A stretch of 64,000 bases of DNA from Clostridiales bacterium (GTDB lineage: Bacteria > Bacillota > Clostridia > Oscillospirales > CAG-272). The position numbers were made by a program, and so were the translations under genes. The notes beneath the pieces were generated by a model, which saw only the letters and a list, made by a program, of their open reading frames with translations, did not search any database and was not told where the DNA came from. The stretch spans positions 1,735-65,734 of the forward strand of contig JAEEYP010000048.1 of assembly GCA_016288155.1 (NCBI GenBank), in the 5' to 3' direction. Shown here piece by piece: positions 1-64,000 of this stretch. The stretch's first letter is position 1; each line of letters starts with the position of its first letter.

Positions 1-146
1 GGCTCGATGCGGGCGTTGTGCCAGCCGTCCTGATCGTTGTACTCCATGATGAACATGTGGTCGGTGAAATACTTGCCGAAGCCGAGCGTGGAAGGTTCCG
101 GTTTTTCCTTTTTCACCGTGGTGGGATGAAAATCGATTTTCAGCAT
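1..146 (-). CDS. ilvE: Branched-chain amino acid aminotransferase, N-terminal 49 codons (gene runs off the window)
   Basis: Reverse-complement translation from ATG at 146..144 gives MLKIDFHPTTVKKEKPEPSTLGFGKYFTDHMFIMEYNDQDGWHNARIEP. The GFGKYFTDHMF block is typical of class IV BCAT N-termini. It lies 11 nt downstream of the OFOR gamma gene on the same strand. Confidence 0.75.
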   Translation of the reverse strand, partial: MLKIDFHPTTVKKEKPEPSTLGFGKYFTDHMFIMEYNDQDGWHNARIE

Positions 147-157
147 GGCGTTTCTCC

Positions 158-694
158 TTATCCTTCGTATTGATAGCCGACGTCGATGGCGCGCCGGTTG
201 AGATCGAGCATTTCCTTGTGGCGGGCGGAGACGACCTTCGCGAGCGCTTCGTCGAGATTATCGTAGGAGATCGCGTCGCATTCGCGGATCAGCTTGCCGA
301 CGATGATCATGTTCGCCAGCGTCGTGATCCCCTCGTCCGCCGCCATCTGCGTGGCGGGGATGCGGAACGCGCGCACGTCGGCGCGGTTGACGCCGCGCTC
401 GATCAGCGTGGAGTCCGCGATGATGATGCCGCCCGGCACGACGGCGCTTTCATAGCGGTCGAGCGAGGGCAGGTTCATGGCGATGAGCACGTCCGGACGG
501 GTGACGATCGGGGAACCGACGGCGGAGTCGGAGACGATGACGGAGCAGGAAGCCGTGCCGCCGCGCATCTCCGGACCGTAGGACGGGAGCCACGAGACCT
601 GACTGCCCTCCATCATCGCCTTGTACGCGAGGAATTTCCCGGAGAACAGGATACCCTGTCCGCCGAAGCCTGTGATGAGGATCTGGGTCGTCAT
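158..694 (-). CDS. 2-oxoacid:ferredoxin oxidoreductase, gamma subunit
   Basis: 178-aa ORF starting MTTQILITGFGGQGILFSGKFLAYKAMMEG, the GGQG motif typical of OFOR gamma subunits. Its start is 1 nt from the beta subunit stop. Confidence 0.85.
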   Translation of the reverse strand: MTTQILITGFGGQGILFSGKFLAYKAMMEGSQVSWLPSYGPEMRGGTASCSVIVSDSAVGSPIVTRPDVLIAMNLPSLDRYESAVVPGGIIIADSTLIERGVNRADVRAFRIPATQMAADEGITTLANMIIVGKLIRECDAISYDNLDEALAKVVSARHKEMLDLNRRAIDVGYQYEG

Positions 695-695
695 C

Positions 696-1442
696 TCACT
701 TCACCTCCGCATATTTGTCTTTGTATACGCCGAGCGGATAGTAGGGGATCATCTTCTCCTCGACCCATGCGAGCGCCTTGTCCGGCGTCATTCCCCAGTT
801 CGTCGGGCAGGTGGAGATCACCTCGATCAGCGAAAAGCCCTTGCCCTCGACCTGATTTTTGAACGCGCGGAGGATCGCCCGCTTCGCGTTCTTCACGTTC
901 TTGACGCTGTTGACGGCGACGCGCTCCAGATACGACGCGCCGTCGAGCTGGGAGAGCATCTCGCACATCTTGATCGGGTAGCCCTGCGTCGCGACGTCGC
1001 GGCCGTAGGGGGAGGTCTGCGTGACCTGACCGGGCAGGGAGGTCGGCGCCATCTGACCGCCGGTCATGCCGTAGATCGCGTTGTTCACGAAGATGATCGT
1101 GATGTTCTCGCCGCGGGCGGCGGAATGGACGGTCTCGCAGGTGCCGATGGAGGCGAGGTCGCCGTCGCCCTGATACGTGAAGACGATCTTCGACGGATCG
1201 GAGCGCTTGACGCCCGTCGCGACGGCGGGGGCGCGTCCGTGCGCCGCCTGCACCATATCGACGGTGAAATAGTTGTACGCCATGACGGAACAGCCGACGG
1301 AGGCGACGCCGATCGTGCGTCCCTCGATGCCGAGCTCGTCGATCGCTTCGGCGACGAGACGGTGGATGATGCCGTGCGTGCAGCCGGGGCAGTAATGCAG
1401 CGGCGCGTCGGTCAGCGATTTCGGTTTTTCAAAGACGATCAT
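696..1442 (-). CDS. 2-oxoacid:ferredoxin oxidoreductase, beta (TPP-binding) subunit
   Basis: Trimmed the track ORF 696..1655 to the ATG at 1442 (MIVFEKPKSLTDAPLHYCPGCTHGIIHRLV...). It carries the CPGC motif and a GDGD TPP-binding region. ATGA overlap with the alpha subunit stop. The upstream extension is Arg/Pro-rich junk. Confidence 0.85.
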   Translation of the reverse strand: MIVFEKPKSLTDAPLHYCPGCTHGIIHRLVAEAIDELGIEGRTIGVASVGCSVMAYNYFTVDMVQAAHGRAPAVATGVKRSDPSKIVFTYQGDGDLASIGTCETVHSAARGENITIIFVNNAIYGMTGGQMAPTSLPGQVTQTSPYGRDVATQGYPIKMCEMLSQLDGASYLERVAVNSVKNVKNAKRAILRAFKNQVEGKGFSLIEVISTCPTNWGMTPDKALAWVEEKMIPYYPLGVYKDKYAEVK

Positions 1443-2503
1443 GCTTTCAGTCCTCCTTGAGCGGTTTCGATGGCGGCAAGGACTTCGTCCGGCGAGGGGA
1501 TCATGCCGCCGGCGCGGTTGACGAGCGTGACGGGGCGGGCGCAGTCCATGGCGAGGCGCACGTCCTCGATCATCTGCCCCATGGAGAGCTCCACGGAAAT
1601 GAAGCGCTTCGCGTGGGACGCGGCGCCGGCGATCACCGCTTTCGGGAACGGCCACAGCGTGATCGGGCGGATCAGTCCGACGCGGATGCCCTTCTCGCGG
1701 GCGGCGAGGATCGCGTTCTTGGAGACGCGCGCCGCGATGCCGAACGCCACGACGACGATGTCCGCGTCCTCCGTCATGAAGGATTCGGCGGCCGCCTCGT
1801 TCTCCTCGACGGTGCGGTAGCGCTCGTAGCGGGCGAAGTTCGTCCTCTCCAGATCCTCGGGGACGAGGTAGAGGGAATTGACGATATTGTGCGGGCGCTT
1901 GCCGTCCGTGCCGGTCAGCGCCCAGGGCTTTTCATAGACGACCGGTTCCGGCGCCTCGAGGACGACCGGCTCCATCATCTGCCCCATCGTGCCGTCGGCG
2001 AGGATCATCGACGTCATGCGGTATTTGTCCGCCAGATCGAAGCCCTTCATCGTCAGCGCCGCCATTTCCTGAACGGAGGCGGGCGCGAGCACGATCATAT
2101 GGAAATCGCCGTGCCCGGAGCCGCGCGTCGCCTGGAAATAGTCGGACTGCGACGGCTGGATGCCGCCGAGACCGGGACCGCCGCGCTCCACGTTGACGAC
2201 GAGCGCCGGAAGATCACAGCCGGCGAGATAGGAAAGCCCCTCGCATTTGAGGGAGATCCCGGGACTGGAGGAGGAGGTCATGGCGCGCTTGCCGGTGGAC
2301 GCGACGCCGATGACCATGTTGATCGCGGCGAGCTCGCTCTCCGCCTGCAGGAACGTGCCGCCGATCTTCGGCATGCGCTTCGCCATATAGGCGGCGACTT
2401 CCGTCTGCGGGGTGATCGGATATCCGAAATAGTGGCGGCAGCCGGCGAGGATGGCGGCCTCCGCGATGGCTTCGTTGCCTTTCATCAGAACCTTTTCAGC
2501 CAT
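1439..2503 (-). CDS. 2-oxoacid:ferredoxin oxidoreductase, alpha subunit (VorB/KorA-like)
   Basis: Trimmed the track ORF to the ATG at 2503 (MAEKVLMKGNEAIAEAAILAGCRHYFGYPITPQTE...), the canonical OFOR alpha N-terminus. A GGAG-type RBS (aaaggagcg) lies upstream on the coding strand. Confidence 0.85.
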   Translation of the reverse strand: MAEKVLMKGNEAIAEAAILAGCRHYFGYPITPQTEVAAYMAKRMPKIGGTFLQAESELAAINMVIGVASTGKRAMTSSSSPGISLKCEGLSYLAGCDLPALVVNVERGGPGLGGIQPSQSDYFQATRGSGHGDFHMIVLAPASVQEMAALTMKGFDLADKYRMTSMILADGTMGQMMEPVVLEAPEPVVYEKPWALTGTDGKRPHNIVNSLYLVPEDLERTNFARYERYRTVEENEAAAESFMTEDADIVVVAFGIAARVSKNAILAAREKGIRVGLIRPITLWPFPKAVIAGAASHAKRFISVELSMGQMIEDVRLAMDCARPVTLVNRAGGMIPSPDEVLAAIETAQGGLKA

Positions 2504-2520
2504 TTTTTTCGCTCCTTTCC

Positions 2521-2727
2521 TTATTTTTCGACCGTGATGATGCAGTCTGGACACATCGTGGCGCAGAACGCGCAGCCGATGCACCCTGACTGGTCGGCGA
2601 CCTCTACGGGATGGTGTCCCTTTTTGTTGATCTTATCCGCGGCGAGGACGAGGACCTTCTTCGGGCAGGCGGAGACGCACAGCCCGCAGCCCTTGCAGAG
2701 ATCGGTCTGGAATGTCAGTTTCGGCAT
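2521..2727 (-). CDS. 4Fe-4S ferredoxin-type delta subunit of OFOR
   Basis: 68 aa with two CxxCxxCxxxCP motifs (CKGCGLCVSACP and CIGCAFCATMCP). Confidence 0.85.
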   Translation of the reverse strand: MPKLTFQTDLCKGCGLCVSACPKKVLVLAADKINKKGHHPVEVADQSGCIGCAFCATMCPDCIITVEK

Positions 2728-2748
2728 GGTTTCATCTCCTTTTTGGGG

Positions 2749-3435
2749 TTATTTCCAGGTGTATTTATGCTCCAGAACGATCGGGAACAGCGGCCCGACC
2801 GATCCGGCGAGCGCGGGGGCGAGGTCTTCTCTGACCGCGGTCATGCGGACGGGAAGACCGCTCTCGCGCGAGAGCGCTTCGGCGAAGGGAAGGGAAGCGA
2901 GGACGTCCTCCGCGGTCGTCTCCTCCCCGAGGTTCGTGTTGTTGACGATCCCGGTGGCGCGGATGCCGCCCGCCGCTTCGATCTCCCGCAACACGGCGAG
3001 CGCGTCGGGAACGGTCCGTGTCAGAGGACGGAAACGGTTGACGACGAAGAGCATCTCGTACCGTCCCTCGGCGAGGATGGCGGGCGCGTAGCGGCCGAGC
3101 GCGAGCGCGCCGCGGTCGTCACCGCCGATGTCGAGCACGGCGTAGGCGTCCGTGTCGTCCGTCACGGCGTACATTTCCGTCGGCAGCGCGGGAAAGTCGA
3201 CGTTCGTGTTCGCGTAGGCGGAGGAGATGAGGCGCACCCCCGCCGCGTCGAGGCGCGCGGCGCTGTCCTTGGTGCGGAAATACGGGTTCACGATGTCGAG
3301 GTCGGCGATGTTCACCCGGTATCCGAGCGACCGGATCCACAGCGCGTAATTCACGGCGATGTTCGTTTTGCCGCTGCCGTAATGCCCGCAGAAGAGCGTC
3401 ACGCGGCGGGGCGGCGCAAGCGCGGCGTCGTTCAC
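2749..3435 (-). CDS. P-loop NTPase (SIMIBI/MinD-Mrp-CooC-like), function unknown
   Basis: 228 aa. Walker A is GHYGSGKTN, followed by DLDIVNPYFR and a DIGGDDRG Walker-B-like block. It sits between the acyl-CoA synthetase and the OFOR genes with 14- and 21-nt gaps. Confidence 0.7.
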   Translation of the reverse strand: MNDAALAPPRRVTLFCGHYGSGKTNIAVNYALWIRSLGYRVNIADLDIVNPYFRTKDSAARLDAAGVRLISSAYANTNVDFPALPTEMYAVTDDTDAYAVLDIGGDDRGALALGRYAPAILAEGRYEMLFVVNRFRPLTRTVPDALAVLREIEAAGGIRATGIVNNTNLGEETTAEDVLASLPFAEALSRESGLPVRMTAVREDLAPALAGSVGPLFPIVLEHKYTWK

Positions 3436-3449
3436 GGCGGCGCCTCCCG

Positions 3450-5747
3450 TCAGAGCTTGGAGCGGATGATCTTGCCGCTCGTGGTCTTCGGAAGCTCGTC
3501 GCGGAACTCGACGATGCGCGGATATTTATAGGGCGCCGTGTGCGCCTTGACGTAATTCTGGATCTCCTTCTTCAGCTCGTCCGTGCCGACGGTGCCGCGC
3601 GTGAGCACGACGCTCGCCTTGACGATCTGTCCCCGGATCTCGTCCGGGACGGCGGAAACGCCGCATTCGAGGACGTACGGCAGTTCCATGATGACGGATT
3701 CGATTTCGAACGGTCCGATGCGGTAGCCGGACGACTTGATGACGTCGTCGATGCGGCTGACGTACCAGTAGAAGCCGTCCTCGTCGCGCCACGCGAGGTC
3801 GCAGGTGTGATAGTATCCGTCGTGCCAAACCTCGGCGGTCTTTTCCGGATCGTTCCAGTATCCGGTGAAGAGTCCGCAGGGCGCGCCCTCCGCGACGCGG
3901 ATGCAGATCTCGCCGGTCTCGCCGTCGCCGACCTCGTTCCCGTCGCCGTCGAGCAGACGGACGTCGTAGATCGGGCAGACACGTCCCATCGAGCCGATCT
4001 TGTGCGGCGCGCCGGAGAGGTTGCCGAGGATGCACGTCGTTTCCGTTTGACCGAAGCCTTCCATGATCGGGAGCCCCGTCGCCGCCATGAACTGCCGGTA
4101 TACCTCCGGGTTGAGCGCCTCGCCGGCCGTGGAGGCGTGGCGGAGCGTGGAGTAAGAATAGCGGGAGAGATCTTCTTTTATGAGCATGCGGTACATCGTC
4201 GGCGGCGCGCAGAAGGTCGTGATGCCGTATTCCTCAAAGAGCGGCAAAATCTGCGCGGCGTCGAAACGGTCGAAGTCGTACACGAAGGTCGCGCCCTCGC
4301 ACAGCCACTGACCGTACAGCTTGCCCCACATCGCCTTCGCCCAGCCGGTGTCGGAGATCGTGAAGTGCAGTCCGTCCGTCTGGACGCAGTGCCAGTATTT
4401 CGCGGTATGGAAATGCCCGAGCGGGTACTTGTGGCTGTGCAGCGCCATCTTCGGGTATCCGGTCGTGCCGGAGGTGAAGAAGGCGAGGAGCGGATCGTCC
4501 CCGCCGGGGGCGTCCGGCGTGCGGAGATAGTGGCTCGAATACATCGTGTACTCCTCGTCGAAGGAGCGCCAGCCGTCGCGCTTGCCGTTGACGAGGATGC
4601 GGATCGGCGATATGCCGGAGGCTTCCTCCGCGAGCTCGACCTGATGCGCGCAGTCGCCGTCGGCGGTGCAGATCACCGCCTTGACCTCCGCGAGGCGGAA
4701 GCGGTACTCAAGGTCGTGCGCGAGGAGCTGGTTCGTGCCGGGGATGGCGATGGCGCCGAGCTTGTTGAGCCCGAGCATCGCCGGCCAGAACTGCCAGTGC
4801 CGCTTGAGGATCATCATGACGCGGTCGCCGCGCCCGATGCCGATGGATTTGAAGTAGTTCGCGCAGCGCGCGGACTCGTGCGCCATGTCGTAGAAGGTGA
4901 AGCGGCGGCACTCCGTCTTGTCGCCGGAGAGCCAGACCATCGCGAGCTTGTCCGGCTTCTCGGCGGAGAGCGCGTCCACGAGGTCGAAGGCGAAATTGAA
5001 GTGCTCGATATCGTGGAAACGGATCGAGAGCGGCGTGCCGTTCTCGTCTTCCTCGGTATCGATGAAGCGGCGGTACACGCGCTCGGTGGTATCCGCCGGA
5101 GCGGGGGCGACGGCGGGAGACGGCGTTGCGGCGATGGCGAATTCGGGGATCTCCGCCCCGGAGGGATTGAGTACGATGGCGTAGAAATGGCAGTCCTGCC
5201 CGTCGAGGGCGATCATGCCGTGGGGCGTCGAGGAATCGTAATAGATGGAGTCCCCTTCGTGCAGGATCTCCTTGTGTTCGCCGACCTGCACCTTCAGCGT
5301 ACCGCTGATGACGATGTCGCATTCCTGTCCTTCGTGCGTCGTCATCTCGATGTCGCGGTGCAGCGCCTCTTCCATGAAGCGCAGCCGCACGCACAGCGGT
5401 TCCGCGATGCGGTTCTTGAACGCGGCGGCGAGGTTATGGTACACCATGCCGTGCGCTTCCTTGATCTCCTGACCGCCGCCGCGGCGGGTGACCGTGTAGG
5501 AGGCGAGCGTCGGGGATTTTCCTTCGATGATATCCGTGACGTCCACGTTGAAGGCGAGCGCGCAGCGGTAGATGAAGGCGAAGGGAAGATCGGACAGCCC
5601 GTTCTCGCAGGCGGTGTACTCCTCCTCGGAGACGTCCGTCTTCTGCGCCATCTCCGCGCAGGTATATCCCTCGATCTCGCGCAGCTCGCGGATGCGCCCC
5701 GCCATTTCGGCGATCTTCACGTCCAGACCGGTGATCGGTTTTGCCAT
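3450..5747 (-). CDS. Three-domain fusion: XRE-family HTH + cupin + ACSM/MACS-type medium-chain acyl-CoA synthetase (AMP-forming)
   Basis: 765 aa.
- N-terminus IRELREIEGYTCAEMAQKTDVSEEEYTACENG is HTH_3-like.
- The block HEGQECDIVISGTLKVQVGEHKEILHEGDSIYYDSSTPHG is cupin-like.
- The C-terminal ~540 aa carry the adenylate-forming motifs FTSGTTGYPKM, GFGQTET, SGYRIGPFEIES and PKTTSGKIIR.
- RBS ggagg lies 5 nt upstream of the ATG. Confidence 0.85.
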   Translation of the reverse strand: MAKPITGLDVKIAEMAGRIRELREIEGYTCAEMAQKTDVSEEEYTACENGLSDLPFAFIYRCALAFNVDVTDIIEGKSPTLASYTVTRRGGGQEIKEAHGMVYHNLAAAFKNRIAEPLCVRLRFMEEALHRDIEMTTHEGQECDIVISGTLKVQVGEHKEILHEGDSIYYDSSTPHGMIALDGQDCHFYAIVLNPSGAEIPEFAIAATPSPAVAPAPADTTERVYRRFIDTEEDENGTPLSIRFHDIEHFNFAFDLVDALSAEKPDKLAMVWLSGDKTECRRFTFYDMAHESARCANYFKSIGIGRGDRVMMILKRHWQFWPAMLGLNKLGAIAIPGTNQLLAHDLEYRFRLAEVKAVICTADGDCAHQVELAEEASGISPIRILVNGKRDGWRSFDEEYTMYSSHYLRTPDAPGGDDPLLAFFTSGTTGYPKMALHSHKYPLGHFHTAKYWHCVQTDGLHFTISDTGWAKAMWGKLYGQWLCEGATFVYDFDRFDAAQILPLFEEYGITTFCAPPTMYRMLIKEDLSRYSYSTLRHASTAGEALNPEVYRQFMAATGLPIMEGFGQTETTCILGNLSGAPHKIGSMGRVCPIYDVRLLDGDGNEVGDGETGEICIRVAEGAPCGLFTGYWNDPEKTAEVWHDGYYHTCDLAWRDEDGFYWYVSRIDDVIKSSGYRIGPFEIESVIMELPYVLECGVSAVPDEIRGQIVKASVVLTRGTVGTDELKKEIQNYVKAHTAPYKYPRIVEFRDELPKTTSGKIIRSKL

Positions 5748-5777
5748 GACATCCTCCAGTATTCGGGAAGGGAAATG

Positions 5778-6050
5778 AAAAACGCCCGTCCCAAAGATGG
5801 TTACGATCCTTGAGACGAGCGATAAACGTCACCCGCGGTACCACTCAAGTTGCGCCGATCCGGCGCCGCTCATCAGGCTCGATACAAGCCCTGTGCCTTC
5901 ACGCAGCATTCACGGGGAAGTTCTACTTGCTCACGCTTTCTTCTTCCCGGCTCAGAAGCTACAAACGGGAAAACGCTTTCATCGGCTCGCACCGCCCGCC
6001 GACTCTCTGCGGAAAGGATGTTTTCCGTCCTCTTCGTCGTCGCTTTTATT
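5778..6050 (-). promoter_or_regulatory. T-box leader (tRNA-sensing transcription attenuator), leader 1
   Basis: Read on the minus strand:
- K-turn GC-GAC-GA-C-GAAG paired with CUUC-U-GA-GC
- AGAGAG bulge
- distal loop GGGCGGUGCGA
- T-box AACUUGAGUGGUACCGCGGGU (plus coordinates 5831..5853)
- terminator hairpin CGUCUCAAGGAUCG..CAUCUUUGGGACG followed by UUUUU (5778..5817). Confidence 0.9.
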
Positions 6051-6057
6051 AACTGGG

Positions 6058-6086
6058 ATTATACCACATTCTCTCCCGCCCGTCAA
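6058..6086 (-). promoter_or_regulatory. Sigma-A type promoter for T-box leader 1
   Basis: On the minus strand: TTGACG (6086..6081), a 17-nt spacer, then TATAAT (6063..6058). Confidence 0.7.
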
Positions 6087-6112
6087 TAGGCTTGCAAAAA
6101 AAAACGCATATT

Positions 6113-6159
6113 CCCGCAAAAAAAACCGGGAAGAGAGCGGGAGACCGTTCTCTTCCCGG
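6113..6159 (-). terminator. Intrinsic terminator of the serine-hydrolase gene
   Basis: Minus-strand hairpin CCGGGAAGAGAACGGUCUCCCGCUCUCUUCCGG followed by a U8 run. Confidence 0.8.
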
Positions 6160-6169
6160 ACCGTGCCGG

Positions 6170-7660
6170 TCACTCTCTGTTCGCGTCCGCCATGCCGCGG
6201 TATTCGTCGAGGAAGTCCTCGGCGGTCTTTTCCATGACGAGCGTGACGTTCCGCCCGTCCTCGCCGAAGGAGAAGACGGCGTACATATTGCCGAAGTACC
6301 GATCGATGATCTGTACCTTGATCCCGAATTTCCGCTCTTCTTTCCATGCGGCGCTGACGGCGCAGCGGTACATAAACCCGTTCGTCGTGCGCACGCCGCC
6401 CGCCTCGTCGGAGTAGCCGAGCTGCGGGAAGCGGCAGAGCACGTTGTCTCCGATGGTGAACGGCAGCGTCTTCTCGCCCTGCGCGTTCTCCCAATAGAAC
6501 TCGCCGCTCTGTCCGTCCGGCGAGAAACGCAGGGCGAAGCGGCGGATGCCCATGCTGTTATCGCCGCAGCGGTAGTACCGGCCGTCGATGACGGAGCGGA
6601 ACGGGCTGTCCGCGCGGCCGGGGATCGAGAAGAGCTTCAGCTTGTCCGTCTCTTCGAGCAGCGCGCGGTGCGCCGCTTCGTTCTCCGGGAGCGGCTCGCC
6701 GCCCATGCGGTCCACGAGGAACTCGTTCATGCCGGCGACGAAGAGATCGATGTTGCTTTCCTGTCCCTGGTTGTCGCCGGTGCAGATGCAGATGAGATCC
6801 TTTTCCGGGATGCAGTAGGTCGACTGCCCGCCCATGCCGGAGAACCAGAAGCCGTTGTCCAGCATCCAGATCTGATAGCCGTAACCGACGGAACGGCAGG
6901 TGATGAAGCCGTTCGAGCAGTTGTCGACCTGCGGGGAGGTCGCGTCGCGCACGTACTGCTCCGGGATCAGCTGCTCGCCCTTCCAGCGTCCGCCGTTCAT
7001 GAGCAGCCGGGCGAAGGAGGCGATGTCGCGCGTCGTGCAGACCATGGCGGAATCGCCCCAGGACTCGCCGTTCGGCGTTTTGAGGATCTCGGCGTTTCGG
7101 AAGGTGCCGATCCGGTCGAAGAGCTTTTTCTTTAAATAATCGAGCAGCCGCATCCCGGTCAGCTTCTCGACGAGGACGCCGAGTGTCTGCGAGCCGGCGG
7201 AATCGTACTGGAAGATGCGCCCGCCCGGCATGCCGCGCTGACCGTTGCCGTTGAGATAGTAATGCACGCGGTCCGGATCGCCGCTCGTGAACCAGCGGCC
7301 CAGCGGCTGGACGGTCGTCTCCATCGTCAGCATGTTGCGGATCGTCTGTTTCTTGAGCGCTTCGGGGAGCTCCGTGTCGATCCGCTCCGGGAAGTACTTG
7401 ACGATGGGATCGTTTATGGAGATCTTTCCCTCCGCCTCGAGCAGACCGATGGCGATGGCGACGAAGCTCTTCGTCTGGGAATACATCCGGTGCACGTCGT
7501 CCGTGCCGAACGGCTTCCAGCGGAATTCACCGAAGATCTCCTCTCCTTTCATGAGAAGAAGATTGTGCATGACGACGCCGTTGCGCTCGAGGAACCGCAC
7601 GAAACCGAGTACGTCCTGCGAGCGGATGCCGGCTTTCTCCGGGGTGATTTTCTCAAACAT
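6170..7660 (-). CDS. Serine hydrolase, beta-lactamase/transpeptidase-like fold (class C-like, cytoplasmic)
   Basis: 496 aa. It has an SxxK motif (YSQTKSF) in the typical N-terminal position and no signal peptide. Confidence 0.7.
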   Translation of the reverse strand: MFEKITPEKAGIRSQDVLGFVRFLERNGVVMHNLLLMKGEEIFGEFRWKPFGTDDVHRMYSQTKSFVAIAIGLLEAEGKISINDPIVKYFPERIDTELPEALKKQTIRNMLTMETTVQPLGRWFTSGDPDRVHYYLNGNGQRGMPGGRIFQYDSAGSQTLGVLVEKLTGMRLLDYLKKKLFDRIGTFRNAEILKTPNGESWGDSAMVCTTRDIASFARLLMNGGRWKGEQLIPEQYVRDATSPQVDNCSNGFITCRSVGYGYQIWMLDNGFWFSGMGGQSTYCIPEKDLICICTGDNQGQESNIDLFVAGMNEFLVDRMGGEPLPENEAAHRALLEETDKLKLFSIPGRADSPFRSVIDGRYYRCGDNSMGIRRFALRFSPDGQSGEFYWENAQGEKTLPFTIGDNVLCRFPQLGYSDEAGGVRTTNGFMYRCAVSAAWKEERKFGIKVQIIDRYFGNMYAVFSFGEDGRNVTLVMEKTAEDFLDEYRGMADANRE

Positions 7661-7709
7661 CGGGAGTTCTCCTTTATATAGAATTAACGGGATTCGGACG
7701 GAACGCCGC

Positions 7710-9107
7710 TCACAGCCCGAGCAGGCGGGAGGCGACGGCGAAGTAGAGGAGCAGCGACAGCGCGTCGACGATCGTCGTGATGAGCGGCGACGCCATCACG
7801 GCGGGGTCGAAGCCGAGGCGCTTCGCGATGAGCGGCAGCGTGCAGCCGACGGCTTTCGCCGTCATGACGGTCAGCGTCATCGTCAGAGCGACGGTGAGCG
7901 CGACGAGCACCGTGACGCCCGCGTTGCCGAGGATCAGCCGGTCGATGAGCATCGCCTTGGCGAAACTCGCCGCGCCGAGGCAGAGACCGCACAGCCCCGC
8001 GACGCGGAGCTCCTTCCAGATCACGCGAAGGATGTCGGAAAACTCGATCTCGCCGAGCGACAGACCGCGGATCACGGTGACGGACGCCTGCGCGCCGGAG
8101 TTGCCGCCCGTGTCCATGAGCATCGGGATGAACGCGACGAGCGCGACCTGCGCGGCGAGCGCGTTCTCGAAGGTGGTGAGGATCATGCCGGTGAAGGTCG
8201 CGGAGATCATGAGAAGGAGCAGCCACGGGATGCGGTTGCGCCACAGTTCCCATACGCTCAGGCGCATGTACGATTTGTCGGACGGGAGGATAGCCGCCAT
8301 CTTCTCGATGTCTTCCGTGGTCTCTTCCTCGATGACGGTCAGCGCGTCGTCGACGGTGATGATGCCGACGAGCCGTTTTTCCTCATCGACGACGGGCAGC
8401 GCCAGAAAGCCGTAGTGACTGAGCAGCTTCGCCGCTTCCTCCCGGTCGCAGAGCGTGTTCACGGAGATCACGTTCGTGTCCATGACGTCCCCGACGCTCT
8501 GGTCGTCCTTGGCGAGCAGAAGCTCGCGCACGGTGATGACGCCCTCGAGGTATCGCTTCTGATCGGTGACGTAGCAGGTGTAGATCGTCTCGGAATCCGC
8601 GCCGGTGCGGCGGATATGCTCGATCGCCTCCGGCACCGTCATGGAGGCTTTCAGGTGCGTGTACTCCGCGGTCATGACGCTCCCGGCGGAGTTCTCCGGG
8701 TATTTGAGGAACTGATTGATGAGCGAGCGCGTCTCCGGCGACGCGATGCGCAATATCCGCTTGACGACGTTGGCGGGCAGTTCCTCCAGCATGTCGACCG
8801 CGTCGTCGATGTACAGCTCTTCTACGATGGCGCCCATTTCGGAATCCGTCACGCCGGTGATGAGCTCCTCCTGCTTGTCCGGATCCAGGTACGAGAAGAC
8901 CTCCGCCGCCCATTCCTTCGGCAGCGTGCGGAAGGCGACGAGCGCCTCGTCCTGCGGAAGCGTGCCGAGCCATTCCGCGATGTCCACTTCCTGGAAATCC
9001 TGATACGTCTCGCGGAGCTCGCGCAGCTTATGCGCCTGTACGAGTTCCGTCAGGCGGTCGGTCTCCGGGACGTACGGCGCCGTTTGCGTTGTTTTTTCCT
9101 GTTCCAT
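7710..9107 (-). CDS. mgtE: Magnesium transporter MgtE
   Basis: Trimmed to the ATG at 9107 (MEQEKTTQ...), with RBS aaaggagaa upstream. Architecture is the MgtE N-domain, tandem CBS region and C-terminal TM domain (GNSGAQASV, ASPLITTIVDA). Confidence 0.85.
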   Translation of the reverse strand: MEQEKTTQTAPYVPETDRLTELVQAHKLRELRETYQDFQEVDIAEWLGTLPQDEALVAFRTLPKEWAAEVFSYLDPDKQEELITGVTDSEMGAIVEELYIDDAVDMLEELPANVVKRILRIASPETRSLINQFLKYPENSAGSVMTAEYTHLKASMTVPEAIEHIRRTGADSETIYTCYVTDQKRYLEGVITVRELLLAKDDQSVGDVMDTNVISVNTLCDREEAAKLLSHYGFLALPVVDEEKRLVGIITVDDALTVIEEETTEDIEKMAAILPSDKSYMRLSVWELWRNRIPWLLLLMISATFTGMILTTFENALAAQVALVAFIPMLMDTGGNSGAQASVTVIRGLSLGEIEFSDILRVIWKELRVAGLCGLCLGAASFAKAMLIDRLILGNAGVTVLVALTVALTMTLTVMTAKAVGCTLPLIAKRLGFDPAVMASPLITTIVDALSLLLYFAVASRLLGL

Positions 9108-9300
9108 ACGGTTTCTCCTTTCGTTTTGCCGCCCGTCGGGCGGCATGGGGATACGGCCGTGCCGCCGTCTCCCCCGAAAGGAAGGGAAGGGACGGCGCGG
9201 TCTGCCGGGACGCATAAGGGAGGATTACTTCGCCCGGGTATACTCATGCCGTCTCACCCCTTTTTGCAGGTACGGAAACCGTACGCTTCATTCTGCCAAC

Positions 9301-9329
9301 AGTATAGCACATTTTGCGCGGCAATGCAA
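9301..9329 (-). promoter_or_regulatory. Putative promoter of mgtE
   Basis: On the minus strand: TTGCAT, a 17-nt spacer, then TATACT. It would give a ~185-nt leader. Confidence 0.5.
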
Positions 9330-9380
9330 TCCGGGAAACGCAGAAACGGAGAAAAAACGCGCACATTTGCGCAAAACCCA

Positions 9381-9409
9381 TTGACGGACGGCGGGGAGGG
9401 GGGTATAAT
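9381..9409 (+). promoter_or_regulatory. Putative promoter of the 9446 gene
   Basis: TTGACG (9381..9386), a 17-nt spacer, then TATAAT (9404..9409). Confidence 0.6.
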
Positions 9410-9445
9410 TTTACTGCAATCATCGGGAATCGGGAGATATCTGTT

Positions 9446-11509
9446 ATGACAAGTATCGGCAAGGAATATCTGACCATGCTCCGCGAATGGGCGGAGGCGA
9501 TGCGCCCCTATCTTTTCACGCCCGCGGACCGTCCCGACCTCACCTATTACGGCGACGGTACGAACGGCTGGGGCACCCAGACGAACCAGAAGGCGCTCGC
9601 GGCGCTCGCCGCGCTCGCGACGCTGCCGGGCGGCGAGCCGAAGTGGATCCCCACGGCGCTCGCCATGCTCCGCTATTCGCTCGAATCGCACCTCGTCGGT
9701 TCCTATCATCTCTCCGACGGGGAGGACATGAAGTGGGGGCACACGTGGATCTCTCCGCTCGGCGTGGAACGGATGATGTTCGGCGTGGACCTGCTCCTCC
9801 CGTACATGACGGAGGACGACCGGGCGCTCTTACGCCGCATGCTGATCTCCGAGGCGGACTGGCACCTGACGGACTGGCCGGTCAGGGCGGGGCTCGTCGA
9901 CTGGAACTTCCCGGAGAGCAACATGTGGAACGGCGCGCTCCTCCTCCGCACCGCCTCGCTCTATCCGGACTGCCCGAACGCGGCGGCGTACGTCGACCGC
10001 GGGACGGATTTCCTCGTCAACGCGGTCTCCGTGCCGTCGACGTCGCAGGAGAAGACGGTCTACGAGGGGAAGACGGCGGCAGAGCGCTTCGTCGGCGCGA
10101 ATTTCTTCGAGAGCTATGCGACGGACCATCATCACTACATGAACGTCGGATACATGGTCATCACGCTCTCGAACGCCTCCATGCTGTATTTCCACTACCG
10201 CACGCGCGGACTGCCCGTCCCGCCGGTGCTGCTCCACAATCTCGAGCGGCTGTGGCAGCTCGTCAAGTCCTTCCTCTATGAAGACGGGCGGCTCCTCCGG
10301 ATCGGCGGCGACACGCGCATCCGCTACTGCTACTGCCAGGATTATCTTCTCCAGACGCTGAACATGGCGGCGGATCTCTGGGGCGAGGAGACGGACGGCT
10401 GGGAACGCGGCTGGATCGGGCAGCTGATGAAGGAACGGACGTACAACGGGGACGGTTCCTTCCTCTCCCGCCGCGCGGAGATCTTCGTCGAGCGCTCGCC
10501 GCTCTACTACACGCGTCTGGAGTCGGACCGCGCCTCTTGCATCGCGTTCAGCGCCGTCCACCGTCATCTCTTCTCCGATTTCGCCGAACCGGCCGGACGG
10601 CGGGAGATCCCGCCGCTTACGGTGTGGTCCGATGCATATCACGGCTCGTATCTCGTCCGGGAACCGGGGCGGTACGCCGCGTTCACCTGGCGCGGGGCGG
10701 AGGGTCCGTCGGCGCTCTGCCTGCCGCCGGAGGATTCCTCCCTCGCCGAGTGGAAGCTCAACCTGACCGGGGCGGTGACGGGCAACGGTTCGGAGGAGAA
10801 CGCGAACATGCTCTCGTTCGGCGGACGCTCCTTCATCGGCGGCTTTCTGACGTGGGGCAGCTACGTGTCGCACACGCGCGGACTGCTCGAGGAGCAGATC
10901 CGCGAGGAGGATACCGTCCGCACGCAGCTCGTGTGCGCGGCGCTGCCGGACGGGAAGACGATGATCGTGATGCAGTACGCGCGCGCCGTGAAGAACTGTC
11001 ATATCACTTCCGCGTCGCCTCTGCATCTGAATATCCCGAACGACGTCTTCAACGGGTTCTCCCGTACCTACACGGAGTCCGAGGGACGCGTCACAGTGGA
11101 CGGACGGATGACGGTCATCCCCGCCTACGGCGGACGGCTGAAGATCCTGCGCCCGCCGTACCGGCAGATCGGCATCCGCGCCTCCCAGTGGGTCTATCCG
11201 ACGCGCGGCTTTCTGCACGCGGACGAGATCTCGATGGATCCGATCGAGACGCCCGTGTTCCTCGCCGCGGGGCAAATCGCGTTCGATATCGGCGCGGCGG
11301 TGACGCTCTCGCGCGGCGGCTTTGCCGCGGGCTCGGCGATCCGCGCCGTGCGCGACGGGACGCATCCGCTTCTGCGCGGCGTGACGTATACGGCGGACGA
11401 CGGGACGGCGTACACGGTGCTCGCCAATTTCGGCGAGACGGATGCGGAAGCCGTGATCGGCGGACGCGCCGTGACGGTCCCCGCCGGGGCGGGCGAGATC
11501 TTTTGGTGA
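9446..11509 (+). CDS. Hypothetical cytoplasmic protein, tentatively alpha/alpha-toroid plus beta-sandwich (heparinase II/III-like lyase fold)
   Basis: Start trimmed to the ATG at 9446 (MTSIGKEYL..), with RBS gggag upstream. No signal peptide. The motifs NFPESNMWNG and TDHHHYMNVGY resemble polysaccharide-lyase toroid active-site regions. The assignment is by eye only. Confidence 0.4.
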   Translation: MTSIGKEYLTMLREWAEAMRPYLFTPADRPDLTYYGDGTNGWGTQTNQKALAALAALATLPGGEPKWIPTALAMLRYSLESHLVGSYHLSDGEDMKWGHTWISPLGVERMMFGVDLLLPYMTEDDRALLRRMLISEADWHLTDWPVRAGLVDWNFPESNMWNGALLLRTASLYPDCPNAAAYVDRGTDFLVNAVSVPSTSQEKTVYEGKTAAERFVGANFFESYATDHHHYMNVGYMVITLSNASMLYFHYRTRGLPVPPVLLHNLERLWQLVKSFLYEDGRLLRIGGDTRIRYCYCQDYLLQTLNMAADLWGEETDGWERGWIGQLMKERTYNGDGSFLSRRAEIFVERSPLYYTRLESDRASCIAFSAVHRHLFSDFAEPAGRREIPPLTVWSDAYHGSYLVREPGRYAAFTWRGAEGPSALCLPPEDSSLAEWKLNLTGAVTGNGSEENANMLSFGGRSFIGGFLTWGSYVSHTRGLLEEQIREEDTVRTQLVCAALPDGKTMIVMQYARAVKNCHITSASPLHLNIPNDVFNGFSRTYTESEGRVTVDGRMTVIPAYGGRLKILRPPYRQIGIRASQWVYPTRGFLHADEISMDPIETPVFLAAGQIAFDIGAAVTLSRGGFAAGSAIRAVRDGTHPLLRGVTYTADDGTAYTVLANFGETDAEAVIGGRAVTVPAGAGEIFW

Positions 11510-11589
11510 AAAGCGGACGCGCGTCCGCACGGAAATAGAAAAACTGCCGGCACCCCCTTGCGGCGCCGGTTCCGAAGGAGGCATCCCGT

Positions 11590-12501
11590 ATGCAGCACTA
11601 CAAGCACGTCATCGTCGCGGGGGTCGACGGCGCCGGCGCGTTCTTCCGCGTCGCCGACACTCCGTGTTTCGACCGGATCTTCGGGAGCGGCGCCGTGACC
11701 TATACGGCGCTGGCTTCCCGCCCTTCCATCAGCGCCGAATGCTGGGGCTCCATGCTCATCGGCGTCGGGCCGGAGGTCCATAAGCTGACGAACGACGTCG
11801 TGTCGAAAAAACCGTATCCGGCCGATTCTCCGTTCCCGTCGCTCTTCCGCCGTATCCGCACGGCGATGCCCGACGCACCGCTCGGCGCCTTCTGCTGCTG
11901 GTCCCCGATCCTTTCCGGGATCATGGAGCAGGATCAGAACGTGACGAACGCCGCCGTGTGGGACAAGGATATCCCGCGCGTGGCAGGCGACTATATCAAA
12001 GAAAAGAAGCCGGCTTTCCTCTTCATGCATTTCGACAGCCCCGACGGCGTCGGTCACCATAACGGGTACGGTTCTCCCGAGCAGCTCGCGCAGATCCACG
12101 CGGTGGACGCGTTCGTGGGTGAAGTCTACGACGCGGTCGTCTCCGCAGGCATAGCGCAGGACACGCTCTTCATGCTGATCGCCGATCACGGCGGCACGCC
12201 CTCCACGGGCCCCGCCGGTCACGGCGGCTGGACGGACGAGGAGAAGTACGTGACATTCGCGGCGTGCGGCCGCGGCGTCCGGCACGGTGCCGTCGGCGAG
12301 ATGAACGTCCGCGATCTTTCGGCGATCGTTCTGTACGCGTTGGGGATCGACGCGCCCGCCTTCGACGAGAAGGGCTGGACGTCGCAGATCCCGGAGGGTC
12401 TCTTCGAGGATCCGTCGATCCCGGCGTACCGCGACATCTCCCACCTGACCGGCGCCGCGCCGCGGCGGTCAGATTCTCCCCATACCTCGGTGCCGGTCTA
12501 A
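11590..12501 (+). CDS. Alkaline phosphatase superfamily protein (type I phosphodiesterase / nucleotide pyrophosphatase-like)
   Basis: 303 aa. Metal-ligand-like blocks are VIVAGVDGAG, FMHFDSPDGVGHHNGYG and LIADHGGT. No signal peptide. Confidence 0.6.
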   Translation: MQHYKHVIVAGVDGAGAFFRVADTPCFDRIFGSGAVTYTALASRPSISAECWGSMLIGVGPEVHKLTNDVVSKKPYPADSPFPSLFRRIRTAMPDAPLGAFCCWSPILSGIMEQDQNVTNAAVWDKDIPRVAGDYIKEKKPAFLFMHFDSPDGVGHHNGYGSPEQLAQIHAVDAFVGEVYDAVVSAGIAQDTLFMLIADHGGTPSTGPAGHGGWTDEEKYVTFAACGRGVRHGAVGEMNVRDLSAIVLYALGIDAPAFDEKGWTSQIPEGLFEDPSIPAYRDISHLTGAAPRRSDSPHTSVPV

Positions 12502-12564
12502 GGGGAGCGATTCTAAAAAAAAACGATGAATCTGCAAAAAACCGAAGAATCTGCAAATTATCTC

Positions 12565-12593
12565 TTGACACGGCTCCCCCGGCGTGCTATAAT
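12565..12593 (+). promoter_or_regulatory. Sigma-A type promoter for T-box leader 2
   Basis: TTGACA (12565..12570), a 17-nt spacer, then an extended -10 TGcTATAAT (12585..12593). Confidence 0.75.
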
Positions 12594-12613
12594 GAATCAA
12601 CAACCGAATAACA

Positions 12614-12881
12614 GGCGTTGACGAAGACGGCGGAAAAGCGGTACTCCAGAGAGTCGGCGGGCGGTGCGAGCCGACGTATTCCTTTTCAGAAGCCTATCCC
12701 TTCCGAGCCGGAAGGCTGAACCCCCGCGAGGGCAAGTAGGTCTTCCCGTGATTGCTGCGTAAAGGCATAGGGCTTATTGGAGCCTGAGAGGCATCGGCGT
12801 CCGCCGGTGCAATTTGAGTGGTACCGCGGGTTTTGTTTTCAGACCCGTCTCAAAGCGATTTGAGACGGGTTTTTATTTTTT
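12614..12881 (+). promoter_or_regulatory. T-box leader (tRNA-sensing transcription attenuator), leader 2
   Basis: - K-turn GGC-GUU-GA-C-GAAG paired with CUUC-C-GA-GCC
- AGAGAG bulge (12648..12653)
- distal loop GGGCGGUGCGA
- T-box AAUUUGAGUGGUACCGCGGGU (12811..12831)
- terminator ACCCGUCUCAAAGCGAUUUGAGACGGGU followed by a U-run (12843..12881). Confidence 0.9.
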
Positions 12882-12899
12882 GAATCGGAGGATCCTGTC

Positions 12900-15182
12900 A
12901 TGCAGAACAGCGAGCAGAACGTCGGCGTCCCGATGACGCAGCTTGAGGAGATGGCGCACCGCATCCGCGACATGCGCGAGATCGCGGGACTGACGGCGGC
13001 GCAGATGGCGCAGAAAACGGAGATCACGGAGGAGGAATACCTGCGTTACGAGGAAGGGAAGGTGGATTTCCCCTTCACGTTCCTGCACAAATGCGCGCTC
13101 GCTTTCGGCATTGAGATTACGGAGATCCTCGAGGGGCACGGCGCGCGCCTTGCCTCTTATACCGTGACCCGGAAAGGGAAGGGCGCCCGCACCGCGCACG
13201 AGGACGGCATCGAGATCGCCGACCTCGCGCCGATGTTCCGCGGCAAGCTCGCTGAGCCGTATTGGGTACGCTATACGTATTCCGACGCGCTCCAGTCCGC
13301 GCCGATCCACTGCACGAAGCATGCCGGACAGGAGTTCGACCTCGTTCTGAGCGGGCGGCTGCGCGTGCAGGTCGGCACGCACACCGAGGAGCTCGCCGAG
13401 GGAGACAGCATCTTCTACAACAGCTCGACGCCGCACGGCATGATCGCCGTCGGCGGCGAGGACTGCGTTTTCCTCGCGTTCGTCATGACGGGCGAACCCT
13501 CCGGCGAGGACGTGCTCCATCCGGAATACATCTCCGCCCCGCAGACGGAGCGGCTGACCGTCGAGAAATTCGCGCACACGAAGACGGACGCGAACGGCCT
13601 GTTGACGGAGGTGCATTTCGAGAATGCCGACCGCTTCAACTTCGCCTTCGACATCGTCGACACGCTCGGCCGCGAGAAGCCGGACCAGCTCGCGATGATC
13701 CACCTCGACGGGGAGAAGAACGAGCGCCGCTTCACCTTCGCGGACATGAAGCGCGCTTCCTCCCAGTGCGCGAATTACTTCAAGGCGCTCGGCATCCGGC
13801 GCGGCGACCGCGTCATGCTCGTGCTCAAGCGGCACTGGCAGTTCTGGCCGGCGATCCTCGGTCTGCACAAGCTCGGCGCCGTCGCCATCCCGGCGACGAA
13901 CCAGCTTCACGAGCACGATTTCGTCTACCGCTTCGACGCGGCGGGCGTCTCCGCCGTGCTCTGCACCGCGGACGGACAGACCGCCGCCGACGTGGACGCC
14001 GCCGCCGCGAAGTGCCCGTCGGTCAAGCTGAAGATCCTCGTCGGCGGACAGCGCGAGGGCTGGCGCGATTTCAACGGAGAATACAGCCTCTTCACCGGCA
14101 AGTTCGAGCGCACGGAGGACGCTCCCTGCGGGGACGACACGATGCTCATGTTCTTCACCTCCGGCACGACCGGCTATCCGAAGATGGCGATGCATTCCTA
14201 TAAGTATCCGCTCGGGCATTACCTGACGGCGCGCTACTGGCACAACATCCATCCGGGCGGGCTCCATCTGACGATCTCCGACACCGGCTGGGGCAAGGCG
14301 CTCTGGGGCAAGCTCTACGGCCAGTGGATGTGCGAGGCCGCCGTCTTCACCTACGATTTCGACCGCTTCCACGCAAACGATATCCTGCCGCTCTTCGCGC
14401 AGTATCAGATCACGACTTTCTGCGCGCCGCCGACGATGTACCGCATGCTCATAAAGGAAGACATCTCCCGCTACGATCTTTCCTCGATCCGCTATGCGAC
14501 GACGGCGGGCGAGGCGCTCAACCCGGAGGTCTTCCGGCAGTTCGAGAAGCAGACGGGGCTGAGGATCATGGAGGGCTTCGGACAGACGGAGACGACGCTG
14601 ACGATCGGCAACATGGTCGGCGCGCCCGCCAAGATCGGCTCTATGGGACGGCCGGTACCGCTGTACGACATCGACCTCGTCGACCCGGACGGGAATCCCG
14701 TGCCGGACGGCGAGACGGGCGAGATCGTCGTCCGCACGGACCGGGAGATCCCCTGCGGGCTCTTCAAGGGCTACTACGAGGCGCCGGACAAGACGGAGGA
14801 GGTCTGGCACGACGGCATGTACCACACGCGCGACCTCGCATGGCGGGATGAGGACGGCTACTTCTGGTACGTCGGCCGTGCGGACGACGTCATCAAGTCG
14901 TCCGGCTACCGCATCGGACCGTTCGAGATCGAATCCGTCATCATGGAGCTGCCGTACGTGCTCGAATGCGGCGTGTCCGCCGCGCCGGACGAGATCCGCG
15001 GGCAGGTCGTAAAGGCGAGCATCGTGCTCACGAAGGGGACCGTCGGCACGGAGGAACTGAAGAAGGAGATCCAGGACTACGTGAAGAAGCAGACCGCGCC
15101 GTACAAGTACCCGCGCATCGTCGTTTTCCGGGACGAGCTGCCGAAGACGATCAGCGGCAAGATCATGCGCAATAAACTCTGA
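12900..15182 (+). CDS. Paralogous three-domain fusion: XRE-family HTH + cupin + ACSM/MACS-type acyl-CoA synthetase
   Basis: 760 aa, collinear with the 3450..5747 product. Both carry the FTSGTTGYPKMA motif, and the stretch SGYRIGPFEIESVIMELPYVLECGVSA is identical in both. RBS ggagg lies upstream. Confidence 0.85.
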   Translation: MQNSEQNVGVPMTQLEEMAHRIRDMREIAGLTAAQMAQKTEITEEEYLRYEEGKVDFPFTFLHKCALAFGIEITEILEGHGARLASYTVTRKGKGARTAHEDGIEIADLAPMFRGKLAEPYWVRYTYSDALQSAPIHCTKHAGQEFDLVLSGRLRVQVGTHTEELAEGDSIFYNSSTPHGMIAVGGEDCVFLAFVMTGEPSGEDVLHPEYISAPQTERLTVEKFAHTKTDANGLLTEVHFENADRFNFAFDIVDTLGREKPDQLAMIHLDGEKNERRFTFADMKRASSQCANYFKALGIRRGDRVMLVLKRHWQFWPAILGLHKLGAVAIPATNQLHEHDFVYRFDAAGVSAVLCTADGQTAADVDAAAAKCPSVKLKILVGGQREGWRDFNGEYSLFTGKFERTEDAPCGDDTMLMFFTSGTTGYPKMAMHSYKYPLGHYLTARYWHNIHPGGLHLTISDTGWGKALWGKLYGQWMCEAAVFTYDFDRFHANDILPLFAQYQITTFCAPPTMYRMLIKEDISRYDLSSIRYATTAGEALNPEVFRQFEKQTGLRIMEGFGQTETTLTIGNMVGAPAKIGSMGRPVPLYDIDLVDPDGNPVPDGETGEIVVRTDREIPCGLFKGYYEAPDKTEEVWHDGMYHTRDLAWRDEDGYFWYVGRADDVIKSSGYRIGPFEIESVIMELPYVLECGVSAAPDEIRGQVVKASIVLTKGTVGTEELKKEIQDYVKKQTAPYKYPRIVVFRDELPKTISGKIMRNKL

Positions 15183-15190
15183 GAGAAGAA

Positions 15191-15236
15191 GCGGGGGCTC
15201 CGCGCGGAAAATTCCCCGGAGCCCCGCGATTTTTTC
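15191..15236 (+). terminator. Intrinsic terminator
   Basis: Hairpin GCGGGGGCUCCG...CGGAGCCCCGC followed by a U-run. Confidence 0.8.
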
Positions 15237-15247
15237 GCCGATCCCTA

Positions 15248-15276
15248 TTGACAAGCGGCGGGATATGTGCTATAAT
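15248..15276 (+). promoter_or_regulatory. Promoter of the infC-rpmI-rplT operon
   Basis: TTGACA (15248..15253), a 17-nt spacer, then TGcTATAAT. Confidence 0.75.
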
Positions 15277-15283
15277 ACACCGG

Positions 15284-15395
15284 AATCAAGAAGAACCGAC
15301 CCGTTCTCACCGTACCGCTATTGCGCGTACGGTTCATACAAACCGTTTTTTTCGTGCGGCGAAGATGGAGTCGGTTCGGCTCCGTCTATTTTTTT
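15284..15395 (+). promoter_or_regulatory. L20-type leader with intrinsic attenuator upstream of infC
   Basis: ~140-nt untranslated leader ending in the hairpin GAUGGAG-ucgguucgg-CUCCGUC followed by UAUUUUUUU (15364..15395). Position and architecture match the L20 (rplT) autoregulatory leader known in Firmicutes. Sequence-level homology was not verified. Confidence 0.55.
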
Positions 15396-15420
15396 CTCAC
15401 TGTATGGGAGGTGCTGCACC

Positions 15421-15942
15421 ATAGCAAAGGAACTGTTGATCAATGATCAGATCAAGGTCAAGGAGACCCGCATGCTCGACGAGAACGGGAATCAGCTCGG
15501 CATCATGACGCTCGCTCAGGCGCGCCAGTACGCGTATGACCACGGCGTCGATCTTGTTCTGATCGCTCCGCAGGCGACGCCGCCTGTATGCCGCGCCATG
15601 GATTACGGAAGGTATCGGTATGAGTGCGACAAGAAGGACAAGGAAGCGAAGAAAAAGCAAACCGTGACGGAGGTCAAGGAGGTCCAGCTCTCCTGCCGGA
15701 TCGACACGCATGACTTCGAGACGAAGGTGAATCATGCGCTCCGATTCCTCGGCGCGGGGAACAAGGTGCGCGTCTGCCTGAAATTCCGCGGGCGCGAGAT
15801 GGCGCACCAAAGTCTCGGCCACGAGATCCTCGAACGCTTTGCACAGGCCTGCAGCGAATGCAGCACCGTTGAGAAAAAGCCGGTGCTGGAGGGACGGCAG
15901 GTCACGATGTTCCTTGCTCCCGTCAAGCAGAATGCGAAGTAA
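15421..15942 (+). CDS. infC: Translation initiation factor IF-3
   Basis: The conserved IF-3 sequence begins IAKELLINDQIKVKETRMLDENGNQLGIM. There is no in-frame ATG/GTG/TTG near the RBS (gggaggtg at 15406..15413). The codon at 15421 is ATA, consistent with the atypical start codons characteristic of infC. Confidence 0.85.
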   Translation: MAKELLINDQIKVKETRMLDENGNQLGIMTLAQARQYAYDHGVDLVLIAPQATPPVCRAMDYGRYRYECDKKDKEAKKKQTVTEVKEVQLSCRIDTHDFETKVNHALRFLGAGNKVRVCLKFRGREMAHQSLGHEILERFAQACSECSTVEKKPVLEGRQVTMFLAPVKQNAK

Positions 15943-16008
15943 ACAGTTCCGCGCCGCGGACCGCGGCTTTCCCGTTGGGTAAATTCATTAACCGAAAGGA
16001 AGCAAATC

Positions 16009-16203
16009 ATGGGTAAGATCAAAACGCACAAGGCGTCTGCCAAAAGATTTTCCGTCACCGGGACGGGCAAGGTGAAGATGTTCCATTCCGATCACCGCCA
16101 CAATCTCGGCAACAAGACCCAGAAGCGCAAAAGACATCTGCGCTCCAGCGATATCCTCGACTCTGCCATGACCGCGAACGTCAGAAAACTGATCTGCAAG
16201 TGA
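16009..16203 (+). CDS. rpmI: 50S ribosomal protein L35
   Basis: 64 aa, MGKIKTHKASAKRFSVTGTGKVKMF... Confidence 0.95.
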   Translation: MGKIKTHKASAKRFSVTGTGKVKMFHSDHRHNLGNKTQKRKRHLRSSDILDSAMTANVRKLICK

Positions 16204-16248
16204 TCGGCGGCCACCATTATTACGTAGGAACGGAAAGGATACAATACA

Positions 16249-16602
16249 ATGGCACGTATTAAAGGCGCGCTCATGACGCGCAAAAGAAGAAATAAGATGC
16301 TGAAGGCCGCCAAGGGCTACTGGGGCGCGAAATCGAAGCACTTCAAGATGGCGAAGCAGGCCGTCATGAAGAGCGGCAACTATGCGTATATCGGCAGAAA
16401 GCAGAAGAAGAGAGACTTCCGCCGTCTCTGGATCGCCCGCATCTCCGCGCAGTGCAAGGTGAACGGGATGAATTATTCCACCTTCATGCACGGTCTGAAG
16501 CAGGCCGGCATCGGTCTGAACCGTAAGATGCTTGCGGAGATCGCCGTTGCCGACAAGGCGGCGTTCGCGGATCTTGCCGAAAAGGCGAAAGCGGCGCTCT
16601 GA
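16249..16602 (+). CDS. rplT: 50S ribosomal protein L20
   Basis: 117 aa, [29 protein letters not shown]... Confidence 0.95.
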
Positions 16603-16607
16603 GACAT

Positions 16608-16633
16608 GAAAAACCCGGTTTATCCGGGTTTTT
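16608..16633 (+). terminator. Intrinsic terminator after rplT
   Basis: Hairpin AAAAACCCGG-uuua-UCCGGGUUUUU. Confidence 0.8.
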
Positions 16634-16655
16634 ATGATACAGGAGAGAGTATCGA

Positions 16656-17498
16656 ATGACAGCGAATATCGTCGAACGCTTCCCGCGCGCCGCGGTCGTT
16701 TCCTCCCGCGCCAATCCGCTCGTCGTATCGCTGTCCAAGCTCGGACAGGCGAAATACCGGCGGGAGAGCGGTCTCTTCCTGGCGGAGGGGAAAAAGCTCT
16801 CCGAGGAGGCGGCCGGACTGCCGGAGACGGAGTACGTGCTGCTCCGCGTCGAGGACGGGCGCGCCGAGGAGGAGCTTTGTGCGATCGCCGCCCGCTGCCC
16901 CCGGCAGGAGCGCGTGATCCTTCTGTCTTCCTCCGCGTTCGGGAAGATCTCGACGGAGGAGTCGCCGGAGGGGATCATCACCGTGCTCTCCCCGTTCTCC
17001 CGGCTGCACCGGGAGGCGGAGGACGCGCCGCCCGTCGGCGCGGGAGAGCGGATCCTCGCGCTCGATTCCGTGCGCGATCCGGGGAATCTCGGCACCGTGA
17101 TCCGCACCGCTGCCGCCTTCGGCTACGATCGGCTGCTCGCCGGCGGCTGCGCGGACATCTATCATCCGCGGACGGTGCGCGCCTCGATGGGCGCTCTCTT
17201 CCGGATGCGCATCGATCTGTGCGCCTCGCTGCCGGACGCGCTGCGCGCGCTGCGCGCGGGCGGACGCCGCGTCCTTGCCGCCGCGCTCTGCGAGGACGCG
17301 TTGACGCTCGGCGCGTACCCGCCCGAAGCGGCGGACTGCGTCGTGATCGGCAACGAAGGGCACGGCGTCGGCGACGCGGTGCTCGCGGCGTGCGACGCCG
17401 CCGTGCGCATCCCGATGGCGCCGGGGACCGAGTCCCTCAACGCCGCCGGCGCGGCGGCGGTCCTCATGTGGGAGTATTCCCGCCCGCATCTTCTCTGA
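16656..17498 (+). CDS. TrmH/SpoU-family RNA 2'-O-methyltransferase
   Basis: 280 aa with the SpoU motifs DSVRDPGNLGTVIRTAAAFG, GNEGHGV and ESLNAAGAAAVLMWE. Confidence 0.8.
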   Translation: MTANIVERFPRAAVVSSRANPLVVSLSKLGQAKYRRESGLFLAEGKKLSEEAAGLPETEYVLLRVEDGRAEEELCAIAARCPRQERVILLSSSAFGKISTEESPEGIITVLSPFSRLHREAEDAPPVGAGERILALDSVRDPGNLGTVIRTAAAFGYDRLLAGGCADIYHPRTVRASMGALFRMRIDLCASLPDALRALRAGGRRVLAAALCEDALTLGAYPPEAADCVVIGNEGHGVGDAVLAACDAAVRIPMAPGTESLNAAGAAAVLMWEYSRPHLL

Positions 17499-17541
17499 CG
17501 TATTCCCGTACAGAATCATCCATCCGAAAGGAGGGGCTCCG

Positions 17542-18900
17542 ATGGACGCACGCCTGAGCTGGATATGGCTTTCCCTCGCCTGCGGGGCGGGCAGTCGGCA
17601 GGCGGTCGAGCTGCTGTGCGCGTTTTCCTCTCCGGAAAAGATCTACCGTGCGGACCGCGCCGCGCTTTCCGCCGTTCTCGGCGAGCGCGGCGGCGCGTGT
17701 CTCAGACGGCTTGAGAACAAGGATCTCTCCGAGGCGTCGATGATCCTGCGCCGCTCGGACGACGCGGGCGTCACGATCCTCACGCCGGACGACGCGCGCT
17801 ATCCGAGGACGCTCTATTCGCTGCGCGACGCGCCGATCGTCCTTTACTGCGCCGGCAAGCTCCCGGAGCTCGATTCGTTCTGCTGCGCCGTCGTCGGCAC
17901 GCGCAAGATGTCGGAATACGGACGCCGCATGGCGTTCGATCTCGGGCGCGGGCTCGGCGCGGGCGGCGCCGTCCTTGTCAGCGGTCTCGCGCTCGGTGTG
18001 GACGGCATGGCGATGGCCGGTGCGCTCAGCGCCGGAGGCGTCACGGTCGGCGTCCTCGGCTGCGGCATCGACGTCGTCTATCCGCCGGAGCACGCGGATC
18101 TCATGCGCCGCGTCGCGCAGACGGGCGCCGTCGTCACGGAATATCCGCCCGGAACGCCGCCCGCCGCCGCGCACTTCCCGAAGCGCAACCGCATCATCAG
18201 CGGACTGTCGCAGGCCGTCGTCGTCGTGGAGGGCGACCGTCGGAGCGGCTCGCTCATCACCGCCCGCCACGCGCTCTATCAGGGACGGGATCTGTACGCC
18301 GTGCCCGGCCGCATCGGCGAGAGCGGCGCCGAAGGTCCGAACGCGCTCATCCAATCGGGCGCCCGCGCCGTGACCGGCGCGCTCGACGTGCTCGCACAGT
18401 ATGAATTTTTGTATCCACACGCGATCCGGATGCTCGCCGCCCGGGAGGAACTCTCGCGCAGCGTCTCGCCGGAGGCGGCGCAGGATGCCGCCGCGCGGAT
18501 GCGCGTCGCCGCGAAGGACGATCCCTCCCATTACGGCGCCGGTCTGTACGGCGGGAGATCCCTGCCCGGATCGGGACGCCGGAAGATCCCGCCGAAAAAG
18601 ATGGTGGAGCGCTTCCGGGAGAAGCAGCCGCCGGCAAAGGAAGACGGCATGATCGCCGCCGCTCCGACGGAATTCGATTCGCTCGGGGAGACGGAAAAGA
18701 AGGTATACGCAGCCATGAAGCCGGACGTTCCCGTGCTGGCGGACGATATCGCCGTCGCCGGACTCGGGATGCCGGAGATCCTGGCAGCCCTGACGATGCT
18801 GGAACTCGCCGGCGCCGTCGAGGTCGGCGCGGGCGGTTATTATCTCCGCCGCGGCGCCGAGGAATACGCCGACGATCCCGAGGGGGACGGCGGCAGATGA
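17542..18900 (+). CDS. dprA: DNA-processing protein DprA/Smf
   Basis: Rossmann core VVGTRKMSEYGRRMAFDLG..LVSGLALGVDGMAMAGAL..FPKRNRIISGLS..VVEGDRRSGSLITA. It lies upstream of topA, as in Bacillus. Confidence 0.85.
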   Translation: MDARLSWIWLSLACGAGSRQAVELLCAFSSPEKIYRADRAALSAVLGERGGACLRRLENKDLSEASMILRRSDDAGVTILTPDDARYPRTLYSLRDAPIVLYCAGKLPELDSFCCAVVGTRKMSEYGRRMAFDLGRGLGAGGAVLVSGLALGVDGMAMAGALSAGGVTVGVLGCGIDVVYPPEHADLMRRVAQTGAVVTEYPPGTPPAAAHFPKRNRIISGLSQAVVVVEGDRRSGSLITARHALYQGRDLYAVPGRIGESGAEGPNALIQSGARAVTGALDVLAQYEFLYPHAIRMLAAREELSRSVSPEAAQDAAARMRVAAKDDPSHYGAGLYGGRSLPGSGRRKIPPKKMVERFREKQPPAKEDGMIAAAPTEFDSLGETEKKVYAAMKPDVPVLADDIAVAGLGMPEILAALTMLELAGAVEVGAGGYYLRRGAEEYADDPEGDGGR

Positions 18901-18955
18901 CCGAAGCCGCATCAGTAAACGATAAGGAGGATGTCTGTCACAGGACAACCGAGAC

Positions 18956-21232
18956 ATGGCCAATCTTGTAATCATTGAGTCGCCCGGAAAGGTCTCCACC
19001 ATCCGGAACTGCCTGGGGAACGGGTATAAAGTCATGGCGTCGGTCGGGCACGTGCGCGACCTGCCGAAATCCTCGCTCGGTATCGACATCGAGGATCATT
19101 TTCAAGCGCATTATATCAATATCCGCGGCAAGGGAGAGCTGATCCGCGAGCTGAAGAAAGAGGCGAAGAACGCCTCCACCGTCTTCCTCGCCACCGACCC
19201 CGACCGCGAAGGCGAGGCGATCTCCTGGCATCTGGCGAACGCGCTGGAGCTTCCGCCGGCGAAGATCCGCCGCGTCACGTTCAACGAGATCACGAAGACC
19301 GCCGTGCGCGCCGGGATCAAGAAGCCGCGCGACATCGACATGGATCTGGTCAATTCCCAGCAGGCGCGCCGGATCCTCGACCGCATCGTCGGCTACAAGC
19401 TCAGCCCGTTCCTCTGGAAGAACGTCAAGAGCGGGCTGTCCGCCGGGCGCGTGCAGTCCGTGGCGACGCGCATCATCGTCGACCGCGAGAACGAGATCCG
19501 CGCCTTCGTCCCGAAGGAGTACTGGACGGCGGACGCGGTGCTCGTCACCGCGCAGGGCAAGACGTTCGTCGCGCACTATTACGGCGACGCCGCCACCGGC
19601 GAGAAGCGGGAGCTTCTCTGCGAGGCGGACGCGCTCGCCGTCCGCGACGCCGCCGTACGGGGTCCGTTCCTCGTGACGGAACTGAAGAAGGGGACGAAAT
19701 TCCGCGCCCCCGCCGCGCCGTTCACGACCTCCACCATGCAGCAGGAGGCGTCCCGCAAGCTGAACTTCCACTCCCAGCGCACGATGAAGGTGGCGCAGGA
19801 GCTGTACGAGGGCGTCAACCTCGGCGGAGAGAACGGCGGCGTGCAGGGTCTTATCACCTATATGCGCACGGACTCTCTGCGCGTTTCCGCCGAGGCGCAG
19901 GAAGCCGCCCGCGCCTATATCACCGCGACGTACGGGGAGAAATACTGCCCCGCCGCGCCGCGCGTCTATAAGACGAAGGCGACGGCGCAGGACGCGCACG
20001 AGGCCGTCCGTCCGACGAACGTCGCACTGACGCCCGCCGTCGTCCGCCCCCGCGTCACGAGCGATCAGTACCGACTCTACAAACTGATCTGGGAGCGGTT
20101 CATCGCCAGCCAGATGGAGAGTGCGGAGCTCGCCACCGTCAACGCGGAGATGAACGCCTCCGGCTGCCTGTACCGCGCCTCCGGGACGTCGGTGCGCTTT
20201 CCCGGCTTCCTCGCCGTCTATGAGGAATCGACGGACGAGGCGGCGCAGGAGGCCGAGGAGAATCTCCCCGCCTTCGAGGAGGGGGACCGGCTCCGCTGCG
20301 AGAGCGTCACGCCGCTCCAGCATTTCACCGAGCCGCCCGCCCGCTACACCGAGGCGTCTCTCGTCCGCTTCCTCGAGGAGCGCGGGATCGGCCGTCCTTC
20401 CACCTTCGCGCCGATCGTGACGCTCATCATCTCCCGCGGGTACGTCGCCCGTTCGGGAAAGTCGCTCGTGCCGACGCCGCTCGGCGAGGTCACGACGAAG
20501 CTGATGATCGAGTCCTTCCCGGATATCGTCGATTACACGTTCACCGCGCAGATGGAGGACAAGCTCGACGGCATCGCGAGCGGCGGCGATACGGTGGAGG
20601 GGGTCCTGACCGATTTCTGGAAGGATTTTTCCGAGGAGCTGAACCGCGCGGACAGCGAGATCTCCCGCGAGAACATCGAGGTGCCCGTCGAGGAGACGGA
20701 CATGATCTGCGAGCTGTGCGGCGCGCGGATGATCGTCAAGAACGGGCGCTACGGGAAATTCGCCGCCTGCCCGAATTATCCGACGTGCAAAAACACGAAG
20801 CCGCTGACCGAGCCGAAAGAAAACGAGCCGCCGAAGGAAGTCCAGTACGCGCCGTTCCGCTGCGAGCAGTGCGGCTCCGCGATGGTGCTCCGTTCCGGCC
20901 GCTACGGCGATTTCTACGCCTGCGTCCGCTATCCGGAATGCCGCTATACGCGCCAGAAGGTGTATACGACCGGCGTCCGCTGCCCGAAGTGCGGCGCGGA
21001 CATCGTCACCAAGCACGGCAAGAACCGCACGATCTTCTACAGCTGCTCCCGCTATCCGGAGTGCGATTTCTCCTCGTGGGACATGCCGCTTGAGGAAAAA
21101 TGCCCGCAGTGCGGCGGGATCCTGTACCGCAAGAAAGGGAAGAATTACCTGTTCTGCAAGACGGAGGGCTGCGGCTACCGCCGGCACGTCAAGCCGGAGG
21201 AGGAGAGCCGCGGGACCGATACGGAGGAATAA
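18956..21232 (+). CDS. topA: DNA topoisomerase I with four C-terminal zinc-ribbon motifs
   Basis: 758 aa. It has the TOPRIM N-terminus MANLVIIESPGK and the active-site region GLITYMRTDS, plus four Cys4 zinc-ribbon motifs (a CxxC pair followed by a second Cys pair) in the C-terminal region. Confidence 0.95.
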   Translation: MANLVIIESPGKVSTIRNCLGNGYKVMASVGHVRDLPKSSLGIDIEDHFQAHYINIRGKGELIRELKKEAKNASTVFLATDPDREGEAISWHLANALELPPAKIRRVTFNEITKTAVRAGIKKPRDIDMDLVNSQQARRILDRIVGYKLSPFLWKNVKSGLSAGRVQSVATRIIVDRENEIRAFVPKEYWTADAVLVTAQGKTFVAHYYGDAATGEKRELLCEADALAVRDAAVRGPFLVTELKKGTKFRAPAAPFTTSTMQQEASRKLNFHSQRTMKVAQELYEGVNLGGENGGVQGLITYMRTDSLRVSAEAQEAARAYITATYGEKYCPAAPRVYKTKATAQDAHEAVRPTNVALTPAVVRPRVTSDQYRLYKLIWERFIASQMESAELATVNAEMNASGCLYRASGTSVRFPGFLAVYEESTDEAAQEAEENLPAFEEGDRLRCESVTPLQHFTEPPARYTEASLVRFLEERGIGRPSTFAPIVTLIISRGYVARSGKSLVPTPLGEVTTKLMIESFPDIVDYTFTAQMEDKLDGIASGGDTVEGVLTDFWKDFSEELNRADSEISRENIEVPVEETDMICELCGARMIVKNGRYGKFAACPNYPTCKNTKPLTEPKENEPPKEVQYAPFRCEQCGSAMVLRSGRYGDFYACVRYPECRYTRQKVYTTGVRCPKCGADIVTKHGKNRTIFYSCSRYPECDFSSWDMPLEEKCPQCGGILYRKKGKNYLFCKTEGCGYRRHVKPEEESRGTDTEE

Positions 21233-22546
21233 ATGGAGCCCGTCTGTGTGATCGGCGCCGGACTGGCAGGCGCGGAGGCGGCGTGGCAGCTTGCCCGCCG
21301 CGGCGTGCCCGTGCGGCTCGTCGAGATGAAGCCGGCAAAGAAGACGCCCGCCCACAAGAGCGACTTGTTCGGCGAGCTCGTCTGCTCCAATTCCCTGCGC
21401 AATGCAGAGATCACCTCGGCGGCGGGGCTCCTCAAGGAGGAGCTGCGCCGCCTCGGTTCGCTCGTCATGGAGGCGGCGGACGACTCCCGCGTCGCCGCGG
21501 GCGGCGCGCTCGCCGTGGATCGCGTGCGCTTCGCGTCGCATATCACCGACGCGCTCCGCGCCCATCCGCTTATCGATATCGTCGAGGAGGAAGCGACACG
21601 GATCCCCGACGGGATCGCCGTCATCGCGACGGGACCGCTGACCTCCGACGCGCTGGCACAGCGGATCGCCGAGTTGACCGGGCGGGACGGACTGAGCTTT
21701 TTCGACGCCGCGGCGCCGATCGTCGACGGTGCGTCGATCAATATGGAGAAGGCGTTTTACGCCTCCCGCTACGGGAAAGGGGACGCCGATTATATCAACT
21801 GCCCCATGAACGAGGCGGAGTATGACGCCTTCTGGGAGGCGCTCGTCTCCGCCGAGGAGGCGCCGCTGCACGATTTCGACCGCGCGGCGCCGCTGACCGT
21901 CTTCGAGGGCTGTATGCCCGTCGAGGTCATGGCGAAGCGCGGCAGGGATACGCTCCGCTTCGGTCCGCTCAAGCCGGTCGGGATCCGCCATCCGGTCACG
22001 GGAGAGAGGTATTACGCCGTCGTGCAGATGCGGCGGGAGGACGAAGCGGGGAGCATGTTCAACCTCGTCGGCTTCCAGACGCATCTGACCTTCCCGGAGC
22101 AGCGGCGCGTGTTCGGCATGATCCCGGGACTGGAGAACGCGCTGTTCCTCCGCTACGGCGTCATGCACCGCAATACGTTCCTCGATTCCCCGCACCTGCT
22201 CGAGCCGGATTATTCGCTGCGCACGCGCCCGACGCTCTTTTTCGCCGGGCAGATGACGGGCGTGGAGGGCTACATCGAGTCCGCCGCTTCCGGCTGTGCC
22301 GCGGGCATTTCCGCCGCCTGCCGCGCGCGCGGCGCGACGCCGCCCGTCTTTCCGCGGGAGACGATGATCGGCGCGATGGCGCACTACGTCAGCCGCGGCG
22401 GCACCGGCGATTTTCAGCCGATGAACGCGAATTTCGGCATCATCCCGCCGCTGCCCGAGCGGCTGCGCGGCGGCCGCCGCGTCCGCTACGAGGCGTACGC
22501 CGCCCGCGCGCTCGATGCGCTCGCCACGTGGGATCCGATGCTTTGA
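21233..22546 (+). CDS. trmFO: Methylenetetrahydrofolate--tRNA-(uracil-5)-methyltransferase TrmFO
   Basis: 437 aa, VIGAGLAGAEAAWQLARRG..ELVCSNSLR. The ATG directly abuts the topA stop. Confidence 0.9.
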   Translation: MEPVCVIGAGLAGAEAAWQLARRGVPVRLVEMKPAKKTPAHKSDLFGELVCSNSLRNAEITSAAGLLKEELRRLGSLVMEAADDSRVAAGGALAVDRVRFASHITDALRAHPLIDIVEEEATRIPDGIAVIATGPLTSDALAQRIAELTGRDGLSFFDAAAPIVDGASINMEKAFYASRYGKGDADYINCPMNEAEYDAFWEALVSAEEAPLHDFDRAAPLTVFEGCMPVEVMAKRGRDTLRFGPLKPVGIRHPVTGERYYAVVQMRREDEAGSMFNLVGFQTHLTFPEQRRVFGMIPGLENALFLRYGVMHRNTFLDSPHLLEPDYSLRTRPTLFFAGQMTGVEGYIESAASGCAAGISAACRARGATPPVFPRETMIGAMAHYVSRGGTGDFQPMNANFGIIPPLPERLRGGRRVRYEAYAARALDALATWDPML

Positions 22547-22594
22547 TCCGTTCCCGGAACAAAAGACATACCATACCGCAGAAAGGTCTTTTTC

Positions 22595-23332
22595 ATGAAA
22601 CGTGAGGAAAACGTCCGATATCCGCTGCCGCAGCATATGCTTGAGGAACGCATGGGATACGCTTTCCGGGATCCGTCGCTCCTTGAGCTGGCGCTCCGGC
22701 ATTCCTCCTTCGCCAACGAGATGAAGACGAAGGGCGGACACACGGAGTGCAACGAGCGGCTCGAATTTCTCGGAGATTCCGTGCTCTCGCTGATCGTCAG
22801 CCGCTATCTGTATTTCCGCTACGACTCGAATCCCGAGGGGGATCTGACCACGATCCGCGCGGCGGTCGTCTGCGAGCGGGCGCTCGCCAAGTTCGCCGCT
22901 TCCATCGGGCTCGGCGATTTCCTGTATCTCGGACGCGGCGAGGAGAACAACCGCGGGCGGGAGCGCCCCTCCATCACCTCGGACGCCTTCGAGGCGGTAC
23001 TCGCCGCCATGTATATCGATTCCGGCGATCTCGACACGGTCGCGCGCTTTCTTCTGCCGCTCGTGTCCGCGGAGATCGACAGCATCCGCGAGACGTCTTC
23101 GTTCATCGACTACAAGACGGAGCTCCAGCAGTTCGTCCAGCAGGCGGGCGGTGAGAAGCACGAATACGTCCTCGTCGGCGAGGAGGGACCGGATCACTGC
23201 AAGACCTTTCACGTGGAGGTGCGGCTGAACAGCAACGTGATCGGCCGCGGCGCCGCGCATTCCAAGCGGGAGGCGGAACAGCTTGCCGCCCGCGAGGCGC
23301 TCTCGCTCTTCGGTGTGGAAACGGACAAATGA
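22595..23332 (+). CDS. rnc: Ribonuclease III
   Basis: 245 aa with the signature ERLEFLGDSVL and a C-terminal dsRBD. Confidence 0.9.
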   Translation: MKREENVRYPLPQHMLEERMGYAFRDPSLLELALRHSSFANEMKTKGGHTECNERLEFLGDSVLSLIVSRYLYFRYDSNPEGDLTTIRAAVVCERALAKFAASIGLGDFLYLGRGEENNRGRERPSITSDAFEAVLAAMYIDSGDLDTVARFLLPLVSAEIDSIRETSSFIDYKTELQQFVQQAGGEKHEYVLVGEEGPDHCKTFHVEVRLNSNVIGRGAAHSKREAEQLAAREALSLFGVETDK

Positions 23333-23338
23333 AACGGC

Positions 23339-23376
23339 GGGATCCGGGGCCGCGTGCCCCGGATCCCTTTCGTTTT
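23339..23376 (+). terminator. Intrinsic terminator after rnc
   Basis: Hairpin GGGAUCCGGGG-ccgcgug-CCCCGGAUCCC followed by UUUCGUUUU. Confidence 0.7.
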
Positions 23377-23440
23377 CCGGCACGGCGCGGACATACGGAT
23401 CTTCCGGCGGGAAAACGGACGGCAAAATCAGGAAAAGCCA

Positions 23441-23469
23441 TTGAAAAGAAGCTCGATTTCGGGTATAAT
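23441..23469 (+). promoter_or_regulatory. Promoter of smc-ftsY
   Basis: TTGAAA, a 17-nt spacer, then TATAAT. Confidence 0.65.
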
Positions 23470-23549
23470 ATATACGACTGTGCGTCGGCGGGCGCCCGGC
23501 GGATGCCGGCGTACCCGCGATACGGCACGGGAGGACGGAGGGTTTCCTT

Positions 23550-26500
23550 TTGCGACTGAAAAGCCTTGAGCTGCACGGCTTCAAATCCTTTCCCGACAAG
23601 ACGGTGATCCGCTTCGACGAAGGCGCGACCGTCATCGTGGGACCGAACGGCAGCGGAAAATCGAATATCACCGACGCCATGCGCTGGGTATTGGGGGAAT
23701 TGTCCTCCAAGAATATCCGCGGCAGCCGGATGGAGGACGTCATTTTCGTCGGCGCGGACGGCTTCCGCCCGATGGGGTTCGCGGAGGTCTCCGTCACCTT
23801 TGACAATACGGATCCGGATTCCCGCATCGACAGCCCGTACGACGAGATCACCGTCACCCGCCGCTACTACCGCGCGGGGGAGAGCGAGTATTTCATCAAC
23901 CGCAAGCCGGTGCGCCTGCGCGACATCAACGAGCTCTTCATGAATACCGGCATCGGCCGCGACGGCTACTCCATCATCGGGCAGGGCAAGATCGCGGAGA
24001 TCGTCTCGAAAAAGAGCGAGGAACGCCGCGGCGTTTTCGACGAGACGGCAGGCATCGCCAAATACCGCTTCAAAAAGCAGGAAACGCAGAAAAAACTCGA
24101 TGAGACGGAGGCGAACATGCTCCGCGTCTCCGATATCCTGAGCGAGCTGGAGGGCCGCGTCGGACCGCTCGAACGGCAGGCGAAGAAGGCACGGGAATAT
24201 CTGGAGCTCTTCTCGCAGAAGAAGGAACTGGACGTCGCTCTGTGGCTGTACGATATGGAGCGGCAGCGCCGCGCCGAGGAGAAGACGCGTTCCGACTGCG
24301 TACTTTCGAGCCACGAACTGGAGATGGCGCAGGATACGGAGAACCAGCTGCAGGCGCAGAGCGAACGGATCTTCAACGCCTCGCAGGAGAGCAAGGTCGA
24401 GGCGGCGCGTCTCTATGAGGAGATCCGCTCCCTGAGCGACCGCAGCCACGAGACGGAGAACGAACGCAAGCTCCTCGAAAACGATCTGGCGCACGCGGCG
24501 GCGGAAGCGGAGACCGCCTCGTCGGAGAGCGCGAACCGCGAGGAGGAGCGCGCCGCCGCCGAGGAGAAACTGACCGCGGCGCACGCGGCGCTCGACGGGA
24601 TCACAAACGAGCTGAAGAAGGCGGAGGAAGAGACCGAAGCGCTCCGCGGGACGCGCGAGACCGTGCTCGAAGCATGCAGCCGCAAGGAAACGCAGCTCGA
24701 GGCGAAACTCGACGAGCAGAAAAAGCACGAGGACGCGATGCTCGACCTCCGCGTCCGGCTGAACGTGCTGAAAAATACGCTGAGCAGCCAGAGCGAACGC
24801 TCCGGCGGCATCGGCGCCGATATCGACAAATACGAAAAAGAGCGCCGGGAGCTGCAAAAGCAGCTGGACGATCTGGAAGAATCCATCCGGCGCTACGACG
24901 GGGAGATCGCGCGGGAGACGGAGACGGCGGCGCGCGCGTCCGCTTCGCTCGACGCACTGCGCGAAAAGGAAAGCGCGCTGAGCGAGGAGATCAACGGCGC
25001 TGCGGCGGCGTCCCAGGCGCTCGATTCCCGCATCGCCGCGCTGAAGAGCATGGTCGAGCATTTCGAGGGCTACAACGCCAGCGTCCGCTTCATTATGAAC
25101 GAGGCGTCCGCCGGCAGGATCCGCGGCGTCCGCGGACCGGTATCCCATCAGATCGCCGTGCGGGAGGAATACACCGTCGCGGTCGAGACCGCGCTCGGTC
25201 CCGCGCTCCAGAACATGGTCGTGGAGGACGAGGCGGCGGCGAAGAACGCGATCTACGCCCTCAAGCGCGCCGACGCCGGGCGGGCCACCTTCTATCCGCT
25301 GACCTCCGTCAAGGCCGCCGCGCGCGGCCGCGACGTCGAGGACGCCGCCGCGTTCACGGGATTCGTGGGATTTGCGGACGCGCTCGTTTCCGCCGACGCG
25401 GAGTACGCGGGCGTGATCGGCTTTCTGCTCGGACGGATCGCCGTGTTCGATACGCTCGATCACGCGTCGGCGATGGCGCGCGCCAAGGGCTGGCGCGTCC
25501 GCGCCGTGACGCTCGACGGGCAGCAGATCAACGTCGGCGGTTCCTTCACGGGCGGCTCCGTCCGCCGCGACAGCGGGATCCTGACGCGCGCGTCCCAGAT
25601 CGAGCAGTTGTCCGCCGAAGCGGCGGAGACGGAAAAGAAGAAAACGGAAGCGACCGAGGCGCGCCGCGCGCTGCGGGAGGAGATCGACCGCACCGCCGCC
25701 GCCCGTGCCGACGCGCAGGAGCGCGCGCAGCTGATGGATACGCTGCGCCGGGCGGACAAGACGCAGTGCGAGGAGCTTTCCGCGCGGGACGGCGTGATCG
25801 AAAATCTGATCGGGCAGCTGAGCGCCGACCGGGACAAGCTCCGCGAGATCGGCGAACGCGGCGACGCGGACATCCGGGAACTGGAAGAAGCGTGCGCCGC
25901 CGAGCAGCGGGAGATCGACCGCATCGCCGCCGAGCGCGCCGCCATGGACGTCGAACGCGGCGCCGGCGAGGAGGAAGCGGCGGCGCTCGCCGACGCCCTG
26001 ACCGAAGGACAGGTACATATCGCCGAGATCCGCAAGGAACTGGAGCTCCGCAGGGGAACGATCACCGAAACGGAGGAGGAGATTTGCCGCCTCAAAGAGG
26101 CCGCTTCCGCGTGCCTTGCGCGCCGGGAGGAGCTTTTGCGCTCCATGGAGGAGATGCGCGAAAAGATCGGCGGCATGGAGCGCGCCGGCGGCGAGATGTC
26201 GGCGCAGCTCAAGACGCTGGAGTCCGAAAGGGAACGCGCCGAGAGCGGCAGCATGGAAAACGAAAAGCGCCTGAACGAGCTTCGCCTCCGCTTGAAGGAT
26301 ATCTCGGCGAAGAAAGAACTCCTCGTCGCGGCGCATTCCAAAAACGAGAACCGTTTGCAGCAGATCGTGACCGACGTCGAGAAAATGACGCAGCGGCTGT
26401 GGGACGAGTACGAGCTGACGCCGACGACCGCCGCGGGACTCGGCTATCCGCCGGTGGAGGACGATACGCGCGCCGCCGTGAACGCGCGCCTCACGGAGCT

Positions 26501-27146
26501 GAAAAACGGCATCAAGGCGCTCGGCAGCGTCAACGTCTCCGCCATCGACGAGTATGCGGCCGTGAAGGAGCGCTACGATTTCATCAGCACGCAGATGCAC
26601 GATCTGAACGACGCGCGGGACGATCTGCGCGGGATCATCGAGATGATCGACGGGGAAATGACGCAGATGTTCACCGAGGCGTTCACGAAGATCAACGAGC
26701 ATTTCGGTGCGGTCTTCCGCGAACTTTTCGGCGGCGGGGAAGCGCATCTTTCGCTCAGCGATCCGGAGAACGTCCTGACGAGCGGCATCGAGATAAGCGC
26801 CGCGCCGCCCGGCAAGATGATCAAGAACCTCTCGCTGCTTTCCGGCGGCGAGCAGGCCGTCATCGCCATCGCGCTGCTCTTCGCGTTCGTGCGGGTGAAC
26901 CCGTCGCCGTTCTGCATCTTCGACGAGATCGAGGCGGCGCTCGACGAGGTCAACGTGCAGCGCGTCGCGCAGTACGTGAAGCGGTATTCCCGCACGACGC
27001 AGATCATCATGATCACGCACCGCCGCGGCACGATGGAGATCGCCGACGCGCTCTACGGCGTGTCCATGCCGCAGCGCGGCGTGTCGAAGGTATTTACGCT
27101 CGATCTCTCCTCCATGACGGAGGAGGACGTGGACCGCGCGCTGTGA
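23550..27146 (+). CDS. smc: Chromosome partition protein SMC (TTG start)
   Basis: 1198 aa. It has the Walker A GPNGSGKSNI, long coiled coils, a hinge, and the C-terminal LSGGEQ signature plus Walker B. Confidence 0.95.
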   Translation: MRLKSLELHGFKSFPDKTVIRFDEGATVIVGPNGSGKSNITDAMRWVLGELSSKNIRGSRMEDVIFVGADGFRPMGFAEVSVTFDNTDPDSRIDSPYDEITVTRRYYRAGESEYFINRKPVRLRDINELFMNTGIGRDGYSIIGQGKIAEIVSKKSEERRGVFDETAGIAKYRFKKQETQKKLDETEANMLRVSDILSELEGRVGPLERQAKKAREYLELFSQKKELDVALWLYDMERQRRAEEKTRSDCVLSSHELEMAQDTENQLQAQSERIFNASQESKVEAARLYEEIRSLSDRSHETENERKLLENDLAHAAAEAETASSESANREEERAAAEEKLTAAHAALDGITNELKKAEEETEALRGTRETVLEACSRKETQLEAKLDEQKKHEDAMLDLRVRLNVLKNTLSSQSERSGGIGADIDKYEKERRELQKQLDDLEESIRRYDGEIARETETAARASASLDALREKESALSEEINGAAAASQALDSRIAALKSMVEHFEGYNASVRFIMNEASAGRIRGVRGPVSHQIAVREEYTVAVETALGPALQNMVVEDEAAAKNAIYALKRADAGRATFYPLTSVKAAARGRDVEDAAAFTGFVGFADALVSADAEYAGVIGFLLGRIAVFDTLDHASAMARAKGWRVRAVTLDGQQINVGGSFTGGSVRRDSGILTRASQIEQLSAEAAETEKKKTEATEARRALREEIDRTAAARADAQERAQLMDTLRRADKTQCEELSARDGVIENLIGQLSADRDKLREIGERGDADIRELEEACAAEQREIDRIAAERAAMDVERGAGEEEAAALADALTEGQVHIAEIRKELELRRGTITETEEEICRLKEAASACLARREELLRSMEEMREKIGGMERAGGEMSAQLKTLESERERAESGSMENEKRLNELRLRLKDISAKKELLVAAHSKNENRLQQIVTDVEKMTQRLWDEYELTPTTAAGLGYPPVEDDTRAAVNARLTELKNGIKALGSVNVSAIDEYAAVKERYDFISTQMHDLNDARDDLRGIIEMIDGEMTQMFTEAFTKINEHFGAVFRELFGGGEAHLSLSDPENVLTSGIEISAAPPGKMIKNLSLLSGGEQAVIAIALLFAFVRVNPSPFCIFDEIEAALDEVNVQRVAQYVKRYSRTTQIIMITHRRGTMEIADALYGVSMPQRGVSKVFTLDLSSMTEEDVDRAL

Positions 27147-27168
27147 GAGACGCGGGATAGGAGGAATC

Positions 27169-28098
27169 ATGGGCTTTTTTGAATCGCTGAGAAAGGGTCT
27201 GACCAAGACGAAGAACGCCTTTCTCGGACAGGTGAACGACGTCATCCGGAGTTTTCGGCGGGTGGACGAGGATCTGCTCGAGGAACTCGAGGAACTGATG
27301 ATCTGTGCCGACATGGGCGCGTCGACGGCGGAGTCCGTGATCGGGACGCTCCGCGAGCGCATCAAGGAAGAGAAGATCGGCGACGCAGGGGAAGTCAAGG
27401 CGGCGCTGAAGGAGATCCTGCGCGGGTACGTCGGGGAGGGGGAGCCTTTGCGGCTCGGCACGCGCCCTTCCGTGATCCTCGTCATCGGCGTCAACGGCGT
27501 CGGAAAGACGACCTCCATCGGGAAGATCTCCGCGCACTTGAAAAAAGAAGGGAAGCGCGTCATCGTGGCGGCGGCGGATACCTTCCGCGCCGCGGCGATC
27601 GACCAGCTCGCCGTCTGGTGCGAGCGCGCCGGCGTCGAGCTGATCCGTCAGAAGGAGGGCAGCGACCCGGCCGCCGTCGTCTTCGACGCCGCCTCCGCCG
27701 CCCGCAAGCGGGAGGCGGACGTGCTTATCGTCGATACCGCGGGGCGGCTGCACAATAAGAAGAATCTGATGGACGAGCTCGCCAAGATCGACCGCGTCGT
27801 CAGCCGGGAACTGCCGGACGCGTCGCGCGAGACGCTGCTCGTGCTCGACGCGACGACCGGACAGAACGCCGTCATGCAGGCGAAGGAATTCATGAACGCC
27901 GCGCCGATCACGGGACTGGTTCTGACGAAGCTGGACGGGACCGCCAAAGGAGGCGCCGTCTTCTCGATCAAGGAAATGCTCGGCATCCCCGTGAAATTCA
28001 TCGGCGTCGGCGAAAAGGTCGAGGACATGCAGCCGTTCGACGCGCAGATGTTCGTGGACGCCATGTTCGACGAATCGGACGGGGAAGACGGGGAATGA
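27169..28098 (+). CDS. ftsY: Signal recognition particle receptor FtsY
   Basis: 309 aa, GVNGVGKTTSIGK, DTAGR, TKLDG. Confidence 0.95.
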   Translation: MGFFESLRKGLTKTKNAFLGQVNDVIRSFRRVDEDLLEELEELMICADMGASTAESVIGTLRERIKEEKIGDAGEVKAALKEILRGYVGEGEPLRLGTRPSVILVIGVNGVGKTTSIGKISAHLKKEGKRVIVAAADTFRAAAIDQLAVWCERAGVELIRQKEGSDPAAVVFDAASAARKREADVLIVDTAGRLHNKKNLMDELAKIDRVVSRELPDASRETLLVLDATTGQNAVMQAKEFMNAAPITGLVLTKLDGTAKGGAVFSIKEMLGIPVKFIGVGEKVEDMQPFDAQMFVDAMFDESDGEDGE

Positions 28099-28135
28099 GA
28101 ACGCCGGACGGCGCCCGGCGGCGGAGGTATTGCGT

Positions 28136-28804
28136 ATGAAGATCGTGCTTGCTTCCCGGAATCAAAAAAAGATCCGGGAACTGGAAACATTTCTCGCCGA
28201 AATCTCGTCTGATATACGGGTATTATCCCTCGACGATATCGGATACGGGGCGGAGATCGAGGAGGACGGCGGCGATTTCTGGGAGAACGCGGCGATCAAG
28301 GCGTCCGTCCCGGCGTCGCTCGGCTATATCGGCGTCGCGGACGACTCCGGGCTCGCGGTCGACGCGCTCGACGGCGCGCCGGGCGTGTATTCCGCCCGCT
28401 TCGCGGGGGAACACGCGACGGACGAGGAGAACAACCGGCGGCTCCTTGCCGCCGTGGACGCGGTGCCGGACGAAGCGCGGACGTGCCGCTTCGTTTCCGT
28501 CGTCGCGTGCGTGCTGCCGCGCAGTCTCTGGGTGCCGATCCCGCTCTCCTACCGCGTTCCGACGCGGCAGGGATTCAACGCCTTCGCCGTGCGCGGCGAG
28601 TGCGAGGGGATGCTGCTCCGCGCCGGCCGGGGAACGGACGGCTTCGGATACGATCCGCTGTTTTACGTCCCGGAGAAGGGAAAGACCTTCGCCGAGATGA
28701 GCGCGGACGAGAAAAACGCGATCAGTCACCGCGGCGCCGCCATGTGCGCCTTCGGGGCGATCTTTTCCGAGATTTTCAAGGAGTTTGAGGAGAAAATATG
28801 CTGA
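28136..28804 (+). CDS. rdgB: Non-canonical purine NTP pyrophosphatase (RdgB/HAM1 family)
   Basis: MKIVLASRNQKKIRE...DDSGL.VDAL.G.PGVYSARF...FGYDP.F. Start chosen at the ATG at 28136, 8 nt after ggagg. Confidence 0.85.
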   Translation: MKIVLASRNQKKIRELETFLAEISSDIRVLSLDDIGYGAEIEEDGGDFWENAAIKASVPASLGYIGVADDSGLAVDALDGAPGVYSARFAGEHATDEENNRRLLAAVDAVPDEARTCRFVSVVACVLPRSLWVPIPLSYRVPTRQGFNAFAVRGECEGMLLRAGRGTDGFGYDPLFYVPEKGKTFAEMSADEKNAISHRGAAMCAFGAIFSEIFKEFEEKIC

Positions 28805-29088
28805 CGAGCAAGCAGAGAGCCGCGCTGCGCGCGATGGCGAACGATATGACGCCGATCATCCAGATCGGCAAGAGCGGGATCGGCGGGGAACTGATCGAAA
28901 CGGTCGACGCCGCGCTGGAGGCGCGGGAGCTCATCAAGCTCACCGTTCTCGACAGTGCGCCGCTCGACGCGCGCGCGGCGTGTGAAGAACTCGCACAGCG
29001 CCTCGGCGCGGAGCCCGTCGCCGTGATCGGACGGAAGGTGACGCTCTACCGTCCGTCCAAAAAGAAGAAGGTCATCGAGCTCGCATGA
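28798..29088 (+). CDS. yhbY: YhbY-family (CRM-domain) ribosome-assembly RNA-binding protein
   Basis: 96 aa, LTSKQRAALRAMANDMTPIIQIGKSGI. Confidence 0.8.
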   Translation: MLTSKQRAALRAMANDMTPIIQIGKSGIGGELIETVDAALEARELIKLTVLDSAPLDARAACEELAQRLGAEPVAVIGRKVTLYRPSKKKKVIELA

Positions 29089-29729
29089 CGGAGGATTTCG
29101 CTCCCTGCCGGCTCGGGATCTACGGCGGGACGTTCTCGCCGCCCCACGCGGCGCACGTCCGCGCCGCGCTCGAATTTCTGCGGCAGGCGTCGCTCGAACG
29201 GCTGCTCGTCATGCCGGCGTATCTCCCGCCGCACAAGCGCGTCGCGGCGGACGACGATCCGGACGTCCGGCTCGAGATGGCGCGCGCCGCTTTCGAGGGG
29301 ACGGATCCGCGGATCTCCGTCTCCGATTATGAGATCCGGCGCGCTGGGGTGAGCTACACCTCGGACACGCTGACGCATTTCGCGCCGCTGTGCCGCGGAA
29401 GACCGGTGTTTTTGTGCGGCACCGATATGTTTTTAACGATGTGGAGCTGGCACCGCCCGGAGATCATTTTCTCCGTCGCGGAGATCGCCTGCGTGATGCG
29501 CGTGCGGGATCCCGCCGCGTTCCGGGAGACCGTGCGGCGCGCCGGGCTGTACCGGGAACAGTTCGGCGCACGGATCCTGCTTCTCGAAGGGGAGCCGATG
29601 GAGCTCTCCTCTACCGAGATCCGCGCGCGGATCCGCCGCGGCGAGTCCGTGGAGGGCATGGTCCCCGACGCGGTGCGGCGGATCATCGAGAAGCGCGGAC
29701 TGTATCGGCGGGAGGAGGGATTTCAGTGA
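29085..29729 (+). CDS. nadD: Nicotinate-nucleotide adenylyltransferase
   Basis: GIYGGTFSPPHAAH motif. ATGA overlap with the yhbY stop. Confidence 0.85.
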   Translation: MTEDFAPCRLGIYGGTFSPPHAAHVRAALEFLRQASLERLLVMPAYLPPHKRVAADDDPDVRLEMARAAFEGTDPRISVSDYEIRRAGVSYTSDTLTHFAPLCRGRPVFLCGTDMFLTMWSWHRPEIIFSVAEIACVMRVRDPAAFRETVRRAGLYREQFGARILLLEGEPMELSSTEIRARIRRGESVEGMVPDAVRRIIEKRGLYRREEGFQ

Positions 29730-30400
29730 ATTTCACGGACAGCGGCGCGCTCAGCGCGCTGCGCGAGCGCGTGCGCCCGTATCTGACGGAGCAGCGGTAC
29801 CGGCATACGCTGGAGGTGGAAGAGGAGGCGGCGCGCATCGGCGCCCTCTATCTTCCCGACAAGGTCGGGCGGCTGCGCGTCGCGGCGCTCCTCCACGACA
29901 TAACAAAAGCATACTCTTTGGAAAAGCAGTTGCAAACGTGCGAGGAATTTGGTATAATAATACGGAAGTCCGATCTTTCCTCTCCGCAGGTGCTCCATGC
30001 GGCGACGGGAGCCGCCGTCGCCGGACGCGATTTTCCGGAATATACGGACGAGGAGATCCTCGGCGGGATCCGCTGGCACACGACGGGACACGACGGCATG
30101 ACCGTCTTCGAATCCGTCGTGTATCTGGCGGACTATATCGAGCCGAGCCGCACCTACGAGGACTGCGCCGCGCTCCGCCGGTATTTCTGGGACGGGGCGT
30201 CCCGCGCCGGGGACCGCGCCGCGCTCGCGGTGCATCTGTGCCGGACGATGGTGCTGTCGATCGATATGACGCTCCGTTCGCTCATGACGGAGGGGCGCGC
30301 GATCGGTACGGATACCGTGCTTGCCCGCAACTGCTTTCTGGACCGTCTCGAAGCGCTCGGCGCGCCGGCGGGACCGGATCCGGATGCGAAACCTGTGTGA
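29726..30400 (+). CDS. yqeK: HD-domain bis(5'-nucleosyl)-tetraphosphatase YqeK
   Basis: GTG start overlapping the nadD stop (GTGA). Motifs RYRHTLEVEEEA..AALLHDITK. The track ORF 29390..30400 was trimmed. Confidence 0.8.
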   Translation: MNFTDSGALSALRERVRPYLTEQRYRHTLEVEEEAARIGALYLPDKVGRLRVAALLHDITKAYSLEKQLQTCEEFGIIIRKSDLSSPQVLHAATGAAVAGRDFPEYTDEEILGGIRWHTTGHDGMTVFESVVYLADYIEPSRTYEDCAALRRYFWDGASRAGDRAALAVHLCRTMVLSIDMTLRSLMTEGRAIGTDTVLARNCFLDRLEALGAPAGPDPDAKPV

Positions 30401-30418
30401 ATATAAGAGGATAGCCAC

Positions 30419-31585
30419 ATGAAAAAGAAAGTAAAAAGCGGCATGACGGGCGGTCAGAAGCTTGTCATCGTGCTTGTTGTGCTGGTGCTCGTTCTGGGGA
30501 TGATCGCGGGGACGCTGATCTGGCTGTACCGCCCGCCGGTGGATCCGGATCTTCCGTTTGAGACGGATCCGCCGCACGTGACCCGCTCTCCGGACGATCC
30601 GGTCCCCTCGACGACGGATCCGCAGAACGCGGAATACACGCCGCGCAACGACGTGTACAACTTCCTCCTGATCGGTCACGACCGGGTGGGAACGCTCGCC
30701 GACGTCATCATGCTCGTCAACTACGATATCGGCGCCGGTGCGCTGACCGTGATGCAGCTCCCGCGGGATACGTATTTTGAAGGCGATTCGAGCGTCTCGC
30801 AGCTCAACGTCCAGTTCTCCGCGTACTATAACCGCGCGACGCTCTCCGGCGACGGTACTCCGGCGCGCACCGCGGCAAGTCTGTTCGCCCGGCAGCTCGA
30901 GCAGAACCTCTGCATCAAGATCCATTACACGGCCGTGTTGAATCTCGACGGCTTCGTGAAGATCGTCGACGCCATCGGCGGCGTGGATATCGACATCCCC
31001 GCCGATATGGATTACGATGATCCGGAGCAGGGCCTGTCGATCCATCTGAAGGCCGGTCCGCATCATCTGAACGGCGAGCAGGCGGAGGGCTTCGTCCGCT
31101 TCCGCAGCGGGTACGAGCAGGTCGACATCGGCCGCGTCGACGCGCAGAAGCTGTTCATGTCCGCGTTCCTCCAGAAGGTCAAGAGCACCGTCAGTATCAC
31201 GAACGTCACGCTTCTGACGAAGCTCGTCAATGAAGCCGCGGAGAATCTGACGACGGATCTGCCCGTCGCCGATATGATCTACTTCGCGCGCAACGCGCTC
31301 GGGCTCGATCTCTCCGCCGTGCGGATGATGACGATCCCCTGCGACTACGCGGGAGGACTGGTCATCAACCGTGCCGCCACGCTCGCGGCGGTCAACAGCT
31401 ATTTCAATATCTACAACAACGATATCACCGATACGATCTTCGACCGGAACCTGCGCTTCGTCAACGAGGATTCCGCTCTCATGTACGCCGCGTATACGGC
31501 GGACGCGGCAGTGATCGTCAGCGACCATACGGCGCAGGAGATCGAAGACAATTCCATTTACATCCCGCGCAAGGACAATCCGTGA
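30419..31585 (+). CDS. LytR-CpsA-Psr (LCP) family cell-envelope phosphotransferase
   Basis: N-terminal TM helix followed by the block NFLLIGHDRVG..ADVIMLVNYD....VMQLPRDTY. Confidence 0.8.
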   Translation: MKKKVKSGMTGGQKLVIVLVVLVLVLGMIAGTLIWLYRPPVDPDLPFETDPPHVTRSPDDPVPSTTDPQNAEYTPRNDVYNFLLIGHDRVGTLADVIMLVNYDIGAGALTVMQLPRDTYFEGDSSVSQLNVQFSAYYNRATLSGDGTPARTAASLFARQLEQNLCIKIHYTAVLNLDGFVKIVDAIGGVDIDIPADMDYDDPEQGLSIHLKAGPHHLNGEQAEGFVRFRSGYEQVDIGRVDAQKLFMSAFLQKVKSTVSITNVTLLTKLVNEAAENLTTDLPVADMIYFARNALGLDLSAVRMMTIPCDYAGGLVINRAATLAAVNSYFNIYNNDITDTIFDRNLRFVNEDSALMYAAYTADAAVIVSDHTAQEIEDNSIYIPRKDNP

Positions 31586-31637
31586 CCGCGGTCTGATCGA
31601 TTTGCGGATGCGCTCCGCAGGAAAGGAAAAGAAGACG

Positions 31638-32054
31638 ATGGAGGAAAACAGGATCCCCGCCGGGGAGGAATCGGCTCCCGCTCTGCCGCCGGACGCGTCG
31701 CCGGAGGCGATCGCCCGCTACGCGGTATCCGTGCTCGACAAAAGGAAGGCGCGGGACTTGCGGCTTCTCCATACGGAGGCGCAGACGATCCTCGCCGATT
31801 ATTTCGTGATCGCCAGCGGTACCTCCCGCACGCAGCTCCGCGCGATGGGGGACGAGGTGGAGTACCGCCTCGGACTGTGCGGCATCCGCCCGCTCCACAC
31901 GGAGGGGGACGGCTCCGGAGGATGGCTGCTCATCGATTTCGGATCGGTCATCGTCCATATCTTCAGCCGCGAGGCGCGTGAGTTCTACAATCTGGAAAAG
32001 CTGTACGGAGAGACGAGCGAGGTGGATATCTCGGCGCTCCTCAGCGAGGACTGA
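31638..32054 (+). CDS. rsfS: Ribosome silencing factor RsfS
   Basis: Contains ADYFVIASGTSRTQLRAMGDEVE...WLLIDFGSVIVHIF..EAREFYNLEKLY. Start placed at the ATG at 31638, after aggaaaggaaaag. Confidence 0.8.
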   Translation: MEENRIPAGEESAPALPPDASPEAIARYAVSVLDKRKARDLRLLHTEAQTILADYFVIASGTSRTQLRAMGDEVEYRLGLCGIRPLHTEGDGSGGWLLIDFGSVIVHIFSREAREFYNLEKLYGETSEVDISALLSED

Positions 32055-32079
32055 CTTATTTCGATAAAGAGGATATACC

Positions 32080-34482
32080 ATGAAGTACGATTTCAAATCC
32101 GTCGAGGGAAAATGGCAGGACCGCTGGGAGGCGGAGGGAACCTTTTGCGCGTCGGAGGATCATACGAAGCCGAAATTCTACGGGCTCGTCGAGTTCCCGT
32201 ATCCGAGCGGAGCCGGGATGCACGTCGGCCATATCAAGGCGTATTCCGGGCTCGAGGTGATCTGCCGCAAGCGCCGCATGCAGGGCTTCAACGTCCTGTT
32301 CCCGATCGGCTTCGACGCCTACGGGCTCCCGACGGAAAACTACGCGATCAAGACCGGCATCCATCCGCGCAAGGTCACGGATAAGAATATCGAGAAGTTC
32401 ACCTCGCAGCTGAAGCGCGTCGGCTTCTCCTTCGACTGGTCCCGCGTCGTCGACACGACGGAGGAAGGCTACTACAAGTGGACGCAGTGGATCTTCCGGC
32501 GCATGTTCGACGAGGGGCTCGTTTTCCGCGCCAAGACGCTCGTCAACTACTGCCCGAGCTGCAAGGTCGTCCTCTCCAACGAGGATTCGCAGGGCGGCAA
32601 GTGCGACGTCTGCCACAGCGACATCGTACAGAAGTCGAAGGACGTGTGGTACCTGCGGATCACGGAGTACGCCGACAAGCTGCTCGAAGGGCTCGATCAC
32701 GTCGACTATCTGCCGAACATCCGTCTCCAGCAGGAGAACTGGATCGGCCGCTCGGAGGGCGCTTTCGTCAACTTCGCCATATCCGGCGAGGAGGAAGCGC
32801 TCCGCATCTACACGACGCGCCCGGACACGATGTTCGGCGTGACCTTCATGGTCATCGCACCGGAGCATCCGATCCTCGACCGCTGCCGCGCCCGCATCCG
32901 CAACACGGACGCGCTCGACGCGTACCGCGCCGAATGCGCGAAGAAGACGGAGTTCGAGCGGACGCAGCTCGTCAAGGAGAAGACCGGCGTCCGCATCGAG
33001 GGGCTGACGGCGATCAACCCCGCGAACGGACGGGAGATCCCGATCTATATCTCCGACTACGTCATGATGGGCTACGGCACCGGCGCGATCATGGCGGTGC
33101 CCGCGCACGACGAACGCGACTACGAGTTCGCCAAGAAGTTCGGCATCGAGATCATCGAGGTCATCCGCGGCGGCGATATCGAGAAAGAAGCGTACACCGG
33201 CGACGGCGAGATGGTCAACTCCGGATTCCTCAACGGCATCACCACGAAGAAGGAAGCCATCGCCCGCATGCTCGAATACCTGAAGGAAAAGGGCGTCGGC
33301 GAGCGCGGCGTCCAGTACAAGATGAAGGACTGGGCGTTCAACCGCCAGCGGTACTGGGGCGAGCCGATCCCGATCATCCACTGCCCGACGTGCGGCATGG
33401 TCGGCGTTCCGTATGAAGAACTGCCGCTGAAGCTGCCGCCGGTCGAGAATTTCGCGCCCGGCGAGGGCGGCGAAAGTCCGCTCGCCAAGATCGATTCCTT
33501 CGTGAACTGCACCCGCCCGAAGTGCGGCGGTCCCGCGAAGCGCGAGACGGACACGATGCCGCAGTGGGCCGGTTCCTCGTGGTACTTCCTCCGCTATACG
33601 GATCCGCACAACAGCGAAGCGTTCGCCTCGAAGGAGGCGCTCAAATACTGGCTGCCCGTCGACTGGTACAACGGCGGCATGGAGCACGTCACGCGCCACC
33701 TGATCTACTCCCGCTTCTGGCACCGCTTCCTCTACGATATCGGCGAGGTGCCGGTCGCCGAGCCGTATGCCAAGCGCACGGCACAGGGACTGATCCTCGG
33801 ACCGGACGGCGAAAAGATGAGCAAATCGAAGGGGAACGTCGTCGACCCGAACGACGTCGTCGACGTGTACGGCGCGGACGTACTCCGCGTGTACGTCTTG
33901 TTCATGGGCGATTACGCCTCTGCCGCTCCGTGGAGCGAGAACGGCGTCAAGGGCTGCAAGCGCTTCCTTGAGCGCGTCGCCGGGCTGAGCGATATCGCCC
34001 GCGGCACAGGCGAAACGCCGGCGATCACCGCCTCCCTCCATAAGACGATCCGCAAGGTCTCCGAGGACATCGAGGAGATGAAGTTCAACACCGCCATCGC
34101 GGCGATGATGACGCTTCTCAACGAGATCTCCGACGCTGGCGCGCTGACGAAGGACGAGCTGGGGATCTTCGTGCGGCTGCTCTGCCCGTTCGCGCCGCAT
34201 CTGGCGGAGGAAATGTGGGAGGCGCTCGGTCATACGTCGCTCTGCGCGAACGCGCCGTGGCCGGAGCACGACGAGGAGAAAACGACGGACGCGACGGTCG
34301 AGATCGCCGTCCAGATCAACGGCAAGCTGCGGGGAACGGTGCTCGTCCCGAAGGACGCGCCGAAGGACGAGGTGATCGCCGCGGCGAAGGCGGACGGACG
34401 CGTCGCCGGCGCGCTCGAAGGGAAGACGATCATCAAGGAGATCTTCGTCCCCGGACGGATCGTCAATCTGGTCGTTCGCTGA
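32080..34482 (+). CDS. leuS: Leucine--tRNA ligase
   Basis: 800 aa with YPSGAGMHVGH (HIGH) and KMSKSKGN (KMSKS). Confidence 0.95.
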   Translation: MKYDFKSVEGKWQDRWEAEGTFCASEDHTKPKFYGLVEFPYPSGAGMHVGHIKAYSGLEVICRKRRMQGFNVLFPIGFDAYGLPTENYAIKTGIHPRKVTDKNIEKFTSQLKRVGFSFDWSRVVDTTEEGYYKWTQWIFRRMFDEGLVFRAKTLVNYCPSCKVVLSNEDSQGGKCDVCHSDIVQKSKDVWYLRITEYADKLLEGLDHVDYLPNIRLQQENWIGRSEGAFVNFAISGEEEALRIYTTRPDTMFGVTFMVIAPEHPILDRCRARIRNTDALDAYRAECAKKTEFERTQLVKEKTGVRIEGLTAINPANGREIPIYISDYVMMGYGTGAIMAVPAHDERDYEFAKKFGIEIIEVIRGGDIEKEAYTGDGEMVNSGFLNGITTKKEAIARMLEYLKEKGVGERGVQYKMKDWAFNRQRYWGEPIPIIHCPTCGMVGVPYEELPLKLPPVENFAPGEGGESPLAKIDSFVNCTRPKCGGPAKRETDTMPQWAGSSWYFLRYTDPHNSEAFASKEALKYWLPVDWYNGGMEHVTRHLIYSRFWHRFLYDIGEVPVAEPYAKRTAQGLILGPDGEKMSKSKGNVVDPNDVVDVYGADVLRVYVLFMGDYASAAPWSENGVKGCKRFLERVAGLSDIARGTGETPAITASLHKTIRKVSEDIEEMKFNTAIAAMMTLLNEISDAGALTKDELGIFVRLLCPFAPHLAEEMWEALGHTSLCANAPWPEHDEEKTTDATVEIAVQINGKLRGTVLVPKDAPKDEVIAAAKADGRVAGALEGKTIIKEIFVPGRIVNLVVR

Positions 34483-34569
34483 ATACAAATCCACGGCGGA
34501 GCGGACCGCGTGTCCGCCCCGCCGTTCTGCATGTAATGAACGGCATCAACAAATGGAAGACGGAGGAAC

Positions 34570-35937
34570 GTGAAGAACGGTATGGGCAGAAGCAGACGAA
34601 TGATCTTTTGGATGGCGGCGGCGGCGCTGATCGGGCTTGCCGCCTGCGGCGGCGCTCCGGGTTCCGAGGGTACGGCGGCGCCTCTGCCTGCCGAGGACAC
34701 GGCGGCTCCGCTGCCCGCGGAGGAGGCGGAAGTCGGATACGTCCAGTCCCGGTTTTATATCTCCACCTTCAAGGCGCTTCCCCACGATACCGGCGCTTCC
34801 CTTGAGGATTTCGCCGCCATCGCTGCGCTGAACAGGGAGGCGGGCATCGATCTCATCGAAAACGCGATCATGAACCGCTCGGATATGCGCCTGGCGGCGC
34901 AGGCGTGCGAGCAGGAGGGCGTACGGTTCCTCGTTCAGAACATCACCCCGGACGGGGGCTTTTCCGGGATGGGAGAGAGATGCCCGGAATTTACGGAGGA
35001 AACGGTTCGCAGCGTCGCCGCGGAGATGAAGGACTATGCGTATCTCGAAGGGTACTATACGTGGGACGAGGTCAGAAAGAACGATCTCGAGACGTGCGCG
35101 GCGCTGAACGGATACTTTAAGGAGGCCGATCCGACCAGACTGGCGTTTTCGATCCTGCTTCCGAGCTACGGTCCGTACGGGTGGGACGACGCCTGGGATC
35201 CGGAGAAGAGCACGTATGCCAAGTACGTCAAAGCGTACGTCGAGACCGTCGATCCGGACGTGATCGGCTTCGATTATTATCCGTTCCAGATCCACGGAGG
35301 GGACGGCGCCAATCTGCTCAACTGCGATATCTGGAAGGATATGGGACTCATGCGCCGGGAAGCCATGAGGACCGGCAAGCCGTTCTGGTTCTATTTTCAG
35401 GCGTACGACATGGGCGGCGGGTATACCTTCACCTCGGAAATGCGGTCGGTGCAGATGTACGCGGCGCTCGCCTACGGCGCGAAGGCGCTGAGCTATTACA
35501 CCACGATGGAAGTGGTGTGCGACGGCGCGGGCAACAAGAAAGAGACCTTTGACGAGATCCGCGAGCTCAACCGCAGGGTCCATAATCTCGGCGATCTCCT
35601 CTTCGACAAGAGCACCGAGGAACTCTATCACTTCGGGATCCGGAAGACCAACCGGACGGCGTACTTCCTCGACGACCCGGAGGGATCCGCGCTCATCTCC
35701 GACGCGCCGTCCGGGAGCATTGTCGGCGTCTTCGGCGACGGGACGGAGCGCAAATACGTGCTCGTGGTGAATAAAAGCTATACGGACGCGATGACCGGCA
35801 CGCTGGTGTTCCGCTCGGCGCGGAAGATCAGTCGGTACGACCACGTCACCGGTCTGACGGCGCCGCTTGCAGACGCCGCGGATTCCGTTCCGCTCGACGT
35901 CCCTGCCGGTGACTGCGCGCTGTTCATCGTGGGATGA
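34570..35937 (+). CDS. Lipoprotein, possible TIM-barrel glycoside-hydrolase-like protein (start uncertain)
   Basis: Lipobox LIGLAAC follows a hydrophobic segment. The rest has no motif I can name with confidence. The GTG at 34570 is very close to the RBS, and alternative ATGs sit at 34582 and 34600. Confidence 0.45.
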   Translation: MKNGMGRSRRMIFWMAAAALIGLAACGGAPGSEGTAAPLPAEDTAAPLPAEEAEVGYVQSRFYISTFKALPHDTGASLEDFAAIAALNREAGIDLIENAIMNRSDMRLAAQACEQEGVRFLVQNITPDGGFSGMGERCPEFTEETVRSVAAEMKDYAYLEGYYTWDEVRKNDLETCAALNGYFKEADPTRLAFSILLPSYGPYGWDDAWDPEKSTYAKYVKAYVETVDPDVIGFDYYPFQIHGGDGANLLNCDIWKDMGLMRREAMRTGKPFWFYFQAYDMGGGYTFTSEMRSVQMYAALAYGAKALSYYTTMEVVCDGAGNKKETFDEIRELNRRVHNLGDLLFDKSTEELYHFGIRKTNRTAYFLDDPEGSALISDAPSGSIVGVFGDGTERKYVLVVNKSYTDAMTGTLVFRSARKISRYDHVTGLTAPLADAADSVPLDVPAGDCALFIVG

Positions 35938-35980
35938 GAGGGACCACGGCGGGTATCCGCCGTATACCCTGAAACGAAAG

Positions 35981-36010
35981 AAGACCGGGAGATTTCTCCC
36001 GGTCTTTTCC
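35981..36010. terminator. Bidirectional terminator between convergent genes
   Basis: Hairpin AAGACCGGGAGA-uuu-CUCCCGGUCUU flanked by A- and T-runs. Confidence 0.7.
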
Positions 36011-36032
36011 GTTTTCCGGATCCGCGTGCCGA

Positions 36033-36329
36033 TTACGTGCGCTCCAGCCTGCTTTTCAGGAGCGGGAGCCCGTCCTCGGTCCACCATTGCCCCGATATGC
36101 CGCCGGAGCTCATGCCGCCGTGCGCGAACTGCTCGACGCGTACAATGCTGTTCTCCGTCATCTCCTCGCCCGAAAGCGCGGCGTGCTCGCGCCGGATCCA
36201 CGCCTCAAGTTCTTCCGGCGAGCACAGTTCCATGTCCTCCGCGCGCTCCTGTAAGTACTTCCAGAAGTACGGATCTCCGCGAAAACCCCATCTTTTCGGC
36301 TTTTCCTCGAATATGACCGACAGCTTCAT
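36033..36329 (-). CDS. Small hypothetical protein (98 aa)
   Basis: Trimmed the track ORF to MKLSVIFEEKPKRWGFRGDPYFWKYL.... The upstream part of the track ORF is Arg/Gly-rich junk. Confidence 0.5.
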   Translation of the reverse strand: MKLSVIFEEKPKRWGFRGDPYFWKYLQERAEDMELCSPEELEAWIRREHAALSGEEMTENSIVRVEQFAHGGMSSGGISGQWWTEDGLPLLKSRLERT

Positions 36330-36433
36330 CGTATTTGTCTCCTTTCGTTTCTGCGCCGCCCGCGCGGCGGCACGATCTGTATTTTCGGATGAGCGATCTC
36401 CGGCTTCGGTCCGCCGCTTGCCGGAGACGGCGC

Positions 36434-37048
36434 TCATTTTGCCGTTTTCCCGAAATGCCTGTACGCCAATACCCCGACGGGGAAGAAATACGCGCACCAG
36501 AAGAGCAGGGCGACGGTCCCGCCGTTCCCCGTCTCCCCGTCCGCCATGCCCGTGAAGACGCCCGTCATCGGCATGACGAAGCAGCCGATGAAGAAGATCC
36601 CGTGCAGCATGAGGAGTACCTTCAGCCATTTGTCCGCTTTGTTCTCCGCCTGGAAGGAAAGCCCGATGTAGAAAGTGGACAGCGCCATCATCCCGTATCC
36701 GAGCAGATCGTAGTAAAAGAGGAGCCCGCCCCGCCGATAATCGAGGATCCGGACCGCCTGCTCGCTCAGCTCTTCCAGCCGCACGCTCGTCGTCTGCGCG
36801 AAATAAACGAGAAAGATCAGCCCGGCGTAGATCGCCGCGAAGACCATCCCGACGTCCGCCGCCGCCCGCCGTTCTTCGGAGCATTCACGGCGGAAGCCCG
36901 CCGCCGTCATGATATACCCGATCGGCAGGAACATGCATACGACGTAGGAGCCGAACGGGAAACGCGCGATCAGGCACACGGCGAACAGAAACACGGTCAC
37001 GGCGACCGTCGCCGCGCCGATCTTTGCCACAAGCGTATTCATGGACAT
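36434..37048 (-). CDS. Multi-pass membrane protein, unknown function
   Basis: About 6 hydrophobic helices, starting MSMNTLVAKIGAATVAVTVFLFAV... Confidence 0.55.
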   Translation of the reverse strand: MSMNTLVAKIGAATVAVTVFLFAVCLIARFPFGSYVVCMFLPIGYIMTAAGFRRECSEERRAAADVGMVFAAIYAGLIFLVYFAQTTSVRLEELSEQAVRILDYRRGGLLFYYDLLGYGMMALSTFYIGLSFQAENKADKWLKVLLMLHGIFFIGCFVMPMTGVFTGMADGETGNGGTVALLFWCAYFFPVGVLAYRHFGKTAK

Positions 37049-37209
37049 GCCCCCCGCGTCATTTGCCGATTTCTTCCTTTTTATTGTACACGCAATCGCC
37101 GCGGTTGTCAAGCGGTTTCTCCCTCTCGGACCGCGTCTCCCCCGCCCGGCGCCTCCGCCCGGCAAAAACGTCCCGTGGTCATGCTGCGATTTTTATGCAA
37201 TATATCGTC

Positions 37210-37238
37210 TTGACAAGTAAGAGCCATCCGTGTATAAT
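37210..37238 (+). promoter_or_regulatory. Promoter of the surface-protein gene
   Basis: TTGACA, a 17-nt spacer, then TGtATAAT. Confidence 0.7.
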
Positions 37239-37374
37239 ATACGATGGTATAAGAGGTTTGTCTTGCGGGCGTGCGCGCCGCGCAGAGGCTCCTTTTATCC
37301 CGCGACATTTACGACGGATCGTGCGGGAGTTCATCTCCCGTCGGTCCGCGCGGCGCAACGCTGGAGGGATCTAT

Positions 37375-40300
37375 ATGGTAAATAAGAACACACGGAAATT
37401 CGGATGCAGACGGCTTTTGTCGCTGGTGCTCTGTCTGGTGCTGTCCTTCACGACGGCGGCGACGGCGTTCGCCGAACCGCAGGAGCCGGAATATCCGGCT
37501 CTGGAGCTCCTTGACGGTTATAAGCTGGATGCGTATGCGGCGGACAGTTATTGGCTCAAGAGCGAAAGCGATTGGAACGCTCTTGCGGCTTACGTCGCTG
37601 CGGGACATGACTGCCACGGGTGGAATTTCAAGATGTACGCGGATTTCGCCATCTCGAGACCCCTCGGTCAGCAGGTAGGCGACAGAAATCACAGAATGCG
37701 CTTTGCCGGTTCCTTCGACGGGAACGGCCATACGCTGACCGTTTCCATCAATACGAATACGGAATGGTTCAACGATAACAAAGGCTACGCCGCGCCGTTC
37801 GCCTACGTGAAAAACACGAGCATCAGCAACCTGCACGTCGCGGGCACCATTATCACGACGGGCCAGTGGGCGGCGGGACTGGTCGGTTCTACCGGGAACA
37901 ACTCAAATGACGGAGCCTGCACGATCGATCACGTTCATGTGAGCGTCGAGATCGTCAACAACTACAGCAGCCACGGCAGCACTTATGCCAATCACGGCGG
38001 CGTCGTCGGTATTCCGGAGGGCAGCGCGACGATCACGAACTCGTGGTTCGACGGCAGCTTCTCCGGAAGTGACTACAAGTATTCCGGCGGCTTCATCGGC
38101 TTGAACAACAAGACTTTCTCGTATCTGGAGAACTGCCTGTTCAATCCTTCGTCGATCGCGGCCGGCATGGACACGGAAGGCGCGTGCGAATTCGTCCACA
38201 GCATGGGTAGCGGCAGCCACGTCCTGACCAACTGCTGCTCGGTCACGACGTTCGGCGCGCCTGAGAACGCCCAGGGCACCCACGTCAAGACGGAGTACGA
38301 ACAGGGGGATGAGTATGATCCTGTGTCGGCGATTGACGGCAATACGTACTATTACATCCTCCACAGTGCCGCGTGGGCGACCCTGCAGGGATATTTTACG
38401 AACGATGCTTCCATCACTCTGGACCGCGATTACACCGCCGGTGTGGAAGATGACTGCCTGAGGGTTCCTGACGGAAAGACGCTCGAATTGAATCTGAACG
38501 GTCACACGATCGACCGCGCGCTGTACACGGAATCTGCAAAGGAAAACGGTTTCGTCATCCTGGTCGAGGGCGGCGGCAGCCTGACGATCAACGGGAGCGG
38601 CGTCGTCAAGGGCGGACATAACACCGGGAACGGCGGCGGCATCTACGTAAAAGACGGCGGTACGCTGACCCTTGCCGGCGCTGCCGTGAAGGAGAACAAG
38701 ATCGACACCGACTATGTGGGCGGCGGCGTCTACGTGGAGGACGGCGGCACGCTCCATGTGAGCGGAGACGTACAGATCAGGAACAATGCGACCGTGATCA
38801 ACGGTACCGCGAGAACGGAGAAAAACCTGTATCTTGCGGGAAGCGCCGTGATCGACATCAGCGGCGCGCTGGACTCGAGCGCCCGGATCGGCGTTTCCAC
38901 GGAGACGGCGCGCGTCTTCACGAGCGGTCTGTCCGGCAATGGCAATAAAAACAACTTCATCAGCGACAATGCGGACCGTGTCGTGTGGACGGGCGATGCG
39001 GGCGAAGCGCGGCTGGTGGATCATCTGTATACTGTGACCGTTTCGAATCCCGCGTCCGGCGGTACGGTGAAAGTCAAGTCCGGCACCCAAAGCGGCAAGG
39101 CCGCCGAAGGGGATACCGTAACGCTCACCGTCACCCCGGCGGCTAACTACGAGATCGGTACGGTGAGTTATAACGACGGCACGGTCCACGAGATCGAGCC
39201 GGTGAACAGCGTCTATTCCTTCGCCATGCCCGCCTCGAACGTGACCGTTACCGCGACTTTCATTCCCGGCGAAGTCACGCTCAGCGTGACGGCCGAACAG
39301 GGCAACGCCGCCGTCAGCCCGGACAAGGAACACTATTACGTCGGCGACGTGATCACCGTGACCGCGGCGGCTGTTGACGAATTCGATTTCGACGGATGGT
39401 ACGAGGACGATACTCAGGTCGCAGAAGACTATGAATACACCTTTACCATCACAAAGGATACCGCTCTTACGGCGAAATACACGGCGACAGGTTCCGTGCA
39501 GGTCAAGATCGACGGCGGCAGCACCTATACGATCAAAGTGGGAGAGAACAACGCAGAGACAAAGACGTCGCCCACTACCGCGAGTTACCCGTGCGGAACG
39601 AGCCTGACCATCGAAGCGCTGGACGACGGTTTCCAGTATTGGGTGAACGACAGCGGCAAGATCCTCAGCCGCAGTCAGAGTTATACCTTTACGGTCACCG
39701 GACCCGTCAGTATCAGCGCGGCGTTCAGTTCCACGGGTGGTATGGCGGCGCTCATCTTCGAGTCTGCTTACGGACAGGTCATGGCGCGCGGCGAGCTGCC
39801 CGAAGGCGGGAGCATGTCGATCCCGAGTGTTCCCGTAAAGAACGGCTATATCCCGGTGGGATGGTTCTATAACGGCGAAAATAACGCCGCCGTCGAGGTC
39901 AAGGATGCCGATTCTGTCACGGAAGCGATCAGGTACGGCCTCACGCTTGCCGACAAAACGGTGATTATCAAGCCGGTCTATAGTTTGAACGAAAATTCGT
40001 CCTACACGATCACCGTGACCGGCGGCACCGGCGGCGGAACGTATCAGCAAAACGCCGTTGTGACCGCGCGGCCGAATGCGGCGCCGGCCGACCAAAAGTT
40101 CAGCCACTGGGTCAGAGTCAGCGACGACGTGATCCTCAGCTACAACGCGGTATTCAGTTTCTACGCGGAGACGGATATCGACATCGAGGCGGTGTTTGTG
40201 GAGACCGACACTCCCGTTGACGCGGTCGGCACGGCGTTTATCGTCCGTACCTTCAAAACGGTCGTGAATGAAACCTCCAAAAAGCTGTCGTTCGTTTCCA

Positions 40301-40575
40301 TGAGCACCGTGCCGGAAGGCTGCACGATCGTCAAGTCCGGCGTCGTCGCGACAAACAATTCAGACATCGGCGGCAGCGCGGACGATTTCAAGGATACGGC
40401 GGCGGGCGTTCTGGTGCGCGGCGACGCCTGGGACGGGAGAGCGTACCGCTACACGTGGACGAAGAAGGACGTCCACGCGGGCGATACTTGGTACGTGAGA
40501 GCGTATCTCGTCTATACCGATGCGAACGGGGATCTCCATACAGTATACGGCGATATCGTGTCGCTTTCCTATTGA
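37375..40575 (+). CDS. Large secreted cell-surface protein: signal peptide, parallel beta-helix repeats, Listeria-Bacteroides (Flg_new) repeats
   Basis: Start at the ATG at 37375, after ggaggg. Signal peptide is LLSLVLCLVLSFTTAATAFA. Beta-helix turns include GGGIYVKDGGTLTLAG and GGGVYVEDGGTLHVSG. Flg_new-like units include FDGWYEDDTQV..YTFTITKDTALTAKY and GYIPVGWFYNG. Confidence 0.75.
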   Translation: MVNKNTRKFGCRRLLSLVLCLVLSFTTAATAFAEPQEPEYPALELLDGYKLDAYAADSYWLKSESDWNALAAYVAAGHDCHGWNFKMYADFAISRPLGQQVGDRNHRMRFAGSFDGNGHTLTVSINTNTEWFNDNKGYAAPFAYVKNTSISNLHVAGTIITTGQWAAGLVGSTGNNSNDGACTIDHVHVSVEIVNNYSSHGSTYANHGGVVGIPEGSATITNSWFDGSFSGSDYKYSGGFIGLNNKTFSYLENCLFNPSSIAAGMDTEGACEFVHSMGSGSHVLTNCCSVTTFGAPENAQGTHVKTEYEQGDEYDPVSAIDGNTYYYILHSAAWATLQGYFTNDASITLDRDYTAGVEDDCLRVPDGKTLELNLNGHTIDRALYTESAKENGFVILVEGGGSLTINGSGVVKGGHNTGNGGGIYVKDGGTLTLAGAAVKENKIDTDYVGGGVYVEDGGTLHVSGDVQIRNNATVINGTARTEKNLYLAGSAVIDISGALDSSARIGVSTETARVFTSGLSGNGNKNNFISDNADRVVWTGDAGEARLVDHLYTVTVSNPASGGTVKVKSGTQSGKAAEGDTVTLTVTPAANYEIGTVSYNDGTVHEIEPVNSVYSFAMPASNVTVTATFIPGEVTLSVTAEQGNAAVSPDKEHYYVGDVITVTAAAVDEFDFDGWYEDDTQVAEDYEYTFTITKDTALTAKYTATGSVQVKIDGGSTYTIKVGENNAETKTSPTTASYPCGTSLTIEALDDGFQYWVNDSGKILSRSQSYTFTVTGPVSISAAFSSTGGMAALIFESAYGQVMARGELPEGGSMSIPSVPVKNGYIPVGWFYNGENNAAVEVKDADSVTEAIRYGLTLADKTVIIKPVYSLNENSSYTITVTGGTGGGTYQQNAVVTARPNAAPADQKFSHWVRVSDDVILSYNAVFSFYAETDIDIEAVFVETDTPVDAVGTAFIVRTFKTVVNETSKKLSFVSMSTVPEGCTIVKSGVVATNNSDIGGSADDFKDTAAGVLVRGDAWDGRAYRYTWTKKDVHAGDTWYVRAYLVYTDANGDLHTVYGDIVSLSY

Positions 40576-40619
40576 ATCCGGTTTTGAGAGATGCTGGTCT
40601 ACAAGAAAGGAGTCGCGCT

Positions 40620-40742
40620 ATGAAGGAAGCGTATGAACCTCTCGAAATGGAATTTTCCGTATTTGACGAGGGGGATGATATTATAACGGACAGCAATTAT
40701 ATACCTGGTGATGGAGGCGAGGAGGACGGCAGCGAAGACTGA
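40620..40742 (+). CDS. 40-aa strongly acidic peptide ORF
   Basis: RBS aaaggag lies 7 nt upstream of the ATG. The peptide is MKEAYEPLEMEFSVFDEGDDIITDSNYIPGDGGEEDGSED, followed by a GC-rich hairpin. Confidence 0.45.
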   Translation: MKEAYEPLEMEFSVFDEGDDIITDSNYIPGDGGEEDGSED

Positions 40743-40758
40743 CCCGTCCGGATACTGT

Positions 40759-40783
40759 CGGGGAGGGAGAGCATCCCTCCCCG
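40759..40783 (+). terminator. Hairpin after the small ORF (weak terminator)
   Basis: Hairpin CGGGGAGGGA-gagca-UCCCUCCCCG, followed by a short U-poor tail. Confidence 0.4.
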
Positions 40784-40808
40784 GTTCCTTGGAAGAGAGA
40801 GGATGATT

Positions 40809-41984
40809 ATGCGACTGAAACGGATCCTTGCGGCGTGCGTTCTGATCCTGGCGCTCACGCTCCCGGTCGACGCCGTCTATATCTACGGTTATTTCCGCTA
40901 CACGGCGGAGGATCAGTCCGTGACGATCACGGCGTACTACGGAAAAGAGGAGAGCGTCACCGTTCCGAACGTGATCGCCGGAAATCCGGTCAATACGATC
41001 GCGGCGGGCGCGTTTTCCGAAAACACATACGTCAAAACGATCTACCTGCCGGATACGATCATGACGATAGAAGCGGGCGCTTTCGCCGATGGGCAGATCA
41101 TCGTGCTCAACAGCAATCTGACGCCGACCGATCCGACGCCGGTGGATCCGACGCCTGCCGATCCGACGCCGGTGGATCCGACGCCTGCCGATCCGACGCC
41201 GACCGATCCGACGCCTGCCGATCCGACGCCGGCAGATCCGACGCCGGTCGATCCGACACCGGTGGATCCGACGCCGGCAGATCCGACGCCGGCAGATCCG
41301 ACGCCGGTCGATCCGACACCGGTGGATCCGACGCCGGCAGATCCGACGCCGGTCGATCCGACGCCGGAGACCGATGCGGAAACGACTCCGGAAACGGCGC
41401 CGGAGACCGACGCGGAAACGGACCCGGAGCCAGTCGAGGATCCGGTACCGCCGCAGACCGTGTTCACCGACGCGGACGAGATCGGCGCCGTCTATCGGTC
41501 CGCCGTGGAATCCATGGCGGCGGCCGGTATCCTCATCGGTTTCGAGGACGGATCGTTCCGACCGACCGATTCGCTGACGAGGGAACAGGGGGCGGAGATC
41601 GTTGCCTTCCTCTTGATCGGCGTGAAGAACGCGGAAGCGCTGACGGGGGGGAACGTCCCGTTTACGGACGTGGAGCCTGACCGCTGGTCCGTGCCGTATA
41701 TCGCGTGGTGCGCGGAACACGGTATCCTGCACGGTATGGGCGACGGTACGTTCCGCCCGGGAGAGAGGCTGACGGGCACGCAGTTTGCGAAGATGCTGCT
41801 CTGTGCCTTCCGCCTCGGCGAAACCGAGAGGTACGTCGGCGAGACGTGGCTCGTGCATACGACGGAGGATGCCTCCGCGCGCGGATTCTTCAAAGGCGAC
41901 GCGAAAATGAAGGCTGACACACCGCTCCAGCGGCAGCAGGCGGCTTTACTGGCCGAGAACGCAAAAAGAGCGGCGGGAAAATAA
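40809..41984 (+). CDS. Cell-wall-anchored protein: signal peptide, BspA-type LRR, (DPTPx)n linker, SLH domains
   Basis: Signal peptide MRLKRILAACVLILALTLPVDA. LRR-like block VTVPNVIAGNPVNTIAAGAF. Pentapeptide linker. SLH-like blocks FTDADEIGAVYRSAVESMAAAGILIGFEDGSFRP and FTDVEPDRWSVPYIAWCAEHGILHGMGDGTFRP. An alternative start is at 40803. Confidence 0.75.
   Translation: MRLKRILAACVLILALTLPVDAVYIYGYFRYTAEDQSVTITAYYGKEESVTVPNVIAGNPVNTIAAGAFSENTYVKTIYLPDTIMTIEAGAFADGQIIVLNSNLTPTDPTPVDPTPADPTPVDPTPADPTPTDPTPADPTPADPTPVDPTPVDPTPADPTPADPTPVDPTPVDPTPADPTPVDPTPETDAETTPETAPETDAETDPEPVEDPVPPQTVFTDADEIGAVYRSAVESMAAAGILIGFEDGSFRPTDSLTREQGAEIVAFLLIGVKNAEALTGGNVPFTDVEPDRWSVPYIAWCAEHGILHGMGDGTFRPGERLTGTQFAKMLLCAFRLGETERYVGETWLVHTTEDASARGFFKGDAKMKADTPLQRQQAALLAENAKRAAGK
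41121..41367 (+). repeat. In-frame 15-bp tandem repeat (~16 copies) encoding DPTP(A/V/T)
   Basis: The unit gatccgacgccgg-nn is repeated head-to-tail with wobble variation (gtg/gca/gtc/acc/tgc). Confidence 0.9.
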
Positions 41985-41994
41985 TACGGACATC

Positions 41995-42025
41995 GGCGGG
42001 ACGCTTCGGCGTCCCGCCGCTTTTT
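41995..42025 (+). terminator. Intrinsic terminator
   Basis: Hairpin GGCGGGACGC-uucg-GCGUCCCGCC followed by GCUUUUU. Confidence 0.8.
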
Positions 42026-42073
42026 GCGGGACGGCGGCGCGGCAATTTTTTCCCGCCTCTTGCGGGAGCGCCC

Positions 42074-42102
42074 TTGACACGGCGGGAAATCTGTGTTATA
42101 GT
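42074..42102 (+). promoter_or_regulatory. Promoter of the GH94 gene
   Basis: TTGACA, a 17-nt spacer, then TATAGT. Confidence 0.65.
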
Positions 42103-42206
42103 ATGTTTGGCTGTGACTGTCGGGCGGCGGGGTCCCGTCTCCTCCGGCAGCGCCGCGGCAGCGGATCGGCACTTACAGAAAATACGAGGAATAAGGAGCT
42201 TCAGAC

Positions 42207-44477
42207 ATGTACAGATTCGCCGGAAAAGAAATCACGATCGACAAATTCAATCCTCCGACCCCCTGGATCAATTATCTGTCGAACGGCACGTTCCATACGA
42301 TCATCTCCCAGGCGGGGGGCGGCGTGGCGTTTTACAGAAGCCCGCAGATCTGGAGGATCAATCACTACCGCTTCTTCCATCTGCCTACCGACCGCAGCGG
42401 CTTCTATACGTATATCAAGGACGGGGACGACGTTTGGTGCCCGACGAACGAACCCTGCCGCTCCAAGCCTTCGCCGTGGTCCGCGACGCACGGCATGGGA
42501 TACACGCGCTTTATCGCGGAGAAGAACGGGATCCGTGCGAACGCGCTGTATTTCGTCGGAAAATATGAAAACGCGCTCATCTGGGAGCTGAAGCTCCTCT
42601 CCGATAAGGATAAGAAGATCACGATATTCCCGTACGTCGAGCTCGGCATGATGGAGTTCTTGCGGGAGATGCAGTGGCAGTGCTACAACAAGCATCAGCT
42701 TTCCTGCTACGCGATGGACGACGTGCTCGTCTACAACTACGCCGTGGAGAATCAGCCGAAGCCGGACGAGACGCCGCTCGTGTATTTCGCCGCCGACGTT
42801 CCCGTCACCGCCTTCGACTGCGACCGCGACGAGTTCGTCGGCTCCTACCGGAGCGAGGAGAACCCGCAGAACGTGGAAAACGGCAAATGCACGAATTCCA
42901 CGCTGTACGGCGGCGACCCGTGCTTCGCACTGCAGCTGGACGTCGAGCTGAAAGCCGGCGAGGAGAAGACGGTCCGCGTCTTCCTCGGTACCGCCATGAC
43001 GGAAGAGGAGATCAAGCCTTCCGTCGCGCACTGCAGAGAGCCGCTCTTTTCCGAGAAGTCCTTTGCCGCGCTGAAAGAGCAGTGGGACGCGCACCTCGAG
43101 AAATTCCAGTGCGAGCTTCCGGACAAGGACGCCGAGCGGATGATCAACGTCTGGAACCCGTATCAGGCGGAGCGCAACTTCCAGTTCTCGCGGAATATCA
43201 GCTATTACGCGACGGGTACGTTCCGCGGTATCGGCATCCGCGACACCGCGCAGGATATCCTTGCCATGGTGCCGTTCGATACGCGGCGGGCGAAGGACAA
43301 GCTGAATCTGCTCTTCACGCAGCAATATCAGGACGGTCACTGCAACCATTACTGCTTCCCGACGGAGGGCTGGGAGCCCGTCACGCGGATCCACTCCGAT
43401 AACCACCTGTGGCTCGTCATGGGAGTGTACCACATCCTCATGGAGGAGGGGAAACTCGATTATCTCGACGAGGTCGTCGGCTTCTACGACGGCGGCGAGG
43501 CCACGGTGCGCGAGCATATCAAAAAGTCTATCGAATTCTGTCTCAGCCACCTCGGCGAAAACGGCTTCCCGCTCATGCTCGCCTCCGACTGGAACGACAT
43601 GCTGTATAAGGTCTGTCGGAAGGGAAAGGGCGAGAGCATCTGGACGGGCATGCAGCTGTGCACCGTTCTGAAGATGATGGCGCAGATCGCCGATCTCGAC
43701 GGAGAGGACGGACAGAAGTATCTGGACGTCTACGAGAAGCAGAAGAAGCTCATCAACGACGTCGCCTGGGACGGGGATTGGTACATCCGCTGCATCACCG
43801 ACGAAGGGAACTATATCGGGAGCAAGACCGAACCGCAGGCGAAGATCTGGCTGAACACCCAGTCCTGGTCGGCGATCAGCGGCGTCGGCGGCGAGCGCGC
43901 CGCGCGCGCGATGGACAACGTGAAGAAGTACCTCGATACGGACTGCGGCATCAAGAAGATCCATCCCGCCATGACGACGGACTATCCGTCAAAGGAAGCC
44001 AACCTGACCTTCTACAACAAGGGCTGCGGCGAGAACGGAAGTGTTTTCTGCCACGCGAACACGTGGGCGATCATCGCGGAGTGCATCCTCGGCAGGCCGG
44101 AGAACGCCTATAAGTATTACCATCAGCTTCTTCCGATGGTCGTCCAGCAGAAGGTGGGCGAGTGGAGATACAAGGCGGAGCCGTACGTGTACGCGTCCAA
44201 CATCTTCGGACCGGAGAGCGACAAGTTCGGTCTGGCGAACGTGAGCTGGCTGACCGGAACGGCGGCGTGGATGTACGTTGCCGCCACGCAGTATCTGCTC
44301 GGCGTCAAGGCGCGTTGGGGCGGGCTCGAGATCGAGCCGTGCCTGACCGACGCCATGCTCCCCGCGAAGGTCACGAGAGTGTTCAGAGGCTGCAAATATA
44401 CGATCACGATCACGAAGAACGGAAAAGCATTCGTTCCGCACGTCGAAGGAAGAACGGCGTGCGAGGTCACCGTCTGA
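42207..44477 (+). CDS. GH94-family glycoside phosphorylase (cellobiose/chitobiose-phosphorylase-like)
   Basis: 756 aa. Blocks shared with cellobiose phosphorylases are PTPWINYLS, QAGGGVAFYRS, HGMGYTRF, DRDEFVGSYRS, NVWNPYQ, IRDTAQD, SDWNDM, NVSWLTGTAAW and KVTRVFRGCKYTITI. Confidence 0.8.
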   Translation: MYRFAGKEITIDKFNPPTPWINYLSNGTFHTIISQAGGGVAFYRSPQIWRINHYRFFHLPTDRSGFYTYIKDGDDVWCPTNEPCRSKPSPWSATHGMGYTRFIAEKNGIRANALYFVGKYENALIWELKLLSDKDKKITIFPYVELGMMEFLREMQWQCYNKHQLSCYAMDDVLVYNYAVENQPKPDETPLVYFAADVPVTAFDCDRDEFVGSYRSEENPQNVENGKCTNSTLYGGDPCFALQLDVELKAGEEKTVRVFLGTAMTEEEIKPSVAHCREPLFSEKSFAALKEQWDAHLEKFQCELPDKDAERMINVWNPYQAERNFQFSRNISYYATGTFRGIGIRDTAQDILAMVPFDTRRAKDKLNLLFTQQYQDGHCNHYCFPTEGWEPVTRIHSDNHLWLVMGVYHILMEEGKLDYLDEVVGFYDGGEATVREHIKKSIEFCLSHLGENGFPLMLASDWNDMLYKVCRKGKGESIWTGMQLCTVLKMMAQIADLDGEDGQKYLDVYEKQKKLINDVAWDGDWYIRCITDEGNYIGSKTEPQAKIWLNTQSWSAISGVGGERAARAMDNVKKYLDTDCGIKKIHPAMTTDYPSKEANLTFYNKGCGENGSVFCHANTWAIIAECILGRPENAYKYYHQLLPMVVQQKVGEWRYKAEPYVYASNIFGPESDKFGLANVSWLTGTAAWMYVAATQYLLGVKARWGGLEIEPCLTDAMLPAKVTRVFRGCKYTITITKNGKAFVPHVEGRTACEVTV

Positions 44478-44496
44478 GCGAAGATCGGCGCAGAAC

Positions 44497-44524
44497 AAAG
44501 CCTCCGGCAAAAACCGGAGGCTTT
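44497..44524 (+). terminator. Hairpin terminator after GH94
   Basis: Hairpin AAAGCCUCCGG-caaaaa-CCGGAGGCUUU. Confidence 0.6.
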
Positions 44525-44580
44525 GATGCGGATACGGATCTTCAGACCGGAAAAACGTGACGCAGCGGAAAGGCAATGGG

Positions 44581-44991
44581 ATGAAAACGATTCGTGTGGC
44601 GGCCGCCGTCATCCGCGACGGGGACCGGGTCCTGGCGACGCAGCGCGGGCACGGGGAATACAAGGGACTCTGGGAATTCCCCGGCGGCAAGATCGAAGGG
44701 GACGAAACGCCCGAGGAAGCGCTCGAAAGAGAGATCCGGGAAGAACTGGACGCCGGGATCCGCGTCGGCGCCCGCGTCGGTACGGTCGAGTACGATTACC
44801 CCGATTTCCATCTCACGATGACGTGCTGTTGGGCGGAGATCGTCGGGGGCGGATGGCGCCTGAAGGAGCATGAGGACGCCCGGTGGCTGAGGAGCGGCGA
44901 GCTCTGCCGCGTCGATTGGCTGCCGGCGGACGCGTTGCTGCTGGATACGGTAGAGAAGGCGCTGAAGGACGGGAACGAGTCGGAGAGATGA
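44581..44991 (+). CDS. NUDIX hydrolase (MutT-like)
   Basis: Nudix box GGKIEGDETPEEALEREIREEL. Start at MKTIRVAAAVI. Confidence 0.8.
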   Translation: MKTIRVAAAVIRDGDRVLATQRGHGEYKGLWEFPGGKIEGDETPEEALEREIREELDAGIRVGARVGTVEYDYPDFHLTMTCCWAEIVGGGWRLKEHEDARWLRSGELCRVDWLPADALLLDTVEKALKDGNESER

Positions 44992-45173
44992 ACGGAAAGC
45001 GCTGCGAATACGACGCCGTGCTCCGTGAGACGGCGGACGACGGCGGGGTGTACGTCGTCTTTCCGTGGGATATCCGCGCGGATTTCCGCCGCAGTGACGG
45101 GGACGAGTGTTCCCGGTCGGCGCGGATACGCAGTGCAAAGGAAAGCCGGTGGAAAAATGAAAAAAGAACATAA
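44988..45173 (+). pseudogene. Short ORF resembling only the N-terminal part of a DUF1905-type protein (possible remnant)
   Basis: ATGA overlap with the NUDIX stop. MNGKRCEYDAVLRETADDGGVYVVFPWDIRADF looks like a DUF1905 N-terminus. The sequence then turns Arg/Ser-rich and overlaps the EamA start. Confidence 0.3.
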
Positions 45174-46071
45174 GGAACGCCTGCGCTTCATCCTCTCCGT
45201 GGTCCTGTACGGCACGGTCGGGATGTGTATGCGCTTTGCGGCGCTGCCGAGCGAAGCCGCGGCGCTCTACCGCGGCGTGATCGCCGTTCTGTTCCTTCTT
45301 CTGTACAGACTGGTAAGGAGAGAGAAGGCGGACCGGGCCGCGATCCGGAGCAACGCGCTTTTGCTCGTGCTCTCCGGCGTCGCGCTGGGGCTGAACTGGA
45401 TCTGCCTTTTCGCGGCGTATGAGAAGACCACCGTGGCGATCGCGAGCCTGTGCGATTATATGGCGCCGATCTTCGTCATCATACTGACGCCGTTCGTTCT
45501 GAAGCAGAAGCTGGACGGGCGGAAGATCCCGTGCATCGCCGCCGCGTTTTTCGGGATCGTGCTCGTCTCCGGGATCATCGGCGGCAGCGTCGGGAATCCC
45601 GTCGGCATCGTTTCCGGGCTGACGGGGGCCGTCTGCTTTGCCGGCCTCGTTTTCTGCAACTGCAAGATGCGGGACGTCTCCGCGATGGACAGAACGACCG
45701 TGCAGCTGGCGGTGTCCGTTGTCGTGATCCTGCCGTACGTGCTGATAAAAAACGGCGGTATCCCGCTGCCGACCCTAGGCGCGTGGCCGCTCGTTCTGAT
45801 GCTGGGCGTTCTGCAGACCGGCGTTGCGTACGTTCTGTATTTCGGCGGCATCGCGGCGCTGCCCGTACAGACGGTGGCGATCCTCGGATACCTGGAGCCG
45901 GTCATCTCCGTCCTTTGTTCCGTGATCTTTCTGCATGAGCCGCTCGGCTGGATGGGATGGATCGGCGCCGTGATGATCCTTTCGGCGGCCGCTGTCAGCG
46001 AACTGATGCCGGAAAGAACGGAAAAAGTCCGGGAGCCGGGAGGTGATCCGCATGAGGATACGGAACGCTGA
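45157..46071 (+). CDS. EamA/DMT-family transporter
   Basis: 10-TM-like profile in two EamA halves. Start at MKKEHKERLRFILSVVLYG. Confidence 0.75.
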   Translation: MKKEHKERLRFILSVVLYGTVGMCMRFAALPSEAAALYRGVIAVLFLLLYRLVRREKADRAAIRSNALLLVLSGVALGLNWICLFAAYEKTTVAIASLCDYMAPIFVIILTPFVLKQKLDGRKIPCIAAAFFGIVLVSGIIGGSVGNPVGIVSGLTGAVCFAGLVFCNCKMRDVSAMDRTTVQLAVSVVVILPYVLIKNGGIPLPTLGAWPLVLMLGVLQTGVAYVLYFGGIAALPVQTVAILGYLEPVISVLCSVIFLHEPLGWMGWIGAVMILSAAAVSELMPERTEKVREPGGDPHEDTER

Positions 46072-46579
46072 GCCGGACGATGCCGGGCGTCTGCTCGCGA
46101 TCTACGCCTATTACGTCGTGAATACGGCGATCACGTTCGAGTACGACGTCCCTTCGCCGGACGAATTCCGGGACCGCATCGGGAAGACGCTGAAAAAATA
46201 TCCGTATCTCGTACTGGAGGAGGACGGGGCGATCCTCGGTTACGCCTACGCGGGTCCTTTGAAGGATCGTGCCGCCTACGGGCATTCCTGCGAGGTCAGC
46301 ATCTATGTCGACCGCTGCGCGCGGCGTCGGGGATGCGGGAGAGCGCTGTACGAAGCGCTGGAGGAGCGGCTCAAAGCGCAGGGGATCTTGAATCTGTACG
46401 CATGCATCGCGGATCCGATCGACGAGGACGAATACCTGACGAAGGACAGCGAACGCTTTCACCGGAGCATGGGATACGTCAAGGTCGGTGAATTTCACGG
46501 ATGCGGATACAAATTCGGCCGCTGGTACAATATGATCTGGATGGAGAAGATCATCGGGGATCATCCGGTGAGAAAATAA
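46052..46579 (+). CDS. GNAT N-acetyltransferase (phosphinothricin-acetyltransferase-like)
   Basis: MRIRNAEPDDAGRLLAIYAYYVVNTAITFEYDVPS...RRRGCGRALYEALE. The ATG is 8 nt after gggagg. Confidence 0.75.
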   Translation: MRIRNAEPDDAGRLLAIYAYYVVNTAITFEYDVPSPDEFRDRIGKTLKKYPYLVLEEDGAILGYAYAGPLKDRAAYGHSCEVSIYVDRCARRRGCGRALYEALEERLKAQGILNLYACIADPIDEDEYLTKDSERFHRSMGYVKVGEFHGCGYKFGRWYNMIWMEKIIGDHPVRK

Positions 46580-46630
46580 AAAGGACCCCGGAGGATCCGG
46601 CTCGTTCGGATCTCCGGGATCAAAGCAGTC

Positions 46631-46670
46631 GTCCCCCGCCCGGCGGACCGCCGGACGGGGGACTTTTTTT
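46631..46670 (+). terminator. Intrinsic terminator between convergent genes
   Basis: Hairpin GUCCCCCG...CGGGGGAC followed by U7. Confidence 0.8.
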
Positions 46671-46672
46671 AT

Positions 46673-47527
46673 TCACGGATCCAGCGGCTGTTTTTCCCTG
46701 TCGCTTTTGTAGAGCAAAAAGTACGCTCCGCAGAACGTCAGGATGCCGAAGACGGCGATGCACGCTTCGAGCGCCCAGGTCGGCATGGAGACGACGTTGA
46801 GCGTGTACAGAGCGGCAATGAAATCCATCGCGGTATGGAGAAGAACGGCGAGCGGGTACAGCCGGAATTTCCCGCGGTCGCGGCAGGCGTAGAACACGAG
46901 GATCGACGCTCCGACGTGGAACAGGACCGCGAACGCCCGCTCCAGAAAGCCCAGCGCGACGTCGGCGAACGTGACGTTTGCGATCTGCTCCGCCAGAGCG
47001 TACAGCACTGCCGCCTGCTGGGGCATCTGCGTTGCCGCCTGCTCGACGATGGTCCCGAACACCCCCGTGTTGATCATCACGGCGTACGCGATATACGTCG
47101 CGTACGCGGCGCACAGGATCAGAATCACCTCGCATCCGCCGTGTCCGATCCCGTATGAGACGGACGTCTCCCTGTTTTTTCTGTTTCTCAGGACCGTTTT
47201 GAACGCGGCGAGACGGCCAGTCTCTTCAAACACGCCGGGGAAGAGCCCTGCTGCAAGCGCGAGCAGATACGGCCTTGCGGCAAAGAAGCTGCTCACGGGA
47301 TGTTCCGGGAGCCCCATCTGCGTCGGGAAGAGCAGGACGTTCTGGATCGGCTTTTCCAGGATGAGGGCGAACAGAAGGAAGACCGCCGCGCCGACGAGGA
47401 TCGTCGTGAACGGCTCTTTCTTTCTGAATTTCCAGATCAGCGCGACCGCGATCGGGATCAGAAACGAAAGGATCGTGCCGACCGCCAGCGCCGCGAAGGA
47501 CGATGATCCCACTTCGGTGAATTCCAT
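46673..47527 (-). CDS. YhfC-family intramembrane metalloprotease-like membrane protein
   Basis: 284 aa, multi-TM, with FEETGR and GIGHGGCE blocks. Confidence 0.6.
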   Translation of the reverse strand: MEFTEVGSSSFAALAVGTILSFLIPIAVALIWKFRKKEPFTTILVGAAVFLLFALILEKPIQNVLLFPTQMGLPEHPVSSFFAARPYLLALAAGLFPGVFEETGRLAAFKTVLRNRKNRETSVSYGIGHGGCEVILILCAAYATYIAYAVMINTGVFGTIVEQAATQMPQQAAVLYALAEQIANVTFADVALGFLERAFAVLFHVGASILVFYACRDRGKFRLYPLAVLLHTAMDFIAALYTLNVVSMPTWALEACIAVFGILTFCGAYFLLYKSDREKQPLDP

Positions 47528-47548
47528 TGTCCGTCTCCTTTTTCAGTA

Positions 47549-48355
47549 TTAGTCTTCCGCCCCCGGAAGCGCGGACAGCGCGTCCGGGAACAGCCGCTGC
47601 GCGTTCCCCCAGAGGATCTTTTCCTTATCCTCGTCCGGGAGGCACGACAGCGCGACCCGCCCGTACTGGAACGCGCAGGAATAGTCGTCCGTGCCGAAGA
47701 GGATCTTTTCGGCGCCGACCGTTTCCGCCGCGTATTCGAGGATGCGGTTCAGGCAGCTGGCTTTCCCGGACGTGTCCGTGAAGATATTGCCGTGTTTGGC
47801 GCGCCGTATGGCATCGATATGCTCCATGCCTCCGAGATGGGCGATGATCAGCTTCATCTCCGGATACCGGTCCGCCCAGTACGGCATCTTTTCGATTTTG
47901 GCGGGATGCATGAGCATGACCGTCTTATGCTCCGCCGCGAAGGAGAAGAGCGCGTCGGCGTATTCTTCGATATCGTATCCGTGATAGACCGGGTGGATCT
48001 TGATTCCGAGGCAGCGCGGGGAGGCGAGCATCCGGTCCGCCTGCCGGAAAGTCGCCGGCCGGCGCGGATCGATCACGACCCACTGCAGGATCCGGGCGTC
48101 TTTTTCGGCGAGCGCGTGCAGATAGTCGTTTTCCTCCTCGATGCATTCCGTGTGTTCGAGGACGGACGCAAAGGTCGAGAATCCTCCGCCGAGGATGCCG
48201 AGATAGGCGTACTGTTCCCTGAGCCATCCGAGGTCGCGGCAGTTCAGTTCGCACGCGGCCCAGCCGGTGCCGGAGGGGCTGTCGAACGGGGAACCGTGGT
48301 TGAAATGAGCGTGCACGTCGAAAGCTTTGCAATGCGGCAGTATGTTCGCGGTCAT
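47549..48355 (-). CDS. Amidohydrolase-family (TIM-barrel metal-dependent) hydrolase
   Basis: 268 aa with N-terminal FDVHAHF and later IIAHLGG and GTDDY blocks. Confidence 0.65.
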   Translation of the reverse strand: MTANILPHCKAFDVHAHFNHGSPFDSPSGTGWAACELNCRDLGWLREQYAYLGILGGGFSTFASVLEHTECIEEENDYLHALAEKDARILQWVVIDPRRPATFRQADRMLASPRCLGIKIHPVYHGYDIEEYADALFSFAAEHKTVMLMHPAKIEKMPYWADRYPEMKLIIAHLGGMEHIDAIRRAKHGNIFTDTSGKASCLNRILEYAAETVGAEKILFGTDDYSCAFQYGRVALSCLPDEDKEKILWGNAQRLFPDALSALPGAED

Positions 48356-48402
48356 GGCGCGTCTCCTTTTTGGGGCGTGATCCGGGGCTTGTCTTCTCCA
48401 TT

Positions 48403-48431
48403 ATTATACAGATATCGGACGGCGTTGTCAA
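48403..48431 (-). promoter_or_regulatory. Promoter of the amidohydrolase/YhfC genes
   Basis: On the minus strand: TTGACA, a 17-nt spacer, then TATAAT. Confidence 0.7.
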
Positions 48432-48473
48432 TACGGGAAGACCGCCGAAGGAAACCGGATGAGAACAAAAGGC

Positions 48474-48502
48474 TTGACAAGCACTCTCCCGTCCGTTATA
48501 AT
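48474..48502 (+). promoter_or_regulatory. Promoter of the GNAT/beta-helix ORF
   Basis: TTGACA, a 17-nt spacer, then TATAAT. Confidence 0.7.
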
Positions 48503-48542
48503 AGGGGCATAGAAGATCCTTTGATCCGGAGGAAACGGAGAA

Positions 48543-51122
48543 GTGGGACGCCTCACAAAAGACGGATCCGGTCCGCGCAACGGAACGCGCGGAGAACGGC
48601 TCCCGATCCGTCCGTTCCGGGCGGGAGACGAGACCGGCATGGCGGAGATGATCGCCGCCACGCTGCGGGTGAGCAACAAAAACGATTACGCGCCCGAATA
48701 TATCGAGGAGATGGTGCGCCGCCATTCTCCCGCGTACTTTGCGCGGCGCGCGGAGGATTCACATTTTTACGTCGTCTGCGACGGGGAGGAGATCGTCGGC
48801 TGCGGCGGGATCACCGGGTACCGGGGCGGCGCGGCGGAGAGTTATCTCTTGTCCGTCTTCGTTCGCCCCGCGTATCAGGGCAGGGGCGTCGGGCGGAGGA
48901 TCGTCGGGGCGCTCGAAGCGGACGAATTTTTTCTGCGCGCCCGGCGGACAGAGCTCGGGGCGTCCGTCACGGCGGTCGGCTTCTGGCGGAAGATGGGGTA
49001 TTCTTTCAAGGACGGCGCCTCGTCCCCGGACGGGGACGGCGTCGTCAGAATGGAAAAATATAAGAAGAAGAGGAGCGTCACTATGGACTTTTACCTGTCG
49101 AAGAACGGAAAAGAAGGGAATCCCGGTACGCGGGAGGCGCCGTTCGCCTCGCCGGAGGAAGCGCGGGACGCCGTGCGCGCGTATCTTGCCGATCCGGCGC
49201 ACGGTTCGGTGACCGTGCACGTCGGTGCGGGCGAGTACAGAACGGCGGGGATCGTGCTGGACGAACGGGATTCCGGCACGGCGGACGCGCCCGTCGTCTG
49301 GGAGGGCGAGGACGGCGCGCTGTTCAACGGCGGCATGGCGCTCGATCCCGCTTCCTTCGGACCGCTGACGGAGGAGGAGAAGAGCCGCCTGCACGGCGAC
49401 GCGCGCTCGCGCGTCGTCCGCTGCGATCTGACGGCGCTCGGACTCACCCGGGAAGATTGGGGCGAGCTCTGCGCCATCGGCTCCTATTCGACCGGCGGCA
49501 GATACGACGGCGCGGTGCTGTCTCCGATGTGGTGCGAGTTGTTCGTGAACGGCGTCCGGCAAGAGATCGCGCGCTATCCGAACGAGGGCTTCCTCATCAC
49601 CGGGGAGCCGGTCCGGGAGGGCAGGGTGCCCGAGTGCGCCGGAGGAGGGAAGCCGCCCCGGGAGGAGTGGATGAAGGTCCACAATCCGTTCTGCGATATC
49701 TATACCGTCGATGAGAAGACCGCCCGCCGCACCGCCGGCTGGAGGAGCATGGACGGGGTCTGGATGTTCGGGTATCCGAAGTACGGCTGGGCGGATATGT
49801 CGAGCCCCGTCGTCTCCGTCGATCCGGAAACGTGCCAAATGGAGACGGCGTGGATCTCCGGGTACGGGATGAAGCCGAACGCGCCGTACTACTTCTACAA
49901 CGTGTTCGAGGAGCTGGACGCGCCGGGCGAGTGGTTCCTCGACCGGGAGCGGGGGCTTTTGTATCTCTATCCCGCCGTGCCGCTGGAGAGCGCGGAGATC
50001 AATCTCTCCCTTCTGACGGGCGATCTGCTCCGGATCGGGAACGGATCTTATATCACGCTGAAGAACCTGAGCTTCACGGGGACGCGCGGCGACGCGCTGG
50101 ATCTGTCCGGGACCGCCCTTGTCGTCGAGGACTGCACGATCTGCAACGTGGCGGGATGGGCGATCCGGCTGAACGGCAAAGACTGCGCGGTCCGCGGCTG
50201 CGAGATCTCCCGGACGGGGAGGGGCGGCGTCTTCGTGTCGGGCGGAGACCGCGCCGCGCTGATTCCCTCCGGGAACGTCGTTGAGAACAACCACATCCAC
50301 CACATCGCCGAGATCTTCCGGACGTACAATCCGGCGGTCCAGCTCACCGGCATCGGCGCGGTCGTGCGGCACAACGAGATCCACGATTCCGCGCACGCGG
50401 CGATCCTTTTCAGAGGGAACGAGCACCGCATGGAGTACAACGAGATCTACGGGGTCTGCAAGATCGCGGACGATTCCTCCGCCATTTACGCCGGGCGGGA
50501 CTACTGCACCTGCGGGAACGTCGTGTACCGCAACTACTTCCACGATATGGAGAGCGACGCGGACAACCATATCGGTATCTTCGGCATGTACTGCGACGAC
50601 AATCTCGGCTCCTGCGAGATGGTCCAGAACGTGTTCGTGCGCTGCCAGTCCGCGCTGCTTCTGCACGGAGGGCACGACATGACGTTCTGCGGGAACGTGA
50701 TCCTCGGCGCCTGCCCGAAGTCGAAGTATTCGGTCCGCTTCCACCGGTACGGATACTGTGACGATCTGGTCCCCGGCGGCGATCACGCGCGGGGGCTCGA
50801 CGCCGTGCCGTGGCAGAGCGAGATCTGGCGGCGGGCGTATCCGCATATCGCGGAATATCTCACGTGGGACCCGGATACGGAGCAGGGCTATCCGCACTAC
50901 TGCGACGTTTCGGGCAACGTCGTCATCGGCCATAAGCCGATGGACGTCAATTTCCCGTGGGACGATCCGAGATTTCACAACCGCATGGAGAACAACACGG
51001 TCATGGAGACGGCGCCGACGGACGACGTGCGGCTCTTGTGCGAGAAGATCCTTCCGGAAACGGTGCCGGGCTTTGCGCCGATCCCCTTCGGTGAGATCGG
51101 GCGGAAGAAGAAGAACGGATAA
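48543..51122 (+). CDS. Continuous ORF joining a GNAT acetyltransferase domain (~180 aa) to a complete right-handed parallel beta-helix protein (~679 aa)
   Basis: GTG start after ggagg. GNAT blocks are IRPFRAGDETGMAEMI and VFVRPAYQGRGVGRRIV. No stop codon precedes the in-frame ATG at 49083, which has its own RBS (aggag at 49071..49075). That ATG opens MDFYLSKNGKEGNPGTREAPFASPEEARDAV, a typical beta-helix-family N-terminus. Confidence 0.65.
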   Translation: MGRLTKDGSGPRNGTRGERLPIRPFRAGDETGMAEMIAATLRVSNKNDYAPEYIEEMVRRHSPAYFARRAEDSHFYVVCDGEEIVGCGGITGYRGGAAESYLLSVFVRPAYQGRGVGRRIVGALEADEFFLRARRTELGASVTAVGFWRKMGYSFKDGASSPDGDGVVRMEKYKKKRSVTMDFYLSKNGKEGNPGTREAPFASPEEARDAVRAYLADPAHGSVTVHVGAGEYRTAGIVLDERDSGTADAPVVWEGEDGALFNGGMALDPASFGPLTEEEKSRLHGDARSRVVRCDLTALGLTREDWGELCAIGSYSTGGRYDGAVLSPMWCELFVNGVRQEIARYPNEGFLITGEPVREGRVPECAGGGKPPREEWMKVHNPFCDIYTVDEKTARRTAGWRSMDGVWMFGYPKYGWADMSSPVVSVDPETCQMETAWISGYGMKPNAPYYFYNVFEELDAPGEWFLDRERGLLYLYPAVPLESAEINLSLLTGDLLRIGNGSYITLKNLSFTGTRGDALDLSGTALVVEDCTICNVAGWAIRLNGKDCAVRGCEISRTGRGGVFVSGGDRAALIPSGNVVENNHIHHIAEIFRTYNPAVQLTGIGAVVRHNEIHDSAHAAILFRGNEHRMEYNEIYGVCKIADDSSAIYAGRDYCTCGNVVYRNYFHDMESDADNHIGIFGMYCDDNLGSCEMVQNVFVRCQSALLLHGGHDMTFCGNVILGACPKSKYSVRFHRYGYCDDLVPGGDHARGLDAVPWQSEIWRRAYPHIAEYLTWDPDTEQGYPHYCDVSGNVVIGHKPMDVNFPWDDPRFHNRMENNTVMETAPTDDVRLLCEKILPETVPGFAPIPFGEIGRKKKNG

Positions 51123-51476
51123 TTTTGTGCCGGGATACAAAAGAGAGGCGGCGTGTGCCGAGTGCTCTTACGGACAGTAACCAGAATAAGAACAACCGAG
51201 CATTCGCAGGGCAAGACAGATACCGAGATTACAGTAAATGTAGTCCCGGTATTTTTCTGTCTAAAAAATTATCCCGCACATTCGTATTTCCGAATCGTTT
51301 GCGGTACAATGAGGTTGCAAAGGAGGTATGTTTTTTCTCTTTTCACGTGACGTGCTGTCATTATACTCCTTTTTTGCCGCAATGTAAGGAGATACGGCGG
51401 ATTTGTGAGCGGATCCGCGTTTTTCGGCGAAAAATGGGAAAAAAGCCGCGCCGCCGGCAAAAAACGCTTTGTATGC

Positions 51477-51505
51477 TTGGCAAAGACCTTTGGGTGTGAT
51501 ATAAT
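51477..51505 (+). promoter_or_regulatory. Promoter of the DUF5131 gene
   Basis: TTGGCA, a 17-nt spacer, then TATAAT. The -10 ends at 51505, so the track ATG at 51506 cannot be the start codon. Confidence 0.6.
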
Positions 51506-51556
51506 ATGAAGCGGAAGGCGCGCGGCGCCGAACGGAGGGAAAGGAGCGTTCCGTCC

Positions 51557-52282
51557 ATGGCGATCTGGAATCCGTGGCACGGCTGTCACAAGATCAGCCC
51601 CGGATGCGCGAACTGCTACGTGTACAGAAGGGACGAGAGCGTCGGCCGTGACGCCGGTGTCGTAACGAAGACCGCCGATTTCGATCTGCCCCTCAAAAAA
51701 AACCGGCGGGGCGGATACAAGCTGTCGGCTGAGAAGGGCACCGTGTTCACCTGCATGACGTCCGATTTTTTCCTGGAGGACGCCGACGGGTGGCGGCAGG
51801 ACTGCTGGGACATGATCCGCGAACGGGCGGATCTGTCCTTCCATATCATCACGAAGCGGATCGACCGCTTCGCGCAGTGCGTCCCGCCGGATTGGGGCGA
51901 CGGATGGGAGCACGTGACGGTCTGCAGCACGTGCGAGAATCAGGACAGAGCGGATCACCGGCTGCCGATCCTGCTTTCTCTTCCCATAAAGCACAGGCAG
52001 GTCATCTCGGAGCCGATGCTGGAGGAGATCACGCTGGAACGGTATCTCGAAACGGGGAAGATCGAGCACGTGGTCTGCGGCGGGGAGTCCGGGCCGGCGG
52101 CGAGACCGTGCCGGGTGGACTGGATCCTCCGGGTACGGAGCGAATGCGTGCGGTACGGGATCCCGTTCACGTTCAAGCAGACCGGCGCCGTGTTCGTCAA
52201 GGACGGAAAGACCTATCATATAGACCGCAGGTACCAGATGGCGCAGGCGCGAAAGTCCGGATACAGTTATTATCCCGACTGA
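51557..52282 (+). CDS. DUF5131 (phage Gp37/Gp68-like) family protein
   Basis: MAIWNPWHGCHKISPGCANCY is the hallmark N-terminus of this family. Confidence 0.7.
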   Translation: MAIWNPWHGCHKISPGCANCYVYRRDESVGRDAGVVTKTADFDLPLKKNRRGGYKLSAEKGTVFTCMTSDFFLEDADGWRQDCWDMIRERADLSFHIITKRIDRFAQCVPPDWGDGWEHVTVCSTCENQDRADHRLPILLSLPIKHRQVISEPMLEEITLERYLETGKIEHVVCGGESGPAARPCRVDWILRVRSECVRYGIPFTFKQTGAVFVKDGKTYHIDRRYQMAQARKSGYSYYPD

Positions 52283-52319
52283 CGCAGTGCGCCGCGAAGG
52301 ATCGGAGGGAAAAAGGAGT

Positions 52320-52985
52320 ATGGAGCGCGACACGAAAGTCAGCCTCTTTTTCTGGCTGTCCGGCTGGTGCGTCGTCTATCCGATCGTCCTGAAGCTCGTG
52401 AACGCCGCAAGACCGGCGCCGGGTCTTCCGAAGGTCGGACTTGCGGCGCTGAACGGATGGTTCAGGGATCTGCGGCATTTTGACGAAGCGACCGGGTATT
52501 CCGCGTTCTGGTACGTCTTCACGCAGGCCGTCGGGTATCTGGCGCTCGCCGCCTGTATTTTCTGGGCGGGCATCGGACTCGTGCAGTGGGTAAGGACGAA
52601 AAGCCTGGATCGGGTCGACAAAAGCATTTTTATCACCTGCTGCCTGTATATCGCCGCCTTGTTGGTGTTCGTGGTATTCAACGCTCTCGCCGTCAACAAG
52701 GGACCCGTCGTCACGCCGGGGGACGCCGAGTTCTCGGCGTCGTTCCCCTCTCCGTATACGATGCTCGTCGTCATATCCATGGGGAGCACGATGTATCTGA
52801 CGGGGTATTTTCTCGAGAAGAAAGAGAAGCTCGTCCTCGTGCTGCGCGTGCTCTGCGGGGCGGTCATGATCGCCGGCGTCGTCGGGAGAGCGATCAGCGG
52901 GGTGTGCTGGCTCACCGATATCCTCGGCGGGATCCTGTACAGCACGACGCTGCTCCTTCTGTATTCGGTTTTCTGCGACGCGTAA
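52320..52985 (+). CDS. PAP2-superfamily-like membrane protein with degenerate catalytic motifs (start uncertain: GTG 52287 or ATG 52320)
   Basis: Multi-TM. SFPSPY stands where PAP2 has SFPSGH, and GRAISGVCWLTDILGG stands where PAP2 has SRxxxGxHxxxDxxxG. Confidence 0.5.
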   Translation: MERDTKVSLFFWLSGWCVVYPIVLKLVNAARPAPGLPKVGLAALNGWFRDLRHFDEATGYSAFWYVFTQAVGYLALAACIFWAGIGLVQWVRTKSLDRVDKSIFITCCLYIAALLVFVVFNALAVNKGPVVTPGDAEFSASFPSPYTMLVVISMGSTMYLTGYFLEKKEKLVLVLRVLCGAVMIAGVVGRAISGVCWLTDILGGILYSTTLLLLYSVFCDA

Positions 52986-53023
52986 GAACGGACGGTGCGG
53001 TTTCGCGAAAGGAGAAGGGACGC

Positions 53024-53696
53024 CGTGTATTTTTCAAAGCACAATGACGACACGGTCTATATCAACCATTCGAGCGGGCTGCTCGAGGTGGAGGGGAAGG
53101 GACCCCTCTGCCGGGAGGACGCCGAGGTCCGGCCCGCGCCGGGAGAGGACTGGGCCGACGAATATCATACCCTGCACGTGAAGGAGGGCGTCACCGCGCT
53201 CGGAGAGGGATATCTGGAAACTTTCCGGAAGATCGGATGCCTGATCCTCAGCCGGTCGGTGACGATGATCGCTCAGACGAAGGAGCTCGATGGGCTGCTG
53301 CGCCGAAACAAGGTCCTGATCCGCGGGGAATACGATACGTTCGCCGAGGAATTTGCCCACAAAAAAGGGCTGAAATTCCTTCACTGCGATATCCCGCTCG
53401 CGGAGGATCACGACGAAGAACACCATGAGCATGAGTTCATCACGCTGCGCTTTCATTCGAGAGGCGCCCCCGATATCCATCACAACGTCTTCACGCCGGG
53501 CAGCTCGGCGGGGAGCTGGGGCGGCGGAGAATATGCAAGCGAGCTCCCGCGGGATTTCTACGTCGGCTGCACGGCGGAAACGTTTGCCGGGTACTTCCCG
53601 GAGCATCTGCGGGATCAGCTGACGGCGAACGACATGCTCCGGCGCTTTCTGGAGACGGCGAACCGCCGGCATGAGCGCAGCGTGAGATCGGATTGA
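53024..53696 (+). CDS. Hypothetical protein with an acidic/His-rich segment
   Basis: GTG start after aaaggagaaggg. It contains a BspA-LRR-like stretch (VKEGVTALGEGYLETFRKIGCLILSRSVTMIA) and the segment EDHDEEHHEHE. No family was recognised. Confidence 0.45.
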
Positions 53697-53739
53697 GAAC
53701 GTCGGAAAAAACGGAAAACGGAGATTTGCGGAGGCAGGT

Positions 53740-53958
53740 ATGAAGACCGTATGGCTGGTCGTCGGTATCGTACTCATTTTTGCGTGCGTCGTATCTTTTC
53801 TGATCGCCGTGCTGAATTGGTTCGGGTATTACCACGTGCTCGACGGAGAGGCGGAGCTTTACGCCGCCATGCATCGGCGGGCGATCGTTTTCGGGGCGAT
53901 CGGGATCGTTCTCGCGGCGGTCGGGACGGCGTGCCTCGTCCTTCGTTCCGGAATGTAA
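53740..53958 (+). CDS. Small two-TM membrane protein (72 aa)
   Basis: MKTVWLVVGIVLIFACVVSFLIAVL...IVFGAIGIVLAAVGTACLVL. Confidence 0.5.
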   Translation: MKTVWLVVGIVLIFACVVSFLIAVLNWFGYYHVLDGEAELYAAMHRRAIVFGAIGIVLAAVGTACLVLRSGM

Positions 53959-53990
53959 AGTTCCCGGTGCGCTGAGAGGAGGCAGTGAAA

Positions 53991-54347
53991 ATGCGTTTCA
54001 GACGGATCGCCGCGATCGCTGTTTTCGCTCTCGCGTATGCGATCCTTTTGTCCCTGGGCGACGAATGCCTTTTGAACCTGCTGTCGGCGGCGACGGCGGT
54101 GTCGATCGATGCGGATCCGGCCGCGCGGCGGCTGCCCGTATTCGGCGCGTTCTGCCTGGCGATCGGATGCGCGGCACTGATCCTGATCGTGTTCACCGCG
54201 ATCTGCAATATCCGGAGAACGGAGAAACTGGGGTATACGAAAAGCACGTGGATCGTGCAGTGTGCGCTCGCCGTTGCTCTTTCGCTTCCCCTGATCGTAC
54301 CGTGGGAAGCGCTGCTCGGGTATTTGTTCCGGGTCTTTACGGAGTAG
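53991..54347 (+). CDS. Small multi-TM membrane protein (118 aa)
   Basis: ATG 8 nt after gagaggagg. Three to four hydrophobic helices. Confidence 0.5.
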   Translation: MRFRRIAAIAVFALAYAILLSLGDECLLNLLSAATAVSIDADPAARRLPVFGAFCLAIGCAALILIVFTAICNIRRTEKLGYTKSTWIVQCALAVALSLPLIVPWEALLGYLFRVFTE

Positions 54348-54439
54348 ACGCCGGGGGCGCGGGCGGACGCCGGGAAGAGAAGAAAACGGCGGTTTTTCGG
54401 AAAAAAGTCAAAAAACGCGGCAAATTATCCGCGAACGGG

Positions 54440-54468
54440 TTGACCGTTCCGCGCGAATTCGGTATAAT
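54440..54468 (+). promoter_or_regulatory. Promoter of the peptide ABC transporter operon
   Basis: TTGACC, a 17-nt spacer, then TATAAT. Confidence 0.65.
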
Positions 54469-54519
54469 AATATAGGTGACAGATTCCCGCCCGCATCCTT
54501 TTGAAACGGAGATGTCGTG

Positions 54520-55437
54520 ATGACTAAATATATAGTGAAGCGGCTGTTTATGGCGGTGCTGACCGTCTTCGTCGTTGCCACGCTCACTTTCTTTCTGATG
54601 AACACCGTACCCGGCGGTCCGTACGAAGCGGAAAAGTCCATCAGCCCGCAGGCCAAGGCGGCGCTCGAAGCCAAATTCGGGTTGGACAAGCCGCTGTTCG
54701 AGCAGTACCTGACCTATCTGAAGAACATCCTGCACGGGGACTTCGGTCCCTCCCTGAAACAGCGCGGACGCAACGTCATCGACATCATCCTCACGAAGTT
54801 TCCCGTTTCCGCGAAAGTGGGACTGATCTCCGTCATGGTGTCTCTGATCGTGGGCGTCCCGGTCGGCTGCATCGCGGCGATGAAACGGGGCAAGATGTCC
54901 GACAGCGCGATCATCGTCATCGCCACCGTGGGGATCGCCGTGCCGAGCTTCGTCGTGTGCTCCCTGTCCATGTACTTTTTCGGCGTGAAGCTCCGATGGC
55001 TCCCGACGGTGGGGCTCACGACCTGGAAGCACTATATCATGCCGGTCTTCTCTCTGAGCTTCTATCCGACGACGTACATCGTCCGTCTGATGCGTTCGTC
55101 CATGCTCGACGTGCTCGGACAGGATTACATGCGTACCGCCCGCGCGAAGGGCGTGTCACAGGTCGTGAGCCTCTTCAAGCACGCGCTGCGCAACGCCATC
55201 CTTCCGGTCGTGACCTATCTCGGACCGATGATGGCGTATACCATCACCGGTTCGTTCATCGTCGAAAAGGTGTTCACCATCCCCGGTCTGGGCGGCGAGT
55301 TCGTCAGTTCGATCACGAACCGGGACTATATGATGATCATGGGGACGACGATCTTTCTCGCGACGCTCATGGTCGTCATCAACGTCGTCGTGGACATCGT
55401 CTACAAATTCATCGATCCGCGGATCAATCTGAAATGA
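54520..55437 (+). CDS. Oligopeptide/dipeptide ABC transporter permease (OppB/DppB family)
   Basis: MTKYIVKRLFMAVLTVFVVATLTFFLMN..PGGP N-terminus, plus an EAA-loop region DYMRTARAKG. Confidence 0.85.
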   Translation: MTKYIVKRLFMAVLTVFVVATLTFFLMNTVPGGPYEAEKSISPQAKAALEAKFGLDKPLFEQYLTYLKNILHGDFGPSLKQRGRNVIDIILTKFPVSAKVGLISVMVSLIVGVPVGCIAAMKRGKMSDSAIIVIATVGIAVPSFVVCSLSMYFFGVKLRWLPTVGLTTWKHYIMPVFSLSFYPTTYIVRLMRSSMLDVLGQDYMRTARAKGVSQVVSLFKHALRNAILPVVTYLGPMMAYTITGSFIVEKVFTIPGLGGEFVSSITNRDYMMIMGTTIFLATLMVVINVVVDIVYKFIDPRINLK

Positions 55438-55452
55438 AACGGGGCGATAGAT

Positions 55453-56493
55453 ATGAATAGGAACCCGTTGTCGCTCCAGTTCAAGGCGGACGATTTCCTG
55501 CTCGCCACCGACGCGGAAAAGCAGGAGCTTGCCGCGATGAGGGATTCCGTCGGCTTCTGGCGGGACAGTCTGAGGCGGCTCGTGAAAAACAAGGTCGCGA
55601 TGGTGAGCTTCTTCGTCATCGTCGTCATCATGTTCTTTTCGTTCGTCGTGCCGTCCTTCTACCCTTATTCCTACGAACAGCAGCAGAAGGGCGCGGAAAA
55701 CCTCCGTCCCATGACCTATTCCGCGGCGGAACAGGAACGGATCGCCGCCGGGGAAAAGGTCACGCCCCACTATCTCGGCACGGATAAGCTCGGACGGGAT
55801 TACGCCGTGCGGATCATGGTCGGCAGCCGCATCTCCCTCACGGTCGGTCTGGGCGCCGCCGTGATCATCCTCTTCATCGGTGCGCTGTACGGCTCGATCG
55901 CCGCGTTCTTCGGCGGATGGGTCGATATCATCATGATGCGCATCGTGGATATCATCTACACGATCCCGGACGTGCTCCTGATCGTCCTGCTCTCGATCTC
56001 GCTCAAAGCGCCGCTCGATGCGCTCTCCGAAAACCCGGCGTTCCGCTGGGTCGGGACGGTCGGGCCGAACCTCATCAGCATCTTCATCGTCTTCGCCCTC
56101 CTGTACTGGGTCGGCATGGCCCGCATCGTGCGCAGTCAGGTGCTCGTGCTCCGCGAAAGCGAATACGTCACCGCGGCGAAAGCGCTCGGCGCCGGCAACG
56201 GACGCATCATCCGCAAGCACCTTTTGACCAACTGCATTGGCACGCTGATCGTTACGACGACGCTCCAGATCCCGTCCTCGATCTTCACGGAGAGTTATCT
56301 TTCTTTCCTCGGACTCGGCGTCGCCGCACCTCTGCCCAGTCTCGGCAGTCTCGCGAGCACCGCCATCAACGGCATGAACACCTATCCGTATCTGCTGATC
56401 GCGCCGTCCGTGCTCATCAGCCTGATCATCTTGAGCTTCAACCTCTTCGGCGACGGTCTGCGCGACGCGTTCGACCCGAGACTGAAGAAGTAA
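55453..56493 (+). CDS. Oligopeptide/dipeptide ABC transporter permease (OppC/DppC family)
   Basis: 346 aa, with [12 protein letters not shown] in the EAA loop. Confidence 0.85.
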
Positions 56494-56504
56494 GGAGGCG
56501 CGGC

Positions 56505-57521
56505 ATGAACGAACATCTCGTCGATATCCGGCATCTCAGGCTTTCCTTCTTTACCCCGGCGGGAGAGGTCAAGGCGCTGCGCGACGTGTCCCTGTATCTC
56601 GACGAAGGCGAAGTGCTCGGCATCGTGGGCGAGTCGGGATCGGGCAAGTCCGTGACCGCGTACAGCATCATGGGGCTCACCGCCGACCCCGGAAGGATCA
56701 TCGGCGGCACGGTGCACTTCAACGGCCACGAGATCGAAAAGCTCAGCGAAAAGGAACTGCGGAAGATCCGCGGCAAGGAGGTCTCGATCATTTTCCAGGA
56801 TCCGATGACCTCCCTCAATCCCGTGTACACCGTCGGTTCTCAGATCGAAGAGGCGATCCTGCTCCATACCGAAAAAACGAAAGCCGAGGCGAAAGAGCGC
56901 GCCGTCGATCTGCTCCGGCTGGTAGGCATCAACGAGCCGGAGAAACGGATCAAACAGTATCCCCACGAGCTTTCCGGCGGGATGCGCCAGCGCGTCATGA
57001 TCGCGATGGCGCTCGCGTGCGAGCCGAAGCTCCTGATCGCGGACGAACCGACGACCGCCCTCGACGTGACGATCCAGGCGCAGATCCTCGATCTCATCAC
57101 CGATCTGAAAAAGAAGCTCGGCATGGCCGTCATCCTGATCACGCACGATCTCGGGATCGTGTCGTCCATGTGCGACCGGATCGCGGTCATGTATGCCGGC
57201 AAAGTCGTGGAATGCGGCGAGACGGACGACATCTTCTACCGTCCGCAGCACGAATACACGAAAGGACTTCTGCGCAGCGTGCCGGATATCAGCGAGGAAG
57301 AATCACAGCGCCTCATCGCCATCGAAGGCAGCCCCGTGGATCTTCTGGCCCCCCCGGCCGGCTGTCCGTTCGCGCCGCGCTGTCCGAACTGCATGAAGAT
57401 CTGCCTCAGGGAAATGCCGCCGTACCATTCGTTCAGCGACCGGCATTATTCCGCCTGCTGGCTGACCGAAAAAGCGGAAGCCGAAAACGGCGGAAAGGAG
57501 ACGGACGATGGCCGCTCGTGA
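56505..57521 (+). CDS. Peptide ABC transporter ATP-binding protein (OppD/DppD family)
   Basis: Trimmed the track ORF to [15 protein letters not shown]. It has [16 protein letters not shown] and the C-terminal oligopeptide-ABC extension. Confidence 0.85.
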
Positions 57522-58569
57522 TCTCATAGAAGTCCGGAATCTCCGGCAGTATTTCCGCGTGACCGGCGGCGGCTTCTTCGGCACCACGTGGGTCAAGGCC
57601 GTGGACGACGTGTCGTTCTCCATCCCGCGCGGCACCACCCTCGGACTGGTCGGGGAATCCGGCTGCGGCAAGACGACGACGGGACGCTCCATCCTCCGTC
57701 TGTACGAACCGACGGGCGGCCGCATCGTCTACGACGGGAAAACGATCTTCGATTCCGGCGACGTCCCCCTGTACGATGAGGAAGGAAAGCCGGTCACGGA
57801 CGCGGACGGCAAGCCGGTCTATGGAAAAAAGACGGCGGTCAACATGCTTCCCTACCGGCGGAAGATGCAGATCGTCTTCCAGGATCCGTACGCCAGCCTC
57901 GATCCCCGCATGACCATCGGCGATATCATCGGCGAGGCGATCGACATCCACAAGCTCGCGCCTTCCGCGGAGAAGCGGCGGGAAATGATCATCACGATGC
58001 TCGAACGCGTGGGTCTCAACTCGGAGCACGCCAACCGCTATCCGCACGAGTTTTCCGGCGGGCAGCGCCAGCGGGTCGGCATCGCGCGGGCGCTCGCCGT
58101 CGATCCCGAATTCATCGTCTGCGACGAGCCGATCTCCGCGCTCGACGTGTCGATCCAGGCGCAGGTCATCAATATGCTCGAAGACCTGCAGCGCGAGTTC
58201 GGTCTGACCTATCTGTTCATCGCGCACGATCTGAGCGTCGTCAAGCATATTTCCTCCCGCATCGGCGTCATGTATCTCGGCAAGCTCGTGGAAATGGCGG
58301 ACAGCAGCGAGATCACGTTCCGTTCCCGCCATCCCTACACGAAAAGCCTCATTTCCGCGATCCCCATCGCCGATCCGGAAAAGAGCCGCCGCACGAAGCG
58401 CATCGTTCTCGAAGGGGATATCCCGAGTCCGGTCAATCCGCCTTCCGGGTGCCGCTTCCGCACGAGATGTCCGTACGCGGACGCGTGCTGCGCGGAAACG
58501 GAGCCGGAATGGAAGGAAGTCTCCCCCGGTCATTTTTGCGCCTGCCATCATCTCGATCTCGTCAAGTGA
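57508..58569 (+). CDS. Peptide ABC transporter ATP-binding protein (OppF/DppF family)
   Basis: [26 protein letters not shown]. Confidence 0.85.
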
Positions 58570-58668
58570 CGCCTTCGGCAGGATCGCAGCAAATTCGGAT
58601 AGGATCCGCGGCCCGCAGCGCGGGCACGGGTTTTATAAATCAAAAACCATTTTTCAAGGAGGAAAACC

Positions 58669-60285
58669 ATGAAAAAGCTGACCCTTTTGCTCGCGCTCAT
58701 TATGGTCATCGGCATAGTCCTTCCGGCCTGCGGCGGCTCGGGTTCCGGCGGCAAGGTCCTGACCGTTCAGGTCGGTCCCGATCCGGAAACGCTCGATCCC
58801 GCTCTGAACAGCGCCGTGGACGGCGGCAATATGCTGCTGCACACCTTTGAGTGCCTGCTCACCGTCGATCAGAACGGTGCGATCGCTCCCGGCTGCGCCG
58901 AAACGTGGGAGAGCTCCGCGGACGGCCTGACCTGGACCTTCCATCTCCGCGACGGACTGAAATGGTCCGACGGCTCCGCCTTCAAGGCGTCCGATTTCGT
59001 GTACAGCTGGCAGCGCGTCGCCGATCCGGAGACCGCCGCTCCGTACGCGGACACCGTGCTCTGGCCGGTCGAAAACTTTGACGCCGTGTTCAACGGAGAA
59101 GCCGATCCTTCGACGCTCGGCGTTTCCGCTCCCGACGACAAGACCTTCGTCGTCAAGCTCAGCGCGGCCTGCCCGTACTTCGAGAGCCTTGCCGCGTTCG
59201 CGACCCTGAGCCCCGTCAACCCGGCGACCGTCGAAGCGAACGGCGACGCCTGGGCTGTCAAGCCCGAGACCTACATCTCGAACGGTCCGTTCATGATCAC
59301 CGAGTGGGTGCCGGGCAGCCACATCGTCACGAAGGCCAACCCGAACTACTGGAACAAGAAAGCCATCAAGCTTGACGCCATCAAGTGGCTGCTCATCGAG
59401 GACGCCAACGCCTCGTACAGCGCGTTCCAGACCGGCGAAGCGCTCTTCATCAAGGACGTTCCGACCGAAGAGATCCCGAGCCTTCTGAACAACTCCGAGT
59501 TCCACATCGATCCGATCCTCGGCACGTATTACCTCAACCTCAACTGCACGAAGGCCCCGTTCGACAACGCGAACGTCAGAAAAGCCCTGAGCCTCGCGAT
59601 CGACCGCGATTACGTGGCGAACACGATCATGCAGGGCACCTACATCGCGGCGTACAACTTCATGGGTCCCGGCTGGGCGGATCCGGCGGGCGGCGACTTC
59701 TATGCCAAAGCCAACGGCGGCCAGCCGTACATCAGCTCCGACTATGAAGCGAACCTCGCCGAGGCTAAGAGCCTGATGCAGGCGGCCGGCTACAGCGGCA
59801 GCGCGGACAAGCTCGACCTCAAGATCACCTACACGACGAACGATTCCGGCTACCACAAGGTCGTCGCCGAGTACCTCCAGGAAGCCTGGAAGCAGATCGG
59901 CATCGAGCTGAAGGTGGAGATCGTCGAATGGGCGTCCTTCACTCCGATGCGCCGCGCCGGCGACTACATGGCCGCCCGCAACGGCTGGGTCGGCGACTAC
60001 AGCGATCCGTCCAACATGATCGAGCTCCTCTACTCCTCGAACGGCAACAACGACGGCAAGTACAACAACTCCGCCTTTGACGCCGCCATCGACCTGTCCC
60101 GCTCCACGATGGACAAGAACGAGCGCTCGAGAGCTCTGCATCAGGCGGAGGACATCCTGATGGATACCGCCGGCTGCATCCCGGTCGCGTACTACACGGA
60201 CTTCTATCTCCAGAGCGCGAAGATCACCGGTATGTGGCATTCCGCCTACGGTTACTGGTACTTCATGTACGCGGATATCAACTGA
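58669..60285 (+). CDS. Peptide ABC transporter substrate-binding lipoprotein (family 5, OppA/DppA-like)
   Basis: Lipobox VLPACGG, followed by DPALNSAVDG...LKWSDG. Confidence 0.85.
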   Translation: MKKLTLLLALIMVIGIVLPACGGSGSGGKVLTVQVGPDPETLDPALNSAVDGGNMLLHTFECLLTVDQNGAIAPGCAETWESSADGLTWTFHLRDGLKWSDGSAFKASDFVYSWQRVADPETAAPYADTVLWPVENFDAVFNGEADPSTLGVSAPDDKTFVVKLSAACPYFESLAAFATLSPVNPATVEANGDAWAVKPETYISNGPFMITEWVPGSHIVTKANPNYWNKKAIKLDAIKWLLIEDANASYSAFQTGEALFIKDVPTEEIPSLLNNSEFHIDPILGTYYLNLNCTKAPFDNANVRKALSLAIDRDYVANTIMQGTYIAAYNFMGPGWADPAGGDFYAKANGGQPYISSDYEANLAEAKSLMQAAGYSGSADKLDLKITYTTNDSGYHKVVAEYLQEAWKQIGIELKVEIVEWASFTPMRRAGDYMAARNGWVGDYSDPSNMIELLYSSNGNNDGKYNNSAFDAAIDLSRSTMDKNERSRALHQAEDILMDTAGCIPVAYYTDFYLQSAKITGMWHSAYGYWYFMYADIN

Positions 60286-60325
60286 TCCCGTCCTGAGCGG
60301 CTGAGAGCCGCGCCAAACGAAAAAA

Positions 60326-60364
60326 CTTCCCCGGGGCGTGTGGTCCCGGGGAAGATCTTTTCCG
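60326..60364 (+). terminator. Intrinsic terminator after the transporter operon
   Basis: Hairpin CUUCCCCGG-ggcguguggu-CCCGGGGAAG followed by AUCUUUU. Confidence 0.7.
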
Positions 60365-60388
60365 GCGTACCGGAGAGCGGAGGGAAGA

Positions 60389-61156
60389 ATGGAGTATCAG
60401 GATATCAACGCCGAGACGATCGACCGCTGGGTCGAGAAGGGATGGGAGTGGGGAAAGCCGATTTCCCACGAGCGGTACGTGAAGGCTGCACAGGGGGACT
60501 GGGACGTCCTCCTTACGCCGACGAAGCCGGTCCCGCATGAATGGCTCGGTGAATTGAGGGGGAAAAAGCTTCTCGGTCTCGCGTGCGGCGGCGGTCAGCA
60601 GATGCCGATCTTCGCCGCGCTCGGCGCGGACTGCACGGTCCTGGACTATTCGAGAAAACAGCTGGAAAGCGAAATGGCAGTCGCGGAGAGGGAAGACTAC
60701 GCGATCCGGATCGTCCGCGCGGATATGACGAAGCCTCTGCCGTTTGAGGACGGGGCGTTCGACGTCATTTTCCATCCCGTATCGAACTGCTACGTGAAGG
60801 ATGTAAAAAGCATCTGGAGAGAATGCGCGAGAGTCCTGAAGCCGGGAGGATCTCTTTTGTCCGGCGTCGACCATTACGTCAATTATATCGTCGATGCGGA
60901 GGAGAGAGAGATCGTCAACCGCCTTCCGTTCGATCCCACAAAGAACGAGGAACAGCGGAAGCAGCTGGAGCGCGACGACGCCGGCATGCAGTTCTCCCAT
61001 TCGCTGGAGGAACAGATCAACGGGCAGCTGGAGGCGGGCTTCACGCTTCTGGCGCTGTATGAGGACACGAACGGCGTGGGCCGCCTGCACGAGATGAACA
61101 TCCCCACGTATTTGGCGATGAGAGCGAGAAAACGGATATCCGGAAACGGAGAATGA
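60389..61156 (+). CDS. Class I SAM-dependent methyltransferase
   Basis: Motif I LLGLACGGGQQ, plus the VLDYS and VLKPGG blocks. Start at MEYQDIN, after ggaggg. Confidence 0.75.
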   Translation: MEYQDINAETIDRWVEKGWEWGKPISHERYVKAAQGDWDVLLTPTKPVPHEWLGELRGKKLLGLACGGGQQMPIFAALGADCTVLDYSRKQLESEMAVAEREDYAIRIVRADMTKPLPFEDGAFDVIFHPVSNCYVKDVKSIWRECARVLKPGGSLLSGVDHYVNYIVDAEEREIVNRLPFDPTKNEEQRKQLERDDAGMQFSHSLEEQINGQLEAGFTLLALYEDTNGVGRLHEMNIPTYLAMRARKRISGNGE

Positions 61157-61332
61157 TCCGTGACGTACGGCGCCGTCCCGAAAAAACGGTGTTTGAGGTG
61201 ATAAAGGAAGGGACGAGGAACGTGCGCGATCTTTCGGCGAATGCCGAAAATAACGAAGATCAGCCTCGGCGCATCCGCCGGAGGAGTGCCGCCGAGCGTT
61301 GAGTAAGGATCCGAAGCAAGGAGAAGAAGGAT

Positions 61333-61746
61333 ATGGAAAAGTCGGAAGTGATCCGATTCATATCGAAGCGGAAAACGGCGTTCATCGCATCCGTAAACGA
61401 GCTGGGACAGCCGGTCGTGCGGGCGATGCTTGCCCCGCGGAAGATCGAGGGCGGCGAAATCTATTTTTCGACCAACACTTCATCAAACAAGGTCAGGCAG
61501 TATACGGCGAACGACAAAGCCTGCGTTTACTTTTACAGGCGCGGCGTATTCCGTTATCAGGGCGTCTGTATCGTCGGGACGATGGAGGTACGTACCGATC
61601 AGCCGACCAAAGACGCTCTTTGGCGTCCCGGCGACAGAGTTTTCTACAAACAGGGGGCGACCGATCCCGATTACTGCGTTCTGAAATTCACGTGCCGGAC
61701 GGCGGAGGTCTACTGCGATCTGAAGACCGAGACCGTGGCGTTCTGA
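61333..61746 (+). CDS. Pyridoxamine 5'-phosphate oxidase-family (FMN-binding split barrel) protein
   Basis: 137 aa, AFIASVNELGQPVVRAM...IYFSTNTSSNKVRQ... Confidence 0.65.
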   Translation: MEKSEVIRFISKRKTAFIASVNELGQPVVRAMLAPRKIEGGEIYFSTNTSSNKVRQYTANDKACVYFYRRGVFRYQGVCIVGTMEVRTDQPTKDALWRPGDRVFYKQGATDPDYCVLKFTCRTAEVYCDLKTETVAF

Positions 61747-61856
61747 CGGCTGCTTCTCCGAATGAGGGGGACGTTTTTCCGGCGGCGCTGGATCCGCGCA
61801 GCCTGACACCGACGGACAGACGATGGAGCAGGGGGATCCGTTCCCGAAGTCCGGTA

Positions 61857-61885
61857 TTGACTTTCGTGTTTCCGCGTGGTATAAT
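61857..61885 (+). promoter_or_regulatory. Promoter of the GH5 lipoprotein gene
   Basis: TTGACT, a 17-nt spacer, then TATAAT. Confidence 0.65.
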
Positions 61886-61966
61886 CAAAAACGGAACGAC
61901 CGGTTTTAATAATGCGGCTTCACAATTCAGAATAATGAACGGAAAAAGAGGGAAGGTGTTTTTCAG

Positions 61967-63445
61967 ATGCCTGCACACAGCGAAGACAGAACGGCCTGCG
62001 GCAAAGCGTTTTGGGGGAGATCCCTGCTCGTCCTCCTCGCGTGGTGTATCGTTTTGCCCGTCGTCCTTGGAGCGTGCGGCGGCGGCACCGGGGGAACGGC
62101 GGACTCCGTGAGCGATCCGCCGCAGAAGGAGACGGAGCCGCCGAAGGATACCTCCGGGGAGGAAACGTCCGGCGGCGGGAACGGATCGGACGATCCCGTC
62201 CCGGAAGAACGGACCCCGTCGGCGTATTTTGATTACGGGATCCCCGCGCCCGGCGAGAGGAACCCGTCTCACCTCGGATTCCACGTCGCAGACGGCGGCG
62301 AGATACAGCTCGCCGGGAAACGGTACTGCGGCTTCGGCGTGAACTATTTCGGCGCGTTCGCCCATTACTGGGACGGCGATTACGATCAGACGCCGTTCGT
62401 CGAAGCGTTCGCCAAACTGAAGGAATACGGCGTCGATTATATCCGCATGCCCTTCGGCGGGTACTGGACGGACTATTACGCGGCGTTCTCAAAGGACCCG
62501 GAGGCCGTGCTGCGGTATCTCGACCGCGTGGTGGAGGAAGCGGAGAAGGCGCATATCGGGATCATCGTCTCCCTCTTCTGGCACGACGCCGCCCTGCCGC
62601 AGTACCTTGGGGAGCATCGGGCGGCGATGGGCGATCCGGAGAGTGAAACGGTGAAGTTCGCCCTCGACTATACCGCCGCGATCGTCAGCCGGTACGCCGC
62701 CTCTCCCGCCGTCTGGGCATGGGAGATCGGGAATGAATACAACCTTTCGGCGGACCTGTGCGACACCGTCGAATGGAACTGGGTGTGGAGCCTTCCCGGC
62801 GAAGAGCCGAGCGGCTTCGACTACTATTCCTCCGACGAGATGATCGTCTTCTACACCCTGATCGGGGAGAAGATCAGGGAGTACGACGGCTGGCGCATGA
62901 TCGAAAGCGGGAACGGGGAGATGCGGTCCTTCGCCCATGCGAGCGCCGAGCAGTCCCGCGCGATGGACCCGGAGAAGCACTCGTGGACGGTGGACTGGAC
63001 GAAGAACACCCGCGATGAATTCGATGAAATGAACGCACGGATGACGCCCGATCCGCTGGACTGCGTCTGCTTCCATCTGCAGCACGGGACGGATGACGGT
63101 TCCGGGCAGTATATCGATACGATGTCCCCGTGGGGAAAGACGATCGCACAGGTGGAATACTTCACCGCGTACAAGGAAGCCGCCGACGCCTGCGGAAAAG
63201 GATGTATCTTCGGCGAGATGGGCGATTTTCTGGACATGAACGACGCGCCGGATCTTGAGGAATACTTCGGCTACGTGCTCGAGGATATCCGCCTCTCCGG
63301 CATCCAGCTCGCCCTGACCTGGCAGTTTCAGGATTTCACCGACGCCGGGGTCGACGGCATGAAGCTGCGCATGATCGGCGAGGCGAACGCGGAGTTCAAA
63401 GCCGCCGGGGTCGAGGACTGCGACGCGGCGTTTGCCGGGAATTGA
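61967..63445 (+). CDS. Lipoprotein glycoside hydrolase, GH5-like (TIM barrel)
   Basis: Lipobox VVLGACGG, a low-complexity linker, and VWAWEIGNEYN, the GH5 acid/base NE motif. Confidence 0.65.
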   Translation: MPAHSEDRTACGKAFWGRSLLVLLAWCIVLPVVLGACGGGTGGTADSVSDPPQKETEPPKDTSGEETSGGGNGSDDPVPEERTPSAYFDYGIPAPGERNPSHLGFHVADGGEIQLAGKRYCGFGVNYFGAFAHYWDGDYDQTPFVEAFAKLKEYGVDYIRMPFGGYWTDYYAAFSKDPEAVLRYLDRVVEEAEKAHIGIIVSLFWHDAALPQYLGEHRAAMGDPESETVKFALDYTAAIVSRYAASPAVWAWEIGNEYNLSADLCDTVEWNWVWSLPGEEPSGFDYYSSDEMIVFYTLIGEKIREYDGWRMIESGNGEMRSFAHASAEQSRAMDPEKHSWTVDWTKNTRDEFDEMNARMTPDPLDCVCFHLQHGTDDGSGQYIDTMSPWGKTIAQVEYFTAYKEAADACGKGCIFGEMGDFLDMNDAPDLEEYFGYVLEDIRLSGIQLALTWQFQDFTDAGVDGMKLRMIGEANAEFKAAGVEDCDAAFAGN

Positions 63446-63460
63446 ATATCGGCCGAGACA

Positions 63461-63491
63461 AAAAGCCGTTCCCGTTCGGGAACGGCTTTTT
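63461..63491. terminator. Bidirectional terminator between convergent genes
   Basis: Hairpin AAAAGCCGUUCCC-guuc-GGGAACGGCUUUUU. Confidence 0.8.
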
Positions 63492-63538
63492 CGCGCCGTC
63501 GGACCGCAGACCGCCGATCCGCCCCGGGAAAACTGCCT

Positions 63539-63940
63539 TTACATACTTTGCAGAACGAGACCGACTAAGGAAAGGATCAGCCCCGCCGGGATCAGCACGA
63601 TCCCGAGGATGAGAATGATATTGTAGACCTTCACCGAATCGTAATGGAACGGCTGCGCCTCTTCGGGCTTATTCGGATTGTACCAGATGGTACACGTGTC
63701 CTCGGGACCGTTTGCCTGAGAAGTGCGGATCGTCGACCGTATCTGATACTCGACCCCGTTGACGGAATAAGAATAAACGTAGGAATGCCCGGCAGCGCCG
63801 TCGGGATGGGAACGTATCCATGCGTCCCTCAGCCGTCCCTCCGTCTGCGCGGAACAGCGGGCGTTCTTTCTTTTGTTGATCGGAGCGACGATAACGAAGA
63901 TCAGACCCAGAATAAAGAGCGCGAGACCGGCGAATGCCAT
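63539..63940 (-). CDS. DUF3592-like membrane protein
   Basis: Trimmed to MAFAGLALFILGLIFVIV after ggagg. Two TM helices flank a soluble beta-rich segment. Confidence 0.5.
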   Translation of the reverse strand: MAFAGLALFILGLIFVIVAPINKRKNARCSAQTEGRLRDAWIRSHPDGAAGHSYVYSYSVNGVEYQIRSTIRTSQANGPEDTCTIWYNPNKPEEAQPFHYDSVKVYNIILILGIVLIPAGLILSLVGLVLQSM

Positions 63941-64000
63941 GACCGTACCTCCGTGGATCGTTTTGTGTGATACCCGACGAAAACAGCGTCCCATGCCGCC

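Follow-up and report, generated by a model that had tools for sequence, protein, structure and literature searches.

A tRNA-Val T-box upstream of a candidate operon for valine salvage from isobutyrate in a Clostridiales bacterium

Which bacterial genes turn branched short-chain acids into amino acids, and what regulates them? The carboxylation of isobutyrate, 2-methylbutyrate and isovalerate to valine, isoleucine and leucine by rumen and gut anaerobes has been known since the 1960s, and it is on account of this route that ruminants are fed branched-chain volatile fatty acids. The question is raised anew by a minus-strand locus at one end of a 64,000-nucleotide stretch of Clostridiales DNA (the whole of which we call the window), where a sequence-only reading had recognised a T-box leader followed by genes for every step from carboxylic acid to amino acid. 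A T-box turns genes on when its cognate tRNA is uncharged. Here we argue that the seven genes probably form an operon that salvages valine from isobutyrate under the control of a transcription-attenuating tRNA-Val T-box. The features on which the argument draws are listed in Table 1.

Table 1. Features of the two T-box units, with positions in the window.
Feature	Position	Strand	Characteristics
Sigma-70-type promoter	6058..6086	-	TTGACG, 17 nt spacer, extended TG-n-TATAAT
T-box leader (Val)	5808..6049	-	Rfam RF00230, full model (1-219 of 219)
Specifier codon GUA (Val)	5960..5962	-	G5959 comes next, then the lower-helix strand CUUC
UGGU of T-box bulge	5840..5843	-	Predicted to pair with the A73-C-C-A end of uncharged tRNA
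Intrinsic terminator and U-tract	5775..5821 (hairpin 5821..5783)	-	16-pair stem, 7-nt loop, then TTTTT
HTH-cupin-synthetase fusion, 765 aa	3450..5747	-	HTH_19/HTH_31, Cupin_2, AMP-binding, AMP-binding_C
P-loop protein, 228 aa	2749..3435	-	GTG start, Walker A GHYGSGKT, no Pfam match
OFOR delta, 68 aa	2521..2727	-	2x[4Fe-4S] ferredoxin-like (Fer4)
OFOR alpha, VorB type	1439..2503	-	POR_N and PFOR_II; NCBIfam NF005507 VorB
OFOR beta, TPP-binding	696..1442	-	TPP_enzyme_C
OFOR gamma	158..694	-	POR
ilvE start, 48 codons, cut by window edge	1..146	-	PRK13357, E 1.4e-9
T-box leader (Ile)	12609..12855	+	Specifier AUC (Ile), bulge UGGU; found by Rfam and nhmmer
Paralogous HTH-cupin-acyl-CoA synthetase fusion, 760 aa, Ile type	12900..15182	+	Monocistronic, infC next

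The promoter matches at 11 of 12 positions, and no other promoter-like site occurs in 1..6400; by eye, a promoter occupies the same position upstream of nearly all 38 orthologous valine T-boxes. Scored against RF00230, the leader reaches 93.6 bits (E 3.4e-19) and so passes the gathering score of 93, by a narrow margin; with nhmmer it scores 199.5 bits. The promoter and complete T-box of the sequence-only reading are thus both upheld. Stem I includes the K-turn, specifier loop, AGAGA bulge and distal loop, and is followed by the Stem II region, Stem III and the antiterminator. The conserved T-box sequence with its UGGN bulge lies within the antiterminator and reads AACUUGAGUGGUACCGCGGG, while the segment common to antiterminator and terminator is CGCUCGUCUCAAG. 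The 5' arm of the terminator is the 3' arm of the antiterminator, and the two structures are mutually exclusive: in RNAfold the terminator alone folds at -24.0 kcal/mol and the antiterminator folds only with the 3' arm omitted. The synthetase fusion then starts with the RBS GGAGG and an ATG at 5747 on the minus strand. A search for tRNA genes across the window found none.

The seven genes are separated by gaps of 14, 21, 17, -4, 1 and 11 nt, exactly as first read, and each is preceded by its own GGAG-type RBS. On the minus strand within the operon there is a single terminator-like site, at 2254..2237, whose hairpin is weak, with just 6 pairs, and whose T tail is poor. Over the whole region 5 such sites were observed against 4.6 expected from shuffles. 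Profile searches also confirmed the gene identities. All four subunit types of a 2-oxoacid:ferredoxin oxidoreductase (OFOR) are present with their diagnostic Pfam domains; the alpha subunit scores 524.5 bits against NF005507 (cut-off 399), while beta, gamma and delta fall below all the NCBIfam equivalog and subfamily cut-offs that they matched. The 48 residues of IlvE encoded in the window score 37 bits against the PRK13357 cut-off of 307, and the full-length ilvE at the same place in one relative (L003) scores 470; directly after gamma, full-length ilvE genes that pass NCBIfam cut-offs are found in 27 related loci. A search for contigs encoding the exact P-loop protein found just two short ones, which did not yield the part of the operon beyond the window edge.

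The first gene encodes a fusion of an XRE-type HTH and a cupin (residues 1 to ~200) through a linker to an AMP-forming synthetase (residues 247-765; AMP-binding E 1e-64, AMP-binding_C E 4e-21). The synthetase is closest to Macs and MbcS. It matches PDB 3ETC, the Macs of M. acetivorans, over residues 247-763 (E 9.4e-182), and its best NCBIfam match is MbcS, at 423.8 bits against an equivalog cut-off of 850; by these matches the domain classifies as a relative of MbcS and not as an MbcS equivalog. Macs prefers 2-methylbutyrate (PMC10455477), and the MbcS of S. aureus is selective for 2-methylbutyrate and isobutyrate (PMC10026030). The equivalent of Macs Trp259 is kept as W452. Comparison of the fusion with its isoleucine-type paralogs (see below) shows that the two classes of synthetase domain are separated at just two positions: one of these, directly after a conserved GW, is Ala470 in the valine type and Gly in the isoleucine type, as also in Macs, and an alanine here fits a smaller pocket for a C4 acid. 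Because the paralog class tracks the valine specifier, and because of Ala470, the valine-type fusion is predicted to be an isobutyrate-CoA ligase. At the N-terminus, Cupin_2 scores 47.7 bits (threshold 27.2) and HTH_19 is borderline (30.1 against 30.2). Profile matches to 1Y9Q (E 7e-8) and HppE (E 1.6e-4) are accompanied by a Foldseek match of E 1e-12 from a model of moderate quality (pLDDT 75), and the invariant residues His138, Glu142 and His176 align with the metal triad of HppE. The domain probably has a regulatory function and binds a ligand or a metal. No conserved operator for the HTH was found upstream of the 38 valine T-boxes, conservation there being limited to the promoter.

The P-loop protein carries invariant Walker A (GHYGSGKT) and Walker B (DIGGDD) motifs, and matches nothing above cut-off in Pfam or NCBIfam. 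Its model (pLDDT 85) resembles SRP54/FtsY and ATPase-type HypB in Foldseek (TM 0.5-0.6, probability 1.0), which places it among the SIMIBI-class NTPases, in an unnamed family; a PDB sequence search matched ArsA and MinD at the Walker A region only. The signature lysine of the deviant Walker A of MinD, ParA and Mrp is replaced by an invariant histidine, and the NKxD guanine motif of the G3E and SRP groups by NN[ST]N: lacking these signatures, and lacking family matches, the protein falls outside every named SIMIBI subfamily. Among 1.84 billion cluster representatives searched, 833 belong to the family at E<=1e-30, nearly all of them stand-alone and 215-235 aa in length; longer members are few, and either uninformative or likely chimeric. 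An electron-transfer ATPase of the NifH kind, with FeS ligands, was considered and rejected: the window protein has one cysteine only, and most relatives have Ala or Leu at that position. Its gene stands directly upstream of OFOR delta in all 80 loci compared, and the protein would be an obligate partner of the OFOR, most likely as an assembly or accessory factor. A bolder and rather unlikely proposal is that it couples nucleotide hydrolysis to the reductive carboxylation of acyl-CoA, a thermodynamically difficult step, with the HTH-cupin domain making the fusion a 'trigger enzyme' that senses the amino acid or the acid. If true, the OFOR and P-loop protein would constitute an energy-assisted 2-oxoacid synthase, and the module would integrate the charging of tRNA with the level of substrate or product and with the energy state.

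A second T-box unit, at 12609..15182, had escaped the sequence-only reading. Its leader scores 88.2 bits in Rfam (E 7.8e-20), below the gathering score of 93, and 159.8 bits with nhmmer; the fusion that it precedes is, by its class, a predicted 2-methylbutyrate-CoA ligase. The unit has no OFOR of its own and isoleucine salvage would therefore rely on the tRNA-Val-gated operon, a dependence that counts against the explanation by valine and isoleucine salvage.

In 80 related Clostridia genomes, three T-box classes recur together with the module. Valine-type fusions have 38 valine and no isoleucine T-boxes (GUA or GUC, 38 of 38), isoleucine-type fusions 42 isoleucine and no valine T-boxes (AUC, 42 of 42), and a LeuA-like gene with a third synthetase is preceded by a leucine T-box (CUC or CUG) in 24 of 24 cases. 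A specifier could be assigned in 108 T-boxes, every one of which is of the valine, isoleucine or leucine type; one more (L028) is unassignable. Since each tRNA gates its own synthetase beside the same OFOR and ilvE, an arrangement otherwise hard to explain, the module would appear to supply valine, isoleucine and leucine. The earlier suggestion of acid-to-amino-acid salvage is therefore supported for these three, and its extension to phenylalanine from phenylacetate finds no place among the specifiers. All 80 loci keep the order P-loop-delta-alpha-beta-gamma. The place of ilvE varies: in 27 loci it follows gamma immediately, and in further loci it precedes the P-loop gene. The synthetase is co-linear with OFOR and ilvE in dozens of genomes. 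An Rfam scan of three relatives with a different gene order found no T-box. Control by tRNA charging, which had been claimed for the whole route, is supported by the valine specifier of 38 orthologs. It is not universal: some differently ordered relatives show no detectable T-box, so that the module can do without tRNA gating. Among gut bacteria of humans and animals, Oscillospiraceae, Acutalibacteraceae and Christensenellaceae commonly carry the module.

The proposed mechanism is as follows. Charging of tRNA-Val (anticodon UAC) would let the terminator form, and transcription would end before the first gene. Uncharged tRNA-Val would pair with the leader at two places, with its anticodon at the GUA specifier and with its free ACCA end at the UGGU bulge, stabilising the antiterminator and allowing RNA polymerase to read through. 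The synthetase domain would then activate isobutyrate to isobutyryl-CoA (ATP to AMP and PPi); the VOR-type OFOR, running in reverse, would combine isobutyryl-CoA with CO2 and reduced ferredoxin to give 2-oxoisovalerate; and IlvE would transaminate this to valine. Through the isoleucine unit, 2-methylbutyrate would enter the same OFOR and IlvE to yield isoleucine. Rumen anaerobes carboxylate isobutyrate to valine, 2-methylbutyrate to isoleucine and isovalerate to leucine (PMC7356843, citing Allison/Robinson).

This scheme presupposes that tRNA-Val is the tRNA read. The loop sequence UUUGUAG also contains overlapping UUU, UUG and UGU triplets, and the best NCBIfam match of the delta subunit is an oxoglutarate-type delta (below cut-off), as might be the case if the leader responded to tRNA-Phe, tRNA-Leu or tRNA-Cys and the OFOR used another 2-oxoacid. 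Across the 38 orthologs, however, the specifier is GUA in 34 and GUC in 4, both of them valine codons, whereas a shift by -1 gives Cys, Gly or Arg and a shift by -2 gives Leu, Arg, Met or Pro: the amino acid stays the same in the GUA register alone, which fixes the valine register. The bulge is UGGU in 109 of 109 related leaders. The discriminator base is A73 in tRNA-Val, tRNA-Ile and tRNA-Leu, U73 in tRNA-Cys and G73 in tRNA-Ser; UGGU suits the first three, and tRNA-Cys and tRNA-Ser therefore misfit. Moreover, TBDB gives priority to the register at nucleotides 2-4 from the loop end (PMC7778990), the canonical position, which in the window leader is GUA, and the alpha subunit lies above the VorB cut-off with ilvE downstream. 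Register conservation and the UGGU bulge led us to drop the Cys, Leu and Phe specifiers, and likewise a Ser specifier for the other T-box classes. A response to another tRNA is thus extremely improbable, and the specifier reads as a valine codon, matching the downstream VorB-type OFOR and ilvE. That the T-box controls the fusion alone, the downstream genes having a promoter and a role of their own, is unlikely. The monocistronic isoleucine-type fusion and the variable gene order of relatives would speak for such independence, but the gaps within the operon are too small for a promoter, a convincing terminator is absent, and the genes for the synthetase, the P-loop protein, the OFOR and IlvE stay linked through rearrangement in relatives.

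There remains the direction of flux, and the fate of the acyl-CoA. VOR-type OFORs can run either way, and in peptide-fermenting archaea they work in the oxidative direction; the gene set alone does not fix the direction: IlvE and the OFOR could oxidise valine to isobutyryl-CoA in a Stickland-type or peptide fermentation, the ligase running in reverse or serving some other use. Under this interpretation, however, the T-box would induce the destruction of valine during valine starvation, the AMP-forming ligase would have to run against a reaction that is effectively irreversible in cells, and three synthetase types would each be gated by the matching tRNA, an arrangement sensible only for supply. 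A catabolic operon is accordingly very improbable, and the predicted induction on starvation together with the AMP-forming ligase argues for the anabolic direction. Somewhat less remote, though still quite improbable, is the possibility that the branched acyl-CoA made by the module primes the branched-chain fatty acids of the membrane instead of serving amino-acid synthesis: MbcS, the best NCBIfam match of the synthetase, feeds FabH in S. aureus (PMC10026030). Yet primers require neither the OFOR nor IlvE, dozens of genomes have the genes for both co-linear with that of the synthetase, and a readout through tRNA charging would be unexpected for primer supply. Valine salvage from isobutyrate remains the reading that we favor.

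As far as we found, the bacterial genes and regulation of the old carboxylation pathway have apparently not been laid out before. Searches of the full-text literature found no T-boxes tied to OFORs, branched short-chain acids or acyl-CoA synthetases, in keeping with the earlier impression that such a salvage module had not been described; earlier comparative T-box work or RegPrecise may mention it. The locus and its ~80 relatives offer a concrete, testable gene set that would provide the pathway with gene names and a regulator. Three tRNA-specific T-boxes mark three acyl-CoA synthetases with probable substrates; it is unusual for the specificity of a riboswitch to annotate that of an enzyme in this way. 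A functional setting is gained by a widespread family of P-loop NTPases, strictly tied to the OFOR and without a Pfam or NCBIfam model, and by an undescribed HTH-cupin-ligase fusion. The module is also relevant to cross-feeding between bacteria that ferment amino acids and those that degrade fibre.

Each part of the module has known counterparts. The pathway logic (acid to acyl-CoA to 2-oxoacid to amino acid) is that by which Methanococcus maripaludis makes aromatic amino acids from aryl acids with a ligase, an indolepyruvate oxidoreductase and an aminotransferase; that route, however, uses the IOR family and other substrates, belongs to an archaeon and is not known to be under riboswitch control. 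The OFOR shares its four subunit types and domains with the VOR of Thermococcales and Methanothermobacter and with the bacterial VorB family, but its genes are ordered delta-alpha-beta-gamma, always behind the unnamed P-loop NTPase, in a context that favors the reductive, carboxylating direction. The synthetase belongs to the same subfamily as Macs and MbcS, both of which prefer short branched acids; unlike them it bears a 200-residue N-terminal HTH-cupin domain, exists as valine-type and isoleucine-type paralogs differing at a pocket position, and would feed amino-acid rather than lipid synthesis. That N-terminal domain is similar in sequence and fold to HTH_3-cupin regulators (1Y9Q) and HppE iron enzymes, and BirA-type fusions likewise join an HTH to an adenylate-forming enzyme, but an ANL-family ligase partner is undescribed in either group. 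Finally, the leader shares its specifier, UGGN bulge and terminator/antiterminator competition with the leucine T-box of B. subtilis ilv-leu and with the valS, ileS and leuS leaders, and the logic is that of the branched-chain amino-acid T-boxes of Firmicutes, in which the supply of an amino acid rises when its tRNA is uncharged. What is controlled here, however, is neither a transporter, nor a tRNA synthetase, nor the de novo acetolactate pathway: it is a ligase that activates an acid, together with a ferredoxin-dependent oxidoreductase and a transaminase, and the relatives hold three T-box specificities within one gene neighborhood.

The sequence-only reading placed a promoter and a complete T-box leader on the minus strand, ahead of genes thought to convert carboxylic acids to amino acids. 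Both were found: the promoter, with no other candidate in the first 6.4 kb, lies nine bases upstream of a T-box that matches the Rfam model end to end and scores just above its gathering threshold. The 5' arm of the terminator is the same sequence that closes the antiterminator, and the two structures are thus mutually exclusive. Seven genes follow up to the window edge, separated by 14, 21, 17, -4, 1 and 11 nt, the gaps first given, and each preceded by its own Shine-Dalgarno sequence; profile searches upheld every gene assignment. A search for terminators within the operon gave no convincing candidate, as originally claimed. The upstream neighbours on this strand (6170-9110, -) encode a serine hydrolase of beta-lactamase fold and a magnesium transporter, MgtE; between the hydrolase gene and the operon promoter, at about 6100-6160, a hairpin-like sequence and a T-run were picked out by eye as a candidate terminator.

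Features of the two T-box units in the window (OFOR, 2-oxoacid:ferredoxin oxidoreductase)
Feature	Position	Strand	Description
Promoter	6086..6058	-	TTGACG, 17 nt, TG-n-TATAAT; near-consensus
T-box	6049..5808	-	93.6 bits (gathering 93); E 3.4e-19
Specifier	5962..5960	-	GUA (valine)
T-box bulge	5843..5840	-	UGGU
Terminator hairpin	5821..5783	-	16 pairs, then T-run
Ribosome-binding site and start	ATG at 5747	-	GGAGG, then ATG; 3' of terminator
HTH + Cupin_2 + AMP-binding fusion	5747..3450	-	765 aa; profile searches
N-terminal domain of fusion	5157-5747	-	residues 1-197
P-loop protein	2749..3435	-	228 aa; Walker A GHYGSGKT; without Pfam or NCBIfam family
OFOR delta		-	two-cluster, ferredoxin-like; profile searches
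OFOR alpha		-	above NCBIfam VorB cut-off (524 vs 399 bits)
OFOR beta		-	TPP-binding; profile searches
OFOR gamma		-	profile searches
ilvE start		-	48 codons; matches beginning of class II IlvE
Second T-box	12609..12855	+	88.2 bits, just below Rfam gathering; E 7.8e-20; specifier AUC (isoleucine) then C; bulge UGGU
Paralogous HTH-cupin-synthetase	12900..15182	+	760 aa
infC	15265-15942		after 760-aa paralog

In the specifier loop the 3' strand is CGUUUGUAG, after which comes the helix strand CUUC. At the canonical position (three bases plus one unpaired base, then helix), a rule that TBDB also prioritises (PMC7778990), the specifier codes for valine. The bulge, identical in all 109 fully parsed leaders from related loci, implies that the tRNA discriminator is A. 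This base fits tRNA-Val, tRNA-Ile and tRNA-Leu; neither U73 of tRNA-Cys nor G73 of tRNA-Ser fits UGGU. When specifiers were taken at the same fixed position in related leaders, each T-box class kept one amino acid, and did so in the chosen register only. Shifting the Val class to the -1 register yields Cys, Gly or Arg codons, and shifting it to -2 yields codons for Leu, Arg, Met or Pro; both were rejected.

Relatives were located through the P-loop gene, whose product has over 8000 close relatives among the collected proteins, none of them named. With one genome scanned per species, at least 599 genomes carried the gene, and the best 80 loci were taken from these; their hosts are uncultured or little-known Clostridia of ruminant, human and other animal guts, with Oscillospiraceae, Acutalibacteraceae and Christensenellaceae represented. 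When the window proteins were mapped onto these 80 loci, OFOR delta-alpha-beta-gamma was immediately preceded by the P-loop gene wherever a locus reached that far. Two layouts dominate: in A, an HTH-cupin-synthetase fusion, often with a second paralogous fusion, precedes the P-loop gene, OFOR, ilvE, a LeuA-like gene and a third synthetase, which carries a xylose-isomerase-like TIM barrel as a fusion; in B, the order is LeuA-like, third synthetase, ilvE, P-loop and OFOR, followed at a distance by an HTH-cupin-synthetase.

Eight T-boxes were combined into an nhmmer profile, which gave 115 T-box matches in the 80 loci. Those before orthologs of the window's first gene specify valine (34 GUA, 4 GUC), those before the paralogous fusion isoleucine (46 AUC), and those before the LeuA-like gene leucine (21 CUC, 3 CUG). 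Fusions were classed as Val-type or Ile-type according to which window paralog, the operon's first gene or the 760-aa protein, they resembled more: Ile-type proteins have 42 Ile T-boxes and no Val T-box, Val-type or ambiguous proteins 38 Val T-boxes and no Ile T-box. Six Val-type genes that lack a T-box of their own stand directly behind an Ile-type gene, and nearly every Val T-box appears, by eye, to have its own promoter. Ahead of the OFOR transcription unit, 38 loci have a Val T-box, 15 an Ile T-box and at least three a Leu T-box; in 17 loci no T-box was detected. Three layout-B loci (L014, L020 and L053, from Acutalibacteraceae and unclassified Clostridia) have no T-box at Rfam E<=1e-3: tRNA gating is thus frequent, not universal, and regulation there must differ. 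At a further related locus, L028, a T-box (9689-9936) stands immediately before the P-loop gene with no ligase between, its specifier being GCA, UGC or CUG according to how the lower helix is drawn. Locus L052, from an Avoscillospira genome, has just one T-box unit, of the Ile type.

Together these data support a tRNA-gated route from acid to amino acid and, through the specifier conserved among relatives, narrow it to valine: the operon is probably a tRNA-Val-gated salvage pathway from isobutyrate to valine. The direction, synthesis of the amino acid, we infer from logic. A shortage of the amino acid would raise operon expression through the T-box, the AMP-forming ligase would commit the acid to its CoA ester, and the OFOR, given these two features, would have to work as a synthase, leaving the final step to IlvE. 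The conversion of branched acids to amino acids is established physiology in rumen bacteria, according to PMC7356843 and the Allison and Robinson papers cited therein.

The operon reading stands, and is extended by a second T-box unit (12609-15182, +) that it had not included. Compared with the protein of the operon's first gene, the product of this unit is 50% identical across the N-terminal domain and 69% across the synthetase domain. Since infC comes next, the Ile unit is monocistronic, and within the window it lacks both an OFOR and a transaminase; in layout A, transcription from the Ile unit would still run into the Val T-box terminator. Ile salvage would therefore depend on the Val-gated operon being expressed at a basal level, or on a further OFOR in the genome. 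A third T-box unit is seen in related loci L003 (13507-17760), L004 (13497-17753), L008 (9293-13572) and 20 others, where a T-box with a Leu specifier (CUC or CUG) is followed by a LeuA-like gene, divergent and below isopropylmalate synthase cut-offs, and then by an 840-aa protein in which a PRK12583-like acyl-CoA ligase is joined to a xylose-isomerase-like TIM barrel (AP_endonuc_2). These genes are probably the leucine arm of the same system, an arm that probably lies just past the window's left edge. The window also carries a leucyl-tRNA synthetase gene (32080-34482, +), with no T-box in front of it in either the Rfam gathering scan or the search with the family-specific nhmmer profile.

Riboswitch, enzyme families and physiology are each already known. 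What appears to be new is their assembly as one module, the labelling of three ligases by three tRNAs, the P-loop partner of the OFOR and the HTH-cupin fusion to a ligase. In agreement with the suggestion that such a module had not been described as a unit, full-text literature searches turned up no paper that connects T-boxes to OFORs, to acyl-CoA synthetases or to short branched acids (earlier mention in comparative T-box or regulon resources is possible).

The model of the P-loop protein (pLDDT 85) resembles the GTPase domains of SRP54/FtsY and ATPase-type HypB at the level of fold only (TM 0.5-0.6); in a PDB sequence comparison it matches ArsA and MinD, and these in the Walker A region only. 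The family (833 representatives at E<=1e-30) has an invariant His at the position of the MinD/ParA/Mrp signature Lys, a DxxG-type Walker B, and NN[ST]N at the NKxD position of G3E and SRP GTPases; no conserved cysteines able to hold a cluster and no informative fusions were found among its members. Because the gene strictly adjoins the OFOR, the most economical guess is an accessory or maturation role; the protein may also act directly in catalysis.

The N-terminal domain of the fusion matches, in sequence profile and fold, the HTH_3-cupin regulator 1Y9Q and the HTH-cupin iron enzyme HppE; the invariant residues His138, Glu142 and His176 line up with the Fe(II) triad of HppE, the fosfomycin epoxidase. 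The Val-type and Ile-type fusions are told apart by only 12 positions, and the location of 10 of them in this domain suggests that its target is not the same in the Val and Ile units; it could be, for example, the amino acid, the acid or a DNA site. Upstream of the Val T-boxes no conserved operator was seen.

The synthetase domain is closest to the medium-chain synthetase Macs of M. acetivorans (PDB 3ETC; E 9.4e-182), which prefers 2-methylbutyrate (PMC10455477), and is also near S. aureus MbcS, which selects 2-methylbutyrate and isobutyrate but works poorly on isovalerate (PMC10026030). Two Macs/MbcS-like paralogs for Val and Ile, with a ligase of unrelated type behind the Leu T-box, would fit this selectivity. 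The two remaining class-specific positions (Val-type/Ile-type: Ala470/Gly and Met473/Leu) are the only ones in the synthetase domain and fall in its segment DTGW-A-KAM-WGK. The residue after the conserved GW, that of Ala470/Gly, is an acyl-pocket determinant in acetyl-CoA synthetase. Ala in the Val-type, giving a smaller pocket, would suit the C4 acid isobutyrate, and Gly in the Ile-type the C5 acid; at the positions of Ala470 and Met473, Macs has Gly and Val.

Follow-up and report, generated by a model that had tools for sequence, protein, structure and literature searches.

In a 64,000-nucleotide stretch of DNA from a Clostridiales bacterium (the window), two paralogous genes, ORF1 and ORF2, each encode an XRE-type helix-turn-helix (HTH) domain and a cupin barrel fused through a linker to an acyl-CoA synthetase. 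Our analysis confirmed this fusion and showed it to be common among gut Clostridia. We tentatively favor the view that the HTH-cupin module is a metabolite-sensing accessory unit that acts on the synthetase itself, a reading that we consider plausible though somewhat short of probable. With similar reserve, we suggest that acidic XRE-cupin proteins could be a formerly unrecognized regulatory partner of ANL acyl-CoA synthetases, that is, non-DNA-binding, metal-dependent sensors encoded upstream of, or fused to, the enzyme in this lineage and far outside it. Isobutyrate and 2-methylbutyrate are required by many Clostridia of the gut and rumen. The operon headed by ORF1 would provide a gene-level account of the conversion of these acids into valine and isoleucine, a neglected route, with a separate T-box-gated ligase for each branch.

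Domain architecture of ORF1 and ORF2

The coordinates given for both genes in an earlier note on this DNA proved exact (Table 1). The note had also described an HTH, a cupin, a Pro/Ala linker and a complete MACS-type synthetase in ORF1, as well as the same architecture in the paralogue. Both descriptions were borne out by Pfam, which supported the HTH, cupin and AMP-binding domains, and for ORF1 also by AlphaFold2. The HTH_19 match of ORF1 (aa 18–77) was marginally below its cut-off (30.1 versus 30.2 bits) and was accompanied by weaker matches to HTH_31 (26.6) and HTH_3 (20.7), while in ORF2 the same three models exceeded their cut-offs (32.8, 30.1 and 25.6, respectively). Cupin_2 matched aa 133–191 of ORF1 with 47.7 bits (cut-off 27.2) and ORF2 with 46.9 bits. 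The catalytic part of ORF1 was covered by AMP-binding (aa 262–631, E 1e-64) and AMP-binding_C (aa 681–759, E 4e-21). In the AlphaFold2 model, the N-terminus of ORF1 adopted a five-helix XRE fold (helices 7–26, 30–36, 41–48, 56–66 and 70–75) and the synthetase domain was well folded, while pLDDT dropped to about 39 at aa 204–219, within the Pro/Ala-rich stretch AIAATPSPAVAPAPAD.

Table 1 Location of genes, domains and control elements in the window
Feature	Position	Strand	Basis
ORF1, 765 aa, HTH-cupin-linker-acyl-CoA synthetase	3450..5747	(-)	Pfam, NCBIfam, PDB 3ETC
ORF1, XRE-type HTH, aa 14-77	5517..5708	(-)	Pfam HTH_19/31/3; AlphaFold2 helices, pLDDT 84-97
ORF1, cupin barrel, aa 93-193	5169..5471	(-)	Cupin_2 47.7 bits; AlphaFold2 strands; invariant H138, E142, H176
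ORF1, Pro/Ala-rich flexible linker, aa 196-235	5043..5162	(-)	low pLDDT; low orthologue identity
ORF1, ANL-superfamily medium/short-chain acyl-CoA synthetase domain, aa 236-765	3453..5042	(-)	Pfam, Foldseek, motifs
ORF2, 760 aa, architecture as ORF1	12900..15182	(+)	Pfam; 63% identity to ORF1
ORF2, HTH	12948-13139	(+)	
ORF2, cupin	~13185-13484	(+)	
ORF2, synthetase	13593-15179	(+)	
T-box leader of ORF1 with terminator	5808..6049	(-)	Rfam RF00230, 93.6 bits (gathering 93); specifier GUA (Val) 5960-5962
T-box leader of ORF2	12609..12855	(+)	RF00230, 88.2 bits, E 8e-20 (below gathering 93); specifier AUC (Ile) 12696-12698
Val operon promoter	6058..6086	(-)	TTGACG (6086-6081), 17 nt, TATAAT (6063-6058); extended -10 TGTGG
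ORF2 promoter	12565..12593	(+)	TTGACA, 17 nt, TATAAT; layout kept in 26 loci
Conserved P-loop (CbiA/MinD-like) ATPase	2749..3435	(-)	GHYGSGKT motif
2-Oxoacid:ferredoxin oxidoreductase genes (vorDABC)	158..2727	(-)	Fer4; POR_N + PFOR_II; TPP_enzyme_C; POR
vor delta subunit	2521-2727	(-)	
vor alpha subunit	1439-2506	(-)	
vor beta subunit	696-1442	(-)	
vor gamma subunit	158-694	(-)	
Branched-chain aminotransferase gene, 5' part (continues beyond window edge)	1..146	(-)	MLKIDFHPTT... matches Aminotran_4 gene of locus L001

The adenylation motifs FFTSGTTGYPK, GFGQTET, YHT[CR]D, DDVIKSSGYRIGPFEIE and PKT[TI]SGKI were intact in both translations, and both proteins have all of the core motifs A3 (TSGTTGxPK), A5, A7 (Asp), A8 (hinge) and A10 (catalytic Lys). 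The best solved relative of ORF1 was Macs of Methanosarcina acetivorans (3ETC), with 48% identity over the catalytic domain (E 3e-182) and a Foldseek match of the synthetase domain at E 6e-65; Macs accepts 2-methylbutyrate as a substrate (PMC10455477). The best NCBIfam model was MbcS (NF047394), with 424 and 423 bits for ORF1 and ORF2 against a cut-off of 850, so that judging by score the two proteins are related to MbcS, yet are not MbcS itself. Macs and MbcS of Staphylococcus aureus resemble the proteins described here in that they activate 2-methylbutyrate or isobutyrate; however, they are of catalytic-domain length (580 aa for 3ETC, 525 positions for the MbcS model), neither match extends to the module, and the known enzymes have other roles, with MbcS contributing to the synthesis of membrane fatty acids. 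Pairwise identity among orthologues averaged 0.67 for the HTH, 0.72 for the cupin and 0.73 for the synthetase core, but only 0.35 for the linker; values for the domains spanned 0.67–0.86. Conservation of the module near the level of the enzyme thus suggests that the module is functional and that the HTH is under purifying selection. A ribosome-binding site (GGAGG) lies 5 nt 5′ of the ATG of ORF1.

Operon context and T-box leaders

ORF1 is the first gene of an operon that continues with the P-loop ATPase, vorDABC and the branched-chain aminotransferase gene. No Pfam match was found for the ATPase at 1e-3; its relatives gave weak matches to CbiA/ParA, and the gene occupies an equivalent position in loci L001–L006. 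ORF2 is followed by infC and is thus monocistronic. The T-box context claimed in the earlier note was confirmed by RF00230 leaders 5′ of both genes. Although the leader of ORF2 scored below the gathering threshold, every element was present and 30 orthologous leaders were found. A T-box preceded the fused gene in 81 of 88 cases. Among 48 distinct leaders of Val-type orthologues, the specifier was GUA in 41 and GUC in five (Val in 46/48), while 29 of 30 distinct Ile-type leaders carried AUC. The layout of the Val operon promoter also recurred at 41 orthologous loci.

By its gene content, the operon is predicted to encode a route from branched-chain acid via acyl-CoA and 2-oxoacid to the amino acid. 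ORF1 and ORF2 would be branched-chain carboxylate-CoA ligases that open this reductive-carboxylation route, with ORF1 as predicted isobutyrate-CoA ligase feeding the valine branch and ORF2 as predicted 2-methylbutyrate-CoA ligase feeding the isoleucine branch. Transcription of each gene would be gated by a T-box sensing uncharged tRNA-Val (ORF1) or tRNA-Ile (ORF2). A ligand-binding unit beside or fused to the enzyme that opens a branched-chain amino-acid pathway is known from IlvN/ACT of acetolactate synthase and from the regulatory domain of LeuA; their folds are unrelated to the module, and the analogy is functional only, with allostery in the present case being hypothetical.

Fused and stand-alone modules

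A scan of species-representative genomes returned 598 matching stretches; among the best 80 of these, all complete ones were fused. In distant relatives (33–44% identity), the module is encoded on its own (about 185 aa) immediately 5′ of an unfused synthetase gene. Of seven stand-alone modules sampled, six immediately preceded an unfused synthetase gene (about 550 aa); the two genes overlapped by 4 nt at one extreme and lay 40 nt apart at the other, and the neighborhoods were otherwise unrelated. The gene order in the split pairs corresponds to the domain order in the fusion. Some stand-alone modules lie inside operons and have no promoter of their own; for instance, module L093 starts 8 nt past the preceding gene. 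The pairing or fusion of the module with a synthetase is obligate, and from these arrangements the module appears to be tied to the enzyme and not to a promoter. The earlier note had named an N-terminal region absent or split off in close relatives, with no regulatory change, as a finding that would speak against its reading. We observed splitting only in the distant relatives, where the split gene still adjoins the synthetase gene. In sequence records, these proteins are annotated only as "AMP-binding protein" or "cupin domain-containing protein", and the family was unreported in the literature that we searched on the fusion, on T-box control of vor/acyl-CoA synthetase operons and on reductive carboxylation genes.

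Possible functions of the HTH-cupin module

A Foldseek search with the module returned the XRE-cupin regulator 1Y9Q as top match (E 6e-14), while HppE, Psf4, HEPD and MPnS, which are mononuclear iron enzymes and not regulators, occupied ranks 2–41. The family profile aligned with HppE from position 8 to 182, covering both domains end to end (hmmsearch E 3e-11). Residues H138, E142 and H176, invariant in fused and stand-alone members, align with HppE H138, E142 and H180, which are the iron ligands of that enzyme (PMC7916636). Eight positions cleanly separated the Val-type from the Ile-type paralogues; seven of these fell into the module (Y60H, R61K, P79A, A98E, M101I, Y103I and L118Y) and only one into the synthetase (A470G). 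Positions 101 and 103 are situated on a hairpin aligned with HppE Y103 and Y105, which in HppE presumably folds over the bound substrate. Ligand binding is suggested by the invariant pocket (His/Glu/His) and by the residues near it that differ between the paralogues.

The HTH of ORF1 has a net charge of –8 and a pI of 4.2, with the recognition helix reading VSEEEYTACENG. Over aa 14–80, mean net charges were –5.6 for Val-type (n = 58), –6.2 for Ile-type (n = 31) and –5.5 for stand-alone members (n = 53). The family as a whole ranged from –5 to –9, whereas the DNA-binding XRE domains used for comparison were positive (PuuR +3, 1Y9Q +3, SinR +2, a PbsX-family regulator +1). A proteome-wide composition bias was rejected as the source of this acidity, since a small XRE protein encoded by a relative carried a net charge of only –1 to 0. 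The positions by which the 434 repressor reads DNA correspond to S40-[E/V/L]41-E42-E43, with Y next in the helix-3 pattern, and E43 is invariant throughout the Val group. The loop past helix 3 is G-x-x-D-[L/F/I]-P in place of the basic G-K-R-x-P, with D53 lying in the backbone-contact loop, and the exposed helix-3 positions 41, 45 and 46 are unconstrained across orthologues. The family therefore does not present a DNA-contact surface as judged by a polar or basic recognition helix, a basic loop and a neutral or positive domain, although the charge argument against DNA binding is an indirect one.

The search for operators covered the own and neighboring promoters of module loci. Aligning the promoters of 41 Val-type and 26 Ile-type loci by their –35 boxes (67 in all) revealed no conserved operator; what they had in common was TTGACA-17-TGTGnTATAAT together with an UP-like, A/T-rich tract. 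At tandem loci, a few bases separate the –35 box from the stop codon upstream of it. When inverted repeats were compared with shuffled sequences, the Val group barely exceeded chance; the excess in the Ile group was rejected as an operator because it corresponded to a T-tract/A-tract just 5′ of the –35 box, fitting the UP-element consensus. A direct repeat, GAATCTGCAAA, present twice at 12527–12557, was discarded as well, as it is not kept in the closest relative (locus L001). No shared palindrome was found upstream of the stand-alone module genes.

The earlier note had proposed that the fused proteins bind DNA in the manner of BirA. A bifunctional protein of the BirA/PutA type would be a true XRE-cupin repressor fused to the enzyme that it controls, with its operator at its own promoter or elsewhere and the acid, the acyl-AMP/CoA or the amino acid as ligand, so that transcription would be controlled at a second level besides the T-box. 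Fold, domain order, stand-alone size (about 185 aa), the His...Glu...His pattern and genetic linkage to a neighboring enzyme gene are shared with the XRE-cupin regulators PuuR of E. coli, ErfA, PsdR and PauR of Pseudomonas, and 1Y9Q. Nearly all characterized XRE-cupin proteins are local repressors of neighboring enzyme genes (PMC7901475). The selection on the HTH and a flexible tether that leaves the module free to reach DNA would suit this role, and so would the split locus L005/L006, where the module gene and the ATPase-vor operon are transcribed divergently from an 87-bp spacer that has no T-box and contains the inverted repeat CGTATC-N9-GATACG. In contrast to these regulators, however, the HTH carries a strong negative charge and has Glu on its recognition helix, no palindromic operator was found at the promoters (several tandem loci leave no space for one 5′ of the –35 box), and the module is co-directional with, and abutting or fused to, a single enzyme family. 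The PuuR model matched the family with at most 29 bits (cut-off 211), indicating remote similarity. BirA, like PutA and NadR, combines a DNA-binding-type domain with an enzyme on one chain, and the BirA enzyme forms an adenylate, but BirA pairs a winged helix with a class II aaRS-like fold and not an XRE HTH with an ANL fold, and neither its defined operator nor its adenylate-driven dimerization is evident here. The comparison with BirA is a loose analogy: an HTH-type fold and an ANL enzyme share one chain, but the ability of the HTH to bind DNA is doubtful. DNA binding in the manner of BirA was not supported, also in view of the end-to-end alignment with HppE. We regard such a repressor as rather unlikely.

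The HppE alignment, with its three matching metal ligands, the structural matches to HppE, Psf4, HEPD and MPnS and the likewise acidic helical domain of HppE (net charge –4) would also be expected if the module were a second catalytic domain, i.e., an HppE-like cupin enzyme with a mononuclear metal site that converts the acid or acyl-CoA within a two-enzyme fusion. Identity to these enzymes is only 18–21%, however, and the substrate-binding Lys23 of HppE is not conserved, aligning with Gly27. The module is always partnered with an acyl-CoA synthetase in a carboxylate-CoA pathway context, the route from acid to amino acid requires no extra chemistry, and the hosts, Clostridia of the gut and rumen, are presumably strict anaerobes in which O2/H2O2 chemistry of the HppE type is unlikely. 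Moreover, the triad does not imply catalysis, because the repressor PuuR retains the same His/Glu/His pattern in its cupin. A second enzyme therefore seems improbable to us. We consider it no less improbable that the module is a passive scaffold, an oligomerization or docking domain without ligand response that joins, for example, the synthetase to the ATPase or the oxidoreductase. Obligate pairing with the synthetase and an acidic surface suited to protein contacts would fit such a scaffold, but the distant stand-alone pairs have neither ATPase nor vor genes nearby, and the invariant pocket with its paralogue-specific surroundings suggests that a ligand is bound.

As a sensor acting on the enzyme, the module would be a small-molecule binding unit, probably metal-dependent, that works at the protein level as a tethered regulatory subunit and tunes or gates acid activation according to a branch-specific metabolite; the acid, the 2-oxoacid or the amino acid are candidate ligands. 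The XRE-fold part would then be a structural or oligomerization domain without DNA binding, as it is in HppE. Ligand binding by the cupin, the resulting change in activity and the identity of the ligand are all inferred, and a second, protein-level layer of control over the T-box is a reasonable idea. Some observations count against the sensor: nearly all characterized XRE-cupin proteins are local repressors, with PuuR sharing the triad; the L005/L006 arrangement looks like that of a classical regulator; and the AlphaFold2 model of full-length ORF1 (pTM 0.63, tether disordered) did not confidently dock the module on the synthetase.

The attached HTH-cupin is an uncharacterized module with hundreds of matches in species-representative genomes. 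Adenylate-forming enzymes are known to be controlled by lysine acetylation, and a sensor that acts on the enzyme would represent a new mode of control for this class, providing branch-specific regulation of branched-chain acid activation atop the tRNA-sensing T-boxes. It would also caution against calling every XRE-cupin protein a transcription factor. If the module does bind DNA, the fused proteins would be a rare example of an enzyme that doubles as a repressor on top of riboswitch control.

Domain architecture and leader RNAs

Pfam searches gave an identical four-part order for the products of ORF1, the valine-branch gene, and its isoleucine-branch paralogue ORF2 (63% identity): an XRE-type HTH, Cupin_2, AMP-binding and AMP-binding_C. 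The cupin matches reached 47.7 bits (ORF1) and 46.9 bits (ORF2; cut-off 27.2) and the AMP-binding matches E-values of 1e-64 and 3e-67, respectively. The HTH matches (HTH_19/HTH_31/HTH_3) were above the cut-offs in ORF2 and right at them in ORF1. AlphaFold2 models, computed from a 42-row alignment for the full chain and a 47-row alignment for the N-terminal 205 residues, had pLDDT values of 83 and 91.6, respectively. They begin with five helices of the Cro/C1 fold type, followed by a cupin barrel (aa 93–193), a disordered linker (aa 204–219; pLDDT ~39) inside a Pro/Ala-rich stretch and a well-folded synthetase. The A3 P-loop, A5, A7 Asp, A8 hinge and A10 Lys were intact in both proteins. These results bear out the earlier note, which had described ORF1, with exact coordinates, as HTH, cupin, linker and acyl-CoA synthetase with all adenylation motifs and had noted a paralogue of like architecture. 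We refer to the HTH–cupin part as the module.

T-box leaders ordinary in form precede both genes, in line with the RNA-level T-box control named in the earlier note. The ORF2 leader scored just below the Rfam gathering score of 93, so that a default scan misses it. Specifiers were read from 79 loci of species-representative genomes and 4 of metagenomes. The codon before the closing stem was GUA in 41 and GUC in 5 of 48 distinct leaders of ORF1 orthologues (Val-type), an alternation between two valine codons that is expected of a true specifier, and AUC in 29 of 30 leaders of ORF2 orthologues (Ile-type). A T-box was present in 81 of the 88 fused genes having enough upstream sequence; a few fused genes (L021, L041, L061, L067 and L073) lacked T-box motifs in the 520 nt upstream.

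Features of the two ligase loci (window coordinates)
Feature	Coordinates	Strand	Details
ORF1	3450..5747	-	765 aa
ORF2	12900..15182	+	760 aa
T-box leader and terminator, ORF1	5808..6049	-	93.6 bits
T-box leader and terminator, ORF2	12609..12855	+	88.2 bits
Specifier GUA (Val), ORF1 T-box	5960-5962	-	from orthologue comparison
Specifier AUC (Ile), ORF2 T-box	12696-12698	+	from orthologue comparison
P-loop ATPase	2749-3435	-	228 aa; GHYGSGKT motif
Class IV (branched-chain) aminotransferase, start	1-146	-	part of Val operon; runs past left window edge

Fused and split forms in relatives

The fusion proved widespread, with at least 598 confirmed stretches in a scan of species-representative genomes. 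The best 80 of these all cover the span between the first dozen residues and residue 765, except where the contig or stored stretch stops earlier, and belong to Oscillospiraceae, Acutalibacteraceae, Ruminococcus, Christensenellaceae, Faecousia and similar gut and rumen lineages. The best 120 database matches all had 760–795 aa and the same Pfam architecture, and were named only "AMP-binding protein" or "cupin domain-containing protein" at their source. No paper on the fused or split form was found in the incomplete literature library.

A search of the N-terminal 205 aa against 1.84 billion representatives yielded 2485 relatives, among them stand-alone proteins of ~185 aa (31–46% identity). Six of the seven stand-alone genes looked up lay directly upstream of, and co-directional with, a synthetase gene in unfused form, likewise of the FNFA[FY]D type (~550 aa where complete), at spacings that range between a 4-nt overlap and a gap of 40 nt; the neighbourhoods of these six pairs otherwise had no common features. 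One of these six stand-alone genes begins 8 nt past the preceding gene and thus has no promoter of its own. The stand-alone pairing, together with the fused form, indicates that module and synthetase are an old two-gene unit that became fused in this lineage.

One fused paralogue (P0160; locus L095, 4493–6769) combines an intact HTH–cupin part with a dead synthetase, in which the A3 P-loop is missing, FHTGT replaces YHTGD and PKDANGV replaces PKTxSGK. Its gene stands between an intact fused gene upstream and a class I/II aminotransferase gene downstream; for P0160, a role as pseudoenzyme partner or as pure sensor is conceivable.

DNA binding and possible roles of the module

The earlier note had suggested a BirA-style enzyme/regulator whose HTH binds DNA on top of the T-box control. 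This suggestion finds partial support only. A second layer of control on ORF1 and ORF2 is plausible, but probably does not act through DNA: judged from sequence and predicted structure, charge, contact positions, promoters and structural relatives all speak against DNA binding by this HTH. The net charge of aa 14–80 is –8 in ORF1 and –5 in ORF2, with means of –5.6 in 58 Val-type, –6.2 in 31 Ile-type and –5.5 in 53 stand-alone relatives, whereas the equivalent segments of DNA-binding XRE proteins carry +3 (PuuR, 1Y9Q), +2 (SinR) and +1 (a PbsX-family regulator). Proteome-wide bias was ruled out as the source of this acidity by a small XRE protein of a relative's genome (–1 to 0). The DNA-reading residues of 434 repressor, Gln28, Gln29 and Ser30, correspond in the alignment to [E/V/L]41, E42 and E43; E43 does not vary within the Val group. 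The loop after helix 3, basic in the canonical family, reads G-x-x-D-[L/F/I]-P here, and its Asp is nearly invariant. At the exposed positions 41, 45 and 46, orthologues differ freely, with Val, Leu and Pro among the residues, unlike what a conserved operator would impose.

What the non-redundant promoters (41 Val-type, 26 Ile-type), aligned on the –35 box, had in common was limited to TTGACA, a spacer of 17 nt, an extended –10 element (TGTGnTATAAT) and an upstream tract rich in A/T. Several tandem loci have an upstream gene whose stop codon lies 3–10 nt ahead of the –35 box. Inverted repeats showed no enrichment over A/T-rich chance matches in the Val group promoters; the enrichment in the Ile group corresponds to a T-tract/A-tract fitting the UP-element consensus. 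In 14 of the 26 Ile-type promoters (L002–L084), T-tract, 1–3 nt and A-tract stand directly upstream of the –35 box. The copy in the window (12520–12564) is degenerate and has a direct repeat, GAATCTGCAAA x2, in its place, which is not conserved in the closest relative (L001).

In Foldseek searches, 1Y9Q and the enzymes HppE, Psf4, HEPD and MPnS were the closest structural relatives with almost equal scores. These enzymes carry, like the module, an XRE-like helical domain ahead of the cupin, for which, to our knowledge, no DNA-binding role is known. The family profile matched HppE in one stretch over both domains (E 3e-11) and 1Y9Q in two pieces only; the helical domain of HppE is acidic too (–4). 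The module is a member of the XRE-cupin superfamily that fails the defining feature of its transcription-factor members, the DNA-contact surface, and resembles the HppE class in this respect. The iron ligands of HppE, His138, Glu142 and His180 (PMC7916636), align with H138, E142 and H176 of the module, which are among the residues that stay invariant throughout the family. A second catalytic activity of the module appears improbable to us, and so does a role as passive scaffold.

We tentatively regard the module as a tethered ligand-sensing accessory unit, probably metal-dependent, that would act on the synthetase at the protein level, with the XRE-fold part being structural. This reading draws on the obligate pairing or fusion, the acidity of the HTH, the lack of a conserved operator in the aligned promoters and a conserved pocket with paralogue-specific surroundings. 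Among Val-type orthologues, conservation of HTH (identity 0.67) and cupin (0.72) is close to that of the synthetase core (0.73) and unlike that of the linker (0.35), indicating that the module still does something. Identity between the Val and Ile groups is 0.43–0.60 in the module, compared with 0.69–0.87 in the enzyme, and seven of the eight positions cleanly separating them lie in the module (Y60H, R61K, P79A, A98E, M101I, Y103I, L118Y). Positions 101 and 103 are on a hairpin whose aligned counterpart in HppE, rich in Tyr, closes over the substrate; by analogy, the hairpin of the module may close over a ligand. The paralogue-specific residues fit a pocket telling the valine from the isoleucine branch, although they could also stem from selection that keeps the two paralogues from forming mixed oligomers. 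Counting against a sensor, the full-length AlphaFold2 model gave no confident docking of the module on the synthetase (pTM 0.63).

That the module is an XRE-cupin repressor after all seems rather unlikely given the acidic HTH and the lack of an operator conserved among the aligned promoters, but of the XRE-cupin proteins characterised so far nearly all act as local repressors, binding palindromes as dimers (PMC7901475), and PuuR has the same His/Glu/His pattern. The split locus L005/L006 also has a regulatory-looking layout: its module/synthetase pair is divergent from the ATPase–ferredoxin–oxidoreductase genes, and the 87-bp spacer, devoid of a T-box, holds CGTATC-N9-GATACG. BirA offers a loose analogy only, since the folds differ, its operator is defined and its adenylate drives dimerisation.

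The catalytic half and its operon

The catalytic half falls into the Macs/ACSM/MbcS branch of the ANL superfamily, of which it is an ordinary representative. Its closest solved relative is the medium-chain synthetase of Methanosarcina acetivorans (3ETC; phmmer E 3e-182, Foldseek E 6e-65, 48% identity), which works with 2-methylbutyrate (PMC10455477). The top NCBIfam model was the branched-chain acid synthetase MbcS, at 424 bits, far under the equivalog cut-off of 850. The sole synthetase position cleanly separating the paralogues is A470G (Ala in Val-type, Gly in Ile-type) in the motif DTGW[A/G]KA; this residue (4336–4338, minus strand, in ORF1) is a candidate determinant of acid chain selectivity.

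ORF1 is followed by genes for a P-loop ATPase and four 2-oxoacid:ferredoxin oxidoreductase subunits (Fer4; POR_N/PFOR_II; TPP_enzyme_C; POR), and then by the first part of a class IV aminotransferase gene. The classical rumen route makes valine from isobutyrate and isoleucine from 2-methylbutyrate by activation, reductive carboxylation and transamination; homology and gene context suggest that the ORF1 and ORF2 loci encode this route. The ATPase gene, always between ligase and oxidoreductase ferredoxin subunit, also adjoins the split pair of L005/L006. Its product had no Pfam match at 1e-3, and the relatives' copies gave weak CbiA/ParA matches only.

The operon gene order is retained in relatives, where Ile- and Val-type ligases stand in tandem. 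Compared with L001–L004, the Val operon of the window is inverted and lies 6.8 kb away from the Ile-type ligase (6170–12501), with a beta-lactamase-family gene, mgtE, a 731-aa ORF and a 303-aa phosphatase-like ORF between the two ligase loci. Just downstream of the Val operon in L001 (17469–21392), a LeuA-like gene precedes a gene for an 835-aa protein in which a TIM barrel of the xylose-isomerase-like type (AP_endonuc_2) is fused to an AMP-binding enzyme, so that here, too, an acyl-CoA synthetase carries an unusual N-terminal addition.

Follow-up and report, generated by a model that had tools for sequence, protein, structure and literature searches.

Paired acyl-CoA synthetase genes behind isoleucine and valine T-box leaders in a Clostridiales bacterium: a candidate route for branched-chain amino acid salvage

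The locus described here raises the question of why a gene for an acyl-CoA synthetase should stand behind a T-box leader, and why one stretch of DNA should hold two such genes. The whole stretch that was analysed, here called the window, is 64 kb (64,000 nucleotides) of a contig from a Clostridiales bacterium; the two genes are referred to as copy 1 and copy 2 and their products as ligases.

Two transcription units and their neighbourhood

The copy 2 unit (12565-15235, forward strand) opens with its own promoter and a full-length T-box leader, continues with an ORF of 760 aa and ends in a terminator of its own, with the infC promoter directly downstream. The elements that delimit it are:

12528-12538 and 12547-12557, forward strand: direct repeat GAATCTGCAAA, two exact copies just 5' of the -35 box
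12565-12593, forward strand: sigma-70-type promoter, TTGACA-17-TATAAT with extended -10 TG, 12/12 consensus matches
12609-12855, forward strand: T-box leader of copy 2 (Ile type), RF00230 88.2 bits, model positions 1-219 of 219
12887-12892, forward strand: ribosome-binding site GGAGGA
12900-15182, forward strand: copy 2 ORF, ATG at 12900, 760 aa, an N-terminal helical and cupin module fused to a Macs-type AMP-forming acyl-CoA synthetase
15191-15235, forward strand: intrinsic terminator closing the unit, -32 kcal/mol, then UUUUUU
15248-15276, forward strand: infC promoter, the downstream limit of the unit
15265-15942: IF3 (infC), the downstream boundary of the unit
15282-15399, forward strand: L20-leader-like RNA, RF00558 46.8 bits, under the gathering score of 58.7

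Every element was thus found on which an earlier note had based its description of a monocistronic gene between its own promoter and terminator, just before the infC operon. In the related loci nearly every orthologous leader is likewise preceded by a TTGACA...TAnAAT promoter of its own. The repeat GAATCTGCAAA has three copies in the window where 0.64 would be expected, the remaining one lying at 38530, and a search for it upstream of the related loci found no conservation.

The partner unit lies on the reverse strand at 6086-1 and is composed as follows:

6086-6058, reverse strand: promoter
6049-5808, reverse strand: T-box leader of copy 1 (Val type), RF00230 93.6 bits
5962-5960, reverse strand: specifier GUA (Val), followed by G
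5747-3450, reverse strand: copy 1 ORF, 765 aa, Val type, Ala470 at the switch position described below
3435-2749, reverse strand: 228-aa P-loop protein, weakly similar to MinD/ParA/FleN (4RZ2 match, E 1e-4)
2727-158, reverse strand: VOR-type 2-oxoacid:ferredoxin oxidoreductase of four subunits (delta 2727-2521, alpha 2503-1439, beta 1442-696, gamma 694-158)
146-1, reverse strand: 5' end of ilvE (branched-chain aminotransferase), truncated by the window edge, MLKIDFHPTT...FGKYFTDHMF

The two ligases share their domain order (in copy 2 the Pfam domains HTH_19/HTH_3, Cupin_2, AMP-binding and AMP-binding_C) and 62% identity, and are the paralogues that the note took them for. It had also placed a single set of oxidoreductase and aminotransferase genes at 1..2727, and this reading held: a four-subunit VOR-type enzyme is followed by the N-terminus of a branched-chain aminotransferase, both in the copy 1 operon, and copy 2 would have to draw on this set from outside. 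The VOR alpha subunit scores 524.5 bits against NF005507 (VorB; cut-off 399), the domains being POR, TPP_enzyme_C and POR_N/PFOR_II, together with a 68-aa 2x[4Fe-4S] subunit. The ilvE N-terminus in the window matches the ORF that follows gamma in seven related loci, and the two homologues that were submitted (from loci L003 and L042) score 475 and 488 bits against NF009897, whose cut-off is 307. No family match to the 228-aa protein was found in domain and family profile searches; its position between ligase and VOR is kept in most related loci.

The comparison set comprised about 86 related loci, with 69 Ile-labelled and 37 Val-labelled ligase genes, and showed that the ligase pair is conserved in many gut and rumen Clostridia; the 80 related genome loci all come from gut, faecal or rumen metagenome bins. 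The usual layout is an Ile T-box and ligase, a Val T-box and ligase, the P-loop protein, four VOR subunits and ilvE. The order of ligases, then P-loop protein, then the four VOR genes recurs in most of the 80 loci, and an ilvE-like ORF stood after gamma in seven of the eight loci inspected. The window carries this tandem cluster split in two, and it is for this reason that copy 2 is monocistronic; with neither an oxidoreductase nor an aminotransferase gene beside it, it is the gene order in other genomes that suggests a place for copy 2 in the pathway. Some genomes retain a single ligase type, and in some loci both ligase genes lie beneath one Ile T-box, with gaps of 32-136 nt. In at least 10 loci the only ligase ahead of the VOR cluster is of the Ile type, and in two it is of the Val type, which fits one VOR serving both acids.

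Isoleucine and valine leaders

Within the copy 2 leader the following parts were located, all on the forward strand:

12615-12709: Stem I, with K-turn (GCG UUGA ... CGAGC), Specifier Loop, AG bulge and distal loop
within 12646-12657: AG bulge CAGAGAG, aligned to AGAGA of the model
12659-12669: distal loop GGGCGGUGCGA, aligned to GGUGnnA of the model
12696-12698: specifier AUC (Ile), at the canonical codon position in the cmscan alignment
12811-12830: T-box sequence AAUUUGAGUGGUACCGCGGG, the 5' side of the antiterminator, with a UGGU bulge predicted to pair with the tRNA ACCA end
12841-12881: leader terminator, a 14-bp hairpin and U run, -27.4 kcal/mol, z -3.6

The match to RF00230 has an E-value of 5e-19 when the 4-kb region is searched and of 8e-18 for the whole window, and is missed by a default Rfam gathering scan because the score falls 4.8 bits under the gathering score of 93. 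The leader nevertheless has the parts by which a T-box is recognised: a Stem I with K-turn, a specifier in its proper position, the AG bulge and distal loop (motifs which in T-boxes dock the tRNA elbow), a UGGN bulge, and competition between antiterminator and terminator, the two being mutually exclusive since the 5' arm of the terminator is the 3' arm of the antiterminator. A consensus fold of 68 orthologues (RNAalifold) predicted 17 pairs in Stem I, 12 of them with compensatory changes, and the AUC triplet, invariant in all 68 aligned sequences, sits in a 2x5 internal loop between covarying helices. The base 3' of the specifier is C (12699) and not the conserved purine of T-boxes; among the 69 Ile-labelled genes 41 have A here and 28 have C, so the missing purine is evidently tolerated in the Ile-type subfamily. 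A search for tRNA genes within the 64-kb window found none.

Alignment of the two leaders of the window showed an identical 28-nt block CAGAGAGTCGGCGGGCGGTGCGAGCCGA and an identical T-box core TTGAGTGGTACCGCGGGT; the Specifier Loop and the terminator differ. In 42 aligned leaders of the copy 1 type the specifier is GUA or GUC followed by a purine (G or A), and so varies only between synonymous valine codons. The proteins follow the same division, with 69 Ile-labelled genes and one Val-labelled gene in one cluster, and 36 Val-labelled and no Ile-labelled genes in the other (105 of the 106 labelled genes match). A GUC leader also precedes an Ala-type ligase in Solobacterium (L085), a separate lineage. 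At the related fusion genes of L084 (a Lachnospiraceae genome) and L086 a T-box was sought and none was found, which suggests that T-box control of the fusion is lineage-specific. The suggestion of the note that a duplication was followed by re-targeting to another tRNA and amino acid is therefore supported by the Ile and Val specifiers, the matching protein clusters and the Gly/Ala switch described below, but the duplication is an ancient one, common to many Oscillospirales, and not local to the genome of the window. The same note envisaged a small family of amino-acid-specific enzymes; the search of related genomes found only Ile and Val specifiers in the fusion family, which is a pair and not a larger series.

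The synthetase domain and its N-terminal module

The coding sequence of copy 2 is divided as follows, again on the forward strand:

12900-13535: N-terminal module, aa 1-212, an XRE-like five-helix domain and a cupin barrel, HTH_19 32.8 bits, Cupin_2 46.9 bits
13320, 13332 and 13434: codons of His141, Glu145 and His179, a triad invariant in 126/126 sequences
13629-15182: acyl-CoA synthetase domain, aa 244-760, AMP-binding (PF00501) 227 bits, AMP-binding_C (PF13193) 76 bits
14292-14294: codon of Gly465, in DTGW-G-KALWG, the sole clean type-specific position in the catalytic domain

The presence of both AMP-binding domains and of a close characterised relative places copy 2 among the Macs-type AMP-forming acyl-CoA synthetases of the ANL superfamily. 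This relative, MacsMa, makes 2-methylbutyryl-CoA and has Trp259 as a pocket residue (PMC10455477). Its structure (3ETC) is the closest solved one to copy 2 (E 7e-191, aligned over 244-757). The acyl pocket of this Methanosarcina acetivorans enzyme, as reportedly described by Meng et al. 2010, is formed by Trp237, Trp254, Lys256, Trp259, Cys298 and Gly351, and the equivalents of these residues in copy 2 (W447, W464, K466, W469, C508 and G561) are invariant in 126/126 sequences. Gly465 presumably adjoins this pocket. The residue at its position, the switch position, is Gly in 69/69 Ile-labelled genes and Ala in 35/37 Val-labelled genes, the two with Gly being L005 and L039; MacsMa has Gly, like the Ile type, where the Val type has Ala.

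Type-specific positions are distributed unevenly: of 24 in total, 19 lie within aa 1-200 and three among the 515 positions of the catalytic domain. A predicted model of the N-terminal module (pLDDT 78) was matched by Foldseek to 1Y9Q, HppE, HEPD and MPnS (E 1.6e-14 to 1e-9; HppE 6.5e-14), all of which share its two-domain fold of an XRE-like helical domain and a cupin, with TM-scores of 0.4-0.5 because the two domains are placed differently. The iron ligands of HppE (His138, Glu142, His180) form the same H-x3-E...H pattern as His141, Glu145 and His179, so that the triad is a putative metal site, although sequence identity is only about 21% and the module here is joined to a ligase. HppE-type enzymes act on phosphonates and depend on oxygen or peroxide, and chemistry of this kind is unlikely in the organisms that carry the fusion, which we take to be strict anaerobes. 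It is speculative that the module binds a type-specific small molecule, either an end product or a 2-oxoacid. Because 19 of the 24 type-specific positions fall in the module against three in the 515-residue catalytic domain, and because the triad is invariant, the module might be a specificity-matched sensor, or a second active site, for Ile/Val or the 2-oxoacid that tunes the ligase allosterically; we hold this idea tentatively. Such a sensor would add a check at the protein level to that made on tRNA by the T-box, and would be a new built-in allosteric domain for an adenylate-forming enzyme.

Salvage of isoleucine and valine, alternatives and known systems

That Clostridia of the rumen and gut require branched-chain volatile fatty acids, or at least make use of them, is a long-standing observation. 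Conversion of 2-methylbutyrate to isoleucine by reductive carboxylation is an accepted route in rumen organisms (PMC2812497). Our preferred reading, to which we give a probability of roughly 0.6, is that the copy 2 unit is an Ile T-box switch over a short branched-chain acyl-CoA synthetase, whose likeliest substrate is 2-methylbutyrate, for salvage to isoleucine. Uncharged tRNA-Ile(GAU) would pair at the AUC specifier and at the UGGU bulge in the T-box sequence and so stabilise the antiterminator, permitting read-through into the ligase gene; the ligase would convert 2-methylbutyrate to 2-methylbutyryl-CoA, which VOR from the twin operon (6086-1, reverse strand) would reductively carboxylate to 2-oxo-3-methylvalerate, and IlvE would transaminate this to isoleucine. 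The twin, with its GUA specifier and an Ala in place of Gly465, would open the same route from isobutyrate to valine. From the RNA elements, specifier identities, two orthologous groups and gene neighbourhoods set out above, we infer the substrates, the reductive direction and the use by copy 2 of VOR and IlvE from the other operon. A biosynthetic role fits because a T-box is induced by starvation for its cognate amino acid and an AMP-forming ligase runs in the activating direction.

The same two facts speak against the opposite direction, in which IlvE and VOR would degrade Val and Ile and the ligase would recycle the acids. Both enzymes are reversible, as is well known from amino-acid fermentation, but genes switched on by uncharged cognate tRNA respond to a lack of the amino acid, the opposite of what degradation would call for, and a ligase that spends two ATP equivalents per acid activated is not the fermenters' way of conserving energy; we consider this extremely improbable. 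A supply of lipid primer is easier to entertain. Isoleucine is the usual source of the 2-methylbutyryl-CoA primer for anteiso fatty acids, and copy 2 might provide this primer for anteiso branched-chain fatty acids when Ile is scarce, as MbcS does in Staphylococcus aureus. Control by Ile starvation would suit this equally, copy 2 stands alone with no oxidoreductase or aminotransferase attached, and MbcS (NF047394) is the best NCBIfam model for both copies. However, the scores of 422-424 bits are half of the equivalog cut-off of 850, so neither copy is an MbcS orthologue, and in most related genomes the Ile-type gene lies directly 5' of the genes for the Val-type ligase, for VOR and for IlvE. 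In the loci noted above, at least 10, an Ile-type gene leads straight into those for the P-loop protein and VOR, pointing to a 2-oxoacid and an amino acid as products, and we regard primer supply as unlikely.

The two ligases might also be redundant, with the same broad range of substrates and a difference in regulation alone, so that the pathway is on when either Ile or Val is short. The close similarity of the catalytic domains, with all six putative pocket residues identical and three of 515 positions type-specific, would be expected of such isoenzymes, as would the genomes with a single type and the loci with one shared leader. Yet the groups have stayed distinct in many families, specifier and protein type being in agreement, the Gly/Ala switch beside the putative pocket tracks the specifier even in Solobacterium, and the N-terminal module holds its own 19 type-specific positions, which together make redundancy improbable. 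Finally, the protein could be mainly a transcription factor, with the HTH binding DNA, the cupin or ligase domain sensing a metabolite, and a BirA-like coupling of adenylate formation to repression. The HTH label given in the note stands as a Pfam match, since HTH_19 (32.8 bits, cut-off 30.2), HTH_31 and HTH_3 all exceed their cut-offs; the best fold match is 1Y9Q, an HTH_3-cupin regulator, seven type-specific positions lie in the helical domain, and there is a direct repeat just 5' of the promoter. A DNA-binding role is probably not implied, as the net charge of the helical domain is -7 in copy 2 and lies between -2 and -10 in all 126 sequences, and its recognition-helix positions are acidic (EEEY against QQSI of the 434 repressor). 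HppE, HEPD and MPnS have the two-domain fold without DNA binding, a search for a conserved operator upstream of the orthologous leaders found none, and conservation of the ligase's catalytic motifs is complete; a regulator in the main is thus very improbable.

If the salvage reading is correct, it bears on an old question, now testable, since the genes that activate branched-chain acids and the regulation of the route have so far been vague in Firmicutes. The T-box specifier would serve as an amino-acid-level label for an abundant family that carries no annotation beyond 'AMP-binding protein' (over 8000 clusters at 90% identity), naming candidate 2-methylbutyrate and isobutyrate ligases that differ by one residue beside the putative acyl pocket, and the T-box repertoire would widen to salvage by a catabolic pathway run in reverse. 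Feed supplements of branched-chain acids, models of gut cross-feeding and the engineering of acyl-CoA ligase specificity would all be concerned.

With the known T-boxes (RF00230; ileS, valS and the Bacillus subtilis ilv-leu leaders) the leaders share the parts of Stem I, the Stem II, IIA/B and III regions, the T-box sequence UGGUACCGCG and a competing antiterminator and terminator; neither AUC as an Ile specifier nor GUA as a Val specifier is unusual. They differ in having a small Specifier Loop (2 nt against 5 nt) and a further helix of 3-4 bp that separates the GAA-like motif from the codon, and also in what they control, which here is an acyl-CoA synthetase and, for the twin, a ligase-VOR-ilvE operon. 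The T-box targets known to us are aminoacyl-tRNA synthetases and classical biosynthesis genes or transporters; neither ligase nor ligase-VOR-ilvE targets are mentioned in two published T-box surveys, and a literature search found no description of a ligase T-box regulon. Among the enzymes, MacsMa lacks the helical-cupin module and, being archaeal, is not under T-box control, and MbcS of Staphylococcus aureus, which activates both 2-methylbutyrate and isobutyrate, feeds fatty-acid synthesis and has neither cupin module nor T-box. A further parallel is the reductive carboxylation of branched-chain acids in rumen anaerobes via 2-ketoisovalerate:ferredoxin oxidoreductase (VOR), reportedly the work of Allison and co-workers, in which acid, acyl-CoA, 2-oxoacid and amino acid succeed one another and which the gene set of ligase, VOR and IlvE matches. 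That classical work is reported to have been biochemical, with neither genes nor regulation assigned in Firmicutes, whereas here activation would fall to a pair of ligases matched in specificity, each under the control of the tRNA for its own end product.

A complete transcription unit 6.5 kb from the copy 1 operon

On the + strand, the region 12525-15236 contains a complete transcription unit. It centres on the gene for copy 2, a 760-aa cupin-acyl-CoA synthetase fusion, and is followed by the infC region.

Features of the copy 2 unit and of the infC region
12565-12593, +, promoter match, TTGACA-17-TATAAT with a TG extension
12609-12855, +, T-box leader (RF00230), covariance-model match
12841-12881, +, leader terminator, -27.4 kcal/mol
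12887-12892, +, ribosome-binding site GGAGGA
12900-15182, +, copy 2 ORF, 760 aa
15191-15235, +, second terminator
15248-15276, +, infC promoter
15282-15399, +, L20-leader-like RNA
15265-15942, +, IF3 gene

Each element that the earlier note had described from the sequence (promoter, T-box leader, 760-aa ORF, terminator and infC downstream) was thus borne out. The leader matched RF00230 with 88.2 bits and full coverage of model positions 1-219 (E 5e-19 for the region, 8e-18 for the window); as the Rfam gathering score is 93, or 4.8 bits higher, a default gathering scan gave only the T-box at 6049-5808 (-), with 93.6 bits. The 3' arm of the antiterminator is reused by the leader terminator. The encoded protein carries HTH_19/HTH_3, Cupin_2, AMP-binding and AMP-binding_C domains and, along its entire length, shares 62% identity with copy 1, the 765-aa ORF at 5747-3450 (-). 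Alignment of the two leaders agreed with the note's account of them: a 28-nt block comprising the AG bulge and distal loop is identical and the T-box core is held in common, whereas the Specifier Loop and the terminator differ.

No IF3 gene was found near the ligase gene in any related locus examined, so the adjacency to infC was rejected as a conserved position. The L20-leader-like RNA ahead of infC scored 46.8 bits against a gathering score of 58.7, with the expected position and a terminator present. Elsewhere in the window, leuS (leucyl-tRNA synthetase, 32080-34482, +) has no detectable T-box upstream, while the two ligase units are T-box-controlled. Two long overlapping ORFs without a Pfam match occupy 9446-11584: 9446-11509 (+), 687 aa with GC3 0.88, and 9830-11584 (-), 584 aa. 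The translation of the latter is 38% identical over 573 aa to a counterpart in L001, the nearest relative among the 80 fetched loci, where it likewise lies upstream of the ligase.

A conserved operator or CodY box upstream of the promoter was considered and rejected: the CodY-box consensus AATTTTCWGAAAATT occurred with three or fewer mismatches in 11% of Ile-type promoters (2% in shuffles), the site upstream of copy 2 has 4 mismatches, and the repeat GAATCTGCAAA was not conserved in related loci. This repeat is present as two copies 19 nt apart in 12528-12557 (+), just before the copy 2 promoter, and as a third copy at 38530-38540 (+), giving 3 in the window against 0.64 expected. L001 has a CodY-box consensus without any mismatch, AATTTTCAGAAAATT, ahead of its Ile-type promoter, about 94 nt before Stem I (near 7591-7605); near matches are found in a minority of other loci, L054 and L025 being listed with L001.

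Specifiers, protein types and the acyl pocket

In the cmscan alignment of the copy 2 leader, AUC (12696-12698) falls at the codon position, and in an RNAalifold alignment it is invariant in 68 orthologous Stem I sequences. It sits in a 2x5 internal loop, with a lower stem GAAG/CUUC on one side and on the other a helix with many compensatory changes, in which one pair is UA in 27, AU in 19 and CG in 17 of these sequences. The base 3' of the Ile specifier is A in 41/69 and C in 28/69 Ile-labelled genes; the window's copy 2 has C here, unlike the usual purine. Copy 1 carries GUA (5962-5960, -) with G as the next base, and in 42 orthologues the Val-type triplet is GUA or GUC, then a purine, with compensatory changes in the lower stem. 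Variation confined to synonymous codons is as expected of a true specifier.

The 80 loci of the first set came from one-genome-per-species contigs, all of them metagenome-assembled genomes from gut, faecal and rumen samples and mostly labelled Oscillospiraceae, Acutalibacteraceae, Ruminococcaceae, Christensenellaceae or simply Clostridia. The T-box core motif was present 100-250 nt upstream of the gene in 76/80. The protein family itself is very large (more than 8000 clusters with E<1e-50, nearly all called 'AMP-binding protein'). Specifiers were called as Ile for 69 and Val for 37 of the 126 full-length ligase genes, leaving 20 uncalled, and a two-cluster split of the proteins separated 69 Ile and 1 Val from 36 Val and no Ile. 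Mean protein identity was 0.69-0.71 within types and 0.63 between them. It follows that the duplication is an old one and that each of the two groups is a set of orthologues. Comparison of the leaders led to the same conclusion, as Ile and Val leaders of the same genome (0.64) were only mildly more alike than those of different genomes (0.60), with orthologues at 0.65-0.66; recent duplication or gene conversion of the leaders was accordingly rejected.

Type-specific positions by domain
Helical domain, 7 positions in 85 aa
Cupin, 12 positions in 115 aa
Linker, 2 positions in 45 aa
Catalytic domain, 3 positions in 515 aa

The type-specific residues are thus concentrated in the N-terminal module, and Gly465, in the motif DTGW-G-KALWG, is the only clean one in the catalytic domain. 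It is Gly in 69/69 Ile-labelled and Ala in 35/37 Val-labelled genes, counts that are not phylogenetically independent. Among solved structures, the closest to copy 2 was that of the Methanosarcina acetivorans acyl-CoA synthetase MacsMa (3ETC, E 7e-191). Its pocket, reportedly described by Meng et al. in 2010, is said to comprise W237, W254, K256, W259, C298 and G351, which we take to be W447, W464, K466, W469, C508 and G561 of copy 2. A single +23 offset (3ETC chain) places all six on matching letters of the alignment, and the six copy 2 residues are invariant in 126/126 sequences. The switch residue Gly465 lies between W464 and K466, and MacsMa has Gly at this position, as does the Ile type. 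MacsMa makes 2-methylbutyryl-CoA, and its Trp259 is critical for substrate binding (PMC10455477). The rationale would be simple, an extra protein methyl (Ala) facing a substrate that is one carbon shorter.

Related loci and the search for other specificities

Downstream of copy 1, the partner operon (6086-1, -) continues with a P-loop protein and the four subunits of a 2-oxoacid:ferredoxin oxidoreductase (VOR).

Genes downstream of copy 1
3435-2749, -, 228-aa P-loop protein
2727-2521, -, delta subunit, 68 aa, 2x[4Fe-4S]
2503-1439, -, alpha subunit, 524.5 bits against NCBIfam VorB (cut-off 399)
1442-696, -, beta subunit (TPP)
694-158, -, gamma subunit
146-1, -, N-terminus MLKIDFHPTT...FGKYFTDHMF, matching that of a 355-376-aa ORF after gamma in seven related loci

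Two of these seven ORFs were submitted to NCBIfam, where the branched-chain aminotransferase model has a cut-off of 307, and reached 475 and 488 bits with it; an ilvE-like ORF followed gamma in 7/8 loci inspected. The gene content of the Val unit (ligase, VOR and IlvE) therefore encodes a whole route from branched acid to branched amino acid. The P-loop protein, which has no Pfam or NCBIfam match and weak similarity of the MinD/FleN/ParA type, is placed between the ligase and VOR genes in most related loci; as a guess, it may help the oxidoreductase to mature or assemble.

When the window's proteins were used in tblastn, the common layout was a copy 2-type ligase, a gap of about 350 nt, a copy 1-type ligase, the P-loop protein, delta, alpha, beta and gamma. 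In at least ten loci the copy 2 type stands alone, with the P-loop protein and VOR coming straight after it, and in two the copy 1 type is alone. The window has the cluster split, with the Val unit on the - strand and the Ile unit by itself on the + strand 6.5 kb off. In L036, L038, L045, L048, L050 and L021 the Val-type ligase follows the Ile-type by 32-136 nt without a T-box of its own. An Ile T-box was found upstream in L036, L045, L048 and L050, where the whole cluster is probably under a single switch; none was called upstream in L021 and L038.

The earlier note had envisaged further paralogues with other specifiers, but none was present among the 126 fusion genes in 80 genomes: in the loci examined, the specifiers of this ligase family are Ile and Val only. 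At the 50% level, full-length fusions formed only three clusters in a search of 1.84 billion representatives. The distant one among these, P0126 (42% identity), has no specifier of its own and comes second in an operon led by an Ile T-box, in the order Tbox(Ile), Gly-type ligase, third-type ligase, class I/II aminotransferase. Rare third-type fusions of this kind (L081 4493-6769, L082 3020-5296 and L083 6001-8268; 42-47% identity to copy 2), each the second gene of such an operon, have an altered pocket, SDTAW[E/D/A]KAYW with T in place of C508; the next gene in L081 and L082 encodes a class I/II aminotransferase. In Solobacterium (L085) a GUC (Val) T-box scoring 94.5 bits precedes a monocistronic Ala-type ligase, repeating the Ala-Val link in another order. 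Lachnospiraceae L084 (3667-9268) has a Gly-type and Ala-type pair divergent from a P-loop protein, VOR and a LeuA-like gene, and L086 (7001-9283) a lone Ala-type ligase. No T-box was found at the fusion genes of these two loci, so RNA control of the family is lineage-specific.

Next to the clusters in L019, L030, L040, L041, L043, L045, L047, L050, L052, L053, L055, L057 and L070 lies a third T-box, whose specifier is Leu (CUC or CUG); this unit is absent from the window. It was rejected as an extra specificity of the ligase fusion family, as its targets are a LeuA-like gene and an AMP-binding fusion of another kind. In L019 (2765-7624, +) it controls three genes, encoding a LeuA-like protein of 470 aa, an 839-aa protein that joins a xylose-isomerase-like TIM barrel to an AMP-binding enzyme, and a member of Amidohydro_2; L030 (7362-3363, -) has the LeuA-like gene and the TIM-barrel-AMP-binding fusion.

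Proposed salvage route, its rivals and known systems

Building on the observed RNA elements, specifiers, orthologous groups and neighbourhoods, we favour, with a probability of roughly 0.6, a tRNA-gated salvage of isoleucine from 2-methylbutyrate and of valine from isobutyrate. The ligases would activate the acids with CoA, VOR would carboxylate the acyl-CoA reductively to the 2-oxoacid, and transamination would yield the amino acid. The substrates and the direction of the pathway are those we infer, and copy 2 presumably shares VOR and IlvE with the Val unit. The weightiest of the rivals, that the ligases supply primers for branched-chain lipids, seems to us improbable, and we think it somewhat less probable again that the two copies are redundant isoenzymes.

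The HTH_19/HTH_3 match could denote a DNA-binding regulator. However, the helical domain is acidic (net charge -7; family range -2 to -10) and has EEEY at the recognition-helix positions, where 434 repressor has QQSI, which makes DNA binding doubtful. A model of residues 1-212 (pLDDT 78) matched the HTH_3-cupin protein 1Y9Q, and also the fold of HppE, HEPD and MPnS. With both the charge and the HppE-like fold weakening it, we consider a regulator very unlikely, and catabolism, the last of the rivals, slightly more so. The concentration of type-specific residues in the N-terminal module suggests that it may bind one thing in the Ile system and another in the Val system. His141, Glu145 and His179 of the module are invariant in 126/126 sequences and share the H-x3-E...H pattern with the HppE iron ligands His138, Glu142 and His180 (PMC7916636).

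Literature searches for T-box with ligase, oxidoreductase or branched-acid terms yielded no account of such a regulon, and nothing relevant when the T-box term was removed; CoA ligases or oxidoreductases are not among the targets in the T-box surveys of Wels 2008 and Sun 2013. Both the T-box and the ANL ligase are ordinary of their kind; the new features are their pairing, the duplication with matched specificities, and the HppE-like module fused to the ligase.
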